Assembly (NCBI GenBank): GCA_964512625.1
Contig: CAZEKG010000005.1
Coordinates: 1-45,321, forward strand
Length of the DNA: 45,321 nucleotides
DNA from: an uncultured Gammaproteobacteria bacterium
Lineage (GTDB): Bacteria > Patescibacteriota > Patescibacteriia > 2-01-FULL-39-33
Direction of reading: 5' to 3'
Shown: one piece after another, positions 1 to 45,321 of the stretch
How the letters are laid out: each line of letters opens with the position of its first letter
Position numbering within the stretch: the stretch's first letter is position 1
Made by a program: the position numbers and the translations under genes
Notes under the pieces: model-generated
Database searches by the model: none
What the model was told of the DNA's origin: nothing
Seen by the model: the letters and a program-made list of their open reading frames with translations, nothing else

Positions 1-34
1 TAGCTTTTTCTTTGTTAAAAAAGAAAAAGTAAAG

Positions 35-1162
35 TTATTTTCCAACAAAAACCGTCCCCTCCTTCCCCTTCCGGCTTAAATCGCAAACTTGCTTAACCAT
101 CTCCTTAGTAATATCCCGGCCGCCAAGCCCCATGATCGCGCCTAAAATCTTAGCTTTTGATTTTCCATAAAGCGCCCTCTTTATTTCTCCAGCTAAAATC
201 CCCTCTTCTCCAAGCGACAAAGACTTATCAATGACAATGATATTTTTCTTATCGGCAATCAGCTTAATAATCTCCTCATCCGGAAAAGGCCTGAAAGAAG
301 TTATCTTTAAAACGCCGACCGCGCCTTTCATCTCGTCTACTGCTTCTTTAATCGTCCCTAAAACGGAACCCATAGCGACAATAACCGTCCCCGCCTTCTT
401 ATCGCCGTAATAATCAACTAAAGATAATCTTCGTCCGAAAATCTTTTTGAATTCTTTCATTTCTAAATCAATAATCTTCTTACTGGCAAGTAAATCCTCA
501 TGAAGCTCTTGGCGGATTTCGAAGTAATGAGCCGGCGTCGCGAAGGCTCCGAAGGTCAAGGGCTTCTTAACATCAAGTTTTGCCTCCGGCTTATAATCAG
601 GCAAGTATTTTTTTATTTCCGAGGCTTCAGGAACATTGACCGGTTCGACTACATGAGTTAAGACGAAGCCGTCAAGATTGACCATAGCCGGAATTAAAAC
701 CTGTTCCGCGACTTTGTAAGCTAAGACATGAAGATCGCAAACTTCTTGGTTATCTTCGCCGAAGAGTTGAATCCAACCGGCGTCGCGAACCGTCATCACA
801 TCCTGTTGATCATTCCAAATATTAATCGGCGCCGAAACAGCGCGGTTAGCATCAGTTACAACTATCGGTAAGCGCATGCCAGCGATATTGAATAAAACTT
901 CAGTCATAAGCAACAAACCCTGCGAAGAGGTAGCGGTATAAACCCTTAGTCCCATAGCTGCCGCGCCCTCAACGATCGAAGCCGCGCCGAATTCGCTCTC
1001 GGCAAGCACATATTCAAAATCGGCTTCGCCATCAGCTTTCATTTTCGCCAATTCCTCGACGATATGGGTTTGGGGCGTTATCGGATAAGCGGAAATAACC
1101 GCCGGCCGAATCGCTTTTATCGTCTCGGCAATAGCGCGAGACCCTTCGAGTATTTTTAACAT
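35..1162 (-). CDS. porA: pyruvate/2-oxoacid:ferredoxin oxidoreductase, alpha subunit
   Basis: The long ORF has alpha-subunit hallmarks (YPITPQT, RVYTATSSQGL). It follows porG and porD in the usual gamma-delta-alpha order. Start set at ATG 1162 (MLKILEGS...) because the 14 upstream codons of the 35..1204 ORF lie inside an AT-rich inverted-repeat element. Confidence 0.85.
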   Translation of the reverse strand: MLKILEGSRAIAETIKAIRPAVISAYPITPQTHIVEELAKMKADGEADFEYVLAESEFGAASIVEGAAAMGLRVYTATSSQGLLLMTEVLFNIAGMRLPIVVTDANRAVSAPINIWNDQQDVMTVRDAGWIQLFGEDNQEVCDLHVLAYKVAEQVLIPAMVNLDGFVLTHVVEPVNVPEASEIKKYLPDYKPEAKLDVKKPLTFGAFATPAHYFEIRQELHEDLLASKKIIDLEMKEFKKIFGRRLSLVDYYGDKKAGTVIVAMGSVLGTIKEAVDEMKGAVGVLKITSFRPFPDEEIIKLIADKKNIIVIDKSLSLGEEGILAGEIKRALYGKSKAKILGAIMGLGGRDITKEMVKQVCDLSRKGKEGTVFVGK

Positions 1163-1188
1163 AAATAGATAATTAATTTTCAATTTAT

Positions 1189-1367
1189 AATTTTCAATTT
1201 TCAAACAATTTCACAATTAAATAATTTTAAAAACAATTCTGAATTAAAGGACTTATTAATTAAGACGACGGACTGATATTTCCACGGGATCCCCACGGTC
1301 GCTGCGCTCCCTCGGGATGACAGCAGTATAAAATTAATCATTGTTTTGAAATTGAAAATTGAAAATT
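1189..1367. repeat. MITE-like element: perfect 16-bp terminal inverted repeats around a GC-rich core
   Basis: AATTTTCAATTTTCAA at 1189-1204 is the exact reverse complement of TTGAAAATTGAAAATT at 1352-1367. The core (~1262-1325) is locally GC-rich, with GGGATCCC and TCCCTCGGGA palindromes. The element fills almost the whole porD-porA intergenic gap. Confidence 0.5.
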
Positions 1368-1374
1368 CCAAAAT

Positions 1375-1650
1375 TTATTTTTTCTCTTCCCTCATCGTAA
1401 TCGCCTTAACCGGACACTCCCCGGCGCAAATCCCGCAACCCTTGCAATAATCAAGATCAGCCTCATAAAAAACTTTCCCCTTGCTATTCTTTTCGCCGGT
1501 TGAAAAACAAATTCCTTCCGGACAGACCCTCTCGCAAGTCGCGCAACCGATGCATTTTTCATGATCGATTTCCGGATAATGCTGTTCTCGCCAATTGCCG
1601 GTTTTTATAAAGCTAGTCGTTCCCGGCTTGACTGTTAAAATATTTTTCAT
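1375..1650 (-). CDS. porD: pyruvate:ferredoxin oxidoreductase delta subunit (2x[4Fe-4S] ferredoxin)
   Basis: 91 aa with two CxxCxxCxxxCP clusters (CIGCATCERVCP, CKGCGICAGECP). Sits between the gamma and alpha subunit genes. Confidence 0.85.
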   Translation of the reverse strand: MKNILTVKPGTTSFIKTGNWREQHYPEIDHEKCIGCATCERVCPEGICFSTGEKNSKGKVFYEADLDYCKGCGICAGECPVKAITMREEKK

Positions 1651-1657
1651 TTAATGA

Positions 1658-2200
1658 CTAATTATTACTAATAACCTCATACCCTCTTCTCGCCGCCAAG
1701 ACATTTTTCTCGCCCATCTCTCCGGCGAATCTTTCCTTGATAGCTCGATCAACTCCCGAAAGGCTGAATAATCCTGAAATCGAAGCAAAAGCCCCAAGCA
1801 AAATAGTATTAATGATCGGCTTACCAAGAACTTCAAGAGCAATGCCCGAAGCGTTAAGATGTTTTAAGATAACCCCTTTAGGCGCGACTAAGCCCTCTAA
1901 AGGCTTGGAAGTATTGATCAAAACAACCGCGCCTTTCTTTAAATCACCCAAAATATTCTTATCGCTTAAAAGCGTCGCGTCCTGAACGATGACATAATCA
2001 GGCGAATAGACCTGGCTCCTTAATCTTATGAATTTATCATCTATCCGGACATAAGCCGTAACGGGCGCGCCTCTCCGCTCTACGCCGAAGTTAGGAAAAG
2101 CCTGAGAAAATTTCCCATCATAAAAAACAGCTGAAGCGACTAACTCCGCCATAGTTACTGACCCCTGGCCTCCTCGGCCATGTATTCTTATCTCTACCAT
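1658..2200 (-). CDS. porG: pyruvate:ferredoxin oxidoreductase gamma subunit
   Basis: 180 aa starting MVEIRIHGRGGQG, the typical gamma-subunit N-terminus. First gene of the por cluster. Confidence 0.85.
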   Translation of the reverse strand: MVEIRIHGRGGQGSVTMAELVASAVFYDGKFSQAFPNFGVERRGAPVTAYVRIDDKFIRLRSQVYSPDYVIVQDATLLSDKNILGDLKKGAVVLINTSKPLEGLVAPKGVILKHLNASGIALEVLGKPIINTILLGAFASISGLFSLSGVDRAIKERFAGEMGEKNVLAARRGYEVISNN

Positions 2201-2312
2201 AAAATAAATCGATTAAATTATAAATCCCGAATCACAATTCACAAACTAATTAAAGTTACTTTTTACTTTTATTTCTTAATTTTTTTGTTATTTGAAATTT
2301 GAGATTTGGGAT

Positions 2313-3140
2313 TTAAAGCTGTTTATTCATTTCTTTAAACTTATCAATCAATTGCTGCCAGGCTTCCTTAGTAACCGGCCCTTCTAATTTATTACCGTTA
2401 ATAAAGAAAGTCGGCGTCCCCCTCACTCCAAGGTCAATCGCATCCTTAAGGTCTTCCGAGATCATCTTAGTATATTTCTCATCCGCCACGCATTTATTGA
2501 ACTGATCCATATCGACTCCCGACTGAATAATAATATTGTTCAGCTGATCAGCGTCCTGGATTTTCCCTTGATTTAAAAATAATTTGTCATGAAGATTCCA
2601 AAACTTGCCCTGACTATTAGCGCAAAGAGAAGCTTTAGCTAGTCCAGGAGAATTTTGACTAATAACCGGATATTGGCGATAAATGAAAAAAACATCCTCC
2701 TTATTGTTGTTTATCGCCTCTCTAATCTCGGGAAATTCCTGAATACAATGAGGACATTCAAAATCTTCAAACTCAACAGTTACTAACTTAGCCTTATGAT
2801 TGCCGAAACTCGGACGATCCGTCTTCTCGGCGATTTTACGAGCCGCGGAATTCTCTCCCAGTTGCAATTGCGTCTTATCTATTCCGACAACCATATTCTC
2901 CCTCATCTTATTAGCGCCGTAAAAAACTAAAATGATCACTACAATAAGTAGAACTAAAATAAAGAGAATTCCGGCAATAATAATCTTGCCCCAACCTCTT
3001 TGATACCATCGCTTAATAACAGGCGCAGGTTCAAATCGCGGATCCTGATTAAAATCGCTTATTCGAGAGGATTCGGCTATTTCCTTATTTCCGGCCTCAA
3101 TGCCGTTAATTTGATTAGATGATTGATCCATGACTTTCAA
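2313..3140 (-). CDS. membrane-anchored DsbA-like thiol:disulfide oxidoreductase
   Basis: N-terminal TM segment (IIIAGILFILVLLIVVIILVF). Thioredoxin-fold CPHC active site (FECPHC) and C-terminal GTPTFFING motif typical of the DsbA family. Confidence 0.8.
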   Translation of the reverse strand: MKVMDQSSNQINGIEAGNKEIAESSRISDFNQDPRFEPAPVIKRWYQRGWGKIIIAGILFILVLLIVVIILVFYGANKMRENMVVGIDKTQLQLGENSAARKIAEKTDRPSFGNHKAKLVTVEFEDFECPHCIQEFPEIREAINNNKEDVFFIYRQYPVISQNSPGLAKASLCANSQGKFWNLHDKLFLNQGKIQDADQLNNIIIQSGVDMDQFNKCVADEKYTKMISEDLKDAIDLGVRGTPTFFINGNKLEGPVTKEAWQQLIDKFKEMNKQL

Positions 3141-3214
3141 TTACTATGACAAACTTATTATAGCACATGGCTTCGTAAAATCAGAAATGAAAACAGCTCG
3201 ATTTTATGGGCTTA

Positions 3215-3243
3215 TTGACATCACTGCCTATTTATGATAATAT
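3215..3243 (+). promoter_or_regulatory. sigma70-type promoter with extended -10 upstream of secG
   Basis: TTGACA (3215-3220), 17-nt spacer ending in TGA, then TAATAT (3238-3243). Lies 45 nt upstream of the secG ATG. Confidence 0.6.
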
Positions 3244-3287
3244 ATGACCATAACATCTTTTAAAGATCAAGAAAGTAAATACCTGTT

Positions 3288-3497
3288 ATGGCAATCGATA
3301 TTATCCAAATTATTTCAGCAATCATCCTTATAACCGCTATTCTGATGCAAAATCGGGGATCCGGCCTAGGCGCGGCTTTCGGCGGAGAAGGCAATGTTTA
3401 TAGGACAAAAAGAGGCTTTGAAAAAATACTTTTCAAAATCACTATAGTTGTCGCAGTCATCTTTTTTGCGACTGCCTTTATCAATGTTTTATTCTAA
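3288..3497 (+). CDS. secG: preprotein translocase subunit SecG
   Basis: 69 aa with two TM helices and the glycine-rich loop QNRGSGLGAAFGG characteristic of SecG. Confidence 0.8.
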   Translation: MAIDIIQIISAIILITAILMQNRGSGLGAAFGGEGNVYRTKRGFEKILFKITIVVAVIFFATAFINVLF

Positions 3498-3558
3498 AAA
3501 CATTCGATTAACTTCTTGACAGGCGAATTGTCGCCCCTCAAACACTTAACTTAAAAAA

Positions 3559-5385
3559 GTGAGATTATTATCTTCGTTGACAAAAAGAGTAACTGATTCT
3601 TTTTCGCATACGGCCAAAAAATTAAAGAAATTGGAAAAACAACACCATTTTGATAAATTATTGGTAAGTTCTTTGAATAAATCAAAGATCCCTAAGTGGT
3701 CTCAATTGAAGCATTTCAGCCGTATCTTATCAAAAAAAGAAAGAATCCTCTTTAATTCCATCCTAAGCATCGTAGGTTTCTGCTTTCTATTGGTTATTTT
3801 CGGAGTCTATCAGCTCAATACTATCTCGACGCCCATTATCGGAGGCGATTATACCGAGGGCTTGATCGGCTCACCAAAACTGATTAATCCTGTTTTAGCT
3901 CAAACTGAAAGCGACCTTGATATTTCTCGCTTAGTCTTTTCCGGCCTTTTAAAATATGATAAGAATCATCAATTGATACCCGATTTAGCGGAAAGTTATG
4001 AAGTTTCCGAAGACGGCTTAGTCTATACCTTTCATTTAAGAAAGGGAGTTAAATGGCAAGACGGCGAACCTTTTAAAGCGGATGATATCATCTTCACTAT
4101 CTCGGCCATTCAAAACCCGGAATTCCGCAGCCCGCTTTCAAGAAGTTTCCGTGGCGTCGAGGCTAATAAAATAGATGATTATACCGTTACCCTAACGCTT
4201 AAGGAGTCTTTCGCGCCTTTCTTAAGCTTAATGAACTTCGGTATCTTACCGGAACATCTTTGGTACAGTATCGCCCCGGCCAATTCGGATTTAACCGAGC
4301 TTAATAAAAAACCGATCGGTACCGGCGCCTGGTCTTTTGAGGGCTTTACCAAAGATAAATCGGGAATCATAAAATCATATACCTTAATCCCCAATAAAGA
4401 TTATTACGGCGAAAAGCCGAAATTGAAAAAAATCATCTTTAAGTTTTACGGCGATTTCATTTCTGCTATTGAAGCCTTAAAAAGCAAGAATGTCGACGGT
4501 CTCGCCTACTTGCCAAAAGAATTCAGGAACGAGCTTAAAAAATATAAGAATCTTAATTACAACCAGCTTAGTCAACCGCAATATACGGCCGTATTTTTCA
4601 ATTTGAAAGGCTCTTCCCTCTTAAGCAGCGACTATATCCGCCAAGCTTTAGCCTTAGCAACCGATAAGAATAAGATAGTAACTAGAGTCTTAAACGGAGA
4701 AGCTGATACAATTGAAAGCCCGGTCTTGCCCGGAGTTCAGGAAATCGACGCGCCGAAGTACGCCTATAACCCCCAAAGCGCCGCTCAACTACTCGAAGAT
4801 AACGGCTGGAAATTAATTTCTACCTCAACCGGCGACGGCTTAACCGAACAAGTCAGGAGCAAGAAAGGACAGCTACTCCAAATAACCTTGACTGTCGTTA
4901 ATCAACAGCAAACAATCGAAACCGCCCAACTAATTAAAGAATCTTGGGATCAAATCGGCATCAAAACGATAATAAGCGTCGTAGAAAAGGAAAAGATTTT
5001 TCAAGATGTTATTAATCCGAGGAAATATGAAGCTTTGATTTTCAGCGAAAACCTAGGGTCTGATCCTGATCCTTTCGCTTTTTGGCATTCTTCCCAAGCC
5101 GACTATCCCGGCCTCAACCTTTCCGGTTACAATAATAAGAAAGCGGATCAAATATTAGAAAGCGCAAGAAAGATAAATGACTGGTCGGCCAGACAAGGAA
5201 ACTACCTGGAATTAAAAAACATCCTCGCTAAAGATTTACCGGCCATCTTCCTTTACAATCTTAACTATGTCTATCCCCAAGATAAAAAAATCAAGGGTTT
5301 CTCGGTGAGCTATATTTCCGCTCCCAACGATCGCTTTTCCAATATCAGCGATTGGTACATAAAGACTAAAAGAATTTGGAAATAA
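3559..5385 (+). CDS. ABC transporter substrate-binding protein, family 5 (peptide/nickel type), membrane anchored
   Basis: 608 aa with an N-terminal TM anchor. Region LLKYDKNHQLIPDLAESYEVSEDGLVYTFHLRKGVKWQDGEPF matches the SBP_bac_5 pattern. GTG start. No permease or ATPase genes are adjacent. Confidence 0.75.
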   Translation: MRLLSSLTKRVTDSFSHTAKKLKKLEKQHHFDKLLVSSLNKSKIPKWSQLKHFSRILSKKERILFNSILSIVGFCFLLVIFGVYQLNTISTPIIGGDYTEGLIGSPKLINPVLAQTESDLDISRLVFSGLLKYDKNHQLIPDLAESYEVSEDGLVYTFHLRKGVKWQDGEPFKADDIIFTISAIQNPEFRSPLSRSFRGVEANKIDDYTVTLTLKESFAPFLSLMNFGILPEHLWYSIAPANSDLTELNKKPIGTGAWSFEGFTKDKSGIIKSYTLIPNKDYYGEKPKLKKIIFKFYGDFISAIEALKSKNVDGLAYLPKEFRNELKKYKNLNYNQLSQPQYTAVFFNLKGSSLLSSDYIRQALALATDKNKIVTRVLNGEADTIESPVLPGVQEIDAPKYAYNPQSAAQLLEDNGWKLISTSTGDGLTEQVRSKKGQLLQITLTVVNQQQTIETAQLIKESWDQIGIKTIISVVEKEKIFQDVINPRKYEALIFSENLGSDPDPFAFWHSSQADYPGLNLSGYNNKKADQILESARKINDWSARQGNYLELKNILAKDLPAIFLYNLNYVYPQDKKIKGFSVSYISAPNDRFSNISDWYIKTKRIWK

Positions 5386-5404
5386 AAAAACCTAATAGTA
5401 TCGC

Positions 5405-5488
5405 GGACGAGTGGTGAAATTGGTAGACACGCTAGCTTCAGGTGCTAGTTCTTGCAAAAGAGTGGAGGTTCAAGTCCTCTCTCGTCCA
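5405..5488 (+). tRNA. tRNA-Leu (anticodon CAG)
   Basis: 84-nt cloverleaf read by eye. Acceptor GGACGAG/CTCGTCC; anticodon stem CTAGC/GCTAG with loop TTCAGGT. Long variable arm (type II tRNA). T arm GGAGG-TTCAAGT-CCTCT. No encoded CCA. Confidence 0.85.
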
Positions 5489-5707
5489 TAAAAATAAGCG
5501 AATTATTTTTTTGATTTCCTGCTTAATCGAAAAATCGCTTAGTCGGAATCTCCGACAACGCATTTAATCAAACGACAAAGACGCAAATCAAAGTTAAGCC
5601 AGGATTTGCGGCTCGAAAAATGAACAAATGCTCTTGCCTTTAAAAAGGCAAACTCTTTATTAATCAACCGGCAAAAGCCGGTACCGTTCGCACGATCGGT
5701 ATTAAAA

Positions 5708-7714
5708 ATGAAAAAAATGGAACAAAGTAAAAACGGGCCGAATAATAATTTCCATCGGCCAAGAAAGTTTGCGCCTATGCGCAAGCCAAGAGATTATAAA
5801 AAAGAACCACCTAAGAAGGGAAATAATCTATTGATTGATCCCCTGCTTGGGCTGACAGATGATTTCGCCAGCCTGCATCAAGCTAATCGGCCGAAGATCC
5901 AACCTAAAAAAGAAATAAGAAGCAATTCTAGAACTAATTACCATCAGCCAAGAAAGGCTAACTTACCGAAAGATCAGCCGCTTAGGAAAGTCTTGCCTCA
6001 CAAAAACAGCCAACCCAACCAAAACCAAGCCATGCCTTTCGTAACTTCGAAAGAAATTCTTAAGGTCATTCCTATCGGCGGCTGTGAGGAAGTCGGACGT
6101 AATATGACGATTTTCGAATATGGCAATGACATCGTCATCTTAGACATGGGTATCCAATTCCCGGAAGAAGACATGCCGGGCATCGATTACATCATCCCTA
6201 ACGCCGACTATTTAAAAGGCAAAGAAAAAAATATCCGCGCCGTTATCTTCTCGCACGGACATCTAGACCATATCGGAGCAGCGCCGATCCTTCTAGAAAA
6301 ATTAGGCTATCCGCCGGTTGTCGGCCGCGACCTGACGCTCGCCATGATCCGCCATCGCTTAGAAGACTATCAAAAAGACAGCTCAAAGAAGTTAAAAGCC
6401 ATAACCGTTAAAAGCCTTAACGATAAGATTAAGTTGGGCATTTTCCAAACCTCCTTCTTCCAAATCGATCACTCGATCATGGACGCCGTCGGCGTAATCC
6501 TTCAAACACCGGCCGCTACTGTTCTTCACCCAGGCGATTGGACTTTAGAAAAAGATTTGAAAGGCAATCCTATCTTAGATTACTCTTTCTTAGCTAAGCT
6601 GCCTCGCCCGACTATTTTAATGCTTGAGAGCTTAGGCGCTATAGATGTAAGAACCAGTTCTTCTAGCGATGATATGAAAAAAAATATCACTAAGCTAATA
6701 ACCGAAGCTCCCGGCCGGACTATTATCGGCACTTTCTCTTCCCAAATAGAAAGAATCAGTTGGATCTTGAGCGAAGCCGCAAAAATCGGAAAAAAAGTGG
6801 CGCTTGACGGCTACAGCATGAAAATAAATGTAGAGATCGCCCAAAAATTAGGCTATATCAAAGTACCGAAAAATTTAATCATCAAAATCGACAAAGTCGA
6901 GGAAGTTCCGGACAACAAGTTGATTGTCCTTTGTACCGGAGCCCAGGGCGAAGGCAATGCCGTCCTTTCAAGAATCATCGACGGCTCCCATAGATATATC
7001 AAGCTGAAAAAAAGCGATACTGTCATCCTTTCTTCCTCGATAATTCCCGGCAATGAAAGGACTATCCAAAGACTAAAAGATAACCTTTACCGTCAATGCG
7101 ATAATGTCATCCATGGTAACATCATGGATATCCATACTAGCGGCCATGGCAACCGGGAAGATATTATTTATATGCTTAAGCAAATCCAACCGGATTATTT
7201 CATTCCGATTTACGCCAACCACTATATGCTTAAGGAAGCTTCGAAGCTAGCCGCTAATGTCGGCTTTAGGCCAGAAAGGATAATCGTTCCCGATAACGGC
7301 AACATCATTGAATTCTCAAAAACAGATTTCAAAGTTTCAGACAAGAAGGCGCCTTCTGATTATATCTTTGTTGATGGTTTGGGGATAACCGACAGTAACA
7401 GCGTCGTGCTTCGCGATCGTAAAATGATGGCCGAAGACGGCATGCTCGTCATTATCGCGACTGTCGACGCTCATACCGGAAACTTAATCCATAATCCCGA
7501 TATCATCTCTAGGGGCTTCGTCTATCTTAAAGAAAATAAGAAGCTTATCGAAATGACTCGCCAAAAAATCAAGAAGATATTGAAGGACGAAAATCCGCAA
7601 ACCGCGCCGGATGATCAATACCTGAAAGAAAAGCTTAGGAATGAGATCGGTAAATTCCTTTATCAAAAAACTGAGAAACGTCCGATGATCCTTCCGGTCA
7701 TCATCGAGGTTTAA
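5708..7714 (+). CDS. rnj: ribonuclease J (metallo-beta-lactamase / beta-CASP) with basic N-terminal extension
   Basis: HGHLDHIGA metal-binding motif and beta-CASP region. ~110-aa lysine/proline-rich N-terminal extension. 668 aa. Confidence 0.85.
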   Translation: MKKMEQSKNGPNNNFHRPRKFAPMRKPRDYKKEPPKKGNNLLIDPLLGLTDDFASLHQANRPKIQPKKEIRSNSRTNYHQPRKANLPKDQPLRKVLPHKNSQPNQNQAMPFVTSKEILKVIPIGGCEEVGRNMTIFEYGNDIVILDMGIQFPEEDMPGIDYIIPNADYLKGKEKNIRAVIFSHGHLDHIGAAPILLEKLGYPPVVGRDLTLAMIRHRLEDYQKDSSKKLKAITVKSLNDKIKLGIFQTSFFQIDHSIMDAVGVILQTPAATVLHPGDWTLEKDLKGNPILDYSFLAKLPRPTILMLESLGAIDVRTSSSSDDMKKNITKLITEAPGRTIIGTFSSQIERISWILSEAAKIGKKVALDGYSMKINVEIAQKLGYIKVPKNLIIKIDKVEEVPDNKLIVLCTGAQGEGNAVLSRIIDGSHRYIKLKKSDTVILSSSIIPGNERTIQRLKDNLYRQCDNVIHGNIMDIHTSGHGNREDIIYMLKQIQPDYFIPIYANHYMLKEASKLAANVGFRPERIIVPDNGNIIEFSKTDFKVSDKKAPSDYIFVDGLGITDSNSVVLRDRKMMAEDGMLVIIATVDAHTGNLIHNPDIISRGFVYLKENKKLIEMTRQKIKKILKDENPQTAPDDQYLKEKLRNEIGKFLYQKTEKRPMILPVIIEV

Positions 7715-7715
7715 A

Positions 7716-7754
7716 AAAACAAAAAGCTCGGATATTTCCGAGCTTTTTGTTTTT
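7716..7754. terminator. bidirectional intrinsic terminator between convergent rnj and speH-like genes
   Basis: AAAAAGCTCGGA-TATT-TCCGAGCTTTTT: a 12-bp stem flanked by an A-run and a T-run. Confidence 0.75.
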
Positions 7755-7760
7755 AGATAA

Positions 7761-8150
7761 TTAATATCTAAGTAGTACTTTGACTCTAAACTTCTTACCT
7801 TTGAAATATTTCCTGGCGAATTCAGCCGCTTCCCACGGATTGAAAAATTTGCAGCTGAAAATGTCGAAAAAGGCCCTATCTCCCGTTTTATCGTCAAAAT
7901 GAATGGCAATGGAAGAGGTTTCGATGAATTGTAAAACCGAATAACCTTCCAAAGAATCGTCACCGAACTTTTTTAAGTACATCGGCCCGTAAGTCTTCAT
8001 GCCGATATGCTTAACTAAGGATGCCACAAAAGCCTTGATGGCTTTTGGCGACTGGATTAGTTCATGGTCGCATCCAGACAAGTCTATACTTGCTGTCAGT
8101 CCCCACGCGTTTCGCTTTTTATAAAGCTCACGTAAGGTAGAAATGTTCAT
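7761..8150 (-). CDS. S-adenosylmethionine decarboxylase-related (pyruvoyl, SpeH-like) protein
   Basis: 129 aa. IETSSIAIHF...FFDIFSC parallels the SpeH ESH(L/I)xIHTW...DxFTC processing and active-site pattern, as recalled from Thermotoga SpeH. Confidence 0.55.
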   Translation of the reverse strand: MNISTLRELYKKRNAWGLTASIDLSGCDHELIQSPKAIKAFVASLVKHIGMKTYGPMYLKKFGDDSLEGYSVLQFIETSSIAIHFDDKTGDRAFFDIFSCKFFNPWEAAEFARKYFKGKKFRVKVLLRY

Positions 8151-8304
8151 TTCTTTTAACGGTACTTTTATTTTTTAGCTCCTCGCCCGATTGCCTCTTT
8201 AAGGGAGATGGCCGAATAACGAGAATCTAGTTCATTGTAATAATTATTTCAGCCTTTGTCAACAGTTTTTAAAGTTGGCTTAATCTTCTTAGGACGATTA
8301 GATT

Positions 8305-8343
8305 TAAAAAACCGCTTAATAGCCCTAAGGATGTTAAGCGGTT
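8305..8343 (-). terminator. intrinsic terminator downstream of the 8349-8783 gene
   Basis: On the minus strand, AACCGCTTAA-N14-TTAAGCGGTT is followed by TTTTTAAA. Confidence 0.6.
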
Positions 8344-8348
8344 GGTTG

Positions 8349-8783
8349 TTAACCGTAGCTAAGAGAAGGAAAAGACCGGCGACCATTCCGGTAACGACTC
8401 ATCGCCAAGCGTTCTTGAGCATCGCGCTTCTTGCGCAAAGCGATCGCCTTTCTCCGCGCCTCACAAATAGCACGGCAATCCTTCTTCGAAACCTTCGGCC
8501 CGCCCGGCTCGCCGATTTGATCAGAAACTCGCGGGATATAAGGCTTTATCGGGGTCTCTAGAGAAACCTTAGCGACCTCGATCGTAACGAGATCAAAAAA
8601 AGATTTCAATGCTTCAAAGCCGTAAGCCCTCCAATACCCCTCTTTCAATTCCGCCAAGATAGTAATATTGCTTTCACACATCTGATGATAACGGCGAAAC
8701 ATTTCGGAGCGAATCCTTGATTCCAAAGCCTCCCTGTTTTCTTCCCTCGACAAGACTGCAGTCGTGGCTTCGAGAGTTGACAT
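8349..8783 (-). CDS. hypothetical protein (144 aa), GC-elevated, SD-led
   Basis: ORF with GGAGGGGAG located ~8 nt upstream of ATG 8783 (MSTLEATT...). The 3' half is ~60% GC on sampled lines. No family recognised. Confidence 0.5.
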   Translation of the reverse strand: MSTLEATTAVLSREENREALESRIRSEMFRRYHQMCESNITILAELKEGYWRAYGFEALKSFFDLVTIEVAKVSLETPIKPYIPRVSDQIGEPGGPKVSKKDCRAICEARRKAIALRKKRDAQERLAMSRYRNGRRSFPSLSYG

Positions 8784-8812
8784 AGGACTAATCTCCCCTC
8801 CGGTTAACATAA

Positions 8813-8837
8813 GAACCAAGCCACAATAGCTTGGTTC
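8813..8837 (-). terminator. hairpin (9-bp stem) between the DUF5661-like gene and the 8349-8783 gene
   Basis: GAACCAAGC-N7-GCTTGGTTC, followed on the minus strand by TTATGTT. Confidence 0.4.
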
Positions 8838-8894
8838 TAATAGGTAAAATGTACTTGACTTTATTATATAATTTTAAATAAAAAAACGTCAAGA

Positions 8895-9161
8895 TTAATC
8901 TTTTTTCCAAACAGCTTCCGCTTCTTTTTCCATTTTCTCCAATCGATCATAGTAATCAGGGAACTCATTTAAATGAGCTAAAGCGATTTTCCCGGTCATT
9001 AGCGGATCGTCATCCGTGACATTGGTCGCGCTATCAACTTTTCCATGCTCCAACTCGACATCCATACCGCGCCGGAATTGATCGATATCAAACTTGCTCC
9101 AATCAAGACCTAATTGTTCGCCGATCTTTTTCGCTTCTTCGGCGGTAAATTTATCAGCCAT
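8895..9161 (-). CDS. small conserved protein (DUF5661-like, from memory)
   Basis: 88 aa. The motifs GMDVELEHG and KIALAHLNEFPDYYDRLEKME resemble a small family I recall as DUF5661. Confidence 0.5.
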   Translation of the reverse strand: MADKFTAEEAKKIGEQLGLDWSKFDIDQFRRGMDVELEHGKVDSATNVTDDDPLMTGKIALAHLNEFPDYYDRLEKMEKEAEAVWKKD

Positions 9162-9162
9162 T

Positions 9163-10551
9163 TTATTTTTTATTTATTATTCTTATTAAGGAGGCTTTGA
9201 GCTCCTTTATTTTTTTCTGACTTTTAGCTTCAATATTTAAACGAATCAAGGGTTCATTGTGAGAAGGCCTAATATTAATAAACCACTCTCCTTTTTTATC
9301 CCAAATTGATAAGCCGTCAATAATCGAGAATTTATAACTATTAAATTTATTCCTTATTCCTTTTTCAAGCTTCTTAAAATCATCCGCTTTAAGATTGATC
9401 TCTCCGGAAACCTGATAGTCGGCGCCAATCCTTTTAATCTCTTCTGAAAGTTTTAAATTATTCTTTTTCAAATATTCTCCCAGCATTAAAATAACGATAA
9501 TGGCATCACCGTAAACATAGGGTCGGGATTTTTTCAAAGCAAAATTAAAAATGAAATGGCCAGAATTCTCACAGCCGAACAGCAGTTTTTTCGCCGTCAT
9601 GGTTTTTATGAAATTGGCGTAACCTGAACGATGGACTAAAACCCGCCCGCCATTTTCCTTAATAACCTTAGAAATACCAAGATTAAGCCGAGCATCAACG
9701 GTAATCGTTTTTTTCTTATAACGAGTTAAGAATAATTCCGCCAATAAGCAGTTAATATAATAAGGTTCTATAAATTCTCCCTTTTCGTCAAAAAAAATCG
9801 AGCGATCGGCATCGCCGTCAAAGATAACGCCGAAGTCGAATTGTCCTGATTTTATCAATTGACTCATTTCCGTCTGATTTTCCGGCAAGAGCGGATTAGG
9901 GCCATGACTCGAGGCCATTTTTTGGGGCAAAAAATTAATAGTCTGATATTTAAGAGACAAGGATTTAAAAACCGCAGTGGCTAGCCGGCCGCCGGAGCCG
10001 CTCGAAGCGTCTAAAGCAAGGCTAAGCCCTTTAAGATTTTTTGGATTAATAAAAGAAGCAACCCATTTTTGATATTCTTTAACTATAGAAAATTTTTCTA
10101 TCTTAGAATTGGCTAAGATTTTTTTCGGATCGCTAATCTTCCCGAATTCCTGATCAGCCAGCTTGGCTATTTTCTTCAATCCAGTATTAAGACCAAAAAC
10201 CCGCCCCTTCTCATCGCAAAATTTAAAGCCGGTCTGACCTTCGGGGGAATGGGAAGCGGTAACCATAACGCCACTTGGGATTTTTTTTGCTCCGACAGTA
10301 AAAAAAACTTCCGGCGTCGCGCAAACGCCAAGATCAAAAACTTTCATACCTCCCGTTATCAAGCCTAAAACAAGCGGACCGAAGACTTTAGCGGACTCAG
10401 TTCGAGCGTCGCGTCCGACAACGATTTTTTTCACTCCCGAAACCTTAGCAAAAGCTAAGCCGAGAGCGTAAGCCGTTTTTTCATTTATTTCCTCGGGATA
10501 AGTCCCTCGGATATCGTATTCCTTAAAGATTGATTGGTTGATTTTATCCAT
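9163..10551 (-). CDS. phosphomannomutase/phosphoglucomutase family protein
   Basis: Phosphoserine loop TASHSPEGQTG (a TASHNP variant) and metal loop FDGDADR. 462 aa. Confidence 0.85.
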   Translation of the reverse strand: MDKINQSIFKEYDIRGTYPEEINEKTAYALGLAFAKVSGVKKIVVGRDARTESAKVFGPLVLGLITGGMKVFDLGVCATPEVFFTVGAKKIPSGVMVTASHSPEGQTGFKFCDEKGRVFGLNTGLKKIAKLADQEFGKISDPKKILANSKIEKFSIVKEYQKWVASFINPKNLKGLSLALDASSGSGGRLATAVFKSLSLKYQTINFLPQKMASSHGPNPLLPENQTEMSQLIKSGQFDFGVIFDGDADRSIFFDEKGEFIEPYYINCLLAELFLTRYKKKTITVDARLNLGISKVIKENGGRVLVHRSGYANFIKTMTAKKLLFGCENSGHFIFNFALKKSRPYVYGDAIIVILMLGEYLKKNNLKLSEEIKRIGADYQVSGEINLKADDFKKLEKGIRNKFNSYKFSIIDGLSIWDKKGEWFINIRPSHNEPLIRLNIEAKSQKKIKELKASLIRIINKK

Positions 10552-10650
10552 AATGTTTCAAATGTAGTCTATTCGTATTTTAACATAAAAAGAAGCCCTG
10601 TGTCATTTGGGCTCAATGATTTTTGTATTTGTATTAATATTTACGAGCAT

Positions 10651-10702
10651 TAAAAAATCCCTCGTCTTCCAGGCGCCCAAGCGTCAAGAAATCCAAGGGA
10701 TT
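10651..10702 (-). terminator. hairpin plus U-run downstream of the 10723-11361 gene
   Basis: On the minus strand, AATCCCT...AGGGATT is followed by TTTTTTAATG. The 33-nt loop is long. Confidence 0.45.
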
Positions 10703-10722
10703 AGAAAAAAAAGTAAATGGGT

Positions 10723-11361
10723 TTAAGTCGTCAACTGCGGAACAACGACGTGACAGCAACCCCCAGCAAACCAGACACGGTCACTCCCGAAGCGACTAAC
10801 ACGGGCATCGAGCCTGCGATCAATATAGGGGCTCACAACAACAACAAAGAACTGCCCATGTGACTTATATAAGAATAAAGTCACATAACCGTCCGTTAGG
10901 AGCCAGTCTCGATACTTCCTTGCGAAGCCTCTTATCTGGGCTGGCGTAAGACAGAGCCTATTCAAATCGGGAGATAATGAGCCGAACATCTGAGGAAAAG
11001 TTCCATCCCTCTCCAACTCAAAAACTTCAGCTTTAGTGGCCGGTGTAGACTTGCCGGGTTCGTCCGCGCCCCAATTACGGAAATAGGGGTCAATACCTCC
11101 GTCGAAGACATCACGAGCATCGACTAATGTTTCCGTCCCATCAGTCGCGTCAATTTCATAATCGCCTGAGATTAAGCGGAGGTAGACCTGCTTAGCGACG
11201 CCAGTCCAACATGGCTGTTTCTTGAGAAAATTCTTAAGCTCCCTCAGCCAATCCTGGCCGGAATTGCCGGAAAGCTTTTCCAACAAGTCATGGATAACTC
11301 CCAGCATTTCCAGCGGTAAAGCCGCTAAAAGCCGAATTATCGAGCCGATCATGTCTTTCAT
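10723..11361 (-). CDS. hypothetical protein (212 aa), GC-elevated orphan
   Basis: ORF at ~58% GC on two sampled lines. GAGAGGAA lies upstream of ATG 11361 (MKDMIGS...). The ORF track extends it to 11457. The C-terminal ...VWFAGGCCHVVVPQL resembles an uncharacterised family I recall only vaguely. Confidence 0.5.
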   Translation of the reverse strand: MKDMIGSIIRLLAALPLEMLGVIHDLLEKLSGNSGQDWLRELKNFLKKQPCWTGVAKQVYLRLISGDYEIDATDGTETLVDARDVFDGGIDPYFRNWGADEPGKSTPATKAEVFELERDGTFPQMFGSLSPDLNRLCLTPAQIRGFARKYRDWLLTDGYVTLFLYKSHGQFFVVVVSPYIDRRLDARVSRFGSDRVWFAGGCCHVVVPQLTT

Positions 11362-11468
11362 GGTCAGTTCCTCTCTCTCTTTTGTCGACCGAGAATTTCC
11401 AGTTACATACTGAGATTCCGGGTCAACCTTTCTTAGGTACTGCCTAATACATATCATATTTAATCTAT

Positions 11469-12209
11469 TTAGTCAATCCCCTTCCTCCCAACAACCAGTG
11501 AATTACCACCCTTAAGAATCCCGACTCTCTTGCCTTTATATTCATACTGAAGCAACTCGATCTTAAAACCGGCTTTAACCATCAACTTCCTAATCTCCGA
11601 CAACTTAAAAGAATGGACATACCTCGGCGCTTCGGCGAGTCCTTTAGTTTTCTTCCAAGGCATGAAAGCGTCACTAAGTCCGTAAACTCCCTTCTTTATT
11701 TTCAAACGATAATTTAAAAGCTGTTTCCAATATTTATAATTATCCGTCATTTGCCAAAGATTCCAATTAGACATGATAACTCGCCCGCCCGGCTTCAGGG
11801 AAGCATAAGCCTGGCGGATAACTCTCTCCCTTAACTCCTTTGAAGGAATATGATGTAAAGAAGCGAATAATAATATCAGGTCGTATTTATTATTTTCTAA
11901 ATTGAGATCGCTTAAATCCCCGAATTCGAACTTGAAATTAGGCTTCGCCTCAAATCTTTCTCGAGCGATCTTAAGAAGCTCTTCGCTATTATCCAAGCCG
12001 AGATAATCGACTTTAAGCTCCTTAAAAATTCCGGCCATGCGGCCATTACCACAACCGAGATCCAAGATCTTATCGCCGTCCTTAGCGTATTTTACAAAGT
12101 CGCCATACCCCTGCCACCAAATACTGCGCGTATCCGAAAAATCAGGCGCGATCGCGTTGTAAATTTCTTTAGTTTCCTGTAAGATTTGGGTAGTTATCTT
12201 CTGATCCAT
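11469..12209 (-). CDS. class I SAM-dependent methyltransferase
   Basis: Motif I ILDLGCGNGR, with motif post-I/II spacing typical of the Methyltransf_11/25 type. 246 aa. Confidence 0.8.
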   Translation of the reverse strand: MDQKITTQILQETKEIYNAIAPDFSDTRSIWWQGYGDFVKYAKDGDKILDLGCGNGRMAGIFKELKVDYLGLDNSEELLKIARERFEAKPNFKFEFGDLSDLNLENNKYDLILLFASLHHIPSKELRERVIRQAYASLKPGGRVIMSNWNLWQMTDNYKYWKQLLNYRLKIKKGVYGLSDAFMPWKKTKGLAEAPRYVHSFKLSEIRKLMVKAGFKIELLQYEYKGKRVGILKGGNSLVVGRKGID

Positions 12210-12212
12210 ATT

Positions 12213-13793
12213 ATGCCTAAATTAGATTTGAACGAAATTATTAAGGTTATAGTCAAAGCCAAACCCTCTTCCGAAAAAGAGCTTTTTAATCTTGTGCGAC
12301 AAGAGGCCGGCAAGTTTAAAATGGGTTCGCCGGAGAAATCAGCTTTGCTTTCAGCATATCATAAACTGATTAAAAAACAACCGAAGCTTAAGTCCTTGGA
12401 ATTGGAAAAATTCCTGACTAAGCGTGCCGTCAGGACACTCTCCGGCGTCGCTGTCATTTCCGTCTTAACCAAGCCCTATCCTTGCCCCGGGAAATGCCTT
12501 TACTGCCCGAGCGAAAAAGATATGCCGAAAAGTTACCTCTCGAATGAGCCGGCCGTCATGCGCGCTATCCTAAACGATTTCGATCCTTATCGCCAAATAA
12601 CCATGCGCCTTAAAGCCTTAAAAGCTAACGGCCACTCGACGGAAAAAATCGAGTTGATTATTATGGGCGGCACTTGGTCATACTTGGAAAAGAAATACCA
12701 AGCCTGGTTTATTAAAAGATGTTTCGAAGCCTTAAACGGCAAAAAAGCCAAAAGCCTTAATGAAGCACAAAAGCAAAACGAAAAAGCCAAGCATCGTTGC
12801 ATTGGATTAACTTTAGAAACCCGGCCTGATTATATAAATGAAGAAGAAATAAAAAGAATGCGAAGCTTCGGCTGTACGCGAGTCGAGTTAGGCATCCAAC
12901 ATATCGATGATAAGATCTTGAAGCTAAATAAAAGGGGTCATGATAACGCCAGTAGCCTACGCGCCATTAGAATGCTTAAAGATTCAGGCTTTAAGATCAA
13001 TCTTCATCTAATGACCGGCCTGCCGGGCTCAACGCCGGCTAAGGATTTAAAGATGTTTAAGGAGCTATATACCTCGGGGGGGTATATGCCGGATATGATC
13101 AAGATATATCCCTGCGTCGTAACTAAAAATTCCGAGCTCTATAATTGGTATAAAAAGAAAAAATATAAACCCTATTCCGATAAGCAACTTTTAAAACTTT
13201 TAATCGACATAAAAAAAATCACGCCGCCTTGGGTTAGAATTACCAGACTGATCCGGGACATTCCCGAAGAAAGCATTGTCGCTGGCAACAAAATAACCAA
13301 TCTAAGGCAGATGATTCAGCAGGCCTCGATCAAAGAGGGTTGGAAATGCAAATGCATTAGATGCCGGGAAGCGGGACATCAAGAGATAAACGCCAAATCA
13401 CAAAATACAAAGACCAAACTAAAAATAATTAAATATCCAGCGTCGGAAGGAATAGAGTATTTCTTAAGTTTTGAATCAAGCGACGAGAATATCTTATACG
13501 CCTTTTTAAGACTGAGGATAAATAAAAAACCGGAGAAGAACTTCTTACTGGAACTGCGGGAAGCGGCGCTAATAAGAGAACTCCATACCTACGGCCAAGT
13601 AACCGCCATTGGTGCTAAAGGTGAAGTCCAACATCTCGGCTTCGGCCGTCAACTGCTTAGGGAAGCGGAAAAAATCGCTTTAAAAGCTGGATTGAAACAA
13701 ATAGCCGTCATTTCCGGTATTGGCGTTAGGGAGTATTATAAGAAAAACGGCTACGAGCTTAAAGGAAGCTATATGGTCAAGAAATTAAAATAA
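12213..13793 (+). CDS. Elp3-family radical SAM / GNAT acetyltransferase
   Basis: Radical-SAM cluster region CPGKCLYCP, an Elp3-like central region, and a C-terminal GNAT (QHLGFGRQLLREAEKIA). ATG at 12213 is preferred over the TTG at 12186 used by the ORF track. Confidence 0.75.
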   Translation: MPKLDLNEIIKVIVKAKPSSEKELFNLVRQEAGKFKMGSPEKSALLSAYHKLIKKQPKLKSLELEKFLTKRAVRTLSGVAVISVLTKPYPCPGKCLYCPSEKDMPKSYLSNEPAVMRAILNDFDPYRQITMRLKALKANGHSTEKIELIIMGGTWSYLEKKYQAWFIKRCFEALNGKKAKSLNEAQKQNEKAKHRCIGLTLETRPDYINEEEIKRMRSFGCTRVELGIQHIDDKILKLNKRGHDNASSLRAIRMLKDSGFKINLHLMTGLPGSTPAKDLKMFKELYTSGGYMPDMIKIYPCVVTKNSELYNWYKKKKYKPYSDKQLLKLLIDIKKITPPWVRITRLIRDIPEESIVAGNKITNLRQMIQQASIKEGWKCKCIRCREAGHQEINAKSQNTKTKLKIIKYPASEGIEYFLSFESSDENILYAFLRLRINKKPEKNFLLELREAALIRELHTYGQVTAIGAKGEVQHLGFGRQLLREAEKIALKAGLKQIAVISGIGVREYYKKNGYELKGSYMVKKLK

Positions 13794-13831
13794 TTTTCCA
13801 ATTTAGTTTTTTAAATTTTAATTTATAATTT

Positions 13832-14296
13832 ATGTCTGACATCAATAAAACAATCCCGGGAGAAATCGGGGTCTTTAATGCTATGATCGCTTCGGGACCG
13901 GTCATTATCCAAGAACGCGAAGGAATTGAAAAAACCCTTCTCGTTAAGCATGGCGACAAACCGCTAGAACAGCTAAAGTGGAAATTTTGCGGCGGTAAAA
14001 TATTAAAAGACATGGGACTGGAAGAAAACGCCATTAGAGAGGCTGGAGAAGAAATCGGCGTCGAAGTAAAACTCACTAAGCCGCTAAAACCGATGATCGT
14101 TTGGCAGGAAATTCCCGAAACTGGCACTCAAAAACCGGAAGCCATCGTCCTTATCCATTACCTAGCAACTATTAGCGAAGAACCTAAAAAAGGCGAACAA
14201 GTACTAGCTATGGATTGGTTCGATATCAATAACTTGCCGGAAGATTGCGCTCCCAATATCAGACCGATTATCGAAGAATACCTATCAATAAAATGA
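13832..14296 (+). CDS. Nudix hydrolase
   Basis: Nudix box GGKILKDMGLEENAIREAGEEIGVEV (GX5EX7REUXEEXGU). Confidence 0.8.
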   Translation: MSDINKTIPGEIGVFNAMIASGPVIIQEREGIEKTLLVKHGDKPLEQLKWKFCGGKILKDMGLEENAIREAGEEIGVEVKLTKPLKPMIVWQEIPETGTQKPEAIVLIHYLATISEEPKKGEQVLAMDWFDINNLPEDCAPNIRPIIEEYLSIK

Positions 14297-14306
14297 ATTT
14301 AAATAA

Positions 14307-14330
14307 GCGGCAGGATCTCCTGCCGCTTTT
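14307..14330. terminator. intrinsic terminator after the Nudix gene
   Basis: GCGGCAGG-ATCT-CCTGCCGC followed by TTTT. Confidence 0.7.
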
Positions 14331-14722
14331 AGTTTCCGGTTTTAGGCCGGCAAAATTCCTTCCACCAAAGGTTATACTTATTCAAATCAGGCTCTGACAG
14401 CAACGATTTGAAATAAGCTATCCCGGCGCTGGAATAATGCCTTATGACCGATTCAAAAAGATGACTCCGCCTCATTTTTTTCTCTTGGACTGATAATAAT
14501 GCCACACAACGTTTGAGACAAACAAACCACCTCCTCCCAGTCTTCACTGTTATTTTCGATGTCTAAACCTATAGTCCGTCTCTGCCTCCATCTCATTAAT
14601 CCTGAAAAACCGCCGAAGATTCCCGAAAAAATCTTCCAGTAGGCCTCGAATAAAAGAACGACGTCTTCTTCGTATTTTCGCACGCGTTGACATGACTCAC
14701 CTCCCGCTGAGCTCATCAGCAA
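14329..14722 (-). pseudogene. frameshifted or uncertain small gene (two overlapping frames joined by an A7 run)
   Basis: The 89-aa frame (14453-14722) and the 72-aa frame (14329-14547) would fuse into ~130 aa with a 1-nt change in the A7 run (plus-strand T7 at 14475-14481). A third frame (14550-14693) is a 47-codon Arg-rich ORF with GGGAGG 6 nt upstream of its ATG. Confidence 0.3.
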
Positions 14723-14736
14723 TACTACCCCGTATC

Positions 14737-15435
14737 TTAAACAAACTGACTAATAAAATAAATCGTGGCCGTCTCCGCCCTTAAAATCCTTAAGCCAAGG
14801 CTGACCGGTAAAATCCCTGAACGGCTCGCCAAAGAAACTTCCGCATCCTCATATCCGCCTTCCGGACCGACGAAAAGATGGACTTCTTCGGCGTTAATAT
14901 TGGGCGTATTTTTCATTTCTTTTTCAAAAGCGATATATTTATGGCCCGCTGACTCCTCCGCTAACTTAACTGCTTCGGGAAAGCCGATAGCCGGCGCCAA
15001 CTCCATCAACTTCGAACCGCCGCATTGCTCCGTCGCCTCCTTAATTATTTCCGAATATCTTTTCTGCTTAGCGGGCGTAATACCTCGAACGATTGAGCGC
15101 GCCGAAATAACCGGAATGAATAATGAAACTCCCAGCTCTGTCGCTTTTTGAACTAATAAATCCATTTTTTCGCCCTTAAGTAAGGATTGATAAAGGACGA
15201 TCTTATTCTTCAATTCACGACGACCAAGATGGCGATCAATTATTAGGAACCGCGCCTCTTCTTTTTTAAGATCAATCAGCTGAGAAACATACTCAAACCC
15301 GGATCCTTCAAAAACAATAAAACGCTCCCCTTCCTTGGCGCGCAAAACCTTAATTAACTGATTGATTATAACTTTATCCCGGCAAACGACATAATCGCCG
15401 TGAAAGGCGGCCTTCTCAATATAGAAACGGTGCAT
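14737..15435 (-). CDS. rsmE: 16S rRNA (uracil1498-N3)-methyltransferase
   Basis: Starts MHRFYI. C-terminal VGPEGGYEDAEV motif typical of RsmE. 232 aa. Confidence 0.8.
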   Translation of the reverse strand: MHRFYIEKAAFHGDYVVCRDKVIINQLIKVLRAKEGERFIVFEGSGFEYVSQLIDLKKEEARFLIIDRHLGRRELKNKIVLYQSLLKGEKMDLLVQKATELGVSLFIPVISARSIVRGITPAKQKRYSEIIKEATEQCGGSKLMELAPAIGFPEAVKLAEESAGHKYIAFEKEMKNTPNINAEEVHLFVGPEGGYEDAEVSLASRSGILPVSLGLRILRAETATIYFISQFV

Positions 15436-15502
15436 AAATTGAAATATATTGCCTATTTTGATAGAATTATTATAACATTTAAGAGCCTAAAAACACAAAG
15501 CC

Positions 15503-16735
15503 ATGTCTATCAAGACCATCCAAGATCTAATCAAAAAAGAAGTCTTAAGACAAAAGACTTCATTAGTCATGATCGCTTCGGAAAACTTCGCCTCTCCGGC
15601 TGTCCTCTCGGCCATGGGCTCGCCACTCTCTAATAAATACTCCGAAGGTTATCCTTATAAGCGCTATTATACCGGCAATCAATACATCGACGAAATAGAA
15701 GATGAATGCCGAGTCCTAGCCTTAAAAATGTTCGGCCTGAAAAACGATGATTACCAAGCTAACGTCCAGCCTCACAGCGGCTCCTCCGCCAATTTAGCCG
15801 TCTATCTCGGCCTGCTTACTCCGGGAGATAAAATCCTCGGCATGGATCTCGCTCATGGCGGCCATTTGACTCACGGCTCGCCAGTTAACTTTTCCGGCAA
15901 GCTTTTTAATTTCATCCATTACGGCGTCGACGAAAAAACCCATTTACTTGATTACGATAAAATAGAAAAAATCGCCTTAAAGGAAAAGCCGAGAATGATC
16001 GTTTGCGGCGCAACCGCTTATTCAAGAACGATTGATTTTAAAAAATTCCGAGCTATCACCGATAAAGTCGGAGCCTTGCTCCTGGCTGACATTTCCCATA
16101 TCGCCGGCTTAGTCATCGCCAAGGTCCATCCTTCCCCTTTTCCTTACGCCGATATCGTAACAACAACAACTCATAAAACTTTATCCGGACCACGCAGCGC
16201 CATCATTATTTCTAAGAAAGACCTAGCTTTAAAAATCGATAAGGCGGTTTTCCCGGGCATGCAAGGCGGACCGTTAGAGAACAGCATCGCCGCTAAGTCC
16301 AGCTGCTGCAGCGAATCATTAGAAAAAAAATTCAAAGATCAGCAATCTCAAGCCGTAAAAAATGCTAAATTTTTAGCCGAAATATTGAAGAAGAACGGCC
16401 TGAACTTAATTACCGGCGGAACGGACAATCATCTCCTTTTAATCGATTGTCGTAACTTAAAAATAACCGGTAAAGAAGCGGCCAACCTGCTTGCCGAAGC
16501 CAACATCTATACCAATGCCAATATGATTCCGTATGATCCGGCTACGCCGATGAACCCTTCCGGCCTAAGACTGGGTACTCCCGCTTTAAGCACTCGCGGT
16601 TTTAAAGAAAAAGAAATGGCTTTGGTCGGCCTTTGGATTTCTGAGATCTTAAAAAATCCGACTAACGAGCAATTAAGAAAAAGAATAAAAGCGGAAGTCG
16701 TAAGCCTAACAAAAAAATTTCCTATCTATAAATAA
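15503..16735 (+). CDS. glyA: serine hydroxymethyltransferase
   Basis: Strong SHMT pattern: ASENF, the SNKYSEGYPYKRYY region, and PLP-lysine region TTTTHKTLSGPR. Confidence 0.9.
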   Translation: MSIKTIQDLIKKEVLRQKTSLVMIASENFASPAVLSAMGSPLSNKYSEGYPYKRYYTGNQYIDEIEDECRVLALKMFGLKNDDYQANVQPHSGSSANLAVYLGLLTPGDKILGMDLAHGGHLTHGSPVNFSGKLFNFIHYGVDEKTHLLDYDKIEKIALKEKPRMIVCGATAYSRTIDFKKFRAITDKVGALLLADISHIAGLVIAKVHPSPFPYADIVTTTTHKTLSGPRSAIIISKKDLALKIDKAVFPGMQGGPLENSIAAKSSCCSESLEKKFKDQQSQAVKNAKFLAEILKKNGLNLITGGTDNHLLLIDCRNLKITGKEAANLLAEANIYTNANMIPYDPATPMNPSGLRLGTPALSTRGFKEKEMALVGLWISEILKNPTNEQLRKRIKAEVVSLTKKFPIYK

Positions 16736-16750
16736 AAAGTCGTAAGAAAA

Positions 16751-17575
16751 ATGAAAGAGAAAAAAATGGCCGAAATCCTGGACGGGAAATTATTGGCTGA
16801 AAAAATCAAGATAGAATTAAGAAGCAAGATACTATTGAAAACTAAAAAACCCGGCTTAGCGGCTATTTTGGTCGGCGACAATCCCGCTTCCGATCTTTAT
16901 GTAAAACTGAAAGAAAAATTCGCTAATGAAGTTGGGATCCAATTCCATAAATACCTTTGCAACGAAAAATGCTACCCGGATATTCCCGAATCAGGGCTGA
17001 TTGAATTAGTCGAATTCTTAAATAAAGATAAGGAGATAGACGGCATCCTTTTACAACTCCCCTTGCCGGAAAAATACGATACCCAAAAAATCATCAACAC
17101 TATTAATCCGGAAAAAGACGCTGACGGCTTCCATCCGAAGAATAAAACCGGCTTGGTTCCGCCGCCGATTGCCGCCGTTATCGAATTACTGAAAGAAACG
17201 GGCGAAAAATTAACCGCTAAAAATCTTCTAATCATCGGGAAAAGCGATATCTTCACCCTCGGCTTGGAAAAATATTTGAAAAAAGAATTGAAGATTAAAA
17301 AAATAGCTTCCGAAAAAGCCATTCCCAAAAACAGCGCCGAATACGATATTATTATCATCGGGCTCGGCCAAGCCCATATCTTAAAAAAGAAACATGTTAA
17401 GTCAGGAGCGATTATAATCGATATCGGCATCAACAAACTCGAAGGAAAAACCGTTGGTGATGTTGATCCGAAAGTCAGCGAGATCGCCGAATACCTTTCT
17501 CCAGTTCCCGGCGGCGTCGGCCCTTTAACCGTCGCCTGCTTAATGAGAAATGTTTATGAGCTAAGTAAAGAATAA
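16751..17575 (+). CDS. folD: bifunctional methylenetetrahydrofolate dehydrogenase/cyclohydrolase
   Basis: ILDGK start region, YVKLKEK, LQLPLP and PVPGGVGPLT motifs. The start may instead be ATG 16766. Confidence 0.88.
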   Translation: MKEKKMAEILDGKLLAEKIKIELRSKILLKTKKPGLAAILVGDNPASDLYVKLKEKFANEVGIQFHKYLCNEKCYPDIPESGLIELVEFLNKDKEIDGILLQLPLPEKYDTQKIINTINPEKDADGFHPKNKTGLVPPPIAAVIELLKETGEKLTAKNLLIIGKSDIFTLGLEKYLKKELKIKKIASEKAIPKNSAEYDIIIIGLGQAHILKKKHVKSGAIIIDIGINKLEGKTVGDVDPKVSEIAEYLSPVPGGVGPLTVACLMRNVYELSKE

Positions 17576-18124
17576 TTACTCTTTTTTAGCTAAAAGTTTC
17601 TCCATCAACTCGAAAAAAACTTTAGTATTAATTTCAACGTCTGCCATTGCCCGGTGGGCGTTTTTATTTTCAAACCCGAAATGTGCTCCAACTGTCGTTA
17701 AGTTATAAGCCGGCAGCGAAAGCAACTTGCGCGACAATTCGAGAGTATCAATCAGCTTATTATCAAGAAGAGGCAAAGACCTTTTTTGGAAATGGCCAAG
17801 AACGAACAGCCAATCAAACTCCCGAATATTGTGGCCGGAGATAATAGTATTGCCGATAAAATCCTTGAACTCGTCTAAGACCTCGCTACTCGGCCGGCCG
17901 TTAACCAATAAGAAAAACTCGTTCAAGCCATGGATTTTTTCCACCTCAGGCGGAATAGGGCGAGTCGGCTGGATCAAGGCTTCAAAGCGACCGATTATTT
18001 CCTTACCCTTGACCTTTAAGCCGGCGATTTCCAAGATCTCATCCTTAGACGGATTGAGGCCGGAAGTCTCAATATCAAAAATCGTGAATTCCGTCTCAAG
18101 ATATTTTTGGTATTTTTCATTCAT
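17576..18124 (-). CDS. DEDDh 3'-5' exonuclease (DNA polymerase III epsilon-like)
   Basis: Exo motifs FDIETSGL, HNIREFD and HRAMADV. Start set at ATG 18124 (MNEKYQ...). The stop abuts the folD stop. Confidence 0.75.
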   Translation of the reverse strand: MNEKYQKYLETEFTIFDIETSGLNPSKDEILEIAGLKVKGKEIIGRFEALIQPTRPIPPEVEKIHGLNEFFLLVNGRPSSEVLDEFKDFIGNTIISGHNIREFDWLFVLGHFQKRSLPLLDNKLIDTLELSRKLLSLPAYNLTTVGAHFGFENKNAHRAMADVEINTKVFFELMEKLLAKKE

Positions 18125-18336
18125 GCTTAATATCTTAATGGATAAGAGCCAATTTGACAACCCTAAGCGACCAATGACGGCCGAAATTAAACCCTTGAAC
18201 AATCTTGATTTTTATGTTATTATGAGATATGCGTTAAATAATAAAAATAATAAAATCCGAATAACAAATCTCAAAAAATACTAATCTACTTTTTAGAAAT
18301 TGGGGTTTAGAACTTAGGATTTAATCTTTGATTCAT

Positions 18337-19383
18337 ATGTCTTTCTCTATCGGCATCGTCGGCCTGCCTAATGTCGGCAAATCAACGCTCTTCAAAGCCC
18401 TGACAAAAAAACAGGTTGATGCGGCTAATTATCCTTTTTGCACTATCGACCCGAATGTCGGCATTGTCGCCGTTCCTGATGAGCGCTTGGAAAAATTATC
18501 GCAGGTTTCTAATTCCGCCAAGATCGTCCCGACCGCGATCGAGTTCGTCGATATCGCCGGACTAGTTAAAGGAGCCCATAAAGGCGAAGGTCTTGGCAAT
18601 CAATTCCTCGCCAATATCCGAGAAGTCGATGCCATTGTCCAAGTTGTACGGGAATTTTCCGATGAAAATGTCATCCACGTCGAAGGCAAAATAAATCCCG
18701 AATCAGATAAGGAGACAATAAACTTGGAATTGATCTTCGCCGATATGCAAACTGTTGAAAAAAGAATCTCCGCCAATCAAAAAGAAGTCCGAGCGGGAAA
18801 AAAGGAAGCAAAGGAGCTGGAACCGGTTTTAGAAAAAATAAAAACCGCTTTGGAGAGCGGACAGCTGGCAAATACGGTCAACCTTAGCGAAGAAGAAAAA
18901 ATATTGATTAGGGACTTACATCTATTAACGATGAAACCGATGATTTATGTTCTTAATGTTGATGAAGATAAAATTTTCCAAGAATCAGACTTCTTAACTG
19001 TCTCCGCCAAGATCGAAGCGGAAATCTCCGAACTGCCAGCGGAAGACGCGAAGACCTATCTTGCGGAATTGAAACTGGAAAGCTCCGGACTGGACCGCTT
19101 AATCAAAAAATCATACGAAACTCTCGGACTAATAACTTACTTTACCTCGGGAGAAATGGAAACGAAAGCCTGGACTATAAAAAGAGAAACGAAAGCGCCT
19201 CAGGCGGCCGGCGTCATCCATACTGATTTTGAAAAAGGCTTTATTAGAGCGGAAATAATAAATTGGAAAGACTTGGTCGAATCCGGCGGCGAAGCTAAAG
19301 CCAAAGAGAAAGGCTTAATCAGGATCGAGGGCAAGGAATATGTATTCCAGGACGGCGATGTTGCCCACTTTAGATTCAACTAA
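18337..19383 (+). CDS. ychF: ribosome-binding ATPase YchF
   Basis: [15 protein letters not shown]-loop, DIAGLVKGA, and C-terminal TGS-like FRAEII..FRFN. ATG 18337 is preferred to TTG 18328. Confidence 0.88.
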
Positions 19384-19385
19384 CT

Positions 19386-19550
19386 ATGGAAGACGATACA
19401 AAGTTAAAAATAGTTTTCTTCGCCATAGTCGCCCTTTATACCGGGGTCGCTATCGGCGTTTGGGAAGTTATCATCAAGCCGCTTTTCTGGCTCCTATCGA
19501 CTTATGTCTGGCCAGTGCTTTTAGCTTTCTATCATTATCTCTTTGGCTAA
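19386..19550 (+). CDS. small membrane protein (54 aa), hypothetical
   Basis: ATG lies 2 nt after the ychF stop. MEDDTKLKIVFFAIVALYTGVAIGVWEVIIKPLFWLLSTYVWPVLLAFYHYLFG has two hydrophobic segments. Below the ORF-track length cut-off. Confidence 0.4.
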   Translation: MEDDTKLKIVFFAIVALYTGVAIGVWEVIIKPLFWLLSTYVWPVLLAFYHYLFG

Positions 19551-19559
19551 AACAAGAAA

Positions 19560-19583
19560 GGGATTATTTATTTGAATAATCCC
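19560..19583 (-). terminator. hairpin terminator downstream of the 1026-aa gene
   Basis: GGGATTATT-N6-AATAATCCC, followed on the minus strand by TTTCTTGTTTT. Confidence 0.55.
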
Positions 19584-19630
19584 ATTACAATCTCCATAAA
19601 AACAAGATTTCAGAATCATTGAAAACTTAG

Positions 19631-22600
19631 CTATTGAGCTTTGCCAGATACTTCAAAAACAGTTACCGAAAGCTTAGGTAAAGTATAGCGTATAACATTT
19701 CCTGAAATTGAAATATCCCGTTTATTTTCTACAATGTTATAAGGATTATTATTATTATCACTAGCTGGGCACCACCCCGTTAAACGGGTACCCTCATTAG
19801 TTACTTCATTATCAGAACAAATATTATCGCCACTGACTGAGAAAACCTTAACAGTAGGATTGGCCAAAAATCCATTGAATTTAACAGCGACACTGGTGGA
19901 AGTGGTTTGATTACGATTTATGAAAGTGATAAATATTTTATCACGGCTAGAATTTATAGATGACCATCCGCTAACATAAGGAATATCAAAACCGGAAGCA
20001 CTCGAGTCTACTGCTCCAAAACGATAAGGAGAAAAGGTATTGATCGTATCAGTTTTCAATAGCTTACTCCCTAGGTGATCAGCTATTATCTTATACACAT
20101 AATAAGAAGGTGTTTTTTCAATACTTGAATTATTTGCAAAATAAGGAGAATGAAAAACTAAAAAGCTATTACCAAAACGCTCACTAGTCATTAGCCAAGA
20201 ACCAGCAAATCTAACCCCTCCCTTTATTAGCGCTTCAAGCCAGCTAGCTCTATTAATAGCACTTCCAAGCCAATTATCTTCGCCATACCCCGGCTGAACA
20301 AAATACCCATATTCTGTCATTGAAAGATCAATATTTCTACCAAAAAGAAATTGATTTATTTTATAACGAGCATAATAAGGAGAATAAAAGAACTTATCAG
20401 CTCCTATTGTAGGATTACTAGAGCCATACGGAGGATTAACCCAATCTTTTTTATTAGCTGCTCCATAAATATATTTATTATTATCCGCTATCGGAATTCC
20501 TAACCAATGCTCTCGAGGAGTACTAACAGAATTAGGATAAGGATAATCGTGATATAAGCTAACAAAATTAATATAATTACCAGCTACCGGTAAAATTCTA
20601 TCATACCAGTCATTACTGCCGCCATTCTTAAAGGAAATAATTCCTATTTTAATATTACCATTAACCTCCTTAAACTTTTGACTATACTTTATGACTTCTT
20701 TAGCATAACCATCTATATTTTCAACTACTTTTTTAGTGATTGGATCGGTATAGCGCCAGCCACCCCCATAATAAGGTTCTACACCTATTTCAAAATAAAG
20801 TTGATTATAGGGCTGAACTCTTCCGCGAGCAGCTCTTAGATTAGCCCAATTATCAGAAGGCGTTTGGTGGTTCCAATCAAGGTTATTAGCTTTAACCAAA
20901 TAATCACTATCAGCCACACCATTCAAATACTCGACCATATCAGTATAATATTGTAAAGTTTGCCAATCCCAACCGTTACCATCAGAATTTTCTATATATC
21001 CTGGGCGAGTTTTATTTGGCAAAGGAATTCCCCAAACAATTGTAGTGCCTAACTTTTCAGCTATACCAGCTATATCATCTATAGTTCTCAAATTATTATC
21101 AAAAGTAAAGGAAGTGCTATAATCATGCTCCCAAGGCAAAAGAACATTATTACCAATATATTGAGAATCGACTCTTAAAGCATCTACATGAATTTTCCCC
21201 TGAACTCCTTCTATAGCTGAACCAACGGAACCAAAGTTGAGCCAGCCAAGATTAGTTCGAGTCGTTAATTTCTGTCGATCAATTTGATTACCATTTACCC
21301 AATAAGCACATTCGCCACTACCATAATAAACCTCCAGCGAGTAGTATTTATCTAATTCCATAGCGGATGAAAGAGCTAATTTAGTTTCTTTACCACTAGA
21401 ATTAATCGCTCTAACATCAAAGCGACGATCATTAGTTAGGCGAACTACAAAATCCGTACCACCACCCGCCTGACCAGCCGTCATTAATATCCAACCAGAA
21501 CTTGTAGCTTGAAAAGGTTGGGAACTATCTATCTTAACATCCAATCGGGCATAAGCAGGATTAGTTGCCTTAACGATATTAGTAGCAAGTCTTACATAAG
21601 CATTGGCTGCCTTATTAGTCTTAACAACCACTCCAGAATGACTCATATCAGTACCGTTCCAATAATCAACAGTAACTTTATTTCCTTTATCATAATCGAC
21701 TACTTCCTTACCTATGGCCCCACTCGCTTGATTATAAAATCCATCAGGTGTCACAAAATACTTAGTTTGTGAACAACCATCTAATCCATTTCTGCAATAC
21801 CCGGCATTAACAGAACGAGATTCAATTAAATTACTATCCCAGCGCTGGCCAGTGGAATCGTCTCCGGGATGCACCGTCCAACTACCTTTAGCCAAGCCAG
21901 AATCTTTAAAGTTATAATACAAAGACCAAAGCGCGCTACTATAAGAATTCCACTCTTCTCCGCCTATTACTGTAGGCCAAATATCGCCTATAACCTGATT
22001 AGCGTTAACTGTCATAATCGTATCAGCCGGACTTAAATCAATGATTTCTGAAAAACTAGTATTTGCTCGTCGAATAACTACACTATCTACATAAAAAGAA
22101 GCCCCTTTAGAAAGTAGGGTACTAGAAGCTACTAAATAAATTTTATGGAATTTTCCAATAAACTTTCCTCCAATTAACTCTCTGGGTATGGTTATTTTTT
22201 GATATTGTTCGGTTACAATTCCTCCAGCGAACTGAGAAGTAATGTCAATATAATCGGACTCATCATTAGGACCAGTATAATTCAAAATCACTCCCAAAGC
22301 TTTAGGAGTACCAGAAGTATTAAAATAACCATTACTTGAACGGATATAAAACTCTAAAGAATCTCCCGAATTCATATTGACTGTGTTCTGGTTATAATAG
22401 GTAGCCTTAAAATGCCATTTATCAGGAAAAGAAAATAATAAAGACTGTTGACCGCTATAAGCATATTGCTGGTCATTAACTAATATCGCTGTAGAATTAA
22501 ATAGAGTCGTACTAGAATTAGAGCTTAATTCATCAAAAAGCACTGTTGTGGAACTCGAAATATCAACGCCAGCCAATACGGCCGGCTTAATATTGTCAAC

Positions 22601-22711
22601 GATCATCCAGCCATAAGAAACTACAAATACCATAGGAATAGTTGCAAATAGGAGCAAGCCTATTTTTTGCCAAGTTTTTAACTCGACAAAACTAATTTGT
22701 TTGGTGAGCAT
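19631..22711 (-). CDS. large membrane-anchored extracellular protein with a probable clan GH-A-like glycoside hydrolase domain
   Basis: 1026 aa with an N-terminal TM anchor. Candidate acid/base motif EIGVEPY (NEP-like) and nucleophile motif MTEYGYF (TExG) ~150 aa apart, as in (beta/alpha)8 GH-A enzymes. N-terminal beta-rich regions. Confidence 0.45.
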   Translation of the reverse strand: MLTKQISFVELKTWQKIGLLLFATIPMVFVVSYGWMIVDNIKPAVLAGVDISSSTTVLFDELSSNSSTTLFNSTAILVNDQQYAYSGQQSLLFSFPDKWHFKATYYNQNTVNMNSGDSLEFYIRSSNGYFNTSGTPKALGVILNYTGPNDESDYIDITSQFAGGIVTEQYQKITIPRELIGGKFIGKFHKIYLVASSTLLSKGASFYVDSVVIRRANTSFSEIIDLSPADTIMTVNANQVIGDIWPTVIGGEEWNSYSSALWSLYYNFKDSGLAKGSWTVHPGDDSTGQRWDSNLIESRSVNAGYCRNGLDGCSQTKYFVTPDGFYNQASGAIGKEVVDYDKGNKVTVDYWNGTDMSHSGVVVKTNKAANAYVRLATNIVKATNPAYARLDVKIDSSQPFQATSSGWILMTAGQAGGGTDFVVRLTNDRRFDVRAINSSGKETKLALSSAMELDKYYSLEVYYGSGECAYWVNGNQIDRQKLTTRTNLGWLNFGSVGSAIEGVQGKIHVDALRVDSQYIGNNVLLPWEHDYSTSFTFDNNLRTIDDIAGIAEKLGTTIVWGIPLPNKTRPGYIENSDGNGWDWQTLQYYTDMVEYLNGVADSDYLVKANNLDWNHQTPSDNWANLRAARGRVQPYNQLYFEIGVEPYYGGGWRYTDPITKKVVENIDGYAKEVIKYSQKFKEVNGNIKIGIISFKNGGSNDWYDRILPVAGNYINFVSLYHDYPYPNSVSTPREHWLGIPIADNNKYIYGAANKKDWVNPPYGSSNPTIGADKFFYSPYYARYKINQFLFGRNIDLSMTEYGYFVQPGYGEDNWLGSAINRASWLEALIKGGVRFAGSWLMTSERFGNSFLVFHSPYFANNSSIEKTPSYYVYKIIADHLGSKLLKTDTINTFSPYRFGAVDSSASGFDIPYVSGWSSINSSRDKIFITFINRNQTTSTSVAVKFNGFLANPTVKVFSVSGDNICSDNEVTNEGTRLTGWCPASDNNNNPYNIVENKRDISISGNVIRYTLPKLSVTVFEVSGKAQ

Positions 22712-22820
22712 ATTGGAATAGGTTAACTAGGACCGATAAGTTTCGCTCCTATGGATATATTATATCACTCGGAAATAAAAAAAACAGCCTGTTAAGAACT
22801 GCTTTCAGAAACTGGCAAGA

Positions 22821-23960
22821 TTAAAACTCTATCAACTCCTTATTTAATCCCATTCTTTTTAGGATCTCTTGTTTTTCCGAGGTGCTAGTCGCTAAGGCGG
22901 CTTGGCCGAAATCAGAGATCTTAATCGGGATTATTTTTATTTCCTTAACTTTTAAATTTTCATTTAACGGCTCTAACTTGACGTCCGCTAAAGCGCCTTG
23001 AGCCGTTTCTCTTGACCACATTTGATCAAAAACTAAATTACCGAGAGAATAAATGATCGGTTTGGCTTTATAAATCTCAGTCGTTTGGACCCAATGAGGA
23101 TGATGGCCGATAACAAGATCAGCGCCGGAATCGATAGACATCCTGGCGAACTGCTTTTGTTGCTCATTAGGCTTATTAACATACTCGATTCCAGCATGCA
23201 TCATAACGACAACGAAGTCAGCCTCATTTTTCATCACCTCAATCGCCTTTTTAGCCTTAACTAGATCCATATTCACCATACCCGGAGATTTATCTCCGGC
23301 AATGCTTGAGTCGTTAGGATAAGCGAAAGCGAGAAAGCCGATTTTTTTATTTCTAACCTCTATAACTTCTCCGCGATAAGCCTCTTGGGAATTATTGCCG
23401 GCGCCGGCATATTTGATACCATTATTTTTCAAAACGGAAAAAGTATCCCGCATGCCTTTTTCTCCTTGATTGGCAAAATGATTATTAGCCAAACTAACTA
23501 AATCGACTCCGGCTGATTTAAGAGTGGAAACACTTTTAGGATCGGCATTAAAACTGAATGATCCTGTCAGAACGAGATGATTCTTGCCGTAAGTGAAAGG
23601 CGATTCAAGATTGACGGCCGTCAAATCGGCGCCGGACATTAGTCCTGATAATTTCTTAAGAGGCCAATCATAATCCTGATACTTAGCCATCTTTTGATCG
23701 ACGACTCTTGAGAGCATGATATCGCCGCCGAAAAGAAGCTCGATGCTTTCCTTATTGTCAGTTAAAATATTTCCATTCTCGCTTGCGTTAAGGCTTGATG
23801 GAGAAGAGCTTGTCGGACTAACCGGTTCTAAGGCGCCTAGGACCTTTTTAATCGGCGCTTTCGCCTCCTGAGATAGAAAAATAAAAAAAAGAAATAATAG
23901 CAAGATAACTAAAAAGAAAATTGGGATTATTTTCCATTTTTTATGGGAGATGATCGGCAT
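22821..23960 (-). CDS. CapA-family (poly-gamma-glutamate synthesis / metallophosphatase-like) protein
   Basis: N-terminal TM segment. GGDIMLSR, ANNH, MHAGIEY and GHHPHW motifs typical of PGA_cap/CapA. Confidence 0.75.
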   Translation of the reverse strand: MPIISHKKWKIIPIFFLVILLLFLFFIFLSQEAKAPIKKVLGALEPVSPTSSSPSSLNASENGNILTDNKESIELLFGGDIMLSRVVDQKMAKYQDYDWPLKKLSGLMSGADLTAVNLESPFTYGKNHLVLTGSFSFNADPKSVSTLKSAGVDLVSLANNHFANQGEKGMRDTFSVLKNNGIKYAGAGNNSQEAYRGEVIEVRNKKIGFLAFAYPNDSSIAGDKSPGMVNMDLVKAKKAIEVMKNEADFVVVMMHAGIEYVNKPNEQQKQFARMSIDSGADLVIGHHPHWVQTTEIYKAKPIIYSLGNLVFDQMWSRETAQGALADVKLEPLNENLKVKEIKIIPIKISDFGQAALATSTSEKQEILKRMGLNKELIEF

Positions 23961-24021
23961 ATTTTTTTTAACACTTGTAAATACAAATTACCAATTGCTT
24001 ACTACTTGTCACTTTCTTCCC

Positions 24022-25152
24022 CTACTCCTTTTCTAAAACTAAAATATTGCGCCAAACAGATTGGCCTTCTCGGCGATAATAGAGCTTACCATCGCTTAAA
24101 TCATTAAAACCGATATTCTTAATTTCCTTATTTAAATAAAGCTGAAAAAATTCCTGACCAAGATGCCATTCAGGAATAACTATAACCGCTCGTCCGCCCT
24201 TCTTTAAAATGGCATAAAATTGCTTTAAAGCATCAATGTAAAGAGGCTTAATCTCGCCCATGATTCTTTTAACTTCGAATTCCTTTTCCGTTCCTCTCAT
24301 TGGCGGACCAAGATAAGGTTCGGTGACGATCGCATCCACGCTTGCCGCTTTAAGGGAATTAGATATTTTTCTGACATCACAATTAAAAATATTTACGGAC
24401 TTCGGTATTTCAGTTAAGCCGTCTACTTCTCCGACGATCCAAATTAAATTTTCTTTCGTATCTTCGATCGCTCGGCTTGAAATATCAGAACCGATAAGAT
24501 GCTTAAAGCCAAGATTGTAAGCTTCCATCAAAACCGTCCCAGAACCGCAAAAAGGATCAAGGATAACTGCGTCCTCATCTTTTTCCGGTGATAAACCGCC
24601 CAGGTTAAGCATCATCTTCGCCGTCTTCGGCGGGAGCATGCCGGAATAGACATCGCTTCTTGGCCGGCCGTAATCGCGAGTCGAATAATCCTTAAAATCT
24701 TGAACCGCGAGAGTGACTCCGAAATAACCGGGCAAGACTAAGAAATCAAGGCATTTTTCTTTACTGACAATAACTGAAGAAAGCGCTTTATCTCGGCTAA
24801 CGACTAAGCGGGAAGATATACCCTCCGCCTTCAACTCTTTTTTCAAGCTTAATCCGAATCCTTTATCCGGCTTAGTACCGTAATAACTGAAGCCGAAGTT
24901 GGCCTTGGAAGGGCCTCTTGAGGCTAAAATTCGGCTTTTAGCCAATTCTTGATCAGGATTAGTACCAATGACCTCCCCTATTTTAATCGTGCCCCCAAGA
25001 CGATTTAGAGCCTCCTGAGCCCCTCCTATGGAGCCTTCAAGGACTAAGTATTCCCGATTTTTTTCTCTAATTTTACAAGAATTAAAAACTGACTCAATTT
25101 CTGCGATTGAGAGCTCCGGGTTATTGCCGAGGATGAAAATATATTGAGACAT
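24022..25152 (-). CDS. putative RNA (guanine-N2) methyltransferase, UPF0020/Trm11/RlmL-like
   Basis: SAM motif ILDPFCGSGTVLMEA and catalytic TEPYLGPP (a DPPY-type variant). N-terminal THUMP-like region. Confidence 0.65.
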   Translation of the reverse strand: MSQYIFILGNNPELSIAEIESVFNSCKIREKNREYLVLEGSIGGAQEALNRLGGTIKIGEVIGTNPDQELAKSRILASRGPSKANFGFSYYGTKPDKGFGLSLKKELKAEGISSRLVVSRDKALSSVIVSKEKCLDFLVLPGYFGVTLAVQDFKDYSTRDYGRPRSDVYSGMLPPKTAKMMLNLGGLSPEKDEDAVILDPFCGSGTVLMEAYNLGFKHLIGSDISSRAIEDTKENLIWIVGEVDGLTEIPKSVNIFNCDVRKISNSLKAASVDAIVTEPYLGPPMRGTEKEFEVKRIMGEIKPLYIDALKQFYAILKKGGRAVIVIPEWHLGQEFFQLYLNKEIKNIGFNDLSDGKLYYRREGQSVWRNILVLEKE

Positions 25153-25213
25153 GAGAATTGATTAAGTTATAAATTGATAGTTATGACCTCTAACTGTCAA
25201 ATACTACCATATA

Positions 25214-25242
25214 TTGACAATATTTACAATAAATGATAATAT
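25214..25242 (+). promoter_or_regulatory. sigma70-type promoter with extended -10 for the rpsF-ssb-rpsR operon
   Basis: TTGACA (25214-25219), 17-nt spacer ending TGA, then TAATAT (25237-25242). Confidence 0.6.
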
Positions 25243-25321
25243 TGAAGCAAATCAAACCTTTCCCCATTTGCCGCTCCGGCAAAGATCCTGCTCTTGAAGC
25301 AGGAAAAGGCCTTCTCCTATT

Positions 25322-25351
25322 AAATCCCGAGATGCGTCTTGGGATTTTTTT
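25322..25351 (+). promoter_or_regulatory. terminator-like hairpin in the rpsF leader (possible S6:S18 autoregulatory or attenuator element)
   Basis: AAATCCCGAG-ATGCGT-CTTGGGATTT followed by TTTT, 36 nt upstream of the rpsF ATG. Preceded by two smaller hairpins (25268-25284, 25288-25304). Confidence 0.4.
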
Positions 25352-25386
25352 GATGAAAAGAGATATAATTAATTTAAGAAGAAACT

Positions 25387-25863
25387 ATGAGAAATTACGA
25401 GTTGCTTTACATCGTCTCCAACCAATACACGGAAGACGAGCTCGGAAAAATCAAGCTTAAGATTGACGAGCAGCTTAAGAAGAATGGCGGCGTTCTCGGC
25501 TACCACGAAATGTTAGGTAAAAGAAAATTAGCCTACCCGATCAATAAATTCAATCACGGCTACTACGTCGTCAGCGAATTCGAATTAGAAGACGGTTCGA
25601 AACTTAAAGCGATCAACGAAAACTTAAGACTGGATAAGGAAATCTTAAGAGCTCAAATCGTAACTAAGGAAAAAATTACTCCGGAAGAGATCGTTAAACT
25701 TAAAGCCCAAAGAGAAGCCAACCCAGAAAACGAAACTGCTTCAGGAGAGACCGAAGAAAGGCCAGCTCCTAAAACTGTTAAGCCGGTCAAAGCAGAAAAG
25801 AAAGCCGATATTAAAAACTTGGACGAAAAACTAGACGAGATCCTCCAAGAAGAAGTCATCTAA
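25387..25863 (+). CDS. rpsF: 30S ribosomal protein S6 with K/E-rich C-terminal extension
   Basis: MRNYELLYIV... is the typical S6 N-terminus. Followed by ssb and rpsR. Confidence 0.9.
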   Translation: MRNYELLYIVSNQYTEDELGKIKLKIDEQLKKNGGVLGYHEMLGKRKLAYPINKFNHGYYVVSEFELEDGSKLKAINENLRLDKEILRAQIVTKEKITPEEIVKLKAQREANPENETASGETEERPAPKTVKPVKAEKKADIKNLDEKLDEILQEEVI

Positions 25864-25893
25864 ATTTAAAACACTATTCATAAAGTCACAATT

Positions 25894-26352
25894 ATGAACC
25901 TCAACAAAGCAATCATCATCGGCAACCTGACTCAGAATCCTGAAATCAGAAAAACGCCCAACGGGCAATCAGTCGCTTCTTTCTCCATCGCCACTAACCG
26001 CGTTTGGAATGATCAACAAGGACAAAAACAACAGCAAGCGGAATTCCATAACATCGTCGCTTGGGGCAAGTTAGCCGATATCGTCGGACAATACTTAGCT
26101 AAAGGCAGGCTTTGCATGGTTGAAGGCCGAATCCAAACCAGAAGCTGGGACGATCAAACCGGCAATAAGAAATATAAGACTGAGATCATTGCGGAAAACA
26201 TCCAACTCGGACCTCGCGGCGCTCAAGGCGGTTCCGAAGGCCAAGGCAATAACAGCGATCGAGGAGAATTTTATGAATCCCCGGCCGCCGCTCCAGCTCC
26301 TAAAGCCCAGGATGACGAAGAAGAAATAAAAATCGAAGACATACCATTTTAA
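25894..26352 (+). CDS. ssb: single-stranded DNA-binding protein
   Basis: OB-fold N-terminus MNLNKAIIIGNLTQNPE and an acidic tail ending EDIPF. Confidence 0.9.
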   Translation: MNLNKAIIIGNLTQNPEIRKTPNGQSVASFSIATNRVWNDQQGQKQQQAEFHNIVAWGKLADIVGQYLAKGRLCMVEGRIQTRSWDDQTGNKKYKTEIIAENIQLGPRGAQGGSEGQGNNSDRGEFYESPAAAPAPKAQDDEEEIKIEDIPF

Positions 26353-26357
26353 AAACT

Positions 26358-26606
26358 ATGACCAACACTAAAAATTCCAAGCAAAAGAACAATCCTTTGA
26401 ATAATGAAAGATATTGCTATTTTTGCGTCAACAATGTTTCCCATATCGATTACAAGAATCACAATCTTTTGAAAAGATTCATCTCCTCTTATTCTAAGAT
26501 CGTTCCTCGCAAGAGAAGCGGCGTTTGCGCCAAGCATCAAAGAATGCTTTCCCAAGCCATCAAGAGAGCGAGAATCATGGCTATCTTGCCATTCGTAACT
26601 AAGTAA
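26358..26606 (+). CDS. rpsR: 30S ribosomal protein S18
   Basis: CYFC...IDYKN..LLKRFIS...KI.PRKRSG.CAKHQR pattern. Confidence 0.9.
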   Translation: MTNTKNSKQKNNPLNNERYCYFCVNNVSHIDYKNHNLLKRFISSYSKIVPRKRSGVCAKHQRMLSQAIKRARIMAILPFVTK

Positions 26607-26618
26607 AATCAATCGTTC

Positions 26619-27191
26619 ATGTCCATTTCCACTTTAAATGATATCAAAAAAGGCATCAATATCCTTCAAGACGGCGATCCGTATGTTGTTATGGAAGCCA
26701 ACTTCGTTAAGATGCAGATGCGCAAACCGGTAATGCAAACGAAGCTGAAAAATTTAATTACCGGGAAAACCATGGAAGTAAACTTCCATCAAGGCGAAAA
26801 GATCGAAGAAGCCAACATGCAAAGAAAGAAAGTCGATTACCTTTATAAAGAAGGCGATAAATTCTATTTCATGTCTCAGGACGACTTCGAACAATTCGAA
26901 ATCGAAAAATCAACTATCGGCGATTTGGAAGGCTTTATGAAAGACGGCGATAAGGTTGACGCTCTCTACTTTAACGGCCTGCCGGTTTCCGTTTCCTTAC
27001 CGCCTAAAGTCGAATTGAAAGTAGTTTCCGCTCCGGAGGGAGTCAAGGGTAATTCCGCTCAAGGGAGAGTTACTAAGACCGCCGAACTAGAAAGCGGCGC
27101 CTCTATCCAAGTTCCTCTTTTCATTAAGGAAGGCGATGTCATCAGGATTAATACGGAAACAAGAGAGTATGTTGAAAGAGTAAATAATTAG
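26619..27191 (+). CDS. efp: elongation factor P
   Basis: 190 aa with a KPGKG-region analogue and typical EF-P three-domain length. Motifs VPLFI.EGD.I.I.T....Y..R. Confidence 0.88.
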   Translation: MSISTLNDIKKGINILQDGDPYVVMEANFVKMQMRKPVMQTKLKNLITGKTMEVNFHQGEKIEEANMQRKKVDYLYKEGDKFYFMSQDDFEQFEIEKSTIGDLEGFMKDGDKVDALYFNGLPVSVSLPPKVELKVVSAPEGVKGNSAQGRVTKTAELESGASIQVPLFIKEGDVIRINTETREYVERVNN

Positions 27192-27233
27192 AGTAACTAG
27201 TAATTACAGAACTGATTTAATGGTATTTATAAA

Positions 27234-27266
27234 AAGAAACTCCCGGGGTGGGAGTTTCTTTTGTAT
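27234..27266. terminator. bidirectional intrinsic terminator between convergent efp and recA
   Basis: AAGAAACTCCC-GGGGT-GGGAGTTTCTT followed by TTGT. An A-run on the other side. Confidence 0.75.
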
Positions 27267-27308
27267 TTGTTTTATTTAGTTGCAAGTCACTAGTTACTAG
27301 CTCCAAAT

Positions 27309-28391
27309 CTATTCCTCTAAAGCAAAGTCCATACCGGCCTCAACTCCAGCAGCACCGGAAAACTCGGCCGCGGCCAATTCTTTTTGTTTCTTTACTTCAT
27401 CCCAAATATTTTTCCTAATGACTGTCATTAGCTTCGGATTCTCCCTTAAGAATTTCTTAGCATTTTCCCGGCCGACGCCTAATTTTTCTTCGCCGTAAGA
27501 ATAGGAATTGCCTGATTTCTTAATAACGCTGCGTTCAACTCCAAGGTCGAGTAAGTCGCCGGAAATGGAAATACCCTCGTTATACATGATATCGAATTCA
27601 CAAGTTTGGAAAGGTGGCGCCACTTTATTCTTAACGATTTTAACCTTAACGCGATTGCCGATATTCTTATCGCCTTGTTTTATTTGGGCACTCCTTCTAA
27701 CTTCGACTCTAACCGACGAATAAAACTTCAAGGCGTTGCCACCCGTCGTCGTTTCCGGATTGCCAAAAAAGACACCAATCTTTTGCCTAATCTGATTGAT
27801 AAAAATTAAAACTGTTTTACTCTTACTAATACTGCCGGTCAACTTCCTTAAAGCTTGGCTCATCAGTCTGGCTTGAAGCCCCATATGGGAATCGCCCATA
27901 TCGCCTTCGATTTCTGCTTTTGGAACAAGGGCTGCAACAGAATCGACAACAATAACATCAACCGCATTAGAGCGCACTAAAGTTTCTACAATTTCTAAAG
28001 CTTGTTCACCGGTATCGGGCTGAGAGATTAAAAGATCATTAATCTTAACGCCTATTTTTAAAGCATAATCCGGATCAAGAGCATGCTCGGCATCAACGAA
28101 AGCGGCGACACCTCCAAGTTTTTGGACTTCAGCTACGATATGCTGAGCTAAAGTCGTTTTACCGGAAGCTTCCGGCCCAAAAATCTCGATAATCCTACCT
28201 CGTGGCACACCACCGACTCCAAGGGCTACATCAAGAGAAAGACAACCAGTCGGAACTGCGTCAATTTGCATAGTCCTTGCCTCGCCGAACTTCATGATAG
28301 CGCCTTCGCCAAACCTCTCCTTGATCTGACTGATAGCTGATTGTACTGCTTCGGACTTTTCGTCCATTGCGTCCTTATTTGCTTTTGCCAT
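27309..28391 (-). CDS. recA: recombinase RecA
   Basis: [10 protein letters not shown] Walker A, plus L1/L2 regions. Start set at ATG 28391 (MAKANKD...). Confidence 0.92.
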
Positions 28392-28420
28392 AATATCTAA
28401 GTAATTATTAATCAAAATCG

Positions 28421-29068
28421 CTACTCTTTAAGTAAAACCCTCAATTCCACCTCCTTGGTTTGGCCGTACCTTTTCTTCCCTGTTATCTTAATCAAATTAA
28501 GTCCCTTTTGCAAGTCAATTTCCGTTCTGAATTCGCCATTATTATCGACAAAAACTAAACGGTTGTTTATAGTTATTTCCGACTCTTTTTCCGATCGTCC
28601 CGAAACCTCGATTTGTTTCATTTGAGTAATGGTTTCATCCTGAGGCGCATAAATAATAATCGGCGGAGCAGCGAAGATATGATTAACTCTTAAACCTAAA
28701 AAAAATAGGACTGCCAAAGCCGCTAAGACGATTCCCAATCGCCTAATAACTTTAGGCCAGGATTGGAAATGCTTATGATTAAGGCTGTCGTGTTTTTTTG
28801 AAAAATCACACTGAGAAAGCTGATCCCAGCATTTTCTAAAATCATAATTCAAATAAGCGCAGTAAGCTCGGAGTAAATCCCGCGCATAAGCTATCGAAGG
28901 TAAAAGCTCCGGCCTATTTTTTTCTAAGTCTTGGAGTTGTTTATAGGGAACGCTGAGATCGCGAGCCGCCTTACGAATAGAAACTCCTTTTTCCAAGCGC
29001 GCTTCCGCTAAGCACTCCCCCAAACAGAAACCGGAAACAGTCAGTTCTTTTTTATTTTTTTTAATCAT
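28421..29068 (-). CDS. helix-turn-helix (RodZ-like) membrane protein
   Basis: N-terminal HTH ([30 protein letters not shown]), a central TM segment, and a C-terminal beta-rich domain. Confidence 0.6.
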
Positions 29069-29071
29069 AAA

Positions 29072-31651
29072 TTAAGTCCATTCGTCCTCGGAAAAAATTC
29101 TTGACCTGATCTTGCTCTTCTTATCTTCTTCTTTTTCTTCTTCGATTTCATCTTGAATAAAAGGGCTTTCCTCTTCCATCTCCTCTACTTCCTCTTCGGG
29201 TTCATCTTCTATAGCCTCCGATTCTTCGCCGATCAATTCGCTAAAATCAGTTTCCGGCAGTTCCGGCTTCATCGCTAAAAGCGGATTATCTTCTTCATCC
29301 GATACATTATTCTCCTCTTCGCTTTCCTTCGGCTTAAAAGCGGTAAAACTCGGCTCTTCTTCAGCCATCATTTCCTGATCATAGGCCTCTAACTCGCCTT
29401 CCAAGCCATGCTCTTTGGCCGCGAATTCCAAAGCTCCTAAGCCTTTCAATTTATTCAAGAAGACTTCGCGAGGCTTAGCTCCGTCAGCCGGACCGACAAT
29501 ACCTTGATCTTCCAATAAATCCATAATCCGCGCAGCCCGAGAATAACCTATTTTCAATCTTCTTTGTAAAAGAGTCGTTGAAGCCTTGCCTGATTCGCGG
29601 ATAACATTTACCGCCTCTTCTAAGAGAGGTTCATCACCGCCGTCGAAGCCATTACTACCGAAACTGCCAAGAGTCGGCTTATCGACAATCCCCTCGAGAT
29701 AATCAGCCTCGCCTTGGGACTTAATATAATCAATAACGCCGTTGATTTCTCTATCCGTCAAGAAAACGCCCTGGATTCTTTTAGGCTTCGAGGTTTCCGG
29801 TCCAAGGTAAAGCATATCGCCTCGACCGACTAATTTCTCCGCGCCCGAAGCGTCTAAAATCGTTCTCGAATCAATCGAGGAAGAAACGGAAAAAGCGATT
29901 CTAGCCGGCACATTAGCTTTAATAAGGCCGGTTAAAACCTCGACTGAGGGACGTTGAGTCGCTAGGATTAAATGAATGCCGACCGCTCGAGACATTTGGG
30001 CTAAGCGGACGATACTGCCCTCAACATCAGCCGAGGAAGTCGCCATCAAGTCCGCCAACTCATCAATAACAATTATGATATAGGGCAACTTGCTCTTAGC
30101 GGTTTCGTTATAAGAAGCAATGTTGCGTTTGCCATATTTCGATAATAATTCTAAACGGTTTTCCATTTCCGTCACCGCCCACTTAAGCGCGTTGATCGTT
30201 TTTTTCACATCAGTAATAACTGGCGTTAAAAGATAAGGAATGCCATTATAAGCCGGGAGCTCGACTCGCTTAGGATCGATTAAAATGAATTTTAAATCAT
30301 CGGGGCTATTTTGGAATAACAAGCTGACGATTATCGAATTAACGCAAACTGACTTACCTGAACCGGTTGAGCCGGCGATTAGAAGATGGGGCATCTTATC
30401 GAGCTGCGCAAAACAGTTCTGACCACTAACATCCTTACCTAAAGCGATTGATAAATCGTTCGGCCGCTTTTTAAATTCCGCACCAGAGACCATATCGAAC
30501 ATCGTAACTTTTGCAGCTATCTGATTCGGGATTTCAATACCGACTAAAGACTTACCCGGAATCGGCGCCTCAATCCTAACGGGATGGGCGGCCAAAGCCA
30601 AGGCTAAATCGCCGCCTAAATTGACAATCTTAGAAAGACGAACACCATCGGAAGGACGGAAAGTGTATTGAGTTACTGTCGGGCCGATATTGACGAGTCC
30701 CATCTCAACCGGAATACTGAAATTAGCTAAAGTTTTCTTAATTATTTCCTGATTAGTTCGAATATCGCCGGAAGTCGGCTTACCTGAACGGGATGATAAA
30801 AGCTCTAGCGGAATCTCTATTTTCTTACCGAATTTTTTATCCGCAAAACGATTAAGCTCTTGTTTATCTTTAAAAACAGGAATAGAAATATATTCTTCCG
30901 GCTCTTCCTTAGTCTCTTCAACCTCTTCTTCGGCCTCAGGCAAGGAATCAGCCAGCATCTTTTTGCCAAACTTCAACTTATTATCATCGCTAAAAGCGAA
31001 ATTATTAGTTTCTTCCTCGTAATTATCATCAGTAAAGTCATTTTTAACTCTCGGAACGGTTCGAGTCGAACGAGCCGCTAAAATCAGCTTGGTAAAAATG
31101 AATTTAGTTAAGCGCCAAGGCCACATCAAGCCGTAAATAGAAGTCTCTAAAGCTAATAAGACGCCAACCAATAAAATCGCAAAGAAGACGACCCAAGATC
31201 CCCAAAAACCCATCAATTGAAACATCGGATAATCCAATAAAGCGCCGAGATAGCCACTACCCAAGCCTTCTTTAGCGGCCATAAACATTTGACCAGGAGG
31301 AAACTTTAAATGCCAAACGCCAGAGAGCCCAATGAATAATAAAAAGGCGCCAATATAATTAACTGCTTTGACGGGAAACTTTTCCTGGAGCAATAGCGCG
31401 CCCCAAAGAGTTAGAAATACGGCTAAGAGCCACTTAAGATTGCCGAACATAACCGTTACTAGCCAAAGCAAGCCATGACCTAGTTGTCCAGCAAGATTAA
31501 AAAGCGCCAGCCAAAGCAAGGCAGCTAAAACGAATAAGAAAATAATGCCAATACCGCGCTTAGTCTCATTACTAAGGTTAACGCCTAAGCCGCCCCCAAA
31601 ATCAAAACTGTTATCGTTATCAGACAGCTTGCGCCTTCTTCTTTTAGACAT
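29072..31651 (-). CDS. ftsK: DNA translocase FtsK with acidic C-terminal tail
   Basis: N-terminal TM segments. Motor domain with GSTGSGKS Walker A and IIVIDELADL Walker B. Gamma winged-helix (LLQRRLKIGYSRAARIMD). ~130-aa E/D-rich tail. Confidence 0.9.
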   Translation of the reverse strand: MSKRRRRKLSDNDNSFDFGGGLGVNLSNETKRGIGIIFLFVLAALLWLALFNLAGQLGHGLLWLVTVMFGNLKWLLAVFLTLWGALLLQEKFPVKAVNYIGAFLLFIGLSGVWHLKFPPGQMFMAAKEGLGSGYLGALLDYPMFQLMGFWGSWVVFFAILLVGVLLALETSIYGLMWPWRLTKFIFTKLILAARSTRTVPRVKNDFTDDNYEEETNNFAFSDDNKLKFGKKMLADSLPEAEEEVEETKEEPEEYISIPVFKDKQELNRFADKKFGKKIEIPLELLSSRSGKPTSGDIRTNQEIIKKTLANFSIPVEMGLVNIGPTVTQYTFRPSDGVRLSKIVNLGGDLALALAAHPVRIEAPIPGKSLVGIEIPNQIAAKVTMFDMVSGAEFKKRPNDLSIALGKDVSGQNCFAQLDKMPHLLIAGSTGSGKSVCVNSIIVSLLFQNSPDDLKFILIDPKRVELPAYNGIPYLLTPVITDVKKTINALKWAVTEMENRLELLSKYGKRNIASYNETAKSKLPYIIIVIDELADLMATSSADVEGSIVRLAQMSRAVGIHLILATQRPSVEVLTGLIKANVPARIAFSVSSSIDSRTILDASGAEKLVGRGDMLYLGPETSKPKRIQGVFLTDREINGVIDYIKSQGEADYLEGIVDKPTLGSFGSNGFDGGDEPLLEEAVNVIRESGKASTTLLQRRLKIGYSRAARIMDLLEDQGIVGPADGAKPREVFLNKLKGLGALEFAAKEHGLEGELEAYDQEMMAEEEPSFTAFKPKESEEENNVSDEEDNPLLAMKPELPETDFSELIGEESEAIEDEPEEEVEEMEEESPFIQDEIEEEKEEDKKSKIRSRIFSEDEWT

Positions 31652-31784
31652 ATATTAATAATTAAATAAAAATTAAATCAGATTGAATAATTATAAGCCG
31701 AAAACCTTCCCGTTTCCGCCCTTTCATTTTAACACAATTCTTAAACAATGTGAAAGGTCATTAAACATAATCGCCAGGCATTAC

Positions 31785-34700
31785 TTAGCCGAAAATATCT
31801 TCTTTTGCTACCTTTTTGCCTGATTTTACGCTATTTATCTTAACTGTTTCCTCGATTTCTTTTTTAATCTCCGGGGCTTGCTCTTTAACTTCTTCTCTCG
31901 ACTCGACTAAAGGGGTTGAACTAATTTCTTGTTCAGCTTCTTTTTTAACTTCCAAAGACGATTCTGACTTGTCTAAAGCCGGCAACTCGGCTGGCTGGCC
32001 GCCTTTTTTGAGTAAGATATCCTGTTTGATTACTTCATCGTGGCCTCGTTTCGTCAAGTCAATATTATTAGATTTATACTGATCGTAGCCCGGCTTTTCA
32101 GCTGTTAAATAGTAAACACTATTACCCACTAAGAAGCCGTAACGGCCTTTTTTATCCGTTACGAATGATTCTAACATACGATCATACTCGGGAGCAAAAA
32201 TCCTGGCGACAGCGTAAGGCAAAGGCTTGCCGGTTTTCTCATCATAAACAACTCCCCAACTACTCGGGACTTTCTTATCCGCCAAACGCTTAAAGAGAAA
32301 ATAAAGAGCAATATGAAGGACGAGAAGGCCGAAAGTATGATAGCGAGGCGTGATTAAGAAAGAGATCAAACCGATCGTCGGACCAATAAGAATAACTCGC
32401 TTGCGCCATTTAACCTTATTATTCTCCTTAATGATTTCTTTATCCGTCACCTTCTTATCTTCCTGGTCAACTGGAATATTAGCGACGATAGCGCCAGTCG
32501 AATTTTCCATAACAGTAATTTTTCCGCCATGATAGAGATCGGCGAATTTCGAATCTTCTTTGGCGTTAGCCATAATCTTGGAAGGGAACTCAAAACCCCG
32601 CTTTATAACTTCGACTCGATATTCGCCAGGACCGACTAAGAAAATATAACGGCCTTGATGATCAGTAACCCGGGATTGGAGCAATTTATCGGTTTTTAAA
32701 TCATAAATGCGGACAACGGCGAGATCAATCGGCATTTTAGTCAAAGAATTATAAATGACTCCCCAACCTTTACGCTTCTTTCTCGTAAACCAAGCGAAAG
32801 GCTCAGTAAAAAAGTATTGAAAAAAGTACCAAAAGTTCCACCAAGGCGTGGCTGTCGCGGTACTAACTAAAGTAACCGCCGCAACACCGGGAGCGACATA
32901 GCTAGAGTTGGCTTTTTGCACCTCCGGATTATCAATAACCTGATCTTTAATCAGTTGAGCCGTCTTGCCGGGATTAGCGATCAAAGGAGCTAGGCTACTA
33001 GTTAAGTCGCCGAGATTTTTCGAGTTTAAAATCTCTTCGATTTTAATAATCGGCGAAGCTTCCAAACCGATATTGAAATTAATTACCTTATTATTAACAT
33101 TAAAGCTAGCCGTCTTTAGAGTTTCATAATCATCCTTAGAGGCGGAAATAAAATATTGGCCGTTAGGTACCATAGCGCCATAAAGACCGTTAGCATTTGA
33201 AGAGAGTGCATCATTAACTAAAACCGCGCCGCCGCTCTCAACCCGATAAAGGGAAATCTTAACGCCAGCGAGCGGCTGATTAGTTTTCCGATCATAAACT
33301 CGCCCTAAAGGCAAGACTTTCAACTTCCACGATCTAACAGCTTCCGTTTTATCCTGATAAACGGTACTAACATACAAGCTATAGCCATCAAGATTTTTAT
33401 TAACCGTAATACTGCCTAGATAATTATTGCTTTGATTGGAAAGGGATAAGAAATAAGTTTTACCGGCGACTTGAAGCCCAATAACCGAAACTGGCTTGAT
33501 TAATGAGTCGCGCGGTACGCTGGCGATTAAATCATTGCCCTCGAGGACATTTAAAACATCCTGGCTATCGGGATTAATAGCAAGATTGCCATTATTAGTT
33601 AGAAAATCAGCCTTGGTCTCAACCGCCGTAGCTCCGCAAGTCTCACATAATTCTTTCGGTTTCTCTTCAAGCTTAGGAATTATCTCATCAGTTGTCGTCG
33701 TTTTCTCTTCCTGGCCAAGAGGAATAGAAACAGCACAACCGCAACTCAGCGACTTACCACCATCATAAATGGTAAAAAGAGAATAACTGTAAACCTGATT
33801 ATTATTCAAGCCAGTATCAGTAAAACTACTAGCGCTACCCGAGTAAGACGGACTGCCGGCGCCGATACTGCTAACACAACTATCTGATTTTCTTAAAGTT
33901 ATTTTTTCAAAATTAAAATCATTCTCCGGATTGGTCCAACTAAGCCTAACTTGCTTATCGCCACTCTCCGCTAAGAAATTACTCGGGCACTTCGCTTCAG
34001 CTTGTACTGCCGTCTTTACCGACAAACAAGTTCCTAATGAATATTCCGCGTAACCGCTGCGAGTAAAAATTTTATAGTTATAAACTTGATTATTATTCAA
34101 GCCAGTATCAGTAAATGATTTATTCTTATTGGTCGAAAGTAAAACGCCATTTAATAAGCCCGCCTTAGAACAATCATTTACTGTTACTCTTATCAAGCGA
34201 GCTAAGCCAAAAATAAAATCAATAGCCGGATTATTAGCCGGATTCGTCCAATTCAAAGTTACTTGCTTATTACCACCTACCGCCGAAAAATCACCAATTT
34301 CCGGAATATTTCTCATAGTTTCCGCATAAGCGCCCGAAGAATAGACGCCGAAACTGTTATTCAAGCAAACCGTATATTCCACTTTAGTTCTTAAGGCAAT
34401 GGAACTTTCAGCATTAATAGATTCAGAAATTCCGGCTGCCTTAGCCGTAGCGCTTTGATAAACTTTCTCATTAGCGCTTGGGCAAGTCGTCCGTCCCTTA
34501 TAAATAGTTACGCCGGCGATATCGGAATAATTGGGGTAAGTTAAATCAATAACTGAGCCTTTATTGACCGGTCGAGCCGAAGTCTCAGCATTAGGCATAA
34601 GACAATCCGTCCTAAAAGTATTGGTCGGCGACTCAGCGTTTAAAGCATTAGCGTTAGCCTTGATTAAAAAAGTATACGCTGATTGTAACTCTAAATTATT

Positions 34701-35189
34701 TAAAGTTACTAAATGGGAAGCCTGGGCATTAGTAATAGCAATTTCCGTTTTATTGTTCGGCGAAGCGGATAACCAATAAACGATCGAGCCGACTGTCGAA
34801 ACACTAATATTATTCGGAGCTTGGACGGTACGCCAGCCAATTTGGACACTACTGCAATTAGCCTGAGCCGTTATTTGATCGATCGTTAAAGCTCCTTGGC
34901 TTTCCGTTTGGCAGGCGCTATTACAGCCGTCTCCATCATTTCTATTGCCGTCATCGCAGGCTTCGCCCGTTTCAACGATACTATTGCCACAAACCGCCGT
35001 TTCTCCTCCCTCGCCGCCGCCACAGCCGACGCAAGGAGGCGTTGTCGTACTAGCGACTGTCGCCGTAATGCTTAAGCCGGAATTCTCCGTCGAGGCTGAA
35101 GAAAAATTATAAAGAAAAAAAACAAAACTGGTTGCTAAAGAAACAACCGCTAAAAAATAAAATTTATTTTTATTATTTCTTATCATCAC
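31785..35189 (-). CDS. giant secreted/membrane protein with a cysteine-rich repeat, Fn3-like repeats and carboxypeptidase-regulatory-like domains
   Basis: 1134 aa with a signal/anchor. CGNSIVETGEACDDGNRNDGDGCNSAC matches the Myxococcus-type Cys-rich repeat (DUF4215-like). Repeated ...LNNNQVY.Y..F modules. GRYIFLVGPGEYRVEV and GRYGFLVGNSVYYLTAEKPGY are CarboxypepD_reg-like. Internal TM helices. Confidence 0.6.
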   Translation of the reverse strand: MMIRNNKNKFYFLAVVSLATSFVFFLYNFSSASTENSGLSITATVASTTTPPCVGCGGGEGGETAVCGNSIVETGEACDDGNRNDGDGCNSACQTESQGALTIDQITAQANCSSVQIGWRTVQAPNNISVSTVGSIVYWLSASPNNKTEIAITNAQASHLVTLNNLELQSAYTFLIKANANALNAESPTNTFRTDCLMPNAETSARPVNKGSVIDLTYPNYSDIAGVTIYKGRTTCPSANEKVYQSATAKAAGISESINAESSIALRTKVEYTVCLNNSFGVYSSGAYAETMRNIPEIGDFSAVGGNKQVTLNWTNPANNPAIDFIFGLARLIRVTVNDCSKAGLLNGVLLSTNKNKSFTDTGLNNNQVYNYKIFTRSGYAEYSLGTCLSVKTAVQAEAKCPSNFLAESGDKQVRLSWTNPENDFNFEKITLRKSDSCVSSIGAGSPSYSGSASSFTDTGLNNNQVYSYSLFTIYDGGKSLSCGCAVSIPLGQEEKTTTTDEIIPKLEEKPKELCETCGATAVETKADFLTNNGNLAINPDSQDVLNVLEGNDLIASVPRDSLIKPVSVIGLQVAGKTYFLSLSNQSNNYLGSITVNKNLDGYSLYVSTVYQDKTEAVRSWKLKVLPLGRVYDRKTNQPLAGVKISLYRVESGGAVLVNDALSSNANGLYGAMVPNGQYFISASKDDYETLKTASFNVNNKVINFNIGLEASPIIKIEEILNSKNLGDLTSSLAPLIANPGKTAQLIKDQVIDNPEVQKANSSYVAPGVAAVTLVSTATATPWWNFWYFFQYFFTEPFAWFTRKKRKGWGVIYNSLTKMPIDLAVVRIYDLKTDKLLQSRVTDHQGRYIFLVGPGEYRVEVIKRGFEFPSKIMANAKEDSKFADLYHGGKITVMENSTGAIVANIPVDQEDKKVTDKEIIKENNKVKWRKRVILIGPTIGLISFLITPRYHTFGLLVLHIALYFLFKRLADKKVPSSWGVVYDEKTGKPLPYAVARIFAPEYDRMLESFVTDKKGRYGFLVGNSVYYLTAEKPGYDQYKSNNIDLTKRGHDEVIKQDILLKKGGQPAELPALDKSESSLEVKKEAEQEISSTPLVESREEVKEQAPEIKKEIEETVKINSVKSGKKVAKEDIFG

Positions 35190-36123
35190 TATTTACCTTC
35201 TTAGATCGCCGATTAAAAATTAAATTGAAAAGTAAAAGGAAAGCAACCGCTAAAAAAATGACTGATAATTCTATCGGCCAAACGAAAAAGCCGTAAGGCG
35301 CTGAGCTAAGCCTTTGATGCGACTCGCCGTAATCAAGCTCTAAGACAGCGGAAAGCCTTAGCCAAGAAAAATATTTAATTTGGGAAATGAGCTGATTAAA
35401 AAAGCCCCGATCTTCCCGATCCCAAGAGATCAAGAATTCCTTTTCGCTGGAAGGAAGGATAATACCGCCGTCGGGATTGAAAGGAACCGTATCGACGACT
35501 TGGCCGAAAATATTCTTTATGACTAATAAGCCTTTAGGTTTTAAATGAACATTGCCTTCATTTTTTAAATCAGTTCTAAAACTAATCGGAAAATTGAAAT
35601 AAGCGACCGATCGCTTTAAAGGCTCTAAGCCGGATGAGGACATCTTCTCCGTTACTTCGCCATTAACCCTTAAAAAAACTAGGACGCCAATCCGCGAAGA
35701 AACGCCAAGATTCGCCTTATTAGCCGAGGGCTCCTTGCTTTCCCACATAATCGCTAAGTAATAACCGCCGACATTGGCCGTTTTCGGAATGCTGATTAAA
35801 ACGGGAACGGTTTTTTTCTCTCCCGGTTTTAGAATTAAGGAATCCTGAGGCAAGGTCAGCCAAGAAAGGTAAGCCGAACCGAAAGACGGCGTTATTTCCG
35901 CCTGATAGCCGTTACTTTTCGGCTTAAAGACTTCCACCTTGGAAGTTAAAAAAACATCTTTATCCGTTTCATTAAAAAGCGTCAGCGAATAGGACGCGGT
36001 TTCTCCAGGATTTATTTCCGCCTCGAGTTTTAGCGGGCTAACAGTCGCGGCCGAAGCGGAAAAAGCAGGCAAAAGGAAAAAGGTTAGGAAAAGAAAAATC
36101 TTAATTTTATTCAGTATAGTCAT
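35173..36123 (-). CDS. cell-surface protein with C-terminal membrane anchor (DUF916/DUF3324-like architecture)
   Basis: Signal peptide, two beta-sandwich-like halves, and a C-terminal TM segment followed by a basic tail (NRRSKK). Overlaps the downstream giant gene by 17 nt. Confidence 0.5.
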   Translation of the reverse strand: MTILNKIKIFLFLTFFLLPAFSASAATVSPLKLEAEINPGETASYSLTLFNETDKDVFLTSKVEVFKPKSNGYQAEITPSFGSAYLSWLTLPQDSLILKPGEKKTVPVLISIPKTANVGGYYLAIMWESKEPSANKANLGVSSRIGVLVFLRVNGEVTEKMSSSGLEPLKRSVAYFNFPISFRTDLKNEGNVHLKPKGLLVIKNIFGQVVDTVPFNPDGGIILPSSEKEFLISWDREDRGFFNQLISQIKYFSWLRLSAVLELDYGESHQRLSSAPYGFFVWPIELSVIFLAVAFLLLFNLIFNRRSKKVNSDDKK

Positions 36124-36142
36124 CTTAATTTCAAACAGTCAT

Positions 36143-36847
36143 TTAAAAGTTAGCGATCGCCGTATAAGTAATATTGGTTGCGTATGATCCTGAGGGCTGG
36201 CTAGCCGAAATATTAGCGATATAATTGATATTAAATACGGCCTCGGAAGACATTGATCCCGAGGAAGAGATGATTGGCGAAGAGGAATCAAAAGCGTAGC
36301 GAGCAGGATTATTATATGGCGCTTGGGAAGCGGCCGAACTGTCTCCTGAGCTATAAATAGCATTAAAACCGAATTGGGAAGTTCCCGGCAGTGAGCTGGT
36401 TGCCGTCGCGCCGATAGCGGTTATCTGATTAACCCCGGAAGTCAAGGTAGCGCCGGAAAAAGTAAGACTGACACCAGTAACACTATTACTTCTTAAAGTT
36501 AAGGTATGGGAAGCAGTCGCGGCAGTAGCCTCGCTTAAAGTTCCGAGATTCAAGCTTGATCCGCCAAGGCTTAGAGTTAAAATTGGCACATCATTTTCCA
36601 TTTCCCGATAGCCGGCTTTAACTGAATAATTCGTCGAAGAAGACGCTCCAGCAACTGACTCGCCAACCGTATCAGAAATTGAGAAATTAGAGGAGGAAGC
36701 GACTTCCCCTCCGCCAATAGAAACCGTATCCGCCCAAATTTGATAACCGCTATTAGAAGTCATAGCGGCGAATAAAAAATTTATCGGTATAACCGATAAG
36801 AGGCAGGCTAAAATAAAAATTGAGAAAATGGTTTTTCGGCTTTTCAT
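36143..36847 (-). CDS. Ser/Thr-rich secreted surface (WxL/pilin-like) protein
   Basis: Signal peptide and low-complexity S/T/G/A-rich beta-strand repeats. The C-terminal ...SGSYATNITYTAIANF resembles surface-subunit termini. First gene of the surface locus. Confidence 0.5.
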   Translation of the reverse strand: MKSRKTIFSIFILACLLSVIPINFLFAAMTSNSGYQIWADTVSIGGGEVASSSNFSISDTVGESVAGASSSTNYSVKAGYREMENDVPILTLSLGGSSLNLGTLSEATAATASHTLTLRSNSVTGVSLTFSGATLTSGVNQITAIGATATSSLPGTSQFGFNAIYSSGDSSAASQAPYNNPARYAFDSSSPIISSSGSMSSEAVFNINYIANISASQPSGSYATNITYTAIANF

Positions 36848-36898
36848 ATATTATATTTTAACATTTTTCAAGCTTTGAGGGCAAGAAAATTTTTAAAT

Positions 36899-36990
36899 AA
36901 AAAAACAGCTCCTTTCAGCCCAGCCAAGACTCGTCCGAAAATCGCTTTTCGGGAAGAGAGTGAATCTTAGCCGGACAAAAAGAAGCTGTT
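36899..36990 (-). terminator. large Y-shaped intrinsic terminator (host-type sequence) just left of the island
   Basis: On the minus strand, AACAGCUUCUUU...AAAGGAGCUGUU (12 bp, one G.U that is a C.A mismatch on the plus strand) encloses CCGAAAA-N4-UUUUCGG and is followed by UUUUUAUUU. Confidence 0.55.
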
Positions 36991-37019
36991 AACTTTCTTT
37001 ATCCTATCTTATTTTTAAT

Positions 37020-37065
37020 TTTTCCTCAAGTTTCACAATCAAGGAGATTGCGAAGCTAATTGGAA
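37020..37065. repeat. left copy of the 46-bp imperfect direct repeat flanking the island
   Basis: TTTTCCTCAAG-N3-CACAA-N14-AAGCTAATTGGAA. The right copy at 44382-44427 has an identical 11-mer, 5-mer and 12/13-mer at identical spacing. Confidence 0.6.
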
Positions 37066-37097
37066 GGAGGAGCAACAAGTACCACTTGCGCTCCTCC
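37066..37097 (-). terminator. strong hairpin immediately after the last island gene
   Basis: GGAGGAGC-AA-CAAG...CTTG-C-GCTCCTCC lies 10 nt downstream of the stop at 37107 and abuts the left direct repeat. The U-tract is weak (UUCCAAUU). Confidence 0.45.
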
Positions 37098-37106
37098 GTG
37101 AAACCA

Positions 37107-37703
37107 CTAAATAACGGCGGAGGACAAAACCCGCTCTTGACGGCTCGTCCTCTCATTAATCGAGGTGAGGGCGCTATCCGGCACATCCGGAATTCGCGTC
37201 TCGCCACGCTCTTGAGTCGCCGAGTAGTATCCACTCTCGGCAATCCACGCGATCAACTCTATCATTCCAGCACCACTCGCGCGGGGTAGAACCTCAAGAG
37301 CTGTAAGCGCCGCCGGTGAGAAGGAGGATCCGAAGATCTTGTCGCCACAGAAGTAGTACCAGCTGTAGCCGGATACTACCACGACGCCTTTCGCCCGAAG
37401 AATCGCTTCACCCTGCTCGCGTGGCAAGGCATTCCCCGCGCGAAGTTCTTGCGCCTCGGCCGCGATGGTTTTTTTCACTTCCATCATCAAGTCGAGCGGC
37501 GCGAACTCTGCGCGGTACATTTGGCGATTATTCTTGTCGACTTTCCCGTCAACTGGAATCAACCGCACCCTCACCACCTCGTCCGGCTTGACCAAACGAG
37601 GCATAAAAACTATTGACCGATTGTAAGAGGAGATGCACTGTCCGGTCTCCTCGTATTTCCCTCCGCGCTCGGCGCGGAGGGTTGCAACGATTTGTTCCGT
37701 CAT
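37107..37703 (-). CDS. hypothetical protein (198 aa), possible N-terminal TRAM/OB-like fold
   Basis: AAGGAGG lies 5 nt upstream of ATG 37703 (MTEQIVATL...). The ORF-track extension to 37835 overlaps the vWA gene. SIVFMPRLVKPDEVVRVRLIPV loosely resembles TRAM strands. No confident family. Confidence 0.6.
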   Translation of the reverse strand: MTEQIVATLRAERGGKYEETGQCISSYNRSIVFMPRLVKPDEVVRVRLIPVDGKVDKNNRQMYRAEFAPLDLMMEVKKTIAAEAQELRAGNALPREQGEAILRAKGVVVVSGYSWYYFCGDKIFGSSFSPAALTALEVLPRASGAGMIELIAWIAESGYYSATQERGETRIPDVPDSALTSINERTSRQERVLSSAVI

Positions 37704-37713
37704 GCTACCTCCT

Positions 37714-39336
37714 TTACAAGTTCTCGAACACCGCTGCGGCGCTTTCATCAGTGAACGACGATACACGCTCGACGCGATTGGCGAATTCTCGGACACTTTC
37801 GTCGGAGCTGGAGCCAACGTCGCAGAGGACTGCAAACACGTTGACTTTTAACTTCTCCTTGGTCGCCCGGAACTCACGAAGGAACTCCCTCGAAACCGCG
37901 CACTCGCCGTCAGTGATGAAGGCGATGTCGGCTTTGGTGAGCCCTTCGACGCGGATCGTTTGCATCGCTTCGGACAGCGGACGTTCGAAGTCCGTACCGC
38001 CCGCATCGAGAAACGTCTCCGCGATTTCCAGTATCGCTTCGGCCGACAGCCGACCGCCCTTGTACACCCGGGTTACGTTCAGTGAGGAACGCGATCCGAA
38101 ATGCACCCAAACAAACGACCGCTTCTGGAGTTTGGCATAGTGAGCCATGGCGAGAACCATTGCCTTTGCCCACCAACGCTTCTCTCCGTCCATCGAACCG
38201 GAGCCGTCTTCGCAGACGACGACCGGACCGTGGCCAAGCTTCTTCTTCGCCTGCTCGCCGCGCAGCCGGAGTTCACCGCGAGCCCAGCGCGTGAGCGCCT
38301 TCATGCGGAGTGCCGGATGCGAGATCGAAACAAGCTCGGAGTTAACGGCGCGTTTAATGTCCCGACCCATTTCCGGCATCGTGACACGCACACCCTCTGC
38401 CTTCTCCTTCGACCGGGCCTTGCGAGCCGCGATCTGCCGGAGTCGACCAAGGAGCGCCGCGAACTTGCGCAGAGCTTCGCTTTTCTTCATCCGCTCAAGA
38501 ACCCCGAGAGCTTCGGGAATCCCTTTGCGAACAAGCTCGCCTTCATCGAGGCCCCAAGATTCGAGCGTGTCGGATATCTCCTCCACTTTCTCCTTGGCCT
38601 CTTTCGCGGCGGCGATGCCGACACGAGCGAGTTCACGAAGCTTGTCCACCGCCTTATCGCTTCCGGGTTGCCCCAAAAGCTCCTCGACAACAGACTCGAC
38701 TGCTTGCTTGGCCGCATCCGCTTTGGCTCTCGCCGCAGCAGCGCGACCCGCGTATTGGTCAGCGAGTTCTTGCGCTTCTTCGAGCGACATGCCAGAGCCG
38801 TTGCCGGACTGGTTGCCGCTCTGCCCGCCTTGGGTGGCTTGCGCCGCTTCCGCGAGCATGTTCGCCGCCGAGCTTTCGACCTCTGCCTGTTGGGCTTCGG
38901 CTTCCGCTTCGTCGGCGTCGTCCTGCTTCTGCGCAGCTTCCTGAAGTTTCTCTTGGTCCTTCTCGGACACGTTTTCGAGGACCGATTGACCCATCGTCAA
39001 CGTACCAAGCACGGACTTCAGATCGGAATACTGCGTCTGGGCATGAAGTTGCTCGTAGGTCGATGTCGCCATTGTACCCTTGAGAATCTCACCCCAGTAC
39101 CGGCGATCGGCCGGCAGTTCCTCACGCACCACAGGCGTTTCCGCCCACAGCGCGTGATAAAGATCGCACAGCGATCCTGCGAATCCGGGGAGTCGGCTTT
39201 CGCCTTGCTCCTCGACTTCGCTGATCGCTGGCGCATTCTCGCGATGTCGCAGGAAGCGGAGCGCCGTGAAGGCGTCCGCATCCGTGACGAGGAGCTTTTG
39301 GAGCTCCTGCCGCGCGAGTGTTGGTGCCTTCTGCAT
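37714..39336 (-). CDS. ViaA-like von Willebrand factor A (vWA) protein with acidic/coiled-coil middle region
   Basis: The C-terminal vWA has a MIDAS motif (VVVCEDGSGSMDG, then GGTDF, FITDGE), collinear with my recollection of E. coli ViaA (IVCVDTSGSMGG...GGTD...ISDF). AGGAGG 6 nt upstream of the ATG. Immediately follows the RavA-like gene. Confidence 0.8.
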   Translation of the reverse strand: MQKAPTLARQELQKLLVTDADAFTALRFLRHRENAPAISEVEEQGESRLPGFAGSLCDLYHALWAETPVVREELPADRRYWGEILKGTMATSTYEQLHAQTQYSDLKSVLGTLTMGQSVLENVSEKDQEKLQEAAQKQDDADEAEAEAQQAEVESSAANMLAEAAQATQGGQSGNQSGNGSGMSLEEAQELADQYAGRAAAARAKADAAKQAVESVVEELLGQPGSDKAVDKLRELARVGIAAAKEAKEKVEEISDTLESWGLDEGELVRKGIPEALGVLERMKKSEALRKFAALLGRLRQIAARKARSKEKAEGVRVTMPEMGRDIKRAVNSELVSISHPALRMKALTRWARGELRLRGEQAKKKLGHGPVVVCEDGSGSMDGEKRWWAKAMVLAMAHYAKLQKRSFVWVHFGSRSSLNVTRVYKGGRLSAEAILEIAETFLDAGGTDFERPLSEAMQTIRVEGLTKADIAFITDGECAVSREFLREFRATKEKLKVNVFAVLCDVGSSSDESVREFANRVERVSSFTDESAAAVFENL

Positions 39337-39346
39337 TCTCCACCTC

Positions 39347-40561
39347 CTATGGTTTGACCCGGAATTTCGTCCCGAGCATTGCGTTCACCGTTTCCTGCTT
39401 CTCCCCGTCGAGCTGCTTGCGAAGAACGAGGATTGCAGACTTCTCGTCGCCAGTGACTTCGCCCGAGAGACGGTCGAGCTCGCGCTCGGCGTCTTCGAAC
39501 TGTGCCAGTGCGGCAACGAGTTTGTTGCGATCGCCGCCCTTAGCTTCCGCGACGGTCCCAGCCGGAGCCAGTAAAGTGTCGACCACCTCCTGCGCATCCG
39601 AAAGGGGCGTCCGCGTGAGCGGGGCGACCTTCGCCTTGACGATCGGGATCTGCTCGGGAGTGTCCCAGAGCAGAAATTCGAGTACCCTCAGATCGGTCTT
39701 GCTGACCTTCGAGCGCCCGTCGAGGAGTGCCGATGCCTGAAGGACATCAAACACGCGCCCGAACCGGCGGTCATCTTTCCAGAGCCAGTCGAAACCGGCC
39801 TGGTCTTCGTCGAGAAGCTGCTGGTACAGGTCGAGGACGATCTCGACGATATCGTCCGAAACTTCAACCATCAGCCGCCCCTCGCGCAGCCATTCGATGT
39901 CTTCAAGAGAGATCTTCACTGGAGCAGAAGCCGTGCCGCGAGCCCGGTTGATACGGGCGGTGACGAGCGACTTCTTGCCGGCGCGATCGAGAGAGTTCGC
40001 TACGGCGCGAATGGTCATGCGAGACCACATCGCGCCGAGGTTGCCCTCGGGATCGGGAAGCTCATTGCTGGCCGCGACGAACGCGAGGAGTGGAGTTTTC
40101 ATCATCCGTCCCTCGTGTCGCACGCCGTCACCTTTCGACAGGTCGAGCAGGGTTTGCAGAACTCGAGGCTCCGCTTTCCAGATCTCGTCCGCGAAAAGTA
40201 CGTGTGCGCTTGCAGCGCGTCCCAGTGTGTCGCGCGTGCGAATCGACTTCACACCATTGGCATCGGTCGACTCCTCGATGCGAGTTTCCTCGACGAGGAG
40301 CTGCTCGACCGAAACGATCGTCGGCATGAGAGCGTCGTAGAACACGGCGCCGTTGATATTCCGCGCGACGTCCTGCACTGTGCCGGTCTTGTTGATCCCC
40401 GGCGAACCGAGGAAAAAGGCCGGCCGGCCGGACACTAGCGACAGCATGGTCGCGCGGATCAGGGCCTCGCGGCCGATGTTCCGCACGGCGACGTCTGCCA
40501 CCACATTCGCAACCTTCGGCGCAAGCGCCAGTGCTGCGTCAAGCATATCTTGGCTCATCAT
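39347..40561 (-). CDS. RavA-like MoxR-family AAA+ ATPase (404 aa)
   Basis: Walker A GSPGINKT and Walker B [9 protein letters not shown]. The segments [32 protein letters not shown] and [23 protein letters not shown] closely parallel E. coli RavA as I recall it ([53 protein letters not shown]). Start set at ATG 40561, where AAGGAAAGGA lies upstream and ATGA overlaps the stop of the preceding ORF. Confidence 0.85.
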   Translation of the reverse strand: [404 protein letters not shown]

Positions 40562-40863
40562 TCTGTCCTTTCCTTGCCCGTGGTTATACCGTGGGCGTGG
40601 GTACCCAAGAGCGTCCTCACGGCTTCGTTGAAGATATCCTCGCCATGATCCCGTCGAATCACGGCGAGCCAGCGCGTCGCTTTCGCAACGCCGATTGCCT
40701 GCATACCTCCGACACCGTGCTTTCGCGCGGCAATGGAGGCCAGATCGAAGGCCGAGCTTGGTGACTTGTCCCGCGCGATGCAGACGCACTCCTTGTGGAG
40801 TTCGTCTTGCACCTGCGAGAGCACACCGGCCCGGAGCTGGAGTTCAGCAAGCGGTCGATTCAT
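40558..40863 (-). CDS. hypothetical protein (101 aa), translationally coupled to the RavA-like gene
   Basis: AGGAGG lies 6 nt upstream of ATG 40863. Its TGA stop overlaps the ATG of the AAA+ gene (ATGA). The start overlaps the 3' end of the HD gene by ~20 nt. No family recognised. Confidence 0.55.
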   Translation of the reverse strand: MNRPLAELQLRAGVLSQVQDELHKECVCIARDKSPSSAFDLASIAARKHGVGGMQAIGVAKATRWLAVIRRDHGEDIFNEAVRTLLGTHAHGITTGKERTE

Positions 40864-41416
40864 ATTCAACCTCCTGCAAGAGCTCCTCGATCAGGGGCGC
40901 ACCGTCCGGGTCGATCTCGTGCCACAGCGGGAGAGCTGTCCGAATCTCCGCGAGCTTGCGCTTGCGGAACTCGGGTGGCGCGTGCCGCAGAGTGTTGAGA
41001 TTGTCCAGCCGGTCGGATCGCTTCACGATGACCGCCAAGCGGCCACCGGCGGCCACACGGCGAAGGTAAACCTCATCGGGTTCCTCTTCCTCCTCGTGAC
41101 TCACCGCGCGAACGATCCGCGCCACTCGCTCGCCGAACTGCTCGGCAAGCTCATTTTCCGTCGTGTCCGTGTCCTCGATGGTGTCGTGGAGCACGGCAGC
41201 GGCGAGAAGGTCAGTGGCTTCGTCCTCGCTCAACCGCAACTCGGCAGGAATGTCGTCCTGTTCATAGCGATCGACGAAACGTGCCGCAATTTCTCCCACC
41301 CTCATCAGGTGGTCATACTGCGACTCGCCGCCCGGGCGTTTCTGCCCGTCGTGGACGAGGCCGACAAGGGCAACTGCCTTTGCGACCTTCGGTATGGCTT
41401 TGAGTTCTTTGGGCAT
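40844..41416 (-). CDS. RelA/SpoT-homologue HD-domain hydrolase (small alarmone hydrolase-like, 190 aa)
   Basis: YDHLMRVGEIA plus AAAVLHDTIEDTDTTENELAEQFGERVARIVRAVS match the (p)ppGpp-hydrolase HD pattern (H...LLHDxxEDT...FG..VA.LV.GVT). No synthetase domain is present. AGGAGG 6 nt upstream of the ATG. Confidence 0.8.
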   Translation of the reverse strand: MPKELKAIPKVAKAVALVGLVHDGQKRPGGESQYDHLMRVGEIAARFVDRYEQDDIPAELRLSEDEATDLLAAAVLHDTIEDTDTTENELAEQFGERVARIVRAVSHEEEEEPDEVYLRRVAAGGRLAVIVKRSDRLDNLNTLRHAPPEFRKRKLAEIRTALPLWHEIDPDGAPLIEELLQEVEYESTAC

Positions 41417-41447
41417 TGTTGCCCTCCTTTCGTTAAAACCCTATCAA

Positions 41448-41465
41448 CTTACCAATATTGGCAAG
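41448..41465. promoter_or_regulatory. operator-like 18-bp palindrome upstream of the HD gene
   Basis: CTTACCAATATTGGCAAG (one mismatched pair) lies 32-49 nt upstream of ATG 41416, in a locally AT-rich gap. Confidence 0.35.
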
Positions 41466-41475
41466 CTGAATAAGG

Positions 41476-41509
41476 TCGGCGAGCTGTTAATACCACTCAC
41501 GCTCGCCGA
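41476..41509 (-). terminator. 9-bp-stem hairpin between the 564-aa gene and the HD gene
   Basis: TCGGCGAGC-N16-GCTCGCCGA lies 24 nt after the stop at 41533. The U-tract is weak, so it may be a partial terminator or a processing site. Confidence 0.35.
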
Positions 41510-41532
41510 ACTAAACCTAACCAAAGAACTTC

Positions 41533-43227
41533 TTACCATGGACACCTTTTCGTTTCGGTGTCCGGGATCGTCTTTTCCCGCCCCCATATGAGAGCGTGGG
41601 TGTTCCAGAACTCACGCGACGTGTCGTCGGCGAACTTAATATCCCACGGCTCGGAAGGAGCGCGGCCGCCCACGAACGCGGTCATAAGGATGTAAGCACC
41701 CCCATACGTGCGTTTGAAGCACGCAGTGACTTTGTTCGTCGGCTCAGGATCGCGGTCTTTGACGAAACGCGTGAGTCCGAGCCGATTCGGCCGTTGGGCG
41801 AAAACGATATTGTCGCCCGGGTTGGTATGGACGCAGATCGTCTCTCCGACGATGCGTCCGAATTCAACCTCGTCACAGAAAGTCTCGCGTCCCTCCGAGG
41901 AGATCTGCGAAAGCGTTTCGGTGAGGAGCGGCATGACGCTCTCGTGCGAGGCGACGTGGCTGTCCTTGCGGTCAACCACGAGTTCGCCCGACTTGAGCCG
42001 CCCGACTTGCGGTGTATCCCAGCGGAGCAGGTCGAACGAGACCGGAACGATCTCACCGACCTTCTCCTCGGCACCGGCGACGACAACCGCAGGCCCCGCG
42101 AAGGGATGTACCTCGTCCCACTTGCGATCCCCGAGGGAGGGCTGCGCCCTACCGGATTCGACCGGCCAGAGCATTGCCACCCACGGAGCACCGGCGCGAA
42201 CGTAGCTGCGCACGATGGTGGCATCCAACCACATCGGGGGACCGTCGTGGGCGAGCACGACGGGCTTCTCAATATCGACCACTGGCGGGGTGACGCCTTT
42301 CAGCATCTCCGCCGTGATAAAACACATTGGCTTGAATTTCACCAATGTGTATTCGGGGAGTTCGAGAACCTCCCACGCGACATTCCCATTCCCGGCACCC
42401 TGCGGCGTCACCTCGGGGATACGGATGTACCCCTTGCTGACGTCGTAGAGTTCGACCGCACCGGAGAGCCGCGCAGCGTAGGCCGAAGCCAAGATCGCCG
42501 CGCGAACATTCCAGATACGGACGACTTCCAGCTTTGCAACCGCAGCGGTAAGCCGCAGCGCGGGCTGGAGGTGATGGGGACGCACGCCCAAGAACGGATC
42601 GTTCTTGTCGACAACATCAAGGCGTCCCACGAGGGTCGCACCGTTGACATTGCACAACATCTCACCTTCGGTCATATCCGCATTACTGCGGATGATTTCC
42701 CTAAGGCGATCGACGACCGCGTTGAGCGTGAGCGACTGGATGGTCTGCCCGCGCTCGAGCCCGCTGATCCGGCCTCGGACGATATTATCGCCCTGGTCGG
42801 GATAGAGCTCGCAGGTGCCATGAAGCACCGAATCGAGCTCGGCGAGTACTCGGACGTCGTTTTGCGTGGCAAACTCATGCCACGCGCTGATCTTTTCGTG
42901 ATCGGACGACAGGATGATGCACCCGTCGCACGCCGCGAAAATCCGGGCATTCTCCGGCGACATAACGCCGCCGGTGTCGACGAGAACGAGCGGTTGCTCG
43001 TTAAAACGGATCGCGTCGACCATCGAGGACACGAAGTCCTCGGAGAACTTGCCCTTTTGGCGAACGACCTGAACCAGGTCTTGATCGCCAAAATTCGACC
43101 AGTGCCACTCCCCATCAGGAGCGGCAAAAGCGAGATAAAACGAATCTGGCGGCAAAAGCCGCATCAGATTCGCCAAAAATACGGACTTCCCCGAATGGGG
43201 TTGTCCACACACTATGATTCGGCGCAT
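41533..43227 (-). CDS. multidomain protein: N-terminal P-loop NTPase, putative Csx3-like domain(s) and an unknown C-terminal domain (564 aa)
   Basis: Walker A GQPHSGKS and Walker-B-like LVLVDTGG. Residues ~285-395 (YTLVKFKP..ITAEMLKGVTPPVVDIEKPVVLAHDGPPMWL....Y.....WVAMLWP) parallel the Csx3 signature as I remember it from AF1864 (FTLIHFEI..IKPEILKEIEIPSVDTRKGVVISGRGPIWL...Y....FVAVYDP). A weaker copy lies at ~190-275. GGGAGGG 4 nt upstream of the ATG. Confidence 0.7.
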   Translation of the reverse strand: MRRIIVCGQPHSGKSVFLANLMRLLPPDSFYLAFAAPDGEWHWSNFGDQDLVQVVRQKGKFSEDFVSSMVDAIRFNEQPLVLVDTGGVMSPENARIFAACDGCIILSSDHEKISAWHEFATQNDVRVLAELDSVLHGTCELYPDQGDNIVRGRISGLERGQTIQSLTLNAVVDRLREIIRSNADMTEGEMLCNVNGATLVGRLDVVDKNDPFLGVRPHHLQPALRLTAAVAKLEVVRIWNVRAAILASAYAARLSGAVELYDVSKGYIRIPEVTPQGAGNGNVAWEVLELPEYTLVKFKPMCFITAEMLKGVTPPVVDIEKPVVLAHDGPPMWLDATIVRSYVRAGAPWVAMLWPVESGRAQPSLGDRKWDEVHPFAGPAVVVAGAEEKVGEIVPVSFDLLRWDTPQVGRLKSGELVVDRKDSHVASHESVMPLLTETLSQISSEGRETFCDEVEFGRIVGETICVHTNPGDNIVFAQRPNRLGLTRFVKDRDPEPTNKVTACFKRTYGGAYILMTAFVGGRAPSEPWDIKFADDTSREFWNTHALIWGREKTIPDTETKRCPW

Positions 43228-43242
43228 GGCGCCCTCCCTTCT

Positions 43243-43677
43243 TTAGGAACCCCATTTCTGACAACCACCCGAATCGGCGGGCTCGAAGTACACGAACTCG
43301 TCGACCTCCGATAAAGTCAACTGCACGCGGCTCTGACTGAGCCGGTCTTTCGTCGCCTCCGCGACACGGATCACCGCATCACGGAAGTCACCGAGCTTTT
43401 CGGGCCCTATGAACTTCGGGTTAGAGTTGCCGGATACTACGGCGATGACCTCGCCGTCCTTCGGGCACCCGAACGAAGTCGGGTACACGACACGGCCCGG
43501 CGTCACCGCCGCGCCAACAAGAATGCCAGAGGCCTTGAATTCCTCCTCCAGCGCCTCACGCCAGGCGTGGGCGACGAGCCCGTCGGCGGTCGTGCCCTCA
43601 GGGAGCCCGTTGTCATGCCCATACCCGGGCACAACGCCAAAAACTGCGGAAAACGCGATCGCGACATTCTTGTTCAT
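43243..43677 (-). CDS. hypothetical protein (144 aa)
   Basis: AAAGGAGAG lies upstream of ATG 43677 (MNKNVAIAF...). The stop is 15 nt before the next gene's ATG. No family recognised. Confidence 0.6.
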   Translation of the reverse strand: MNKNVAIAFSAVFGVVPGYGHDNGLPEGTTADGLVAHAWREALEEEFKASGILVGAAVTPGRVVYPTSFGCPKDGEVIAVVSGNSNPKFIGPEKLGDFRDAVIRVAEATKDRLSQSRVQLTLSEVDEFVYFEPADSGGCQKWGS

Positions 43678-43861
43678 ACTCTCTCCTTTGCCGCATCGAG
43701 CGGCCATTGTTAAAAACCATACCAACGCGCAATTCAATTATTGTACGCTGGATGTGGCGGGCGAGGATTAGAACCAACTAACCTCGCCCCCAAAACCTTT
43801 ACTAGTGTGCCGTGCCACACTAACAACCCAGAACTTCCTCTCTACACGGGAGAGGTGCCGA

Positions 43862-44257
43862 TCAGCCCGCCTTGATGATGCGGGTTACGGCGTACACTTG
43901 CCCGTTCCCGTCGCGAACGGTCCCATCCTTGGGACCGGTGCCAGGAACGAACACGTCGTCCCGGCCGGCGACCTCGGGGCGGCCGGCGATCAGCGCCGAC
44001 ACCAGGTAGACGGTGTCGGGCTGCGGCTCGGGGAGCCCCTCGACCGCGCCGTAGCTGGTGCGATCGTAGACCGCCACTCCGTTGATTGGGGCGAGCGCGC
44101 CGCCGGGCGTCGTCGAGACGCGGGCGGGATTGGGTTTGCCGTCGCTGCCCTTGCGGGCCTCGATGACGAGGTCGGTGGAATCCGGCTCAGCCGCCGTGTT
44201 GGCGGTGTTGATCCGGATCCGCATCGGGTGCGGATTCAGGTTGATAAACGTCGTCAT
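43862..44257 (-). CDS. hypothetical protein (131 aa), first gene of the island
   Basis: AGGAGA lies 7 nt upstream of ATG 44257. MTTFINLNPHPMRI...YLVSALIA...DVFVPG...VRDGNGQVYAV looks like a small conserved beta-rich family that I cannot name. Confidence 0.6.
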   Translation of the reverse strand: MTTFINLNPHPMRIRINTANTAAEPDSTDLVIEARKGSDGKPNPARVSTTPGGALAPINGVAVYDRTSYGAVEGLPEPQPDTVYLVSALIAGRPEVAGRDDVFVPGTGPKDGTVRDGNGQVYAVTRIIKAG

Positions 44258-44381
44258 GGCTTGCTCTCCTTTTTGTGCTTGCCATCATGCTGCGTTCCGC
44301 GCAGCGCGGTTTTAGAAGATCACAAATATTTTGCAACCCCTCCCAAACTTATGAAAATCATAAATTTAGGAGGAATAACAA

Positions 44382-44427
44382 TTTTCCTCAAGCCCCACAA
44401 ACCCATTACTTGCAAAGCCAATTGGAA
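44382..44427. repeat. right copy of the 46-bp imperfect direct repeat flanking the island
   Basis: TTTTCCTCAAG-N3-CACAA-N14-AAGCCAATTGGAA. About 33/46 identical to 37020-37065, with the same internal spacing. Confidence 0.6.
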
Positions 44428-44433
44428 AAACAT

Positions 44434-44580
44434 TTAGCCCGACTGCCGAAGATTATTAGAAAATCCCCGGGCAGCCGAGCCTATATTAGAAAATAATAAT
44501 AGAATTAATATGAATATAAATGCTAAAACTTTTCCTATAAGTAGTTCCCATTCAATTGTCAAAGTCCGTCTTACTCTCAT
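44434..44580 (-). CDS. 48-codon hydrophobic peptide ORF (candidate small membrane protein or type-I-toxin-like)
   Basis: MRVRRTLTIEWELLIGKVLAFIFILILLLFSNIGSAARGFSNNLRQSG has one TM segment. The ATG and the preceding GAGAGG are complementary to an upstream CCAUCCUCU. The ORF ends inside a terminator hairpin. Below the ORF-track cut-off. Confidence 0.3.
   Translation of the reverse strand: MRVRRTLTIEWELLIGKVLAFIFILILLLFSNIGSAARGFSNNLRQSG
44437..44480 (-). terminator. 11-bp-stem hairpin plus U-run, minus-strand specific
   Basis: On the minus strand, GCUCGGCUGCC-N22-GGCAGUCGGGC (two G.U pairs that are C.A mismatches on the plus strand) is followed by UAAAUGUUUUU. Confidence 0.45.
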
Positions 44581-44985
44581 CCTCTCACCATAAGCTCCTA
44601 TAACCTGAGGCCTGATAAAGACATTTCTTTACCTAATTGACTGGTTAGATCGATTAGGTAAATCGTCTCTTTATTAGAAAACGACTGCGCCGTTTAATCT
44701 CTCAAGAGGATGGGTATCCCGCTTAAGCGGGAAGCCATCGAGCTCTTAGGATTAAGCCTTCTTAACACTCATTAAGAAGTTCGCTCTCTTCTAGCGAAAA
44801 CGCGCGAGTGATTTACTTATTCAAGGACTACCTCTCTTCGATCGCAGACCTTGATAAATAATTATTTAAAGTGCATTTCTCCTCTTCGGAGAGCCGGTTA
44901 AGGAAGCGACAAGCTTTTCCCTAACCCGCTCTCCGGCCCGAAGCCGAATAAAAACTCTCTTCGGGCGGAGAGAGTTTTTAATCAT
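44570..44985. ncRNA. hairpin-dense, ORF-free region: candidate structured RNA or long structured leader of unknown class
   Basis: At least ten perfect or near-perfect hairpins, including 44629-44661, 44718-44731, 44757-44779, 44780-44798, 44821-44854 and 44888-44934. A long-range helix pairs 44576-44585 with 44705-44714. No ORF of 60 codons or more on either strand. The strand is unresolved. Confidence 0.4.
44951..44979. terminator. bidirectional intrinsic terminator hairpin
   Basis: AAAAACTCTCT-TCGGGCGG-AGAGAGTTTTT has A/T runs on both sides, so it is terminator-like in either orientation. Confidence 0.6.
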
Positions 44986-45055
44986 AGCTATTTAGTTTTA
45001 CGCCCCTTGGAAAGCTCTCTCCTTCTTTCCTTGGGTCATTTGATCTTACACAAGC

Positions 45056-45084
45056 ATTATAGCATAAGCTTAGCTTTTTGTCAA
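45056..45084 (-). promoter_or_regulatory. perfect consensus sigma70 promoter firing leftwards into the hairpin-dense locus
   Basis: The minus strand reads TTGACA (45084-45079), exactly 17 nt, then TATAAT (45061-45056). Confidence 0.65.
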
Positions 45085-45178
45085 TAAAGCGTATCATATA
45101 TAAATGATAATATAGCAATATTACCTAATTTAAGATATACTTATCCACATATTTTAGCTATATTTTTGTCATAATAAT

Positions 45179-45207
45179 TTGACAAGTAAATATCAATAAT
45201 ATATAAT
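45179..45207 (+). promoter_or_regulatory. perfect consensus sigma70 promoter firing rightwards toward the window edge
   Basis: TTGACA (45179-45184), 17 nt, TATAAT (45202-45207). A 31-nt near-perfect inverted repeat (45214-45244) sits at the predicted transcript start. Confidence 0.6.
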
Positions 45208-45321
45208 TAAAACAGGAAAAACACTTTATGTAAAGTATTTTCCTTTAAAAAATTTAACCATTTAATTAACTTATAAAAACCGTATGTATGAGCAATCCTT
45301 AGTCCAATCGGGCTTAACTGA

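What the first reader, a model, noticed from the sequence alone, without database searches (positions are those of the whole stretch)
37066..44381. 7.3-kb high-GC, Shine-Dalgarno-rich island inside a ~40% GC, SD-poor genome
Hand counts of sampled 60-nt lines give 55-67% GC between ~37.1 and ~44.3 kb, versus mostly 30-45% outside; one ftsK line reached 57%, so the host is heterogeneous. All eight island genes are on the minus strand, and every one has an AGGAGG-type motif 4-7 nt upstream of its ATG (starts at 37703, 39336, 40561, 40863, 41416, 43227, 43677 and 44257). Flanking housekeeping genes (recA, ftsK, glyA, ssb, efp, rsmE) have AT-rich upstream regions with no such motif. Both junctions lie inside the window, with host-type sequence on each side. 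This argues for recent acquisition from a high-GC, SD-using donor (bacterium, plasmid or phage). A high-GC host of an epibiotic CPR cell would be one speculative source. No integrase, transposase, capsid, portal or replication gene is visible.
Basis: partly seen in the sequence, partly recalled or inferred. Interest (0 to 1): 0.8.

Follow-up and report, generated by a model that had tools for sequence, protein, structure and literature searches.

The report
GC-rich cargo operon in CPR bacterium
A 7.3-kb GC-rich block in an ultra-small (Patescibacteria/CPR) bacterial genome is the swappable cargo of a previously undescribed CPR-wide locus, and it encodes a chaperone-type conflict module plus enzymes related to those that destroy bacterial immune messenger molecules.

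Summary
Window 37066-44381 is 55-72% GC (GC3 0.65-0.87), against 36-49% in the host. All eight minus-strand genes carry a GGAGG-type ribosome-binding site; none of 29 host ORFs does.

The host is a Patescibacteria (CPR) bacterium. The block is not a one-off import from a non-CPR donor.
- The same operon occurs in many CPR assemblies.
- It nearly always lies downstream of a divergent TrmB-like regulator gene and a 0.6-1 kb strongly structured spacer.
- It is nearly always GC-richer than its host.
- A cassette 87-95% identical sits in a high-GC CPR contig with unrelated flanks.
- The window copy is a recombination mosaic, bracketed by a 46-nt direct repeat.

The operon encodes:
- a Crn4-family ring nuclease;
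- a SAM-AMP-lyase-family protein;
- a three-domain protein (P-loop NTPase, degenerate Csx3 fold, orphan-fold C-terminal domain);
- a small-alarmone-hydrolase-type HD enzyme;
- a MoxR ATPase and a vWA protein;
- two unknown proteins.

No CRISPR array, Cas10 or cyclase lies in the 45 kb.

Best reading: horizontally exchanged cargo of a CPR-specific, TrmB-linked variable locus. It encodes a nucleotide-messenger-linked MoxR-vWA conflict module. Whether that module defends or counter-defends is unresolved.

The parts
37020..37065 (.). Left copy of a 46-nt imperfect direct repeat that brackets the island (TTTTCCTCAAG...AATTGGAA)
   Evidence: 33/46 identical to 44382-44427. Only 0.8% of random 400-nt window pairs reach its local-alignment score. 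Both copies abut the GC steps.
37065..37097 (-). Terminator-like hairpin after the last gene (GGAGGAGC...GCTCCTCC)
   Evidence: Read directly. It lies 10 nt after the g1 stop codon. The tail is only weakly T-rich, so function is inferred.
37107..37703 (-). g1, 198 aa, unknown function; conserved last gene of the cassette
   Evidence: No Pfam, PADLOC, PHROG, NCBIfam or PDB sequence hit. Homologues at 36-83% identity in L001, L004, L009, L013 and L014, some fused to longer Pfam-orphan proteins. SD 'aaaggaggt' upstream.
37714..39336 (-). g2, 540 aa, vWA protein: helical N-terminal part and C-terminal vWA domain with a DGSGS MIDAS motif
   Evidence: Pfam VWA_2 9.8e-6 and VWA_CoxE 2.2e-5, both just under the curated cut-off. 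NCBIfam ViaA 1.8e-10. phrog_24053 6.4e-54 over residues 37-534. Relatives at 26-34% identity in phage 0305phi8-36 and Acidianus two-tailed virus.
39347..40561 (-). g3, 404 aa, MoxR-type AAA+ ATPase
   Evidence: Pfam bpMoxR 5.9e-18, AAA_lid_8 5.4e-13, AAA_5 1.1e-7. NCBIfam RavA 3.9e-32. Walker A GSPGINKT and Walker B FADE read.
40558..40863 (-). g4, 101 aa, unknown small protein, conserved between the HD and MoxR genes
   Evidence: No family hit. Homologues at 52-87% identity in L001, L004, L009, L013, L014 and L080.
40844..41416 (-). g5, 190 aa, RelA/SpoT-type HD hydrolase of small-alarmone-hydrolase size
   Evidence: Pfam HD_4 1.2e-12. PDB sequence hits to Rel/SpoT hydrolase domains, small alarmone hydrolases, MESH1 and a (p)ppApp hydrolase, 1.9e-11 to 1e-4. 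The HDTIEDT motif is read.
41533..43227 (-). g6, 564 aa, anchor protein: P-loop NTPase (1-~180), linker, Csx3 fold (~281-356), orphan-fold C-terminal domain (CTD, ~405-564)
   Evidence: PADLOC AAA-Csx3 2.8e-45. PDB profile hit to AfCsx3 at 2.6e-9. AF2 model pLDDT 92.4. Foldseek TM 0.83-0.86 to AfCsx3/Crn3, and SIMIBI-type NTPases for the N-terminus. CTD model pLDDT 91.5 with no PDB or BFVD match. CTD matches phrog_23674 and jumbo-phage ORFs. 988 CTD clusters in the 50%-identity library.
43243..43677 (-). g7, 144 aa, SAM-AMP lyase / SAM lyase family (PII-like)
   Evidence: PDB sequence hits 9gad/9gab (SAM-AMP lyase) and 9lqd (SAM lyase), about 6e-17 over residues 6-125. Equivalents of E71, C66, N81, F84 and Q108 are kept; T110, T112, Y48 and S50 are not. 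PADLOC Mvol_0529-fam 1.8e-19.
43862..44257 (-). g8, 131 aa, Crn4 (Unk01) ring-nuclease family
   Evidence: PADLOC Unk_01 1.5e-11. PDB Crn4a 9sma E 0.002 over residues 3-126, with the His of 'TPH' and the C-terminal Arg kept and Thr replaced by Asn. Unk01 is Crn4 according to PMC12830947.
44382..44427 (.). Right copy of the flanking direct repeat
44455..45050 (-). About 600-nt host-composition, strongly structured leader or ncRNA between the promoter and the cassette, ending in a terminator-like hairpin (44479-44466)
   Evidence: MFE -199.6 against -157.8 +/- 6.6 for shuffles, z -6.4. z -8.2 on 650 nt. No ORF above 48 aa. No Rfam hit at E<=1. The equivalent spacers of six other loci also fold far better than shuffles, z -3.4 to -11.3.
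45056..45084 (-). Perfect sigma-70 consensus promoter (TTGACA-17-TATAAT with TG) pointing toward the cassette
45141..45149 (+). TTATCCACA (DnaA-box-like 9-mer) between the two divergent promoters; candidate operator
   Evidence: It is the only copy in the window. The same 9-mer in the same orientation occurs in 11 of 23 TrmB-cassette spacers, against 24 hits in 914 kb of all fetched loci. It is invariant in alignment A4.
45179..45207 (+). Perfect sigma-70 consensus promoter pointing out of the window toward the TrmB-like gene
45284..45321 (+). First 12 codons (MYEQSLVQSGLT) of a divergent gene, inferred to be the TrmB-like regulator
   Evidence: Read. Compare MYEKYLLDASLT (L018), MYEKILQEIGLN (L023) and MYEKIINNLGIS (L007). 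Only 12 residues are visible, so this is an inference backed by the promoter and the 9-mer.

Best explanation
The block is the cargo of a Patescibacteria-specific accessory locus.

The locus has four parts:
- a divergently transcribed TrmB-like regulator gene with host composition;
- a spacer of about 1 kb with host composition, holding two consensus promoters, a conserved 9-mer and a strongly structured leader of about 600 nt;
- a one-strand, GC-rich, SD-using operon;
- a terminator-like hairpin.

Shown:
- the cargo moves horizontally among CPR genomes and recombines module by module;
- the window copy was acquired from the same cassette pool as those in L001 and in the high-GC CPR contig L080;
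- the cargo sits between a 46-nt direct repeat.

Inferred mechanism.
- The conserved core is a triad of an orphan-fold domain (CTD), a MoxR AAA+ ATPase and a vWA partner. This resembles the MoxR-vWA 'ternary' conflict systems, in which the vWA MIDAS site holds a peptide of a partner and MoxR remodels the complex.
- In this version the CTD is fused to a P-loop NTPase and a catalytically degenerate Csx3 fold, which may be a nucleotide-ligand sensor.
- Three enzymes accompany it whose relatives destroy immune or stress messengers: Crn4 (cyclic oligoadenylates), SAM-AMP lyase, and an RSH-type HD hydrolase (alarmones).
- I read the operon as a conflict module linked to nucleotide messengers. The degrading enzymes would set or reset the signal level. 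Expression would be gated by the TrmB-like protein and by read-through of the structured leader.
- Whether the module defends the CPR cell or disarms someone else's signalling is not settled.
For: Composition and SD contrast.

Host identity: CPR, with FtsK best hits at <=62% identity to Falkowbacteria, Buchananbacteria and Patescibacteria MAGs.

Distribution.
- More than 55 full-length g6 homologues at 55-91% identity.
- All five full-length genome loci are Patescibacteria MAGs: Adlerbacteria, Saccharibacteria and unclassified 'Patescibacteria group' MAGs.
- The same gene order occurs in L001/2, L004/5, L009, L013, L014, L031, L033 and L080.

Composition across hosts.
- The cassette is GC-richer than its flanks in 10 of 12 host contexts.
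- The CTD gene is GC-richer than the adjacent TrmB gene by 10-28 points in 16 of 22 loci, while TrmB GC tracks the far flank.

Linkage to TrmB and decoupling from it.
- A TrmB-like gene lies upstream and divergent in 22/22 loci.
- Pairwise identities of TrmB and CTD are uncorrelated (r = 0.15, 231 pairs).
- Four TrmB orthologues sampled blind all have a long spacer and GC-elevated cargo that is unrelated to this cassette.

Transfer and recombination.
- The L080 cassette is 87-95% nt identical while its flanks are unrelated.
- The window copy is a mosaic relative to L001, L080 and L004.
- Flanking direct repeats occur in the window and in L005.

Gene content.
- Family assignments.
- Stand-alone CTD + MoxR + vWA triads occur in six loci.
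- The variable 5' slot holds Crn4, a lyase, Csx3 or a STIV_B116-like (AcrIII-1/Crn2) gene in different loci.
Against: - No signal generator (Cas10, CD-NTase, mCpol) and no recognised effector lies in the operon or elsewhere in the 45 kb. The signalling logic is therefore incomplete.
- The Csx3-like domain has lost H57, H60, D69, R71 and the S44-G45-R46 cA4-binding loop in the HMM alignment. It may bind no cyclic oligoadenylate at all.
- The CTD, g1, g4 and the N-terminal half of g2 have no assignable function.
- SD use is intrinsic to the cassette even in the compositionally matched host L080. A simple 'high-GC CPR donor' story does not explain this.
- The tetranucleotide signature of the L080 cassette also differs from its flanks (0.22).
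- Flanking direct repeats were found in only 2 of 14 loci tested (the window and L005).
- The TrmB identity of the window's last ORF rests on 12 residues.
Confidence: 0.6

Rival explanations
1. Counter-defence arsenal. The operon exists to destroy other cells' or a recipient's immune messengers (cOA, SAM-AMP, alarmones). It would benefit either a mobile element that carries it or the epibiotic CPR cell when it attacks a host that has type III CRISPR, CBASS or toxSAS signalling.
For: - Three to four different families of messenger-degrading enzymes rotate through the same slot: Crn4, SAM-AMP lyase, Csx3 and B116/AcrIII-1.
- Phage and plasmid versions of Crn4 and SAM-AMP lyase are proposed anti-CRISPRs (PMC12830947 and PMC12255297).
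- No CRISPR array or cyclase lies nearby.
- CTD homologues occur in jumbo phages.
- In L001/L002 the cassette lies next to a large serine recombinase.
Against: - The conserved core (CTD-MoxR-vWA next to TrmB) occurs without any degrading enzyme in six loci.
- No IMG/VR contig carries a close relative.
- The cassette is chromosomal, in long contigs up to 1.03 Mb.
- No secretion signal or delivery system is linked to it.
- Whether these CPR genomes have their own cOA-producing systems is unknown.
Confidence: 0.25
2. One reading: a single recent import from a high-GC, SD-using donor outside the CPR, such as a bacterium, plasmid, phage or the epibiont's host.
For: - GC3 of 0.65-0.87 and universal SD, against an SD-poor host.
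- SD use is cassette-intrinsic even in a high-GC CPR host.
- Distant AAA-Csx3 homologues (about 30% identity, without the CTD) come from Chloroflexota-type MAGs: Anaerolineae, Roseilinea and Thermoflexus.
Against: - All homologues at 44-91% identity with organism names are from Patescibacteria.
- The cassette occupies the same TrmB-linked slot in 22/22 loci.
- There are no viral carriers.
- The nearest relatives, L080 and L001, are themselves next to CPR-type flanks.
Confidence: 0.08
3. The locus is vertically inherited, and a local process or selection keeps the cargo GC-rich and SD-rich. Candidates are GC-biased gene conversion at a recombination hotspot, or selection on mRNA.
For: - The cargo is never GC-poorer than its host in about 26 loci.
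- This includes four loci with unrelated cargo.
- Island GC scales with host GC.
Against: - Cassettes 87-95% nt identical sit in hosts with unrelated flanks.
- TrmB and CTD identities are uncorrelated.
- There is no GC excess in hosts at 57-64% GC (L009, L022, L080). This fits a reservoir ceiling of about 65% better than a local upward force.
- GC1 is also shifted (0.58-0.74), so amino-acid composition differs as well.
Confidence: 0.07
4. Assembly chimera: a high-GC fragment from another organism was joined into a CPR contig.
For: Both junctions are abrupt. Read data are not available.
Against: - The same architecture recurs in dozens of independent assemblies from JGI, ENA, NCBI and Logan, including a 1.03-Mb contig.
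- Host-type sequence on the right side of the island carries the conserved 9-mer and the TrmB-like start, as in related loci.
- A direct repeat brackets the block.
Confidence: 0.02

Closest known systems
MoxR-vWA-centric ternary conflict systems (Kaur, Burroughs, Iyer, Aravind 2020, eLife 9:e52696)
   Same: - A MoxR AAA+ ATPase whose best Pfam model is bpMoxR, the model of the beta-propeller subtype.
- An adjacent vWA protein with an intact MIDAS-type DxSxS motif.
- A conserved third protein, plus variable accreted enzymatic components.
- Cargo varies between relatives.
   Different: - The third component is none of VMAP, iSTAND, FtsH or a beta-propeller. It is an orphan-fold domain of about 160 aa, alone or fused to P-loop NTPase + Csx3.
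- The vWA domain is at the C-terminal end, with no effector or propeller after it.
- The hosts are unicellular, ultra-small CPR bacteria, not the multicellular lineages emphasised in that work.
- The locus is linked to a TrmB-like regulator and a long structured leader.
Type III CRISPR-Cas ancillary 'off-switch' genes: Crn4/Unk01, Crn3/Csx3 (including AAA-Csx3 fusions), SAM-AMP lyase, Crn2/AcrIII-1
   Same: - g8, g7 and the middle domain of g6 belong to these families by sequence or fold.
- Key catalytic residues of Crn4 (His, Arg) and SAM-AMP lyase (E71) are kept.
- Related loci swap in Csx3 or a B116-like gene at the same position.
   Different: - No Cas10, CRISPR array or CARF/SAVED effector lies in the operon or in the 45-kb window.
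- The Csx3 domain has lost the residues that are absolutely conserved in Crn3.
- The genes are embedded in a MoxR-vWA operon.
- The distribution is restricted to the CPR.
Phage and plasmid anti-CRISPR ring nucleases and lyases (AcrIII-1, Crn4b, candidate AcrIIIB4)
   Same: These are stand-alone small messenger-degrading enzymes that sit outside CRISPR loci, on horizontally moving DNA.
   Different: - Here they are chromosomal.
- They are co-transcribed with five other genes.
- They were not found on any IMG/VR contig.
Variable-cargo loci flanked by conserved genes (integron cassettes, defence-island hotspots, capsule/O-antigen loci with atypical GC)
   Same: - A conserved anchor gene and promoter region next to cargo that differs between relatives.
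- The cargo has atypical composition and recombines module by module.
- A short direct repeat flanks the cargo in two loci.
   Different: - No integrase is at the anchor; a serine recombinase is present only in L001/L002.
- No attC-like elements were identified.
- The anchor is a TrmB-like regulator, paired with a large GNAT-like gene.
- The cargo is always GC-richer than the host, never poorer.

Membership tests
MoxR-vWA-centric ternary systems (Kaur et al. 2020) | MoxR-clade AAA+ ATPase with Walker A and Walker B motifs | tested here: met
   Pfam bpMoxR 5.9e-18 (cut-off 27, score 65.1), AAA_lid_8 and AAA_5. RavA 3.9e-32. The motifs are read.
MoxR-vWA-centric ternary systems (Kaur et al. 2020) | Adjacent vWA co-chaperone with MIDAS aspartate/serines | tested here: met
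   VWA_2 scores 26.6 bits against a cut-off of 27; VWA_CoxE scores 24.4 against 26.4. Both are marginally below the cut-off. ViaA 1.8e-10. DGSGS and the later TDGE are read.
MoxR-vWA-centric ternary systems (Kaur et al. 2020) | [quoted passage not shown] | tested here: not met
   No such Pfam hit on any of the eight proteins. The vWA match runs to residue 488 of 540, leaving no room for a propeller. The conserved third protein is the CTD family, with no Pfam, PDB or BFVD match.
Crn4 ring nuclease (g8) | Sequence membership in Unk01/Crn4 | tested here: met
   PADLOC Unk_01 1.5e-11. Full-length alignment to Crn4a 9sma at E 0.002.
Crn4 ring nuclease (g8) | Conserved T13, H15 and R112 (A. procaprae numbering; PMC12830947) | tested here: inconclusive
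   The His of 'TPH' and the C-terminal Arg align (LNPH; VTR), but Thr is Asn. Activity was not tested.
Crn4 ring nuclease (g8) | Association with a type III CRISPR locus | tested here: not met
   No CRISPR-like array and no Cas10 or CARF family among the other 29 ORFs of the window. The rest of the genome is not available.
Crn3/Csx3 ring nuclease (middle domain of g6) | Csx3 fold | tested here: met
   Foldseek TM 0.83-0.86, rmsd about 2.1 A, to AfCsx3 (3wzg, 6yud). Profile hit at 2.6e-9.
Crn3/Csx3 ring nuclease (middle domain of g6) | Absolutely conserved H57, H60, H80, D69 and R71, and the S44-G45-R46 cA4 loop (PMC7371418) | tested here: not met
   In the HMM alignment H57->R, H60->V/A, D69->W/V, R71->V and SGR->AHD (residue roles). 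This was not checked by structural superposition.
SAM-AMP lyase (g7) | PII-like SAM lyase family membership with catalytic E71 | tested here: met
   E about 6e-17 to 9gad and 9lqd over 120 residues. The E71, C66, N81, F84 and Q108 equivalents are kept.
SAM-AMP lyase (g7) | Ligand contacts T110, T112, S50 and Y48, which set SAM-AMP specificity | tested here: not met
   They are replaced by R, Q, G and L in the alignment. The substrate may differ (SAM, SAM-AMP or another).
Small alarmone hydrolase / RSH hydrolase domain (g5) | HD_4 domain with the HDxxED motif, single-domain size | tested here: met
   HD_4 1.2e-12. PDB hits to SAH, MESH1, (p)ppApp hydrolase and Rel hydrolase domains. 'LHDTIEDT' is read. 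The substrate was not tested.
Classical genomic island / integrative element | Integrase or recombinase, tRNA target and flanking direct repeats | tested here: inconclusive
   No recombinase lies in or next to the window island. The only tRNA is at 5405-5488. A 46-nt imperfect direct repeat brackets the island. A large serine recombinase abuts the cassette only in L001/L002.

The most novel reading that the evidence does not exclude
Patescibacteria carry a phylum-wide, integron-like cargo slot.
- It is guarded by a TrmB-like regulator and a large structured RNA leader.
- It collects GC-rich, SD-bearing cassettes from a reservoir that has not been sampled.
- The cassette in this window is a dedicated messenger-quenching machine: a Crn4-type enzyme, a SAM-AMP-lyase-type enzyme, an alarmone hydrolase and an orphan-fold enzyme, assembled or activated by MoxR-vWA.
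- Epibiotic CPR cells would use it to silence the cyclic-oligoadenylate, SAM-AMP or alarmone immune signalling of the bacteria they parasitise, or of rival elements.
- The persistent foreign composition and SD use would reflect that lifestyle rather than recent arrival.
Probability: 0.12. Interest if true: 0.9.

Novelty: new variant of a known kind. Interest (0 to 1): 0.72.

Why it matters
- CPR/Patescibacteria are a large share of bacterial diversity, mostly uncultured epibionts with tiny genomes. Little is known about how they handle conflict with phages or with their hosts.
- This locus type recurs across CPR classes. It places relatives of type III CRISPR 'off-switch' enzymes in a CRISPR-free context.
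- It is built around a domain family of about 1000 clusters with no Pfam entry and no structural match.
- It is preceded by long structured RNAs with no Rfam family.
- It shows a systematic compositional and translational-signal discontinuity that simple amelioration models do not predict.
- Each of these points can be tested directly with recombinant proteins and existing metagenomes.
- It is also a practical warning: GC/SD islands in CPR bins are not necessarily contamination.

Tried and rejected
- Exact-sequence look-up of g6 found nothing, so the window's contig is not in that index.
- Phage origin: IMG/VR scans with g6, g2 and g3 gave only about 30%-identity vWA relatives. The GenBank phage hits are generic MoxR-vWA tail-assembly pairs or stand-alone CTD ORFs in jumbo phages.
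- Island-free allele in a close relative: the best FtsK relative is only 62% identical. Its contig keeps the ftsK-recA-efp-ssb synteny but has different surface-protein genes upstream, so the test is uninformative.
- Known RNA families in the 1-kb spacer: none in the window at E<=1, and none at gathering threshold in six related loci.
- Sequence homology between the window's leader and other leaders: none beyond 26 nt at the cassette edge.
- Function of the CTD by fold: no PDB or BFVD match. By fusion partners: ten fused homologues have no Pfam domain.
- Function of g1 through its longer homologues: all are Pfam orphans.
- A generic ORF caller for SD statistics across loci was too noisy in GC-rich DNA because of antisense ORFs. 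I rely on it only for rough bounds.
- Universal att-like repeats: found only in the window and L005, not in 11 other loci.
- The idea that the high-GC host L080 is 'the' donor is weakened by its own cassette/flank tetranucleotide mismatch and by the SD contrast there.

Full report
**1.

Composition:
- Sliding 1-kb windows give 0.55-0.62 GC between 37.0 and 44.0 kb, and 0.35-0.45 everywhere else.
- With 100-nt windows the steps fall at about 37050 and about 44250-44300.
- Per-gene third-position GC is 0.65-0.87 for the eight minus-strand genes and 0.24-0.52 for 29 host ORFs. First-position GC is shifted too, 0.58-0.74.
- Tetranucleotide z-score profiles correlate at 0.80 between the two halves of the host sequence, but only 0.20-0.31 between island and host.

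Ribosome-binding sites:
- None of the 29 host ORFs has one at its longest-ORF start.
- A cruder caller that may pick the best of several starts finds at most 4 of 35.

recA, ftsK and efp are confirmed.

**2. The host.**
- The FtsK of the window has its best matches, at no more than 62% identity, in MAGs named Patescibacteria group, Falkowbacteria and Buchananbacteria.
- The host is therefore a CPR bacterium with no close sequenced relative.
- The best relative (L027) keeps the ftsK-HTH-recA-efp-S18-ssb-S6 order but has different large surface-protein genes upstream. It cannot serve as an empty-site allele.

**3. Gene content, in order of transcription (44257 down to 37107).**
- g8 (131 aa) belongs to Unk01, which is the Crn4 ring-nuclease family. 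PADLOC gives 1.5e-11. It aligns over its full length to Crn4a 9sma with the catalytic His and the C-terminal Arg in place; Thr13 is Asn (family description in PMC12830947).
- g7 (144 aa) is a PII-like SAM-AMP lyase / SAM lyase relative, E about 6e-17. It keeps the catalytic Glu (E71) plus C66, N81, F84 and Q108, but not T110, T112, S50 or Y48. Its substrate is therefore uncertain.
- g6 (564 aa) has three domains in a confident AlphaFold model, pLDDT 92:
  - a SIMIBI-type P-loop NTPase;
  - a Csx3 fold, TM 0.83-0.86 to AfCsx3/Crn3 and profile E 2.6e-9;
  - a C-terminal domain of about 160 aa (CTD).
- In the HMM alignment the Csx3-like domain has replaced H57, H60, D69, R71 and the S44-G45-R46 loop. 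These are conserved in true Crn3 (residue roles from PMC7371418).
- The CTD, modelled alone at pLDDT 91.5, has no match in the PDB (best E 0.17, TM below 0.2) or in BFVD. It has no Pfam model. It corresponds to phrog_23674 and to stand-alone ORFs of jumbo phages.
- In the 50%-identity library the CTD has 988 relatives, mostly stand-alone proteins of 150-200 aa. Ten fused relatives have no Pfam domain.
- g5 (190 aa) is an RSH-type HD hydrolase of small-alarmone-hydrolase size with the HDxxED motif.
- g4 (101 aa) and g1 (198 aa) are orphans.
- g3 is a MoxR AAA+ ATPase: bpMoxR 5.9e-18 and RavA 3.9e-32.
- g2 is a vWA protein: ViaA 1.8e-10, with a DGSGS MIDAS motif.

No CRISPR-like array and no Cas10, CD-NTase or CARF family is present in the rest of the window.

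**4. The cassette recurs across the CPR.**
- g6 has more than 55 full-length homologues at 55-91% identity.
- In species-representative genomes the five full-length copies are all in Patescibacteria MAGs: Adlerbacteria, Saccharibacteria and unclassified 'Patescibacteria group' MAGs. Most of the stand-alone CTD copies are also in CPR MAGs.
- The gene order g8-g7-g6-g5-g4-g3-g2-g1, or close variants of it, is found in L001/L002, L004/L005 (a 1.03-Mb contig), L009, L013, L014, L031, L033 and L080.
- Clustering the ORFs of 23 loci shows a minimal core of stand-alone CTD + MoxR + vWA (L017-L020, L026, L063).
- Extended versions fuse the CTD to P-loop + Csx3.
- In extended versions the 5' slot holds, in different loci, Crn4, the lyase, a stand-alone Csx3, an extra Csx3-associated P-loop protein, or a STIV_B116-like (AcrIII-1/Crn2) gene.
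- Other variants carry a DEAH/HA2 helicase, or a radical-SAM + AAA set.

**5. The locus has a conserved, host-composition anchor.**

The TrmB-like gene:
- In 22 of 22 non-redundant CTD loci with enough flank, a TrmB-like gene of about 260 aa lies 0.6-7 kb upstream on the opposite strand.
- It often converges, with a 4-nt overlap, on a large GNAT-like gene.
- The window ends 38 nt into an ORF that starts MYEQSLVQSGLT. The TrmB-like proteins begin MYEK..L...GL[STN].

The spacer:
- In the window that ORF is preceded by a perfect TTGACA-17-TATAAT promoter (45179-45207). A second perfect promoter (45084-45056) points the other way, toward the cassette.
- Between the two lies TTATCCACA, the only copy in the window. 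The same 9-mer, in the same orientation, is present in 11 of 23 spacers, against 24 hits in 914 kb of fetched DNA.
- The spacer between the promoter and the first cassette gene is non-coding, has host-like GC and is very structured. The window gives z = -6.4 to -8.2. Six other loci give z = -3.4 to -11.3, stronger on the sense strand in five of six.
- It has no Rfam match.
- Sub-groups of spacers share sequence blocks. In L018, L022, L023 and L026 a hairpin shows compensatory changes: GGACA/TGTCC, GGAGA/TCTCC and GGATA/TATCT.

**6. The compositional anomaly belongs to the locus type.**
- The cassette is GC-richer than its flanks in 10 of 12 host contexts. It equals them in L009 (host 0.60-0.64) and L012.
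- TrmB GC tracks the far flank, whereas the adjacent CTD gene is 10-28 points higher in 16 of 22 loci.
- Four TrmB orthologues chosen without reference to the cassette (L081-L084) all show the long spacer and a divergent, GC-elevated operon. Their cargo is unrelated to this one and mostly Pfam-orphan.
- The slot therefore collects GC-rich cargo in general.

**7. Evidence for horizontal exchange.**
- Pairwise identities of TrmB and CTD across 231 locus pairs are uncorrelated (r = 0.15).
- The window island is 86% nt identical to L001 over exactly 37122-44341, and to nothing beyond.
- It is 87-95% identical to L080 over 37442-43251, while the L080 flanks (rny, clpP, tig; GC3 0.59-0.82) are unrelated to the window.
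- Along the island the closest relative switches between L001, L080 and L004, module by module.
- The island is bracketed by a 46-nt imperfect direct repeat, 37020-37065 and 44382-44427. Only 0.8% of random window pairs reach its score.
- The L005 island is bracketed by a different 21-nt repeat that none of 300 random pairs reaches. Eleven other loci show none.
- L001/L002 have a large serine recombinase directly after g1.
- The distal flank differs in every host: surface proteins here, tuf in L005, type II secretion genes in L009, trigger factor in L080.

**8. What remains unexplained.**
- Cargo GC is never below host GC, and it tops out near 0.62-0.67. This fits import from a reservoir at about 60-65% GC followed by amelioration, and high-GC CPR lineages (L009, L022, L080) exist.
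- Yet in L080 the host genes lack SD motifs while every cassette gene has one. The L080 cassette/flank tetranucleotide correlation is also low, 0.22.
- The true reservoir may therefore be unsampled. Alternatively, SD use may be selected within this tightly packed operon.
- The low-GC, ameliorated L007 cassette has lost its SD motifs (0/6), which fits adaptation after arrival.

**9. Mechanism.**

Shown: the gene families, the operon structure, the regulator/leader arrangement and the mobility.

Inferred:
- By analogy with the MoxR-vWA ternary systems (PMC7159879), the vWA MIDAS site would hold a peptide of a partner, and MoxR would remodel the complex.
- The partner here is the CTD protein.
- The Csx3-like and P-loop domains fused to the CTD, together with the rotating set of cOA, SAM-AMP and alarmone hydrolases, tie the module to nucleotide second messengers.
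- No generator and no recognised effector is present. The module could be a defence or abortive system whose signal comes from elsewhere, or a counter-defence device. I put about 0.6 on the combined evolutionary and 'messenger-linked MoxR-vWA conflict module' reading, and 0.25 on a pure counter-defence role.

**10. Literature.** Full-text searches found no paper combining CPR/Patescibacteria with Csx3 or ring nucleases. The only paper mentioning both Csx3 and MoxR is the 2020 ternary-systems survey, which does not describe this architecture.

Noticed in passing
window 44455-45050 (- strand); also the spacers of L004, L017, L018, L022, L023 and L026: A non-coding stretch of about 600 nt sits between a perfect consensus promoter and the cassette. 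It folds far better than shuffles (z -6.4 to -8.2) and ends in a terminator-like hairpin at 44479-44466. It has no Rfam family. The equivalent spacers in six other loci are also strongly structured, and L018, L022, L023 and L026 share a hairpin with compensatory changes. This is a candidate new leader or ncRNA class.
   Followed up: partly
window 45141-45149: TTATCCACA, a perfect DnaA-box sequence, lies between the two divergent consensus promoters. The same 9-mer in the same orientation occurs in 11 of 23 TrmB-cassette spacers. It could be the operator of the TrmB-like protein or a DnaA site.
   Followed up: partly
window 45284-45321 (+): The window ends 12 codons into a gene (MYEQSLVQSGLT) that matches the N-termini of the TrmB-like regulators found next to every related cassette.
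   Followed up: partly
window 19631-22711 (-): A 1026-aa ORF is a compositional outlier in the opposite direction (GC 0.36, GC3 0.24, against a host GC3 of about 0.45). It has only a weak Alpha-L-AF_C hit. It may be another acquired surface or glycan gene.
   Followed up: no
L004/L005 4202-17000 (contig Ga0209864_1000001, 1.03 Mb): The whole block (large GNAT-like gene, TrmB-like gene, spacer and cassette, about 13 kb) sits between fusA and tuf-rpsJ, splitting the otherwise conserved str-operon neighbourhood. The block, and not only its cargo, therefore changes genomic position between CPR lineages.
   Followed up: no
L001 6861-8513 and 16575-17906; L002 likewise: In the closest relative without a TrmB gene, three to four extra GC-rich orphan ORFs precede the cassette. 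A large serine recombinase (Resolvase + Recombinase + Zn_ribbon_recom, GC about 0.44) follows it directly. This may be a mobile-element context for the same cassette.
   Followed up: no
L081 3000-7500, L082 7355-8287, L083 5247-8086, L084 4681-8052: TrmB orthologues sampled blind carry divergent, GC-elevated cargo genes that are almost all Pfam orphans and unrelated to this cassette. This looks like a reservoir of uncharacterised CPR accessory genes.
   Followed up: partly
g6 residues ~405-564 (window 41536-42015); P0347-P0494: The CTD family has about 988 clusters at 50% identity, no Pfam model and no PDB or BFVD fold match. Its invariant residues are D, H, H, R, R, T, R, K, E, W and D. It occurs as a stand-alone protein, as tandem copies and as fusions, and also in jumbo phages (CBB, GAP32, Yersinia fHe-Yen9-04).
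   Followed up: partly
window host ORFs (1-36847): A PADLOC scan of the 29 host ORFs gave strong hits to SspH-type (8e-54), MADS mad8/mad2 (7.5e-35 and 4.1e-23), DEDDh (1.9e-32) and PDC-S48 models. I did not determine which ORFs these are, or whether the hits reflect housekeeping ATPases and nucleases.
   Followed up: no
L017 and L019 (records titled 'uncultured Gammaproteobacteria bacterium'): These MAG contigs (about 31-35% GC) carry the CPR-type TrmB-spacer-CTD-MoxR-vWA locus. The taxonomic label of the bins may be wrong, or the locus may reach beyond the CPR.
   Followed up: no

Follow-up and report, generated by a model that had tools for sequence, protein, structure and literature searches.

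Gene content of the locus

The window (the whole 45,321-nt stretch of DNA analysed here, contig CAZEKG010000005.1) carries a block of eight genes, g1 to g8, that form one island and share one conserved upstream promoter/operator-like element (Table 1). The original prediction had described the last five as a tightly coupled operon for an HD protein, a 101-aa ORF, an AAA+ protein, a vWA protein and a 198-aa ORF. These five minus-strand ORFs lie where it had placed them, and the junctions, checked in the sequence, agree with the coupling it described: the g5 ATG (40863, preceded by AGGAGG) lies 20 nt inside the end of g4, the g5 TGA (40560-40558) overlaps the g6 ATG (40561-40559) as ATGA, the g6 TAG (39349-39347) falls within ATAGGAGGTG ahead of the g7 ATG at 39336, and the g7 TAA (37716-37714) is followed by AGGAGGTAGC and the g8 ATG at 37703. 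The ATG of g4 at 41416 is preceded by AAAGGAGGG, and its stop is TGA 40846-40844. Although the mechanical ORF list contains longer versions (480, 242, 164 and 103 aa), the Shine-Dalgarno sites speak for the shorter starts, as do the genes called in homologous contigs (403, 198 and 92 aa). The unit is nevertheless one of eight genes rather than five, with three further genes (Unk_01, Mvol_0529-family and P-loop-Csx3) upstream.

Table 1 Features of the cassette and its borders.
Feature	Coordinates	Strand	Description	Source
Island	37122..44341	-	horizontally acquired, all eight genes	blastn, GC, GC3
Upstream element	44288..44341	-	promoter-like TTGCAA box, then palindrome AAAACCGCGC-T-GCGCGG..GCAGCA, upstream of g1	conserved 26-mer
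g1	43862..44257	-	131 aa, Unk_01 family (candidate ring nuclease, sometimes CARF-fused)	PADLOC, PHROGs
g2	43243..43677	-	144 aa, Mvol_0529 family	PADLOC
g3	41533..43227	-	564 aa, P-loop NTPase + Csx3-fold + unknown conserved domain	PADLOC, AF2, Foldseek
g3-g4 intergenic region	41417..41532	-	GGCGAGC...GCTCGCC hairpin and palindrome I9 (41444-41469)	sequence reading
g4	40844..41416	-	190 aa, stand-alone RelA/SpoT-type HD hydrolase, small-alarmone-hydrolase architecture	Pfam, PDB, PHROGs
g5	40558..40863	-	101 aa, small helical protein, conserved KSPS...AKATRWLAVIRRD motif	homologues
g6	39347..40561	-	404 aa, MoxR-class AAA+ ATPase, RavA clade, without LARA	Pfam, PDB, NCBIfam
g7	37714..39336	-	540 aa, vWA/MIDAS co-factor, helical N-terminal region and Ala/Asp/Glu-rich linker	Pfam, PHROGs
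g8	37107..37703	-	198 aa, N-terminal TRAM/OB-like barrel (1-70) + novel alpha/beta domain	AF2, Foldseek
Hairpin 3' of g8	37066..37097	-	terminator-like, extended, GGAGGAGC...GCTCCTCC	sequence reading
Candidate flanking direct repeat	37020..37038 (copy A); 44382-44400 (copy B)	.	copy A TTTTCCTCAAGTTTCACAA	repeat family D10

The strongest functional clue is provided by g1-g3, whose families were originally described as accessory genes of type III CRISPR systems. The g1 protein matched PADLOC Unk_01 (1.5e-11), a family termed 'candidate RN' (PMC12409355), and phrog_21731 (7e-14), and its homologues were found in Microcystis, Bacillus and Paenibacillus phages. The g2 protein, whose ORF reaches 43737 if a TTG start is used, covered the whole PADLOC Mvol_0529-fam profile (2.7e-19), a family introduced as accessory to type III CRISPR (PMC6546367). 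In g3, a P-loop NTPase (residues 1-~180) is followed by a helical linker, the Csx3-fold (~280-395) and the conserved C-terminal domain (~400-564), and residues 1-355 matched PADLOC AAA-Csx3 (C3a67, 2.8e-45). In Foldseek searches with the AF2 model (pLDDT 91), the N-terminal domain was similar to ParA/MinD/SRP or P-loop kinases, and the central domain aligned with Csx3/Crn3 (6yud, AfCsx3; TM 0.85, rmsd 2.2 Å, 26% identity). Ligand binding by g3 is uncertain, since the Crn3 catalytic residues (H57, H60, D69) and the cA4-loop residues (S44-G45-R46) are replaced. The C-terminal domain matched phrog_23674 and jumbo-phage CBB_378. In other loci each of these three modules has a gene of its own, and the upstream slot holds Csx15-like (4/4 members), Csx16-like (2/2, at a weak score of 2.6e-4), Unk_01 or stand-alone Csx3 proteins. 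Canonical AAA-Csx3 adjoins a type III CRISPR locus in Roseilinea; no cas genes (cas10 included), RAMP genes or CRISPR arrays were found in the window or in the fetched flanks of the Patescibacteria-type loci.

The alarmone-hydrolase-type assignment of g4 was supported by matches to Pfam HD_4 (1.2e-12), phrog_990 (1.4e-25) and PDB entries for Rel/SpoT hydrolase domains, SAH and MESH1 (2e-11 to 1e-4). Its SAH-type motifs are intact, with HDxxED (HDTIEDT) and DRLDN (DRLDNL) aligning to the Rel/SpoT/SAH hydrolases. The g5 protein gave no match in Pfam, PADLOC, PHROGs or PDB profile searches; its homologues occupy the same position in 13 loci. Both are real genes of this operon, but they are facultative members of the cassette, each being present in about half of the loci.

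Profile searches placed g6 among the MoxR ATPases (bpMoxR 5.9e-18, 65 bits against a threshold of 27; AAA_lid_8 5e-13; AAA_5), and the RavA structure 3nbx was matched (4e-28) over RavA residues 13-302, that is, the AAA+ module only. Walker A (GSPGINKT), Walker B (FADE) and sensor-1 (ASNE) can be read in the sequence and, as predicted, neither LARA nor the RavA C-terminal domain was detected. The predicted MIDAS motif and acidic linker of g7 were likewise both borne out: D377, S379, S381, T448 and D476 are invariant among 33 homologues, and residues 119-262 contain 22% Ala and 22% Asp+Glu. The g7 protein matched phrog_24053 (6e-54), and VWA_2 (9.8e-6) and VWA_CoxE (2.2e-5) just below the Pfam cut-offs; more than 200 full-length homologues were found, mostly in Patescibacteria. 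The likeness of g6 to RavA thus holds at the level of the clade, whereas orthology was rejected (NCBIfam RavA, 112 bits against a cut-off of 681). Identity of g7 with ViaA was also rejected (41 bits against 500, with the vWA domain alone in common), and the earlier label of a RavA-ViaA pair was too strong.

The last gene, one of the two unknown small proteins of the original prediction, is not incidental: it represents, in minimal form, an invariant third partner of MoxR-vWA, with a homologue 3' of the vWA gene in every Patescibacteria-type locus. Its family comprises only 127 clusters at 50% identity, mostly of 450-913 aa, and most relatives are enlarged by a long insertion and by a C-terminal extension that varies. 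No Pfam family matched g8. Foldseek matched its AF2 model (pLDDT 90.6) to TRAM domains, those of RlmCD/RumA and of a single-domain TRAM protein, and to NusA S1 (prob 0.8-0.98, E 0.009-0.03); the TRAM assignment has a weak score (Foldseek E about 0.01), and the modelled barrel suggests RNA binding. Neither the eight proteins nor nine long g8 homologues contained a recognisable effector domain of a known kind (nuclease, protease, pore).

Borders, recurrence and mobility of the cassette

The block is a ~7.2-kb imported eight-gene cassette moving between candidate-phyla-radiation bacteria, and its import is recent. Homology to locus L001 (blastn, 76-86% identity) spans the window from 44341 to 37122 and ends there, and the GC content changes near 37050 and near 44300, with RecA, FtsK, EF-P and surface proteins encoded in the flanks. 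The proposed foreign origin was upheld; the jump from ~41% to ~60% GC is real and codon-level (GC3 0.72 in island genes vs 0.40 in host genes). A 26-mer of the promoter-like element is kept, with 0-2 mismatches, before the first cassette gene in L001, L002, L009 and L039. Judging from its hairpin and palindrome, the g3-g4 intergenic region may serve the five genes behind it as an internal promoter or attenuator. The hairpin behind g8 has no extended U tract, and a consensus scan did not pick it up. The D10 direct-repeat copies, one on each side of the island (84% identity, spacing 7362), could be a chance match, and a search for an empty insertion site found none.

We found the cassette in ~28 independent loci, nearly all in Patescibacteria (26 distinct Patescibacteria-type loci plus L039 and L040). 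The invariant core is MoxR, vWA and a g8 homologue, which follow one another directly and in a fixed order at every Patescibacteria-type locus. The complete five-gene set recurred in 10 of the ~28 distinct loci in the neighbourhood survey, and all eight genes, in window order, in L001 and L039; the set is more than chance, because the same order recurs in many independent contigs. In L042, Unk_01-like, g3-like and HD_4 genes stand without MoxR-vWA.

Cassette GC lies 10-20 points above that of the flanks in nearly all loci, and the window cassette is 87-89% identical in DNA to that of L009, whose flanks have 54-63% GC. The island MoxR belongs to a cluster of at least 90% identity spanning assemblies, whereas host RecA, EF-P and FtsK are singletons. 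Insertion sites vary between loci (tig/nusA, fusA-tuf, ruvB), a large serine recombinase adjoins the cassette in L001 and L012, and toxin-antitoxin, Fic or HEPN genes lie near it in several loci. With 24 matches among 185,579 species genomes, the distribution is therefore sporadic. Jumbo phages and large plasmids carry relatives of the MoxR-vWA pair that are combined with different third partners; in a pattern scan of IMG/VR, this vWA family was not seen on any viral contig.

Comparison with known systems

Our literature search found no described function for this gene combination, as the original prediction had supposed. As in E. coli RavA-ViaA, the AAA+ and vWA genes are adjacent and co-oriented, the AAA+ and AAA_lid_8 regions align to RavA, the Walker A is of the form GxxGIxK[ST], and the MIDAS motif is complete. 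The cassette differs from that pair in lacking LARA and the C-terminal RavA domains, in a ViaA likeness limited to the vWA domain, in adding an obligatory g8 and a nucleotide-signal module, and in being mobile and mainly confined to Patescibacteria. With the MoxR-vWA ternary systems (Kaur, Burroughs, Iyer, Aravind 2020, PMC7159879) and the Esr pathway (PMC13622651), it shares a constant couple, a conserved third component with variable regions, lateral transfer, sporadic distribution and a MoxR above the bpMoxR threshold. Its third component, however, is TRAM-like rather than VMAP, iSTAND, FtsH or beta-propeller, its vWA protein is without an effector or propeller, and its hosts are unicellular episymbiotic Patescibacteria, whereas theirs are multicellular bacteria. 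Furthermore, a front end of SAH, P-loop-Csx3, Unk_01 and Mvol_0529 is not described in PMC7159879, where a Csx3 fused to MoxR-vWA systems was recorded once.

The g1 and g3 proteins and those in the sister-locus slot resemble the type III ring-nuclease families (Csx3/Crn3, Csx15, Csx16, Unk_01); g3, however, lacks the Crn3 catalytic residues and has an extra fused C-terminal domain, and the cassette genes are tied to MoxR-vWA, not to a type III effector complex. Similarly, g4 is like the small alarmone hydrolases (SAH/MESH1, toxSAS antitoxins) in its single HD_4 domain, ~190-aa length and HDxxED and DxxxN motifs, but has no adjacent toxSAS and shares its operon with P-loop-Csx3 and MoxR-vWA. 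Adjacent homologous MoxR and vWA genes are also found on mobile elements (0305phi8-36 gp66/gp63, the ATV cochaperone pair, plasmid AAA-VWA-DUF6744), g7 being 26-34% identical to the phage and plasmid vWA proteins over its C-terminal half, with a profile match of nearly full length. Those pairs, in contrast, come without g8, g3, g5 or HD; the plasmid triads have DUF6744, unrelated to g8, as their third gene, and the ATV pair acts in virion tail development (Acidianus two-tailed virus).

Possible functions of the cassette

We weighed several explanations. A module for RNA (tRNA) end surveillance and repair is unlikely. The SAH-type HD enzyme would take 3'-pyrophosphate off tRNA CCA ends, or clear the (pp)pApp produced by toxic alarmone synthetases. 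Polynucleotide or nucleotide kinase activity would come from the P-loop domain, RNA 3' ends would be held by the Csx3-like domain and TRAM barrel, and MoxR-vWA would remodel the RNA-protein complex. The best structural matches of the g8 barrel are RNA-binding domains of rRNA/tRNA methyltransferases and NusA S1, RNA is a ligand of the Csx3 fold in addition to cA4 (PMC7371418), and the g3 P-loop domain resembles nucleotide and polynucleotide kinases too. A g3-like gene and HD precede a MYG1-type exonuclease gene in L042, a jumbo-phage homologue of the g3 C-terminal domain lies within a tRNA gene cluster, and toxSAS pyrophosphorylate tRNA CCA ends, with SAH-type enzymes as the known counter-measure (10.1101/2021.04.30.441581, PMC11782079). 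However, the loci hold no RNA ligase, RtcB, Hen1, CCA-adding enzyme or repair-operon phosphatase, no toxSAS gene was seen near them, and the kinase and TRAM structural assignments are weak. We give still less credence to MoxR-vWA as an assembly chaperone for a phage, plasmid or integrative-element structure, with the cassette as remnant or cargo. Phage families are matched by both the vWA protein (phrog_24053, 6e-54) and the MoxR (phrog_19600, 5.5e-31), homologues include those of Bacillus phage 0305phi8-36 and Moorella phage MTATph1 as well as the ATV cochaperone, large plasmids carry homologous pairs, and a serine recombinase adjoins two loci; yet none of the loci has genes for capsid, tail, terminase, replication or conjugation beside the cassette, the IMG/VR scan gave no match, and the phage pairs sit among replication and nucleotide-metabolism genes without g8, g3 or HD.

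The earlier default for MoxR-vWA pairs, a housekeeping RavA-ViaA-like chaperone maturing a host cellular complex (for example a ribosome-associated or envelope complex), is improbable. It would agree with RavA as the closest solved structure to the AAA+ module, with high family conservation and with several loci adjoining the translation genes tig, nusA and fusA-tuf. Such adjacency is expected by chance in small genomes, and equivalog scores far under the cut-offs, the missing LARA domain, the sporadic occurrence, the variable insertion sites, the foreign codon composition and near-identical DNA across hosts of very different GC all speak against this role. A chimeric contig of high-GC and low-GC organisms would account for the abrupt GC change at both borders and for a cassette 1 kb from the contig end, but it is very hard to credit, as both sides of the island return to low-GC sequence and more than 20 independent assemblies hold a high-GC cassette within lower-GC flanks.

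We favor, at a probability of roughly 0.45, an undescribed two-module conflict system (defence or counter-defence) mobile among Patescibacteria, because of the recurring architecture, modularity, nucleotide-signal theme, mobility and precedent. Several observations count against it: no known effector domain was recognised, no cyclase, Cas10 or CRISPR array that could make a cyclic-oligoadenylate signal was found near the loci, the Csx3 domain of g3 has lost the Crn3 catalytic and cA4-loop residues, the Csx16-like and TRAM scores are weak, the IMG/VR scan gave no match, the neighbours of the window cassette are housekeeping and surface-protein genes rather than a defence island, and vWA family conservation of at least 50% identity would fit a dedicated cellular chaperone too. 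In module A (Unk_01, Mvol_0529-family, P-loop-Csx3-X and the SAH-type HD hydrolase), which would handle nucleotide signals, the HD enzyme may hydrolyse a 3'-pyrophosphorylated nucleotide (ppGpp, ppApp or a pyrophosphorylated RNA end), and the Csx3-, Csx15-, Csx16- and Unk_01-type proteins may bind a cyclic-oligoadenylate-like ligand and, in some variants, degrade it. This handling would set the threshold of the MoxR-vWA switch or quench an opponent's signalling. In module B (g5-MoxR-vWA-g8), a hexameric RavA-clade MoxR ATPase and the MIDAS-bearing vWA adaptor, presumably in a physical complex with g8, would remodel or release g8, which would bind RNA via its TRAM/OB-like barrel; the insertion and variable extension of g8 relatives would be in the manner of effector or sensor components. 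MoxR-vWA pairs with a third component have been proposed as conflict systems (PMC7159879), and one MoxR-vWA system was lately shown to act in threat sensing (PMC13622651). On this reading, the cassette would belong with the MoxR-vWA ternary conflict systems, and it may act in defence or in anti-defence.

Gene organisation and borders of the island

The GC content of the window rises from ~41% to ~60% between roughly 37,050 and 44,300. The contrast is greatest at third codon positions (GC3 of 0.72 in the island genes and 0.40 in 14 host genes). DNA homology to L001, one of the related loci compared here under L-numbered handles, spans 44341 to 37122 and ends there, so the transferred segment measures 7.2 kb. 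The compositional shift and the homology ending at both borders confirmed the foreign island assumed in the original prediction. That prediction had also described a unit of five translationally coupled genes. Reading the sequence, we found all five ORFs on the minus strand together with each described junction (see table), but three more co-oriented genes lie upstream of HD within the same island, and the unit therefore comprises eight genes (g1–g8). A mechanical ORF list lengthened several of them upstream to GTG or TTG codons; the shorter starts chosen originally are backed by Shine-Dalgarno sites and by gene calls in homologous contigs. Plus-strand ORFs at 41596-43314, 38101-39357 and 38147-38944 (up to 572 aa) were rejected as genes and are antisense shadows of the GC-rich genes; the island antisense frames cluster solely with the equivalent antisense frames of other loci. 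Hydrophobic segments are absent from all eight island proteins.

Features of the island and gene junctions of the cassette
Feature	Position	Strand	Support or context
Promoter-like box and palindromic 26-mer (AAAACCGCGC-T-GCGCGG..GCAGCA)	44288-44341	-	upstream of g1
g1, Unk_01-family	43862-44257	-	PADLOC 1.5e-11
g2, Mvol_0529-family	43243-43677	-	PADLOC 2.7e-19
g3, 564 aa, AAA-Csx3 / C3a67	41533-43227	-	PADLOC 2.8e-45
HD (g4) start	ATG 41416	-	preceded by AAAGGAGGG
101-aa ORF (g5) start	ATG 40863	-	20 nt before HD stop, preceded by AGGAGG
101-aa ORF (g5) stop	TGA 40560-40558	-	ATGA shared with AAA+ start at 40561
AAA+ (g6) stop	TAG 39349-39347	-	within ATAGGAGGTG, 10 nt ahead of vWA ATG 39336
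vWA (g7) stop	TAA 37716-37714	-	followed by AGGAGGTAGC, then g8 ATG 37703

Four other loci conserve the promoter-like box and the 26-mer ahead of their first cassette gene. The 26-mer (AAAACCGCGCTGCGCGG(A/C)ACGCAGCA; window 44288-44313 (-), L001 4844, L009 4911, L039 4850) is conserved although the proteins of those loci are just 53-94% identical, and it may be an operator of some regulator. A long hairpin lies 3' of the last gene, g8. The g3-HD spacer (116 nt) carries a hairpin and a palindrome, so g4-g8 may also be expressed as a sub-operon in addition to the full unit. Near the contig end, two perfect sigma-70 consensus promoters (TTGACA-17-TATAAT) stand divergently at 45056-45084 (-) and 45179-45207 (+). 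Transcription from the one on the minus strand would run toward the cassette through an AT-rich, hairpin-containing non-coding leader of ~800 nt (44342-45056). Conservation of this leader with other loci is limited to its last 85 nt; an Rfam search of the whole window returned tRNA-Leu only, and the leader matched no known RNA family.

Three host genes immediately downstream of the island (31785-36847, minus strand) encode probable surface or secreted proteins: one of 1134 aa with CarboxypepD_reg, fn3 and SpaA-like repeats, and two, of 316 and 234 aa, that match no Pfam family and start with a hydrophobic stretch resembling a signal peptide. At 12 kb from the island, another host gene (24022-25152, minus strand) encodes UPF0020 and N6_N4 DNA-methylase domains.

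Domain content of the cassette proteins

Profile searches bore out the domain calls made originally: HD_4/HD in the 190-aa g4, bpMoxR, AAA_lid_8 and AAA_5 in the 404-aa g6, and VWA_2 and VWA_CoxE, slightly below threshold, in the 540-aa g7. The 101-aa g5 and the 198-aa g8 gave no match, and no significant match among PDB sequences came from profiles of g5, the g3 C-terminal domain or the vWA family. The complete MIDAS motif and acidic linker ascribed to the vWA protein are both present, with D377, S379, S381, T448 and D476 invariant in 33 homologues and a linker (119-262) of 22% Ala and 22% Asp+Glu. TROVE/Ro60, PrkA-YeaH and the beta-propeller ternary subsystem were rejected as the identity of this protein for lack of supporting domains; its match to DUF444 (PrkA-YeaH) was weak (E 0.0035).

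The g8 model is confident (pLDDT 90.6) and forms a small beta-barrel over residues 1-70, which comes closest, among PDB entries, to the TRAM domains of RlmCD and RumA, NusA S1 and a stand-alone TRAM protein (prob 0.8-0.98, E 0.009-0.03). The alpha/beta domain that follows has no match. The window protein is the minimal form of a family ranging from 198 to 913 aa, the third gene encoding 450-913 aa in most relatives. These long relatives carry g8 1-70 at the N-terminus, a ~230-aa insertion, g8 ~72-170 and then a variable C-terminal extension. In agreement with the barrel, one long homologue has a sub-threshold Pfam TRAM match; Pfam searches of nine long homologues returned nothing else, and neither these nor g8 contain a recognised effector domain. 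This is a small family, with 127 clusters at 50% identity among 1.84 billion representatives, and g8 has no match in phage genomes.

The families of the three upstream proteins, Unk_01, Mvol_0529 and AAA-Csx3, were defined from type III CRISPR loci, as accessory genes (PMC6546367), and Unk_01 figures among untested ring nuclease candidates (PMC12409355). The confident g3 model (pLDDT 91) has a central domain that superposes on Archaeoglobus Csx3/Crn3 with cA4 (6yud; Foldseek TM 0.85, rmsd 2.2 A, 26% identity, prob 1.00), and an N-terminal domain with low-TM likeness to ParA/MinD/SRP-type or kinase-type P-loop NTPases. The fold is thus shared with Crn3, whereas the catalytic and cA4-contacting residues are not: Crn3 activity and cA4 contact need H57, H60, D69 and S44-G45-R46 (PMC7371418), and g3 has R, V, W and A-H-D at these positions. 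The Crn3 histidines are also absent throughout the P-loop-fused relatives of g3. With these residues replaced, Crn3-type ring nuclease activity is not expected of g3. Its C-terminal domain has no PDB or Pfam relative; Ser, His, Arg, Glu and Trp positions within it show strong conservation. The next protein, g4, is HD_4 over residues 14-157 of 190, without a synthetase domain; it aligns to Rel/SpoT hydrolase domains, small alarmone hydrolases (SAH) and MESH1 with HDTIEDT and DRLDNL in register, and, like SAH, it is a single HD_4 domain with the HD...ED...DxxxN motifs conserved.

Recurrence, modularity and mobility

More than 200 full-length homologues of the vWA protein (48-94% identity) were found, the named ones all from Patescibacteria MAGs. 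We gathered loci from contigs encoding exact homologues, from a scan of one genome per species and from phage and plasmid records, called their ORFs and searched these with the eight window proteins. The species scan yielded 24 loci among 185,579 species, mostly from Saccharibacteria, Adlerbacteria, WWE3, Doudna-, Harrison- and Paceibacterota, with six MAGs labelled Gammaproteobacteria or Pseudomonadales and two distant Bacillota. The six labelled MAGs are third-party assemblies with the MoxR-vWA-g8 triad (L027-L031, L033); either their taxon label is wrong or the cassette crossed phylum boundaries.

Wherever the contig of a Patescibacteria-type locus extends far enough, the three genes of the triad are adjacent and in the same order; roughly half of the loci have the HD gene, and roughly half have g5. 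The originally described five-gene order does recur, the gene-neighbourhood survey finding the complete set in 10 of ~28 distinct loci; all eight genes stand in window order in L001 and L039. Upstream, g3 is a fusion whose P-loop (1-175), Csx3-like and C-terminal (405-564) parts are separate genes elsewhere, and the upstream slot of other loci holds Csx15-like (4/4 members, best 2.4e-7), Csx16/DUF1874-like (2/2, best 2.6e-4), stand-alone Csx3 or Unk_01 proteins. In L042, MoxR-vWA is absent and Unk_01-like, g3-like and HD_4 genes still stand in a row. This distribution of genes indicates that the cassette consists of two modules: module A, of small ring-nuclease-family proteins, P-loop-Csx3 and HD, and module B, of g5, MoxR, vWA and g8.

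A family of small proteins (c11, 100-206 aa), absent from the window and matching nothing in Pfam or PADLOC, sits beside the triad in 12 loci (L006, L012, L016, L018, L019, L025, L026, L028, L031-L034). L003 has a second g8-like gene (~245-283 aa; 7826-8677) between g5 and MoxR, and L013 a second full-length g3 downstream of g8 (13243-14952).

The cassette lies 10-20 GC points above its flanks in nearly every locus, including one in a genome of 29% GC; only in a few high-GC Parcubacteria (L003, L009, L022) is cassette GC like that of the surroundings. The window island shares 87-89% DNA identity with L009, whose flanks have 54-63% GC. Its MoxR falls in a cluster of at least 90% identity with proteins of four other assemblies, whereas host RecA, EF-P and FtsK are singletons. 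Insertion sites vary (by tig/nusA, between fusA and tuf, by ruvB and, in the window, by surface-protein genes), a large serine recombinase lies directly 3' of g8 in two loci, and toxin-antitoxin, Fic or HEPN genes occur near several. A TrmB-like regulator of host-like GC stands divergently upstream in 12/27 loci (the loci listed for it are L003, L009, L013, L018, L022, L024, L025, L027-L029, L031, L034, L039 and L040); the window contig ends 1 kb upstream of g1, short of this position. Often a 570-970-aa GNAT-domain protein precedes this regulator; both genes have host-like GC, and between the regulator and the cassette there is a ~0.9-kb gap.

A short direct repeat (TTTTCCTCAAG..CACAA, 11+5 nt) occurs on both sides of the island. 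No empty site turned up, either on looking for the exact protein of the flanking host gene or on scanning metagenomes for a host-flank 24-mer, so the repeat stays a candidate att or target duplication. The island DNA has no nucleotide match in phage genomes and a vWA profile scan of IMG/VR gave no confirmed locus; the vWA and MoxR proteins do match phage families. Homologous MoxR-vWA pairs are found in Bacillus jumbo phage 0305phi8-36, Moorella phage MTATph1 and the ATV cochaperone system. In the first two, the pair stands among replication and nucleotide-metabolism genes, without g8, g3 or HD. On large plasmids (Brevibacillus, Streptomyces, cyanobacteria and others), AAA-VWA pairs have a DUF6744 neighbour, which was compared with g8 and is unrelated. 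This clade of MoxR-vWA pairs is thus typically carried on mobile genetic elements (MGE), with varied third partners.

Relation to described systems and proposed function

The nearest described concept is the MoxR-vWA ternary conflict system (Kaur et al. 2020), which has recent experimental support in Actinobacteria (PMC13622651). The window likewise has neighbouring MoxR and vWA genes, the MIDAS aspartates being intact, and a conserved third component in the operon, g8. In contrast, Pfam domains of the described third partners (VMAP, iSTAND, FtsH, beta-propeller/TPR) are missing from g8, its nine long homologues and the vWA protein, and g8 instead combines a TRAM-like barrel with a novel domain; the cassette is outside all four described ternary subsystems. 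Nor is it a type III CRISPR accessory locus. Neither cas genes nor CRISPR arrays were found in the window or in the flanks (up to 10 kb) fetched for any Patescibacteria-type locus, all of which were scanned for arrays, whereas a distant canonical AAA-Csx3 (Roseilinea, Chloroflexi) does adjoin a type III locus, the one homologue with such linkage. No description of this gene combination was found in the literature searched.

In MoxR-vWA pairs, the vWA MIDAS captures a partner peptide and the AAA+ hexamer remodels or releases it with ATP (PMC7159879). By analogy, MoxR and vWA would act on g8, the invariant third protein, whose TRAM-like barrel may make RNA the end target or the cue, and module A would handle a nucleotide signal. 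The swapping of Csx3, Csx15, Csx16 and Unk_01 proteins in one slot suggests that they are functionally equivalent. Their fixed company, an SAH-type hydrolase and a P-loop NTPase, suggests as ligands or substrates molecules like cyclic oligoadenylates or alarmones, or else modified RNA ends. The sporadic spread and horizontal transfer, together with the variable third component and the MGE-borne relatives, are in keeping with a conflict system, whether for defence or counter-defence. A bolder proposal, with a probability of about one in four, is a CRISPR-independent system linked to nucleotide second messengers, in which interchangeable proteins of cyclic-oligoadenylate-binding type and an alarmone hydrolase gate the ATP-driven MoxR-vWA machine, with an RNA-binding TRAM-fold protein as output. 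It would form a new class of signalling-coupled immune or anti-immune device, circulating among the ultra-small, episymbiotic Patescibacteria as a mobile cassette.

Other readings were weighed against the conflict system. The only relatives of the g3 C-terminal domain outside Patescibacteria are ~157-aa proteins of Rak2-like jumbo phages, and in Pectobacterium phage CBB (L043) the homologue (5953-6426) lies in a tRNA gene cluster, by an AAA protein and an NT5C nucleotidase; that the cassette is an RNA or tRNA end-repair module is possible, if unlikely. The phage-borne MoxR-vWA pairs bring up a chaperone for MGE propagation, a reading we hold to be decidedly doubtful. A housekeeping chaperone of the RavA-ViaA type would be improbable. 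The RavA-ViaA pairing of the original prediction stood in part: the AAA+ module is RavA-like, matching RavA residues 13-302 at 4e-28 and AAA_lid_8 at 5e-13, and the expected lack of a LARA-type region holds, as the protein is without the C-terminal triple-helix/LARA part (LdcI binding in RavA), has no Pfam match past residue 309 and aligns only to ~302 of the 498 RavA residues. The NCBIfam equivalog cut-offs were however missed (RavA, 111.9 bits vs 681; ViaA, 40.7 vs 500), and the ViaA match covers the vWA domain only. Judged by these sequence comparisons, the cassette is not a RavA-ViaA orthologue pair. Genes for LdcI and for the Nuo and Frd respiratory complexes are in neither the window nor the related loci. 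An artefactual, chimeric contig is very unlikely, to the point of being negligible, since the same pattern occurs in more than 20 independent assemblies.

A large part of bacterial diversity belongs to the Patescibacteria, whose genomes are tiny and which are thought to have few classical defence systems; a 7-kb cassette that is conserved and actively transferred must earn its upkeep in genomes like these. The interest of the finding rests on the link to nucleotide-signalling families within this group. If the proposed second-messenger reading is true, MoxR-vWA 'thresholding' chaperones would be joined to cyclic-oligoadenylate/alarmone signalling families outside CRISPR, and the orphan Unk_01, Mvol_0529, AAA-Csx3 and Csx15 families would gain a second, testable genomic context. 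The cassette would furthermore offer a minimal version of compact size (198-aa g8, eight soluble proteins), fit for biochemical reconstitution. Even if this reading is wrong, a new three-gene MoxR-vWA-TRAM module and its distribution remain.

What the first reader, a model, noticed from the sequence alone, without database searches (positions are those of the whole stretch)
41533..43227. 564-aa protein combining a P-loop NTPase with Csx3 (ring-nuclease)-like domains and an unknown C-terminal domain
- Residues 1-~140: a compact P-loop NTPase (GQPHSGKS; hydrophobic strand plus D in LVLVDTGG).
- Residues ~285-395: YTLVKFKPMCFITAEMLKGVTPPVVDIEKPVVLAHDGPPMWLDATIVRSYVRAGAPWVAMLWP. This lines up motif by motif with my memory of Csx3 from A. 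fulgidus (FTLIHFEIEKPIKPEILKEIEIPSVDTRKGVVISGRGPIWLHCFLAHKYHHTPFVAVYDP).
- Residues ~190-275: a more degenerate copy (EVVRIWNVRAAILASAYAARLSGAVELYD).
- Residues ~400-564: includes ICVHTNPGDNIVFAQR and GGAYILMTAFVGGRAPSEPWD, with no recognisable family.

Csx3/Crn3 proteins degrade cyclic tetra-adenylate in type III CRISPR signalling. No cas genes, CRISPR array or cyclase are in this window. An orphan Csx3-like sensor/nuclease fused to an NTPase could be a cyclic-oligonucleotide sponge or nuclease (counter-defence). It could equally be a signal-sensing effector.
Basis: inference. Interest (0 to 1): 0.75.

Follow-up and report, generated by a model that had tools for sequence, protein, structure and literature searches.

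The report
Orphan Csx3-fusion protein in MoxR–VWA cassette
A 564-residue protein of an ultra-small (CPR/Patescibacteria-type) bacterium joins a P-loop NTPase, a Csx3-type domain that has lost its ring-nuclease residues, and an undescribed domain that other proteins fuse to RNA/tRNA-binding modules; its conserved GC-rich operon also carries look-alikes of enzymes that destroy CRISPR and alarmone signals, but no CRISPR system.

Summary
The ORF (41533-43227, minus strand, 564 aa) is real and has more than 100 homologues.

- **Residues 1-185:** a P-loop NTPase, the same "AAA" module found in the type III CRISPR accessory families AAA-Csx3 and Csx3-AAA.
- **Residues 281-400:** a Csx3/Crn3 fold. The family profile matches AF_1864 at E 1e-9; hhalign gives 97%; Foldseek gives TM 0.82. 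All catalytic and cA4-contact residues are replaced, so a canonical ring nuclease is unlikely.
- **Residues 186-280:** the proposed second, degenerate Csx3 copy is not supported.
- **Residues 401-564 (CTD):** a large unannotated family (about 1,400 representatives at 50% identity) with no PDB or viral fold match. It is normally a stand-alone gene in the order TrmB | CTD–MoxR–VWA in CPR genomes. Elsewhere it is fused to cold-shock, tRNA-binding and 2H-phosphoesterase domains.

The operon also encodes a Crn4-like ring nuclease, a SAM-AMP-lyase-like protein and a SpoT-type HD hydrolase. No cas gene or CRISPR array was found.

My best reading is a CRISPR-independent, nucleotide-signal-gated sensor–effector that plugs into a MoxR–VWA switch. 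The signal source and the CTD's activity are unknown. I rate it a new variant of a known kind.

The parts
42673..43227 (-). Residues 1-185 of the 564-aa protein: a P-loop NTPase. This is the 'AAA' module of the Csx3-AAA and AAA-Csx3 accessory families. It looks kinase/SIMIBI-like rather than AAA+.
   Evidence: Walker A is GQPHSGKS and Walker B is LVLVDTGG; PDGEWHW is an invariant motif. PADLOC models PDLC01515 (E 2.5e-38) and PDLC01045 (E 2.6e-30) match it. tblastn hits the Synechocystis pSYSA slr7080 region and Nostoc 'Csx3' genes at 27-32% identity. Foldseek gives weak matches to Soj/ParA/MinD/ParF and adenylate kinase.
42388..42672 (-). Residues 186-280: a conserved linker domain of the AAA-Csx3 family. 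It is not a detectable Csx3 copy.
   Evidence: It is covered by the C3a67 model, which matches residues 4-355. hhalign against Csx3 gives probability below 1%.
42028..42387 (-). Residues 281-400: a Csx3/Crn3-fold domain with a ~20-residue insertion and a remodelled but invariant P-x-E-S-G-R loop. The canonical catalytic and cA4-contact residues are absent.
   Evidence: Residue roles are taken from PMC7371418.
41536..42027 (-). Residues 401-564 (the CTD): an undescribed alpha/beta domain. Its family is usually a stand-alone ~155-175-aa protein encoded next to MoxR–VWA.
   Evidence: The family has 107 close and 1,402 representative homologues and no Pfam annotation. The AlphaFold model has pLDDT 93.8. 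There is no Foldseek match in the PDB (best E 0.12) or in BFVD (best E 0.058). It matches phrog_23674, of unknown function. Elsewhere it is fused to CSD, tRNA_bind and tRNA_lig_CPD domains.
43862..44257 (-). First gene of the operon: a Crn4-like ('Unk01') ring-nuclease homologue, 131 aa.
   Evidence: PADLOC Unk_01 matches at E 1.5e-11. PDB matches are Crn4a 9sma (E 0.002), Crn4 H15A 9qs9 (E 0.015) and Crn4b 9r7b (E 0.079). Crn4a H15 and R112 align with query H10 and R115 (PMC12830947).
43243..43737 (-). SAM-AMP-lyase / SAM-lyase-like PII-fold protein. The likely real start is the ATG at 43677.
   Evidence: PDB 9gad/9gab (SAM-AMP lyase) and 9lqd match at E 6e-17. E71, Q108, C66, N81 and F84 are conserved in the alignment (PMC12255297). 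PADLOC Mvol_0529-fam matches at E 2.7e-19.
40844..41416 (-). SpoT/Rel-type HD hydrolase domain protein, resembling a small alarmone hydrolase.
   Evidence: Pfam HD_4 matches at E 1.2e-12 and TIGR00691 at E 2.6e-15. Read directly from the sequence, the metal-binding and catalytic motifs are present: H36, H77-D78, E81-D82, D135, N139. The comparison with RelSeq rests on my own knowledge.
40558..40869 (-). Small conserved ORF of ~90-103 aa, function unknown.
   Evidence: Homologous ORFs occur in the same position in L001, L005, L006 and L007. No family hit.
39347..40561 (-). MoxR-type AAA+ ATPase. The likely start is MMSQDML.
   Evidence: Pfam bpMoxR PF20030 scores 64.4 bits (gathering score 27), together with AAA_lid_8 and AAA_5. 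It resembles RavA at E 6.6e-32.
37714..39336 (-). VWA co-chaperone-type protein: an N-terminal helical region followed by a C-terminal VWA domain with a DGSGS MIDAS motif.
   Evidence: VWA_2 matches at E 9.8e-6, VWA_CoxE at E 2.2e-5 and ViaA at E 1.8e-10. D377, S379 and S381 are invariant in 8 homologues. The only PDB hits are generic VWA domains.
37107..37703 (-). Last GC-rich gene of the island (~198 aa from the internal ATG). It corresponds to the N-terminal half of a 429-aa protein in related loci. Function unknown.
   Evidence: No family hit.
44258..45084 (-). Consensus promoter and a ~790-nt structured leader upstream of the operon.
   Evidence: See 'noticed in passing'.

Best explanation
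The protein is a three-part sensor–effector of a CRISPR-independent signalling or conflict module that is typical of CPR/Patescibacteria.

**Shown**
- Its first ~400 residues are a member of the AAA-Csx3 accessory family (C3a67). Distant relatives of that family sit beside type III CRISPR-Cas genes.
- Its last ~165 residues are a separate, widespread protein family (the CTD). In CPR genomes this family is normally encoded as TrmB (divergent) | CTD – MoxR – VWA.
- AAA-Csx3 is always placed directly upstream of the CTD, either fused to it or as a neighbouring gene.
- The same operon encodes homologues of a Crn4 ring nuclease, a SAM-AMP lyase and a SpoT-type hydrolase, each with its key catalytic residues kept.

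**Inferred**
1. The Csx3-fold domain has lost the Crn3 catalytic and cA4-contact residues but keeps an invariant remodelled loop (P-x-E-S-G-R, plus R340 and Y342). It therefore acts as a ligand sensor for a nucleotide-type messenger. The messenger could be cOA, SAM-AMP or an alarmone-like molecule, or an RNA end.
2. Ligand binding is coupled through the P-loop NTPase to the C-terminal domain, which is the output.
3. In other proteins the CTD is fused to cold-shock, tRNA-binding and 2H cyclic-phosphodiesterase domains. The output therefore most likely acts on RNA or tRNA.
4. The MoxR–VWA pair is an ATP-driven switch that remodels or releases the CTD-containing protein.
5. The three small hydrolases/lyase reset the signal.
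For: **Domain identities**
-.

**Loss of Crn3 residues, with a new invariant loop**
-, with residue roles from PMC7371418.

**Relatives beside type III CRISPR-Cas genes**
- AAA-Csx3 relatives P0098 and P0089 lie beside RAMP, Cas6, Cas10-palm, Card1 and Cas_NE0113 genes.
- Shah et al. proposed that the NTPase is under allosteric control of the Csx3 domain (PMC6546367).

**Conserved operon**
- The order Crn4-like – lyase-like – AAA-Csx3-CTD – HD – small ORF – MoxR – VWA is seen in the window and in L001, L005, L007 and others.
- The minimal form TrmB | CTD – MoxR – VWA occurs in at least 10 independent CPR loci.
- Split AAA-Csx3 + CTD gene pairs occur in L010/L033, L014 and L036.

**Signal-clearing enzyme homologues**
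- Crn4-like, with H15 and R112 kept.
- SAM-AMP-lyase-like at E 6e-17, with E71 and Q108 kept.
- HD_4 / SpoT hydrolase.

**CTD fusions**
- Fusions to CSD, tRNA_bind (E 1.5e-27) and tRNA_lig_CPD.
- Tandem CTD-CTD proteins.

**Precedents**
- CARF sensors coupled to vWA-MoxR modules and to pppGpp-hydrolase/RelA modules near type III loci (PMC10910872).
- Csx3 domains in NTP-dependent conflict systems (PMC7159879).

**Domain packing**
- The full-length model has pTM 0.87, which suggests a fixed arrangement of the domains.
Against: - No signal-generating enzyme (Cas10, CD-NTase, mCpol or RelA-type synthetase) was found in the window or in the ~10-kb flanks of the related loci. Whole genomes could not be scanned.
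- The side chains that bind cA4 in AfCsx3 are gone, so ligand binding is itself an inference.
- No activity is known for the CTD. It has no fold match and matches no toxin or nuclease family.
- The proteins are strongly conserved (55-91% identity across CPR classes), and the cassette occupies a syntenic position next to TrmB. That pattern looks more like a housekeeping module than a fast-evolving defence system.
- The simultaneous presence of erasers for three chemically different messengers is odd for a single signalling pathway.
Confidence: 0.45

Rival explanations
1. **Housekeeping RNA/tRNA maintenance module.** The CTD is an RNA- or tRNA-processing or repair enzyme whose assembly or turnover needs the MoxR–VWA chaperone pair. 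In the fused form, the kinase-like P-loop domain and the Csx3-fold domain bind or process RNA ends. The original Csx3 activity was on RNA 3' ends, and RtcR-type CARF domains sense damaged tRNA. No immune second messenger is involved.
For: - The CTD is fused to tRNA_bind, CSD and the tRNA-ligase CPD domain.
- A CTD homologue lies inside the tRNA gene cluster of jumbo phage GAP32, right after tRNA-Trp.
- The family is highly conserved and its CPR locus is syntenic.
- The P-loop domain gives its weak Pfam hits to kinase-type families (AAA_18, AAA_33) and weak Foldseek hits to adenylate and thymidylate kinases.
- Csx3 and Crn4 both cleave poly(A)-type RNA weakly in vitro (PMC7371418, PMC12830947).
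Against: - It does not explain the adjacent SAM-AMP-lyase-like and Crn4-like genes with intact catalytic residues, or the SpoT-type hydrolase.
- The cassette is compositionally foreign: GC3 is 64-87% against 24-49% for host genes.
- It is present in only a subset of CPR genomes and in variable architectures. Both features are typical of accessory rather than core genes.
- The CTD shows no similarity to any known RNA ligase, kinase or phosphoesterase.
Confidence: 0.22
2. **Signal-erasing (anti-defence or self-protection) island.** The operon is a collection of enzymes and binders that remove immune messengers. These would be a Crn4-like enzyme for cA3/cA4/cA6, a lyase for SAM-AMP, an HD hydrolase for alarmones, and the Csx3-fold protein as a binder or sponge. 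It would protect the CPR cell, or a mobile element within it, from nucleotide-based defences.
For: - Three different eraser homologues with their catalytic residues kept lie next to one another.
- Crn4 and SAM-AMP lyases are also found on phages and plasmids as candidate anti-CRISPRs (PMC12830947, PMC12255297).
- The island's composition differs sharply from its host's.
Against: - No integrase, phage or plasmid genes are in or beside the island.
- No full-length relatives were found in viral collections.
- The invariant core of the cassette is CTD–MoxR–VWA, not the erasers.
- The island sits at the same TrmB-linked site in many genomes.
- The Csx3 domain lacks the cA4-contact residues a sponge would need.
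- A sponge has no need for an NTPase or an output domain.
Confidence: 0.15
3. **Active Crn3-type ring nuclease.** The protein is an orphan cA4-degrading enzyme with extra domains, as the first reader primarily proposed.
For: - The Csx3 fold and profile similarity are clear.
- Some databases name relatives 'CRISPR-associated protein Csx3'.
Against: - H57, H60, D69, R71 and H80, and the S44-G45-R46 contact loop, are all replaced.
- H60A and D69A abolish AfCsx3 activity, and R71A and H80A strongly reduce it (PMC7371418).
- The score is below the Pfam gathering score and far below the TIGR02579 cut-off.
Confidence: 0.05

Closest known systems
C3a67 'AAA-Csx3' type III CRISPR accessory family (Shah et al. 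2019, cluster 67; type example Caur_2269)
   Same: - The N-terminal P-loop NTPase, linker and C-terminal Csx3 domain occur in the same order.
- The PADLOC model matches residues 4-355 over model positions 7-355 of 382, at E 2.8e-45.
- Distant members P0098 and P0089 are encoded beside type III cas genes.
   Different: - The query has an extra ~165-residue C-terminal domain.
- It is found in CPR genomes with no cas genes nearby.
- It is embedded in a MoxR–VWA operon.
- The S-G-[RK] contact loop, kept in most AAA-Csx3 proteins, is replaced by A-[HNT]-D in the query's clade.
Crn3/Csx3 ring nuclease (A. fulgidus AF_1864; PDB 3wzg, 6yud, 6vjg)
   Same: - Same fold: Foldseek TM 0.82, rmsd 2.6 Å, 25% identity.
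- hhalign gives 97% probability over 94 columns.
   Different: - All conserved catalytic and ligand residues are replaced.
- There is a ~20-residue insertion after the PVESGR loop.
- It is one domain of a 564-aa protein rather than a ~110-aa stand-alone dimer.
- It is not CRISPR-linked.
Cyanobacterial Csx3-AAA (cluster 35; Synechocystis Slr7080)
   Same: - It has a homologous P-loop NTPase domain: 27-32% identity over residues 1-190, and PADLOC PDLC01045 matches at E 2.6e-30.
- Its function is likewise unknown (PMC9676260, PMC8284326).
   Different: - The domain order is reversed (Csx3 at the N-terminus).
- It lies in plasmid-borne type III-B loci.
- It has no CTD.
MoxR–vWA-centred ternary conflict systems (Kaur, Burroughs, Iyer & Aravind 2020), and CARF + vWA-MoxR-VMAP modules near type III loci (Altae-Tran et al. 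2023)
   Same: - A MoxR AAA+ (the best Pfam model is bpMoxR) and a VWA protein with an intact MIDAS motif are encoded together with a third, system-specific protein.
- There is precedent for cyclic-oligonucleotide sensor domains being coupled to such modules.
   Different: - The third component is not VMAP, iSTAND, FtsH or a beta-propeller protein. It belongs to the undescribed CTD family.
- The hosts are unicellular, ultra-small CPR bacteria, which that survey excluded from its statistics.
- No classical effector-associated domains are present.
PrrC/RloC anticodon nucleases (functional analogy only; from my own knowledge)
   Same: An N-terminal NTPase regulates a C-terminal RNA (tRNA)-directed output domain within a conflict system.
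   Different: No sequence or fold similarity was detected. Nuclease activity of the CTD is not shown.

Membership tests
Crn3/Csx3 ring nuclease (Pfam PF09620, TIGR02579) | Sequence match to the family model at the curated threshold | tested here: not met
   PF09620 scores 17.1 bits against a gathering score of 21. TIGR02579 scores 12.2 bits against a cut-off of 55.4. Several close relatives do carry precomputed PF09620 hits, and all 19 aligned relatives hit at E <= 0.01.
Crn3/Csx3 ring nuclease (Pfam PF09620, TIGR02579) | Csx3 fold | tested here: met
   Foldseek matches 6yud at TM 0.82, rmsd 2.6 Å. hhalign gives 97.1% probability. The family profile matches the PDB entry at E 1.3e-9.
Crn3/Csx3 ring nuclease (Pfam PF09620, TIGR02579) | Conserved catalytic and metal residues H57, H60, D69, R71 and H80 | tested here: not met
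   These align to R340, V343, W354, V356 and G385/A386.
Crn3/Csx3 ring nuclease (Pfam PF09620, TIGR02579) | cA4-contact loop S44-G45-R46 | tested here: not met
   The loop is A-H-D in the query and A-[HNT]-D in its clade. S-G-[RKH] is retained in the shorter CPR relatives and in the CRISPR-linked relatives.
Crn3/Csx3 ring nuclease (Pfam PF09620, TIGR02579) | Mn-dependent cA4 cleavage; head-to-tail tetramerisation on cA4 | not testable with these tools
   This needs biochemistry.
Crn3/Csx3 ring nuclease (Pfam PF09620, TIGR02579) | Encoded with type III CRISPR-Cas genes | tested here: not met
   No cas gene or CRISPR array is in the 45-kb window. No Cas Pfam family appears among the called genes of the related CPR loci.
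C3a67 AAA-Csx3 accessory family | Full-length match to the family model, with the order NTPase then Csx3 | tested here: met
   PDLC01059 matches at E 2.8e-45, query residues 4-355 against model positions 7-355 of 382.
C3a67 AAA-Csx3 accessory family | Association with type III (mainly III-B) cas cassettes | tested here: not met
   As above. Distant relatives P0098 and P0089 do show this association.
MoxR–vWA ternary systems | MoxR-clade AAA+ ATPase adjacent to a VWA protein with a MIDAS motif | tested here: met
   PF20030 scores 64.4 bits (gathering score 27). VWA_2 scores 26.6 bits (gathering score 27, so borderline). The DxSxS motif is invariant.
MoxR–vWA ternary systems | Third component of a described class (VMAP, iSTAND, FtsH or beta-propeller) | tested here: not met
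   The CTD-containing protein has no Pfam hit to any of those classes. The VWA protein ends about 50 residues after its VWA domain, so it has no propeller.
Crn4 ring nuclease (neighbouring gene 43862-44257) | Family similarity plus catalytic H15 and R112 | tested here: met
   PADLOC Unk_01 matches at E 1.5e-11. PDB Crn4a matches at E 0.002 over residues 3-126, with H10 and R115 aligned to H15 and R112. T13 is replaced by N.
SAM-AMP lyase / SAM lyase, PII-like (neighbouring gene 43243-43737) | Family similarity plus catalytic E71 and Q108 | tested here: met
   9gad and 9lqd match at E 6e-17. E71, Q108, C66, N81 and F84 are conserved, while W64 is F and Y48 is L. Substrate preference (SAM or SAM-AMP) was not testable.

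The most novel reading that the evidence does not exclude
CPR/Patescibacteria carry a CRISPR-independent second-messenger immune or stress pathway. In it, a Csx3-fold domain has been re-tuned to a non-cA4 ligand; SAM-AMP is suggested by the tightly linked SAM-AMP-lyase homologue. Together with a MoxR–VWA switch, this domain gates a new-fold, tRNA-directed effector domain. The same effector family is also used by giant phages. The cassette would then be a horizontally spreading, GC-rich module with its own structured regulatory RNA.
Probability: 0.2. Interest if true: 0.85.

Novelty: new variant of a known kind. Interest (0 to 1): 0.66.

Why it matters
**Function of the Csx3-NTPase fusions.** These fusions are a recognised but functionally blank class of type III CRISPR accessory proteins. 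Here one is fused, or adjacent, to a defined output domain and wired to a MoxR–VWA pair. That gives a concrete and testable sensor → NTPase → output architecture.

**A large unannotated family.** The C-terminal domain defines a family of about 1,400 clusters at 50% identity, found in CPR bacteria, some other bacteria and Rak2-like jumbo phages. It has a confidently predicted structure, no recognisable fold relative, and domain fusions that point to RNA/tRNA.

**Signalling outside CRISPR loci.** Homologues of Crn4, SAM-AMP lyase and a SpoT-type hydrolase lie together in genomes with no nearby CRISPR-Cas. This suggests that cOA-, SAM-AMP- or alarmone-type signalling, or resistance to it, operates outside CRISPR loci in the poorly understood, host-dependent CPR bacteria.

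Tried and rejected
1. **Second degenerate Csx3 copy at residues 190-275.** hhalign gives probability below 1%. A by-eye match of 'ELYDVSKGYIRI' to 'AVYDPRLGAVVV' was not supported by any profile.
2. **Known fold for the CTD.** Foldseek against the PDB and BFVD gave nothing below E 0.05. The profile against PDB sequences gave only noise, such as prion protein and 4fbd.
3. **Ro60/TROVE-like identity for the VWA protein.** The idea came from its ~350-residue helical N-terminus plus VWA domain, and from the structured upstream RNA. The profile against the PDB gave only generic VWA domains, and Pfam gave no TROVE hit. I dropped the idea.
4. **Phage or plasmid origin of the full-length gene.** There is no relative in IMG/VR. 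Only the CTD alone hits jumbo phages, and only the NTPase alone hits cyanobacterial CRISPR plasmids.
5. **A MoxR next to the phage CTD.** The ATPase next to the GAP32 CTD gene is a generic AAA. It shows no detectable similarity to the CPR MoxR.
6. **A messenger synthase among the unannotated cassette genes.** I checked the small ORF, the 198/429-aa protein, and the 241-, 773- and 388-aa proteins of L036. No family hits were found.
7. **tRNA-linked integration or att repeats.** The only tRNA in the window is 38 kb away.
8. **Known RNA family in the leader.** None was found.
9. **Exact-sequence look-up of the query protein in public assemblies.** It is not on record.


Full report
**1. The observation**

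The ORF at 41533-43227 (minus strand, 564 aa, ATG start) exists as described. It has 106 homologues at E <= 1e-3 in the large protein collection. About 55 of these are full-length at 55-91% identity, so it is a real gene under purifying selection.

It lies in a compositional island. From ~37,100 to ~44,300 the GC content is about 60%, against ~41% in the rest of the window. The rest of the window encodes ordinary bacterial genes: recA, ftsK, RNase J, an SBP_bac_5 solute-binding protein and a large surface protein. Relatives in species-representative genomes are almost all Patescibacteria/CPR: Adlerbacteria, Kaiserbacteria, Saccharibacteria, Parcubacteria, Wolfebacteria and Harrisonbacteria.

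**2. Domain anatomy**

*(a) Residues 1-185: P-loop NTPase.*
- Walker A is GQPHSGKS and Walker B is LVLVDTGG. There is an invariant PDGEWHW motif plus many other invariant polar residues.
- It is the same module as the 'AAA' part of the CRISPR accessory families Csx3-AAA and AAA-Csx3. PADLOC matches are E 2.5e-38 and 2.6e-30. tblastn hits Synechocystis pSYSA and Nostoc 'Csx3' genes.
- Structurally it resembles SIMIBI NTPases and nucleotide kinases only weakly. It is not an AAA+ domain in the strict sense.

*(b) Residues 186-280: linker.*
- This region is conserved and is included in the C3a67 AAA-Csx3 model, which matches residues 4-355 at E 2.8e-45.
hhalign gives probability below 1%.

*(c) Residues 281-400: Csx3/Crn3-fold domain.*
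- PDB phmmer gives E 0.002. The family profile gives E 1.3e-9. hhalign gives 97.1%. Foldseek gives TM 0.82 to 6yud, using a model with pLDDT 92.8 and pTM 0.87.
- The residues that define the enzyme are H57, H60, D69, R71 and H80. Those that contact cA4 are S44, G45 and R46 (PMC7371418). All are replaced.
- A different loop, P355-x-E357-S358-G-R360, together with R340 and Y342, is invariant in the family. The site is therefore conserved but chemically different.

*(d) Residues 401-564: the CTD.*
- It has no Pfam or NCBIfam match, no PDB sequence match, and no Foldseek match in the PDB or BFVD, despite a model with pLDDT 93.8.

**3. The C-terminal domain is a family of its own**

Searching with residues 396-564 finds 107 close relatives, nearly all stand-alone proteins of 150-175 aa. 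A profile search of the 1.84-billion-protein representative library finds 1,402 representatives at E <= 1e-3 and 1,036 at E <= 1e-10.

In CPR genomes the stand-alone gene is almost always arranged in the same way. A TrmB-like regulator sits on the opposite strand, followed by CTD, a 350-370-aa MoxR and a 435-470-aa VWA protein.

Among the 53 longest representatives:
- four carry an N-terminal cold-shock domain;
- one carries a complete C-terminal tRNA-binding domain (E 1.5e-27);
- two carry a tRNA-ligase-type 2H cyclic phosphodiesterase domain;
- several are tandem CTD-CTD proteins.

Family members also occur in Rak2-like jumbo phages. An example is GAP32_368, which gives hhalign probability 99.9% and sits immediately after a tRNA-Trp gene in the phage's tRNA cluster. 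The family corresponds to phrog_23674, of unknown function. These fusions are the only functional clue, and they point to RNA/tRNA.

**4. The operon**

All island genes are on the minus strand and tightly spaced. In order they are:

| Window coordinates | Gene product | Key evidence |
|---|---|---|
| 44257-43862 | Crn4-like protein (the former 'Unk01') | PADLOC E 1.5e-11; PDB Crn4a E 0.002; catalytic H15 and R112 conserved (PMC12830947) |
| 43737-43243 | SAM-AMP-lyase/SAM-lyase-like PII protein | E 6e-17; E71 and Q108 conserved |
| 43227-41533 | The 564-aa protein | Section 2 |
| 41416-40844 | SpoT/Rel-type HD hydrolase with intact motifs |; motifs read directly from the sequence |
| 40869-40558 | Small conserved ORF | |
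| 40561-39347 | MoxR | bpMoxR model, 64 bits |
| 39336-37714 | VWA protein with an intact MIDAS motif | |
| 37703-37107 | Unknown protein | |

The same order recurs in independent CPR assemblies. Variants are informative:
- AAA-Csx3 and the CTD occur as two adjacent genes in L010/L033, L014 and L036.
- In L033 a DEAH-type helicase replaces MoxR–VWA.
- In L004 the lyase-like gene follows the fusion gene.

Across these loci the CTD is the constant element. AAA-Csx3, when present, is always just upstream of it, fused or not. This is classical gene-fusion evidence for a functional link.

**5. Relation to CRISPR**

Distant AAA-Csx3 relatives from Chloroflexota sit directly beside type III cas genes: RAMPs, Cas6, a Cas10 palm domain, Card1 and a Cas_NE0113 CARF regulator. 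This agrees with Shah et al..

I found no CRISPR array and no cas gene in the window. No Cas Pfam family appears among the called genes of the related CPR loci. The rest of those genomes could not be examined, so whether a messenger synthase exists elsewhere in them is unknown.

**6. Mechanism**

The best-supported reading is as follows:
1. The AAA-Csx3 part is a ligand-sensing, NTP-dependent regulatory module. It was inherited from type III accessory proteins and has lost ring-nuclease chemistry.
2. It has been attached to the CTD, the native third partner of a CPR MoxR–VWA switch.
3. The CTD is the output and probably acts on RNA/tRNA.
4. The three neighbouring hydrolase/lyase homologues clear the messenger or messengers.

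Precedents include CARF sensors linked to vWA-MoxR modules and to pppGpp-hydrolase/RelA modules near type III loci, and Csx3 domains in NTP-dependent conflict systems.

Steps that are inferred and not shown:
- ligand binding by the remodelled Csx3 domain;
- the identity of the ligand (the close linkage to a SAM-AMP-lyase homologue makes SAM-AMP a candidate);
- coupling through the NTPase;
- any catalytic activity of the CTD;
- the direction of MoxR–VWA action.

I put this reading at about 0.45. The rivals are:
- an RNA/tRNA maintenance module without immune signalling (0.22);
- a signal-erasing or anti-defence island (0.15);
- an active Crn3 ring nuclease (0.05).

**7. Novelty**

The first ~400 residues are a member of a named family, and some databases already label relatives 'Csx3'. 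I found no description of the following in the searchable literature:
- the fusion to the CTD;
- the CTD family itself;
- its coupling to MoxR–VWA in CPR bacteria;
- the clustering with Crn4-like, SAM-AMP-lyase-like and SpoT-hydrolase-like genes away from CRISPR.

That library is incomplete, so this is absence of evidence only. I classify the finding as a new variant of a known kind, namely sensor–effector accessory proteins and MoxR–vWA ternary systems.

Noticed in passing
window 37100-44300; also L002, L006, L012-L015, L019, L022, L027, L031, L033, L036: The cassette is a compositional island. In the window its GC is 60.4% against 41.0% in the flanks. GC3 of the island genes is 64-87%, against 24-49% for host genes. 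In 19 of 19 related loci the cassette is GC-richer than its flanks (median +10.5 points, up to +21). The adjacent, syntenic TrmB gene has host-like GC. I could not tell whether this reflects repeated horizontal transfer into the same site or a maintained bias.
   Followed up: partly
window 44258-45321 (minus strand); L002 8002-8749: Two perfect, divergent sigma-70 consensus promoters (TTGACA-17-TATAAT) lie at 45084-45056 (minus) and 45179-45207 (plus). They imply a ~790-nt leader before the first operon gene. The leader folds much better than shuffled controls: z = -5.6 in the window and z = -8.2 for the equivalent region of L002. No Rfam family matches it. It could be a structured regulatory RNA or an ncRNA.
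   Followed up: partly
window 44258-45321 (minus strand) and the TrmB–cassette intergenic regions of L002, L015/L031, L027 and L036: The motif GAGAG, often as RGGAGAGA (Shine-Dalgarno-like), is enriched on the sense strand only. Counts of sense versus antisense are 10 versus 3 in the window (9.4 per kb against a background of 0.95), 10/0 in L002, 13/0 in L031, 8/0 in L027 and 15/2 in L036. The meaning is unknown.
   Followed up: partly
window 44288-44313; L001 8710-8735: This 26-nt stretch is the only intergenic sequence conserved between the window and L001 (96% identity). It lies just upstream of the Crn4-like gene and contains the palindrome CCGCGC-A-GCGCGG followed by TTTT. It may be an operator or a hairpin.
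   Followed up: no
L038 (Cronobacter phage GAP32, 275687-276160) and ~19 other Rak2-like jumbo phages: A stand-alone CTD-family gene (GAP32_368) sits right after tRNA-Trp inside the phage's tRNA cluster. Its neighbours are a generic AAA ATPase and an R2K ATP-grasp protein. The ATPase shows no detectable relation to the CPR MoxR.
   Followed up: partly
L033/L010 (Parcubacteria M6-OD1-4), 8745-15276: This is a variant cassette: TrmB | lyase-like | weak Crn4-like | AAA-Csx3 (412 aa) | separate CTD (164 aa) | 1,114-aa DEAH/HA2 helicase. It has no MoxR–VWA.
   Followed up: no
L042 (Persicobacter psychrovividus megaplasmid pPP1, 717419-717868): A 220-aa ORF carries a ~65-residue N-terminal extension plus a CTD in a cultured Bacteroidota strain. 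It is unannotated in the PLSDB table and has no MoxR–VWA nearby. This strain might be a tractable organism for testing CTD function.
   Followed up: partly
window 24022-25152 (minus strand): A 376-aa ORF matches DNA methyltransferase models: PADLOC mad2 at E 8e-19, and several type II MTase models. No partner restriction gene was examined.
   Followed up: no
L001/L002 1755-3926 and 17978-19587: In the 1.03-Mb contig that carries P0017, the cassette, TrmB and a 973-aa protein lie between the EF-G gene and the EF-Tu–S10 genes. That places them inside the usual str-operon neighbourhood.
   Followed up: no
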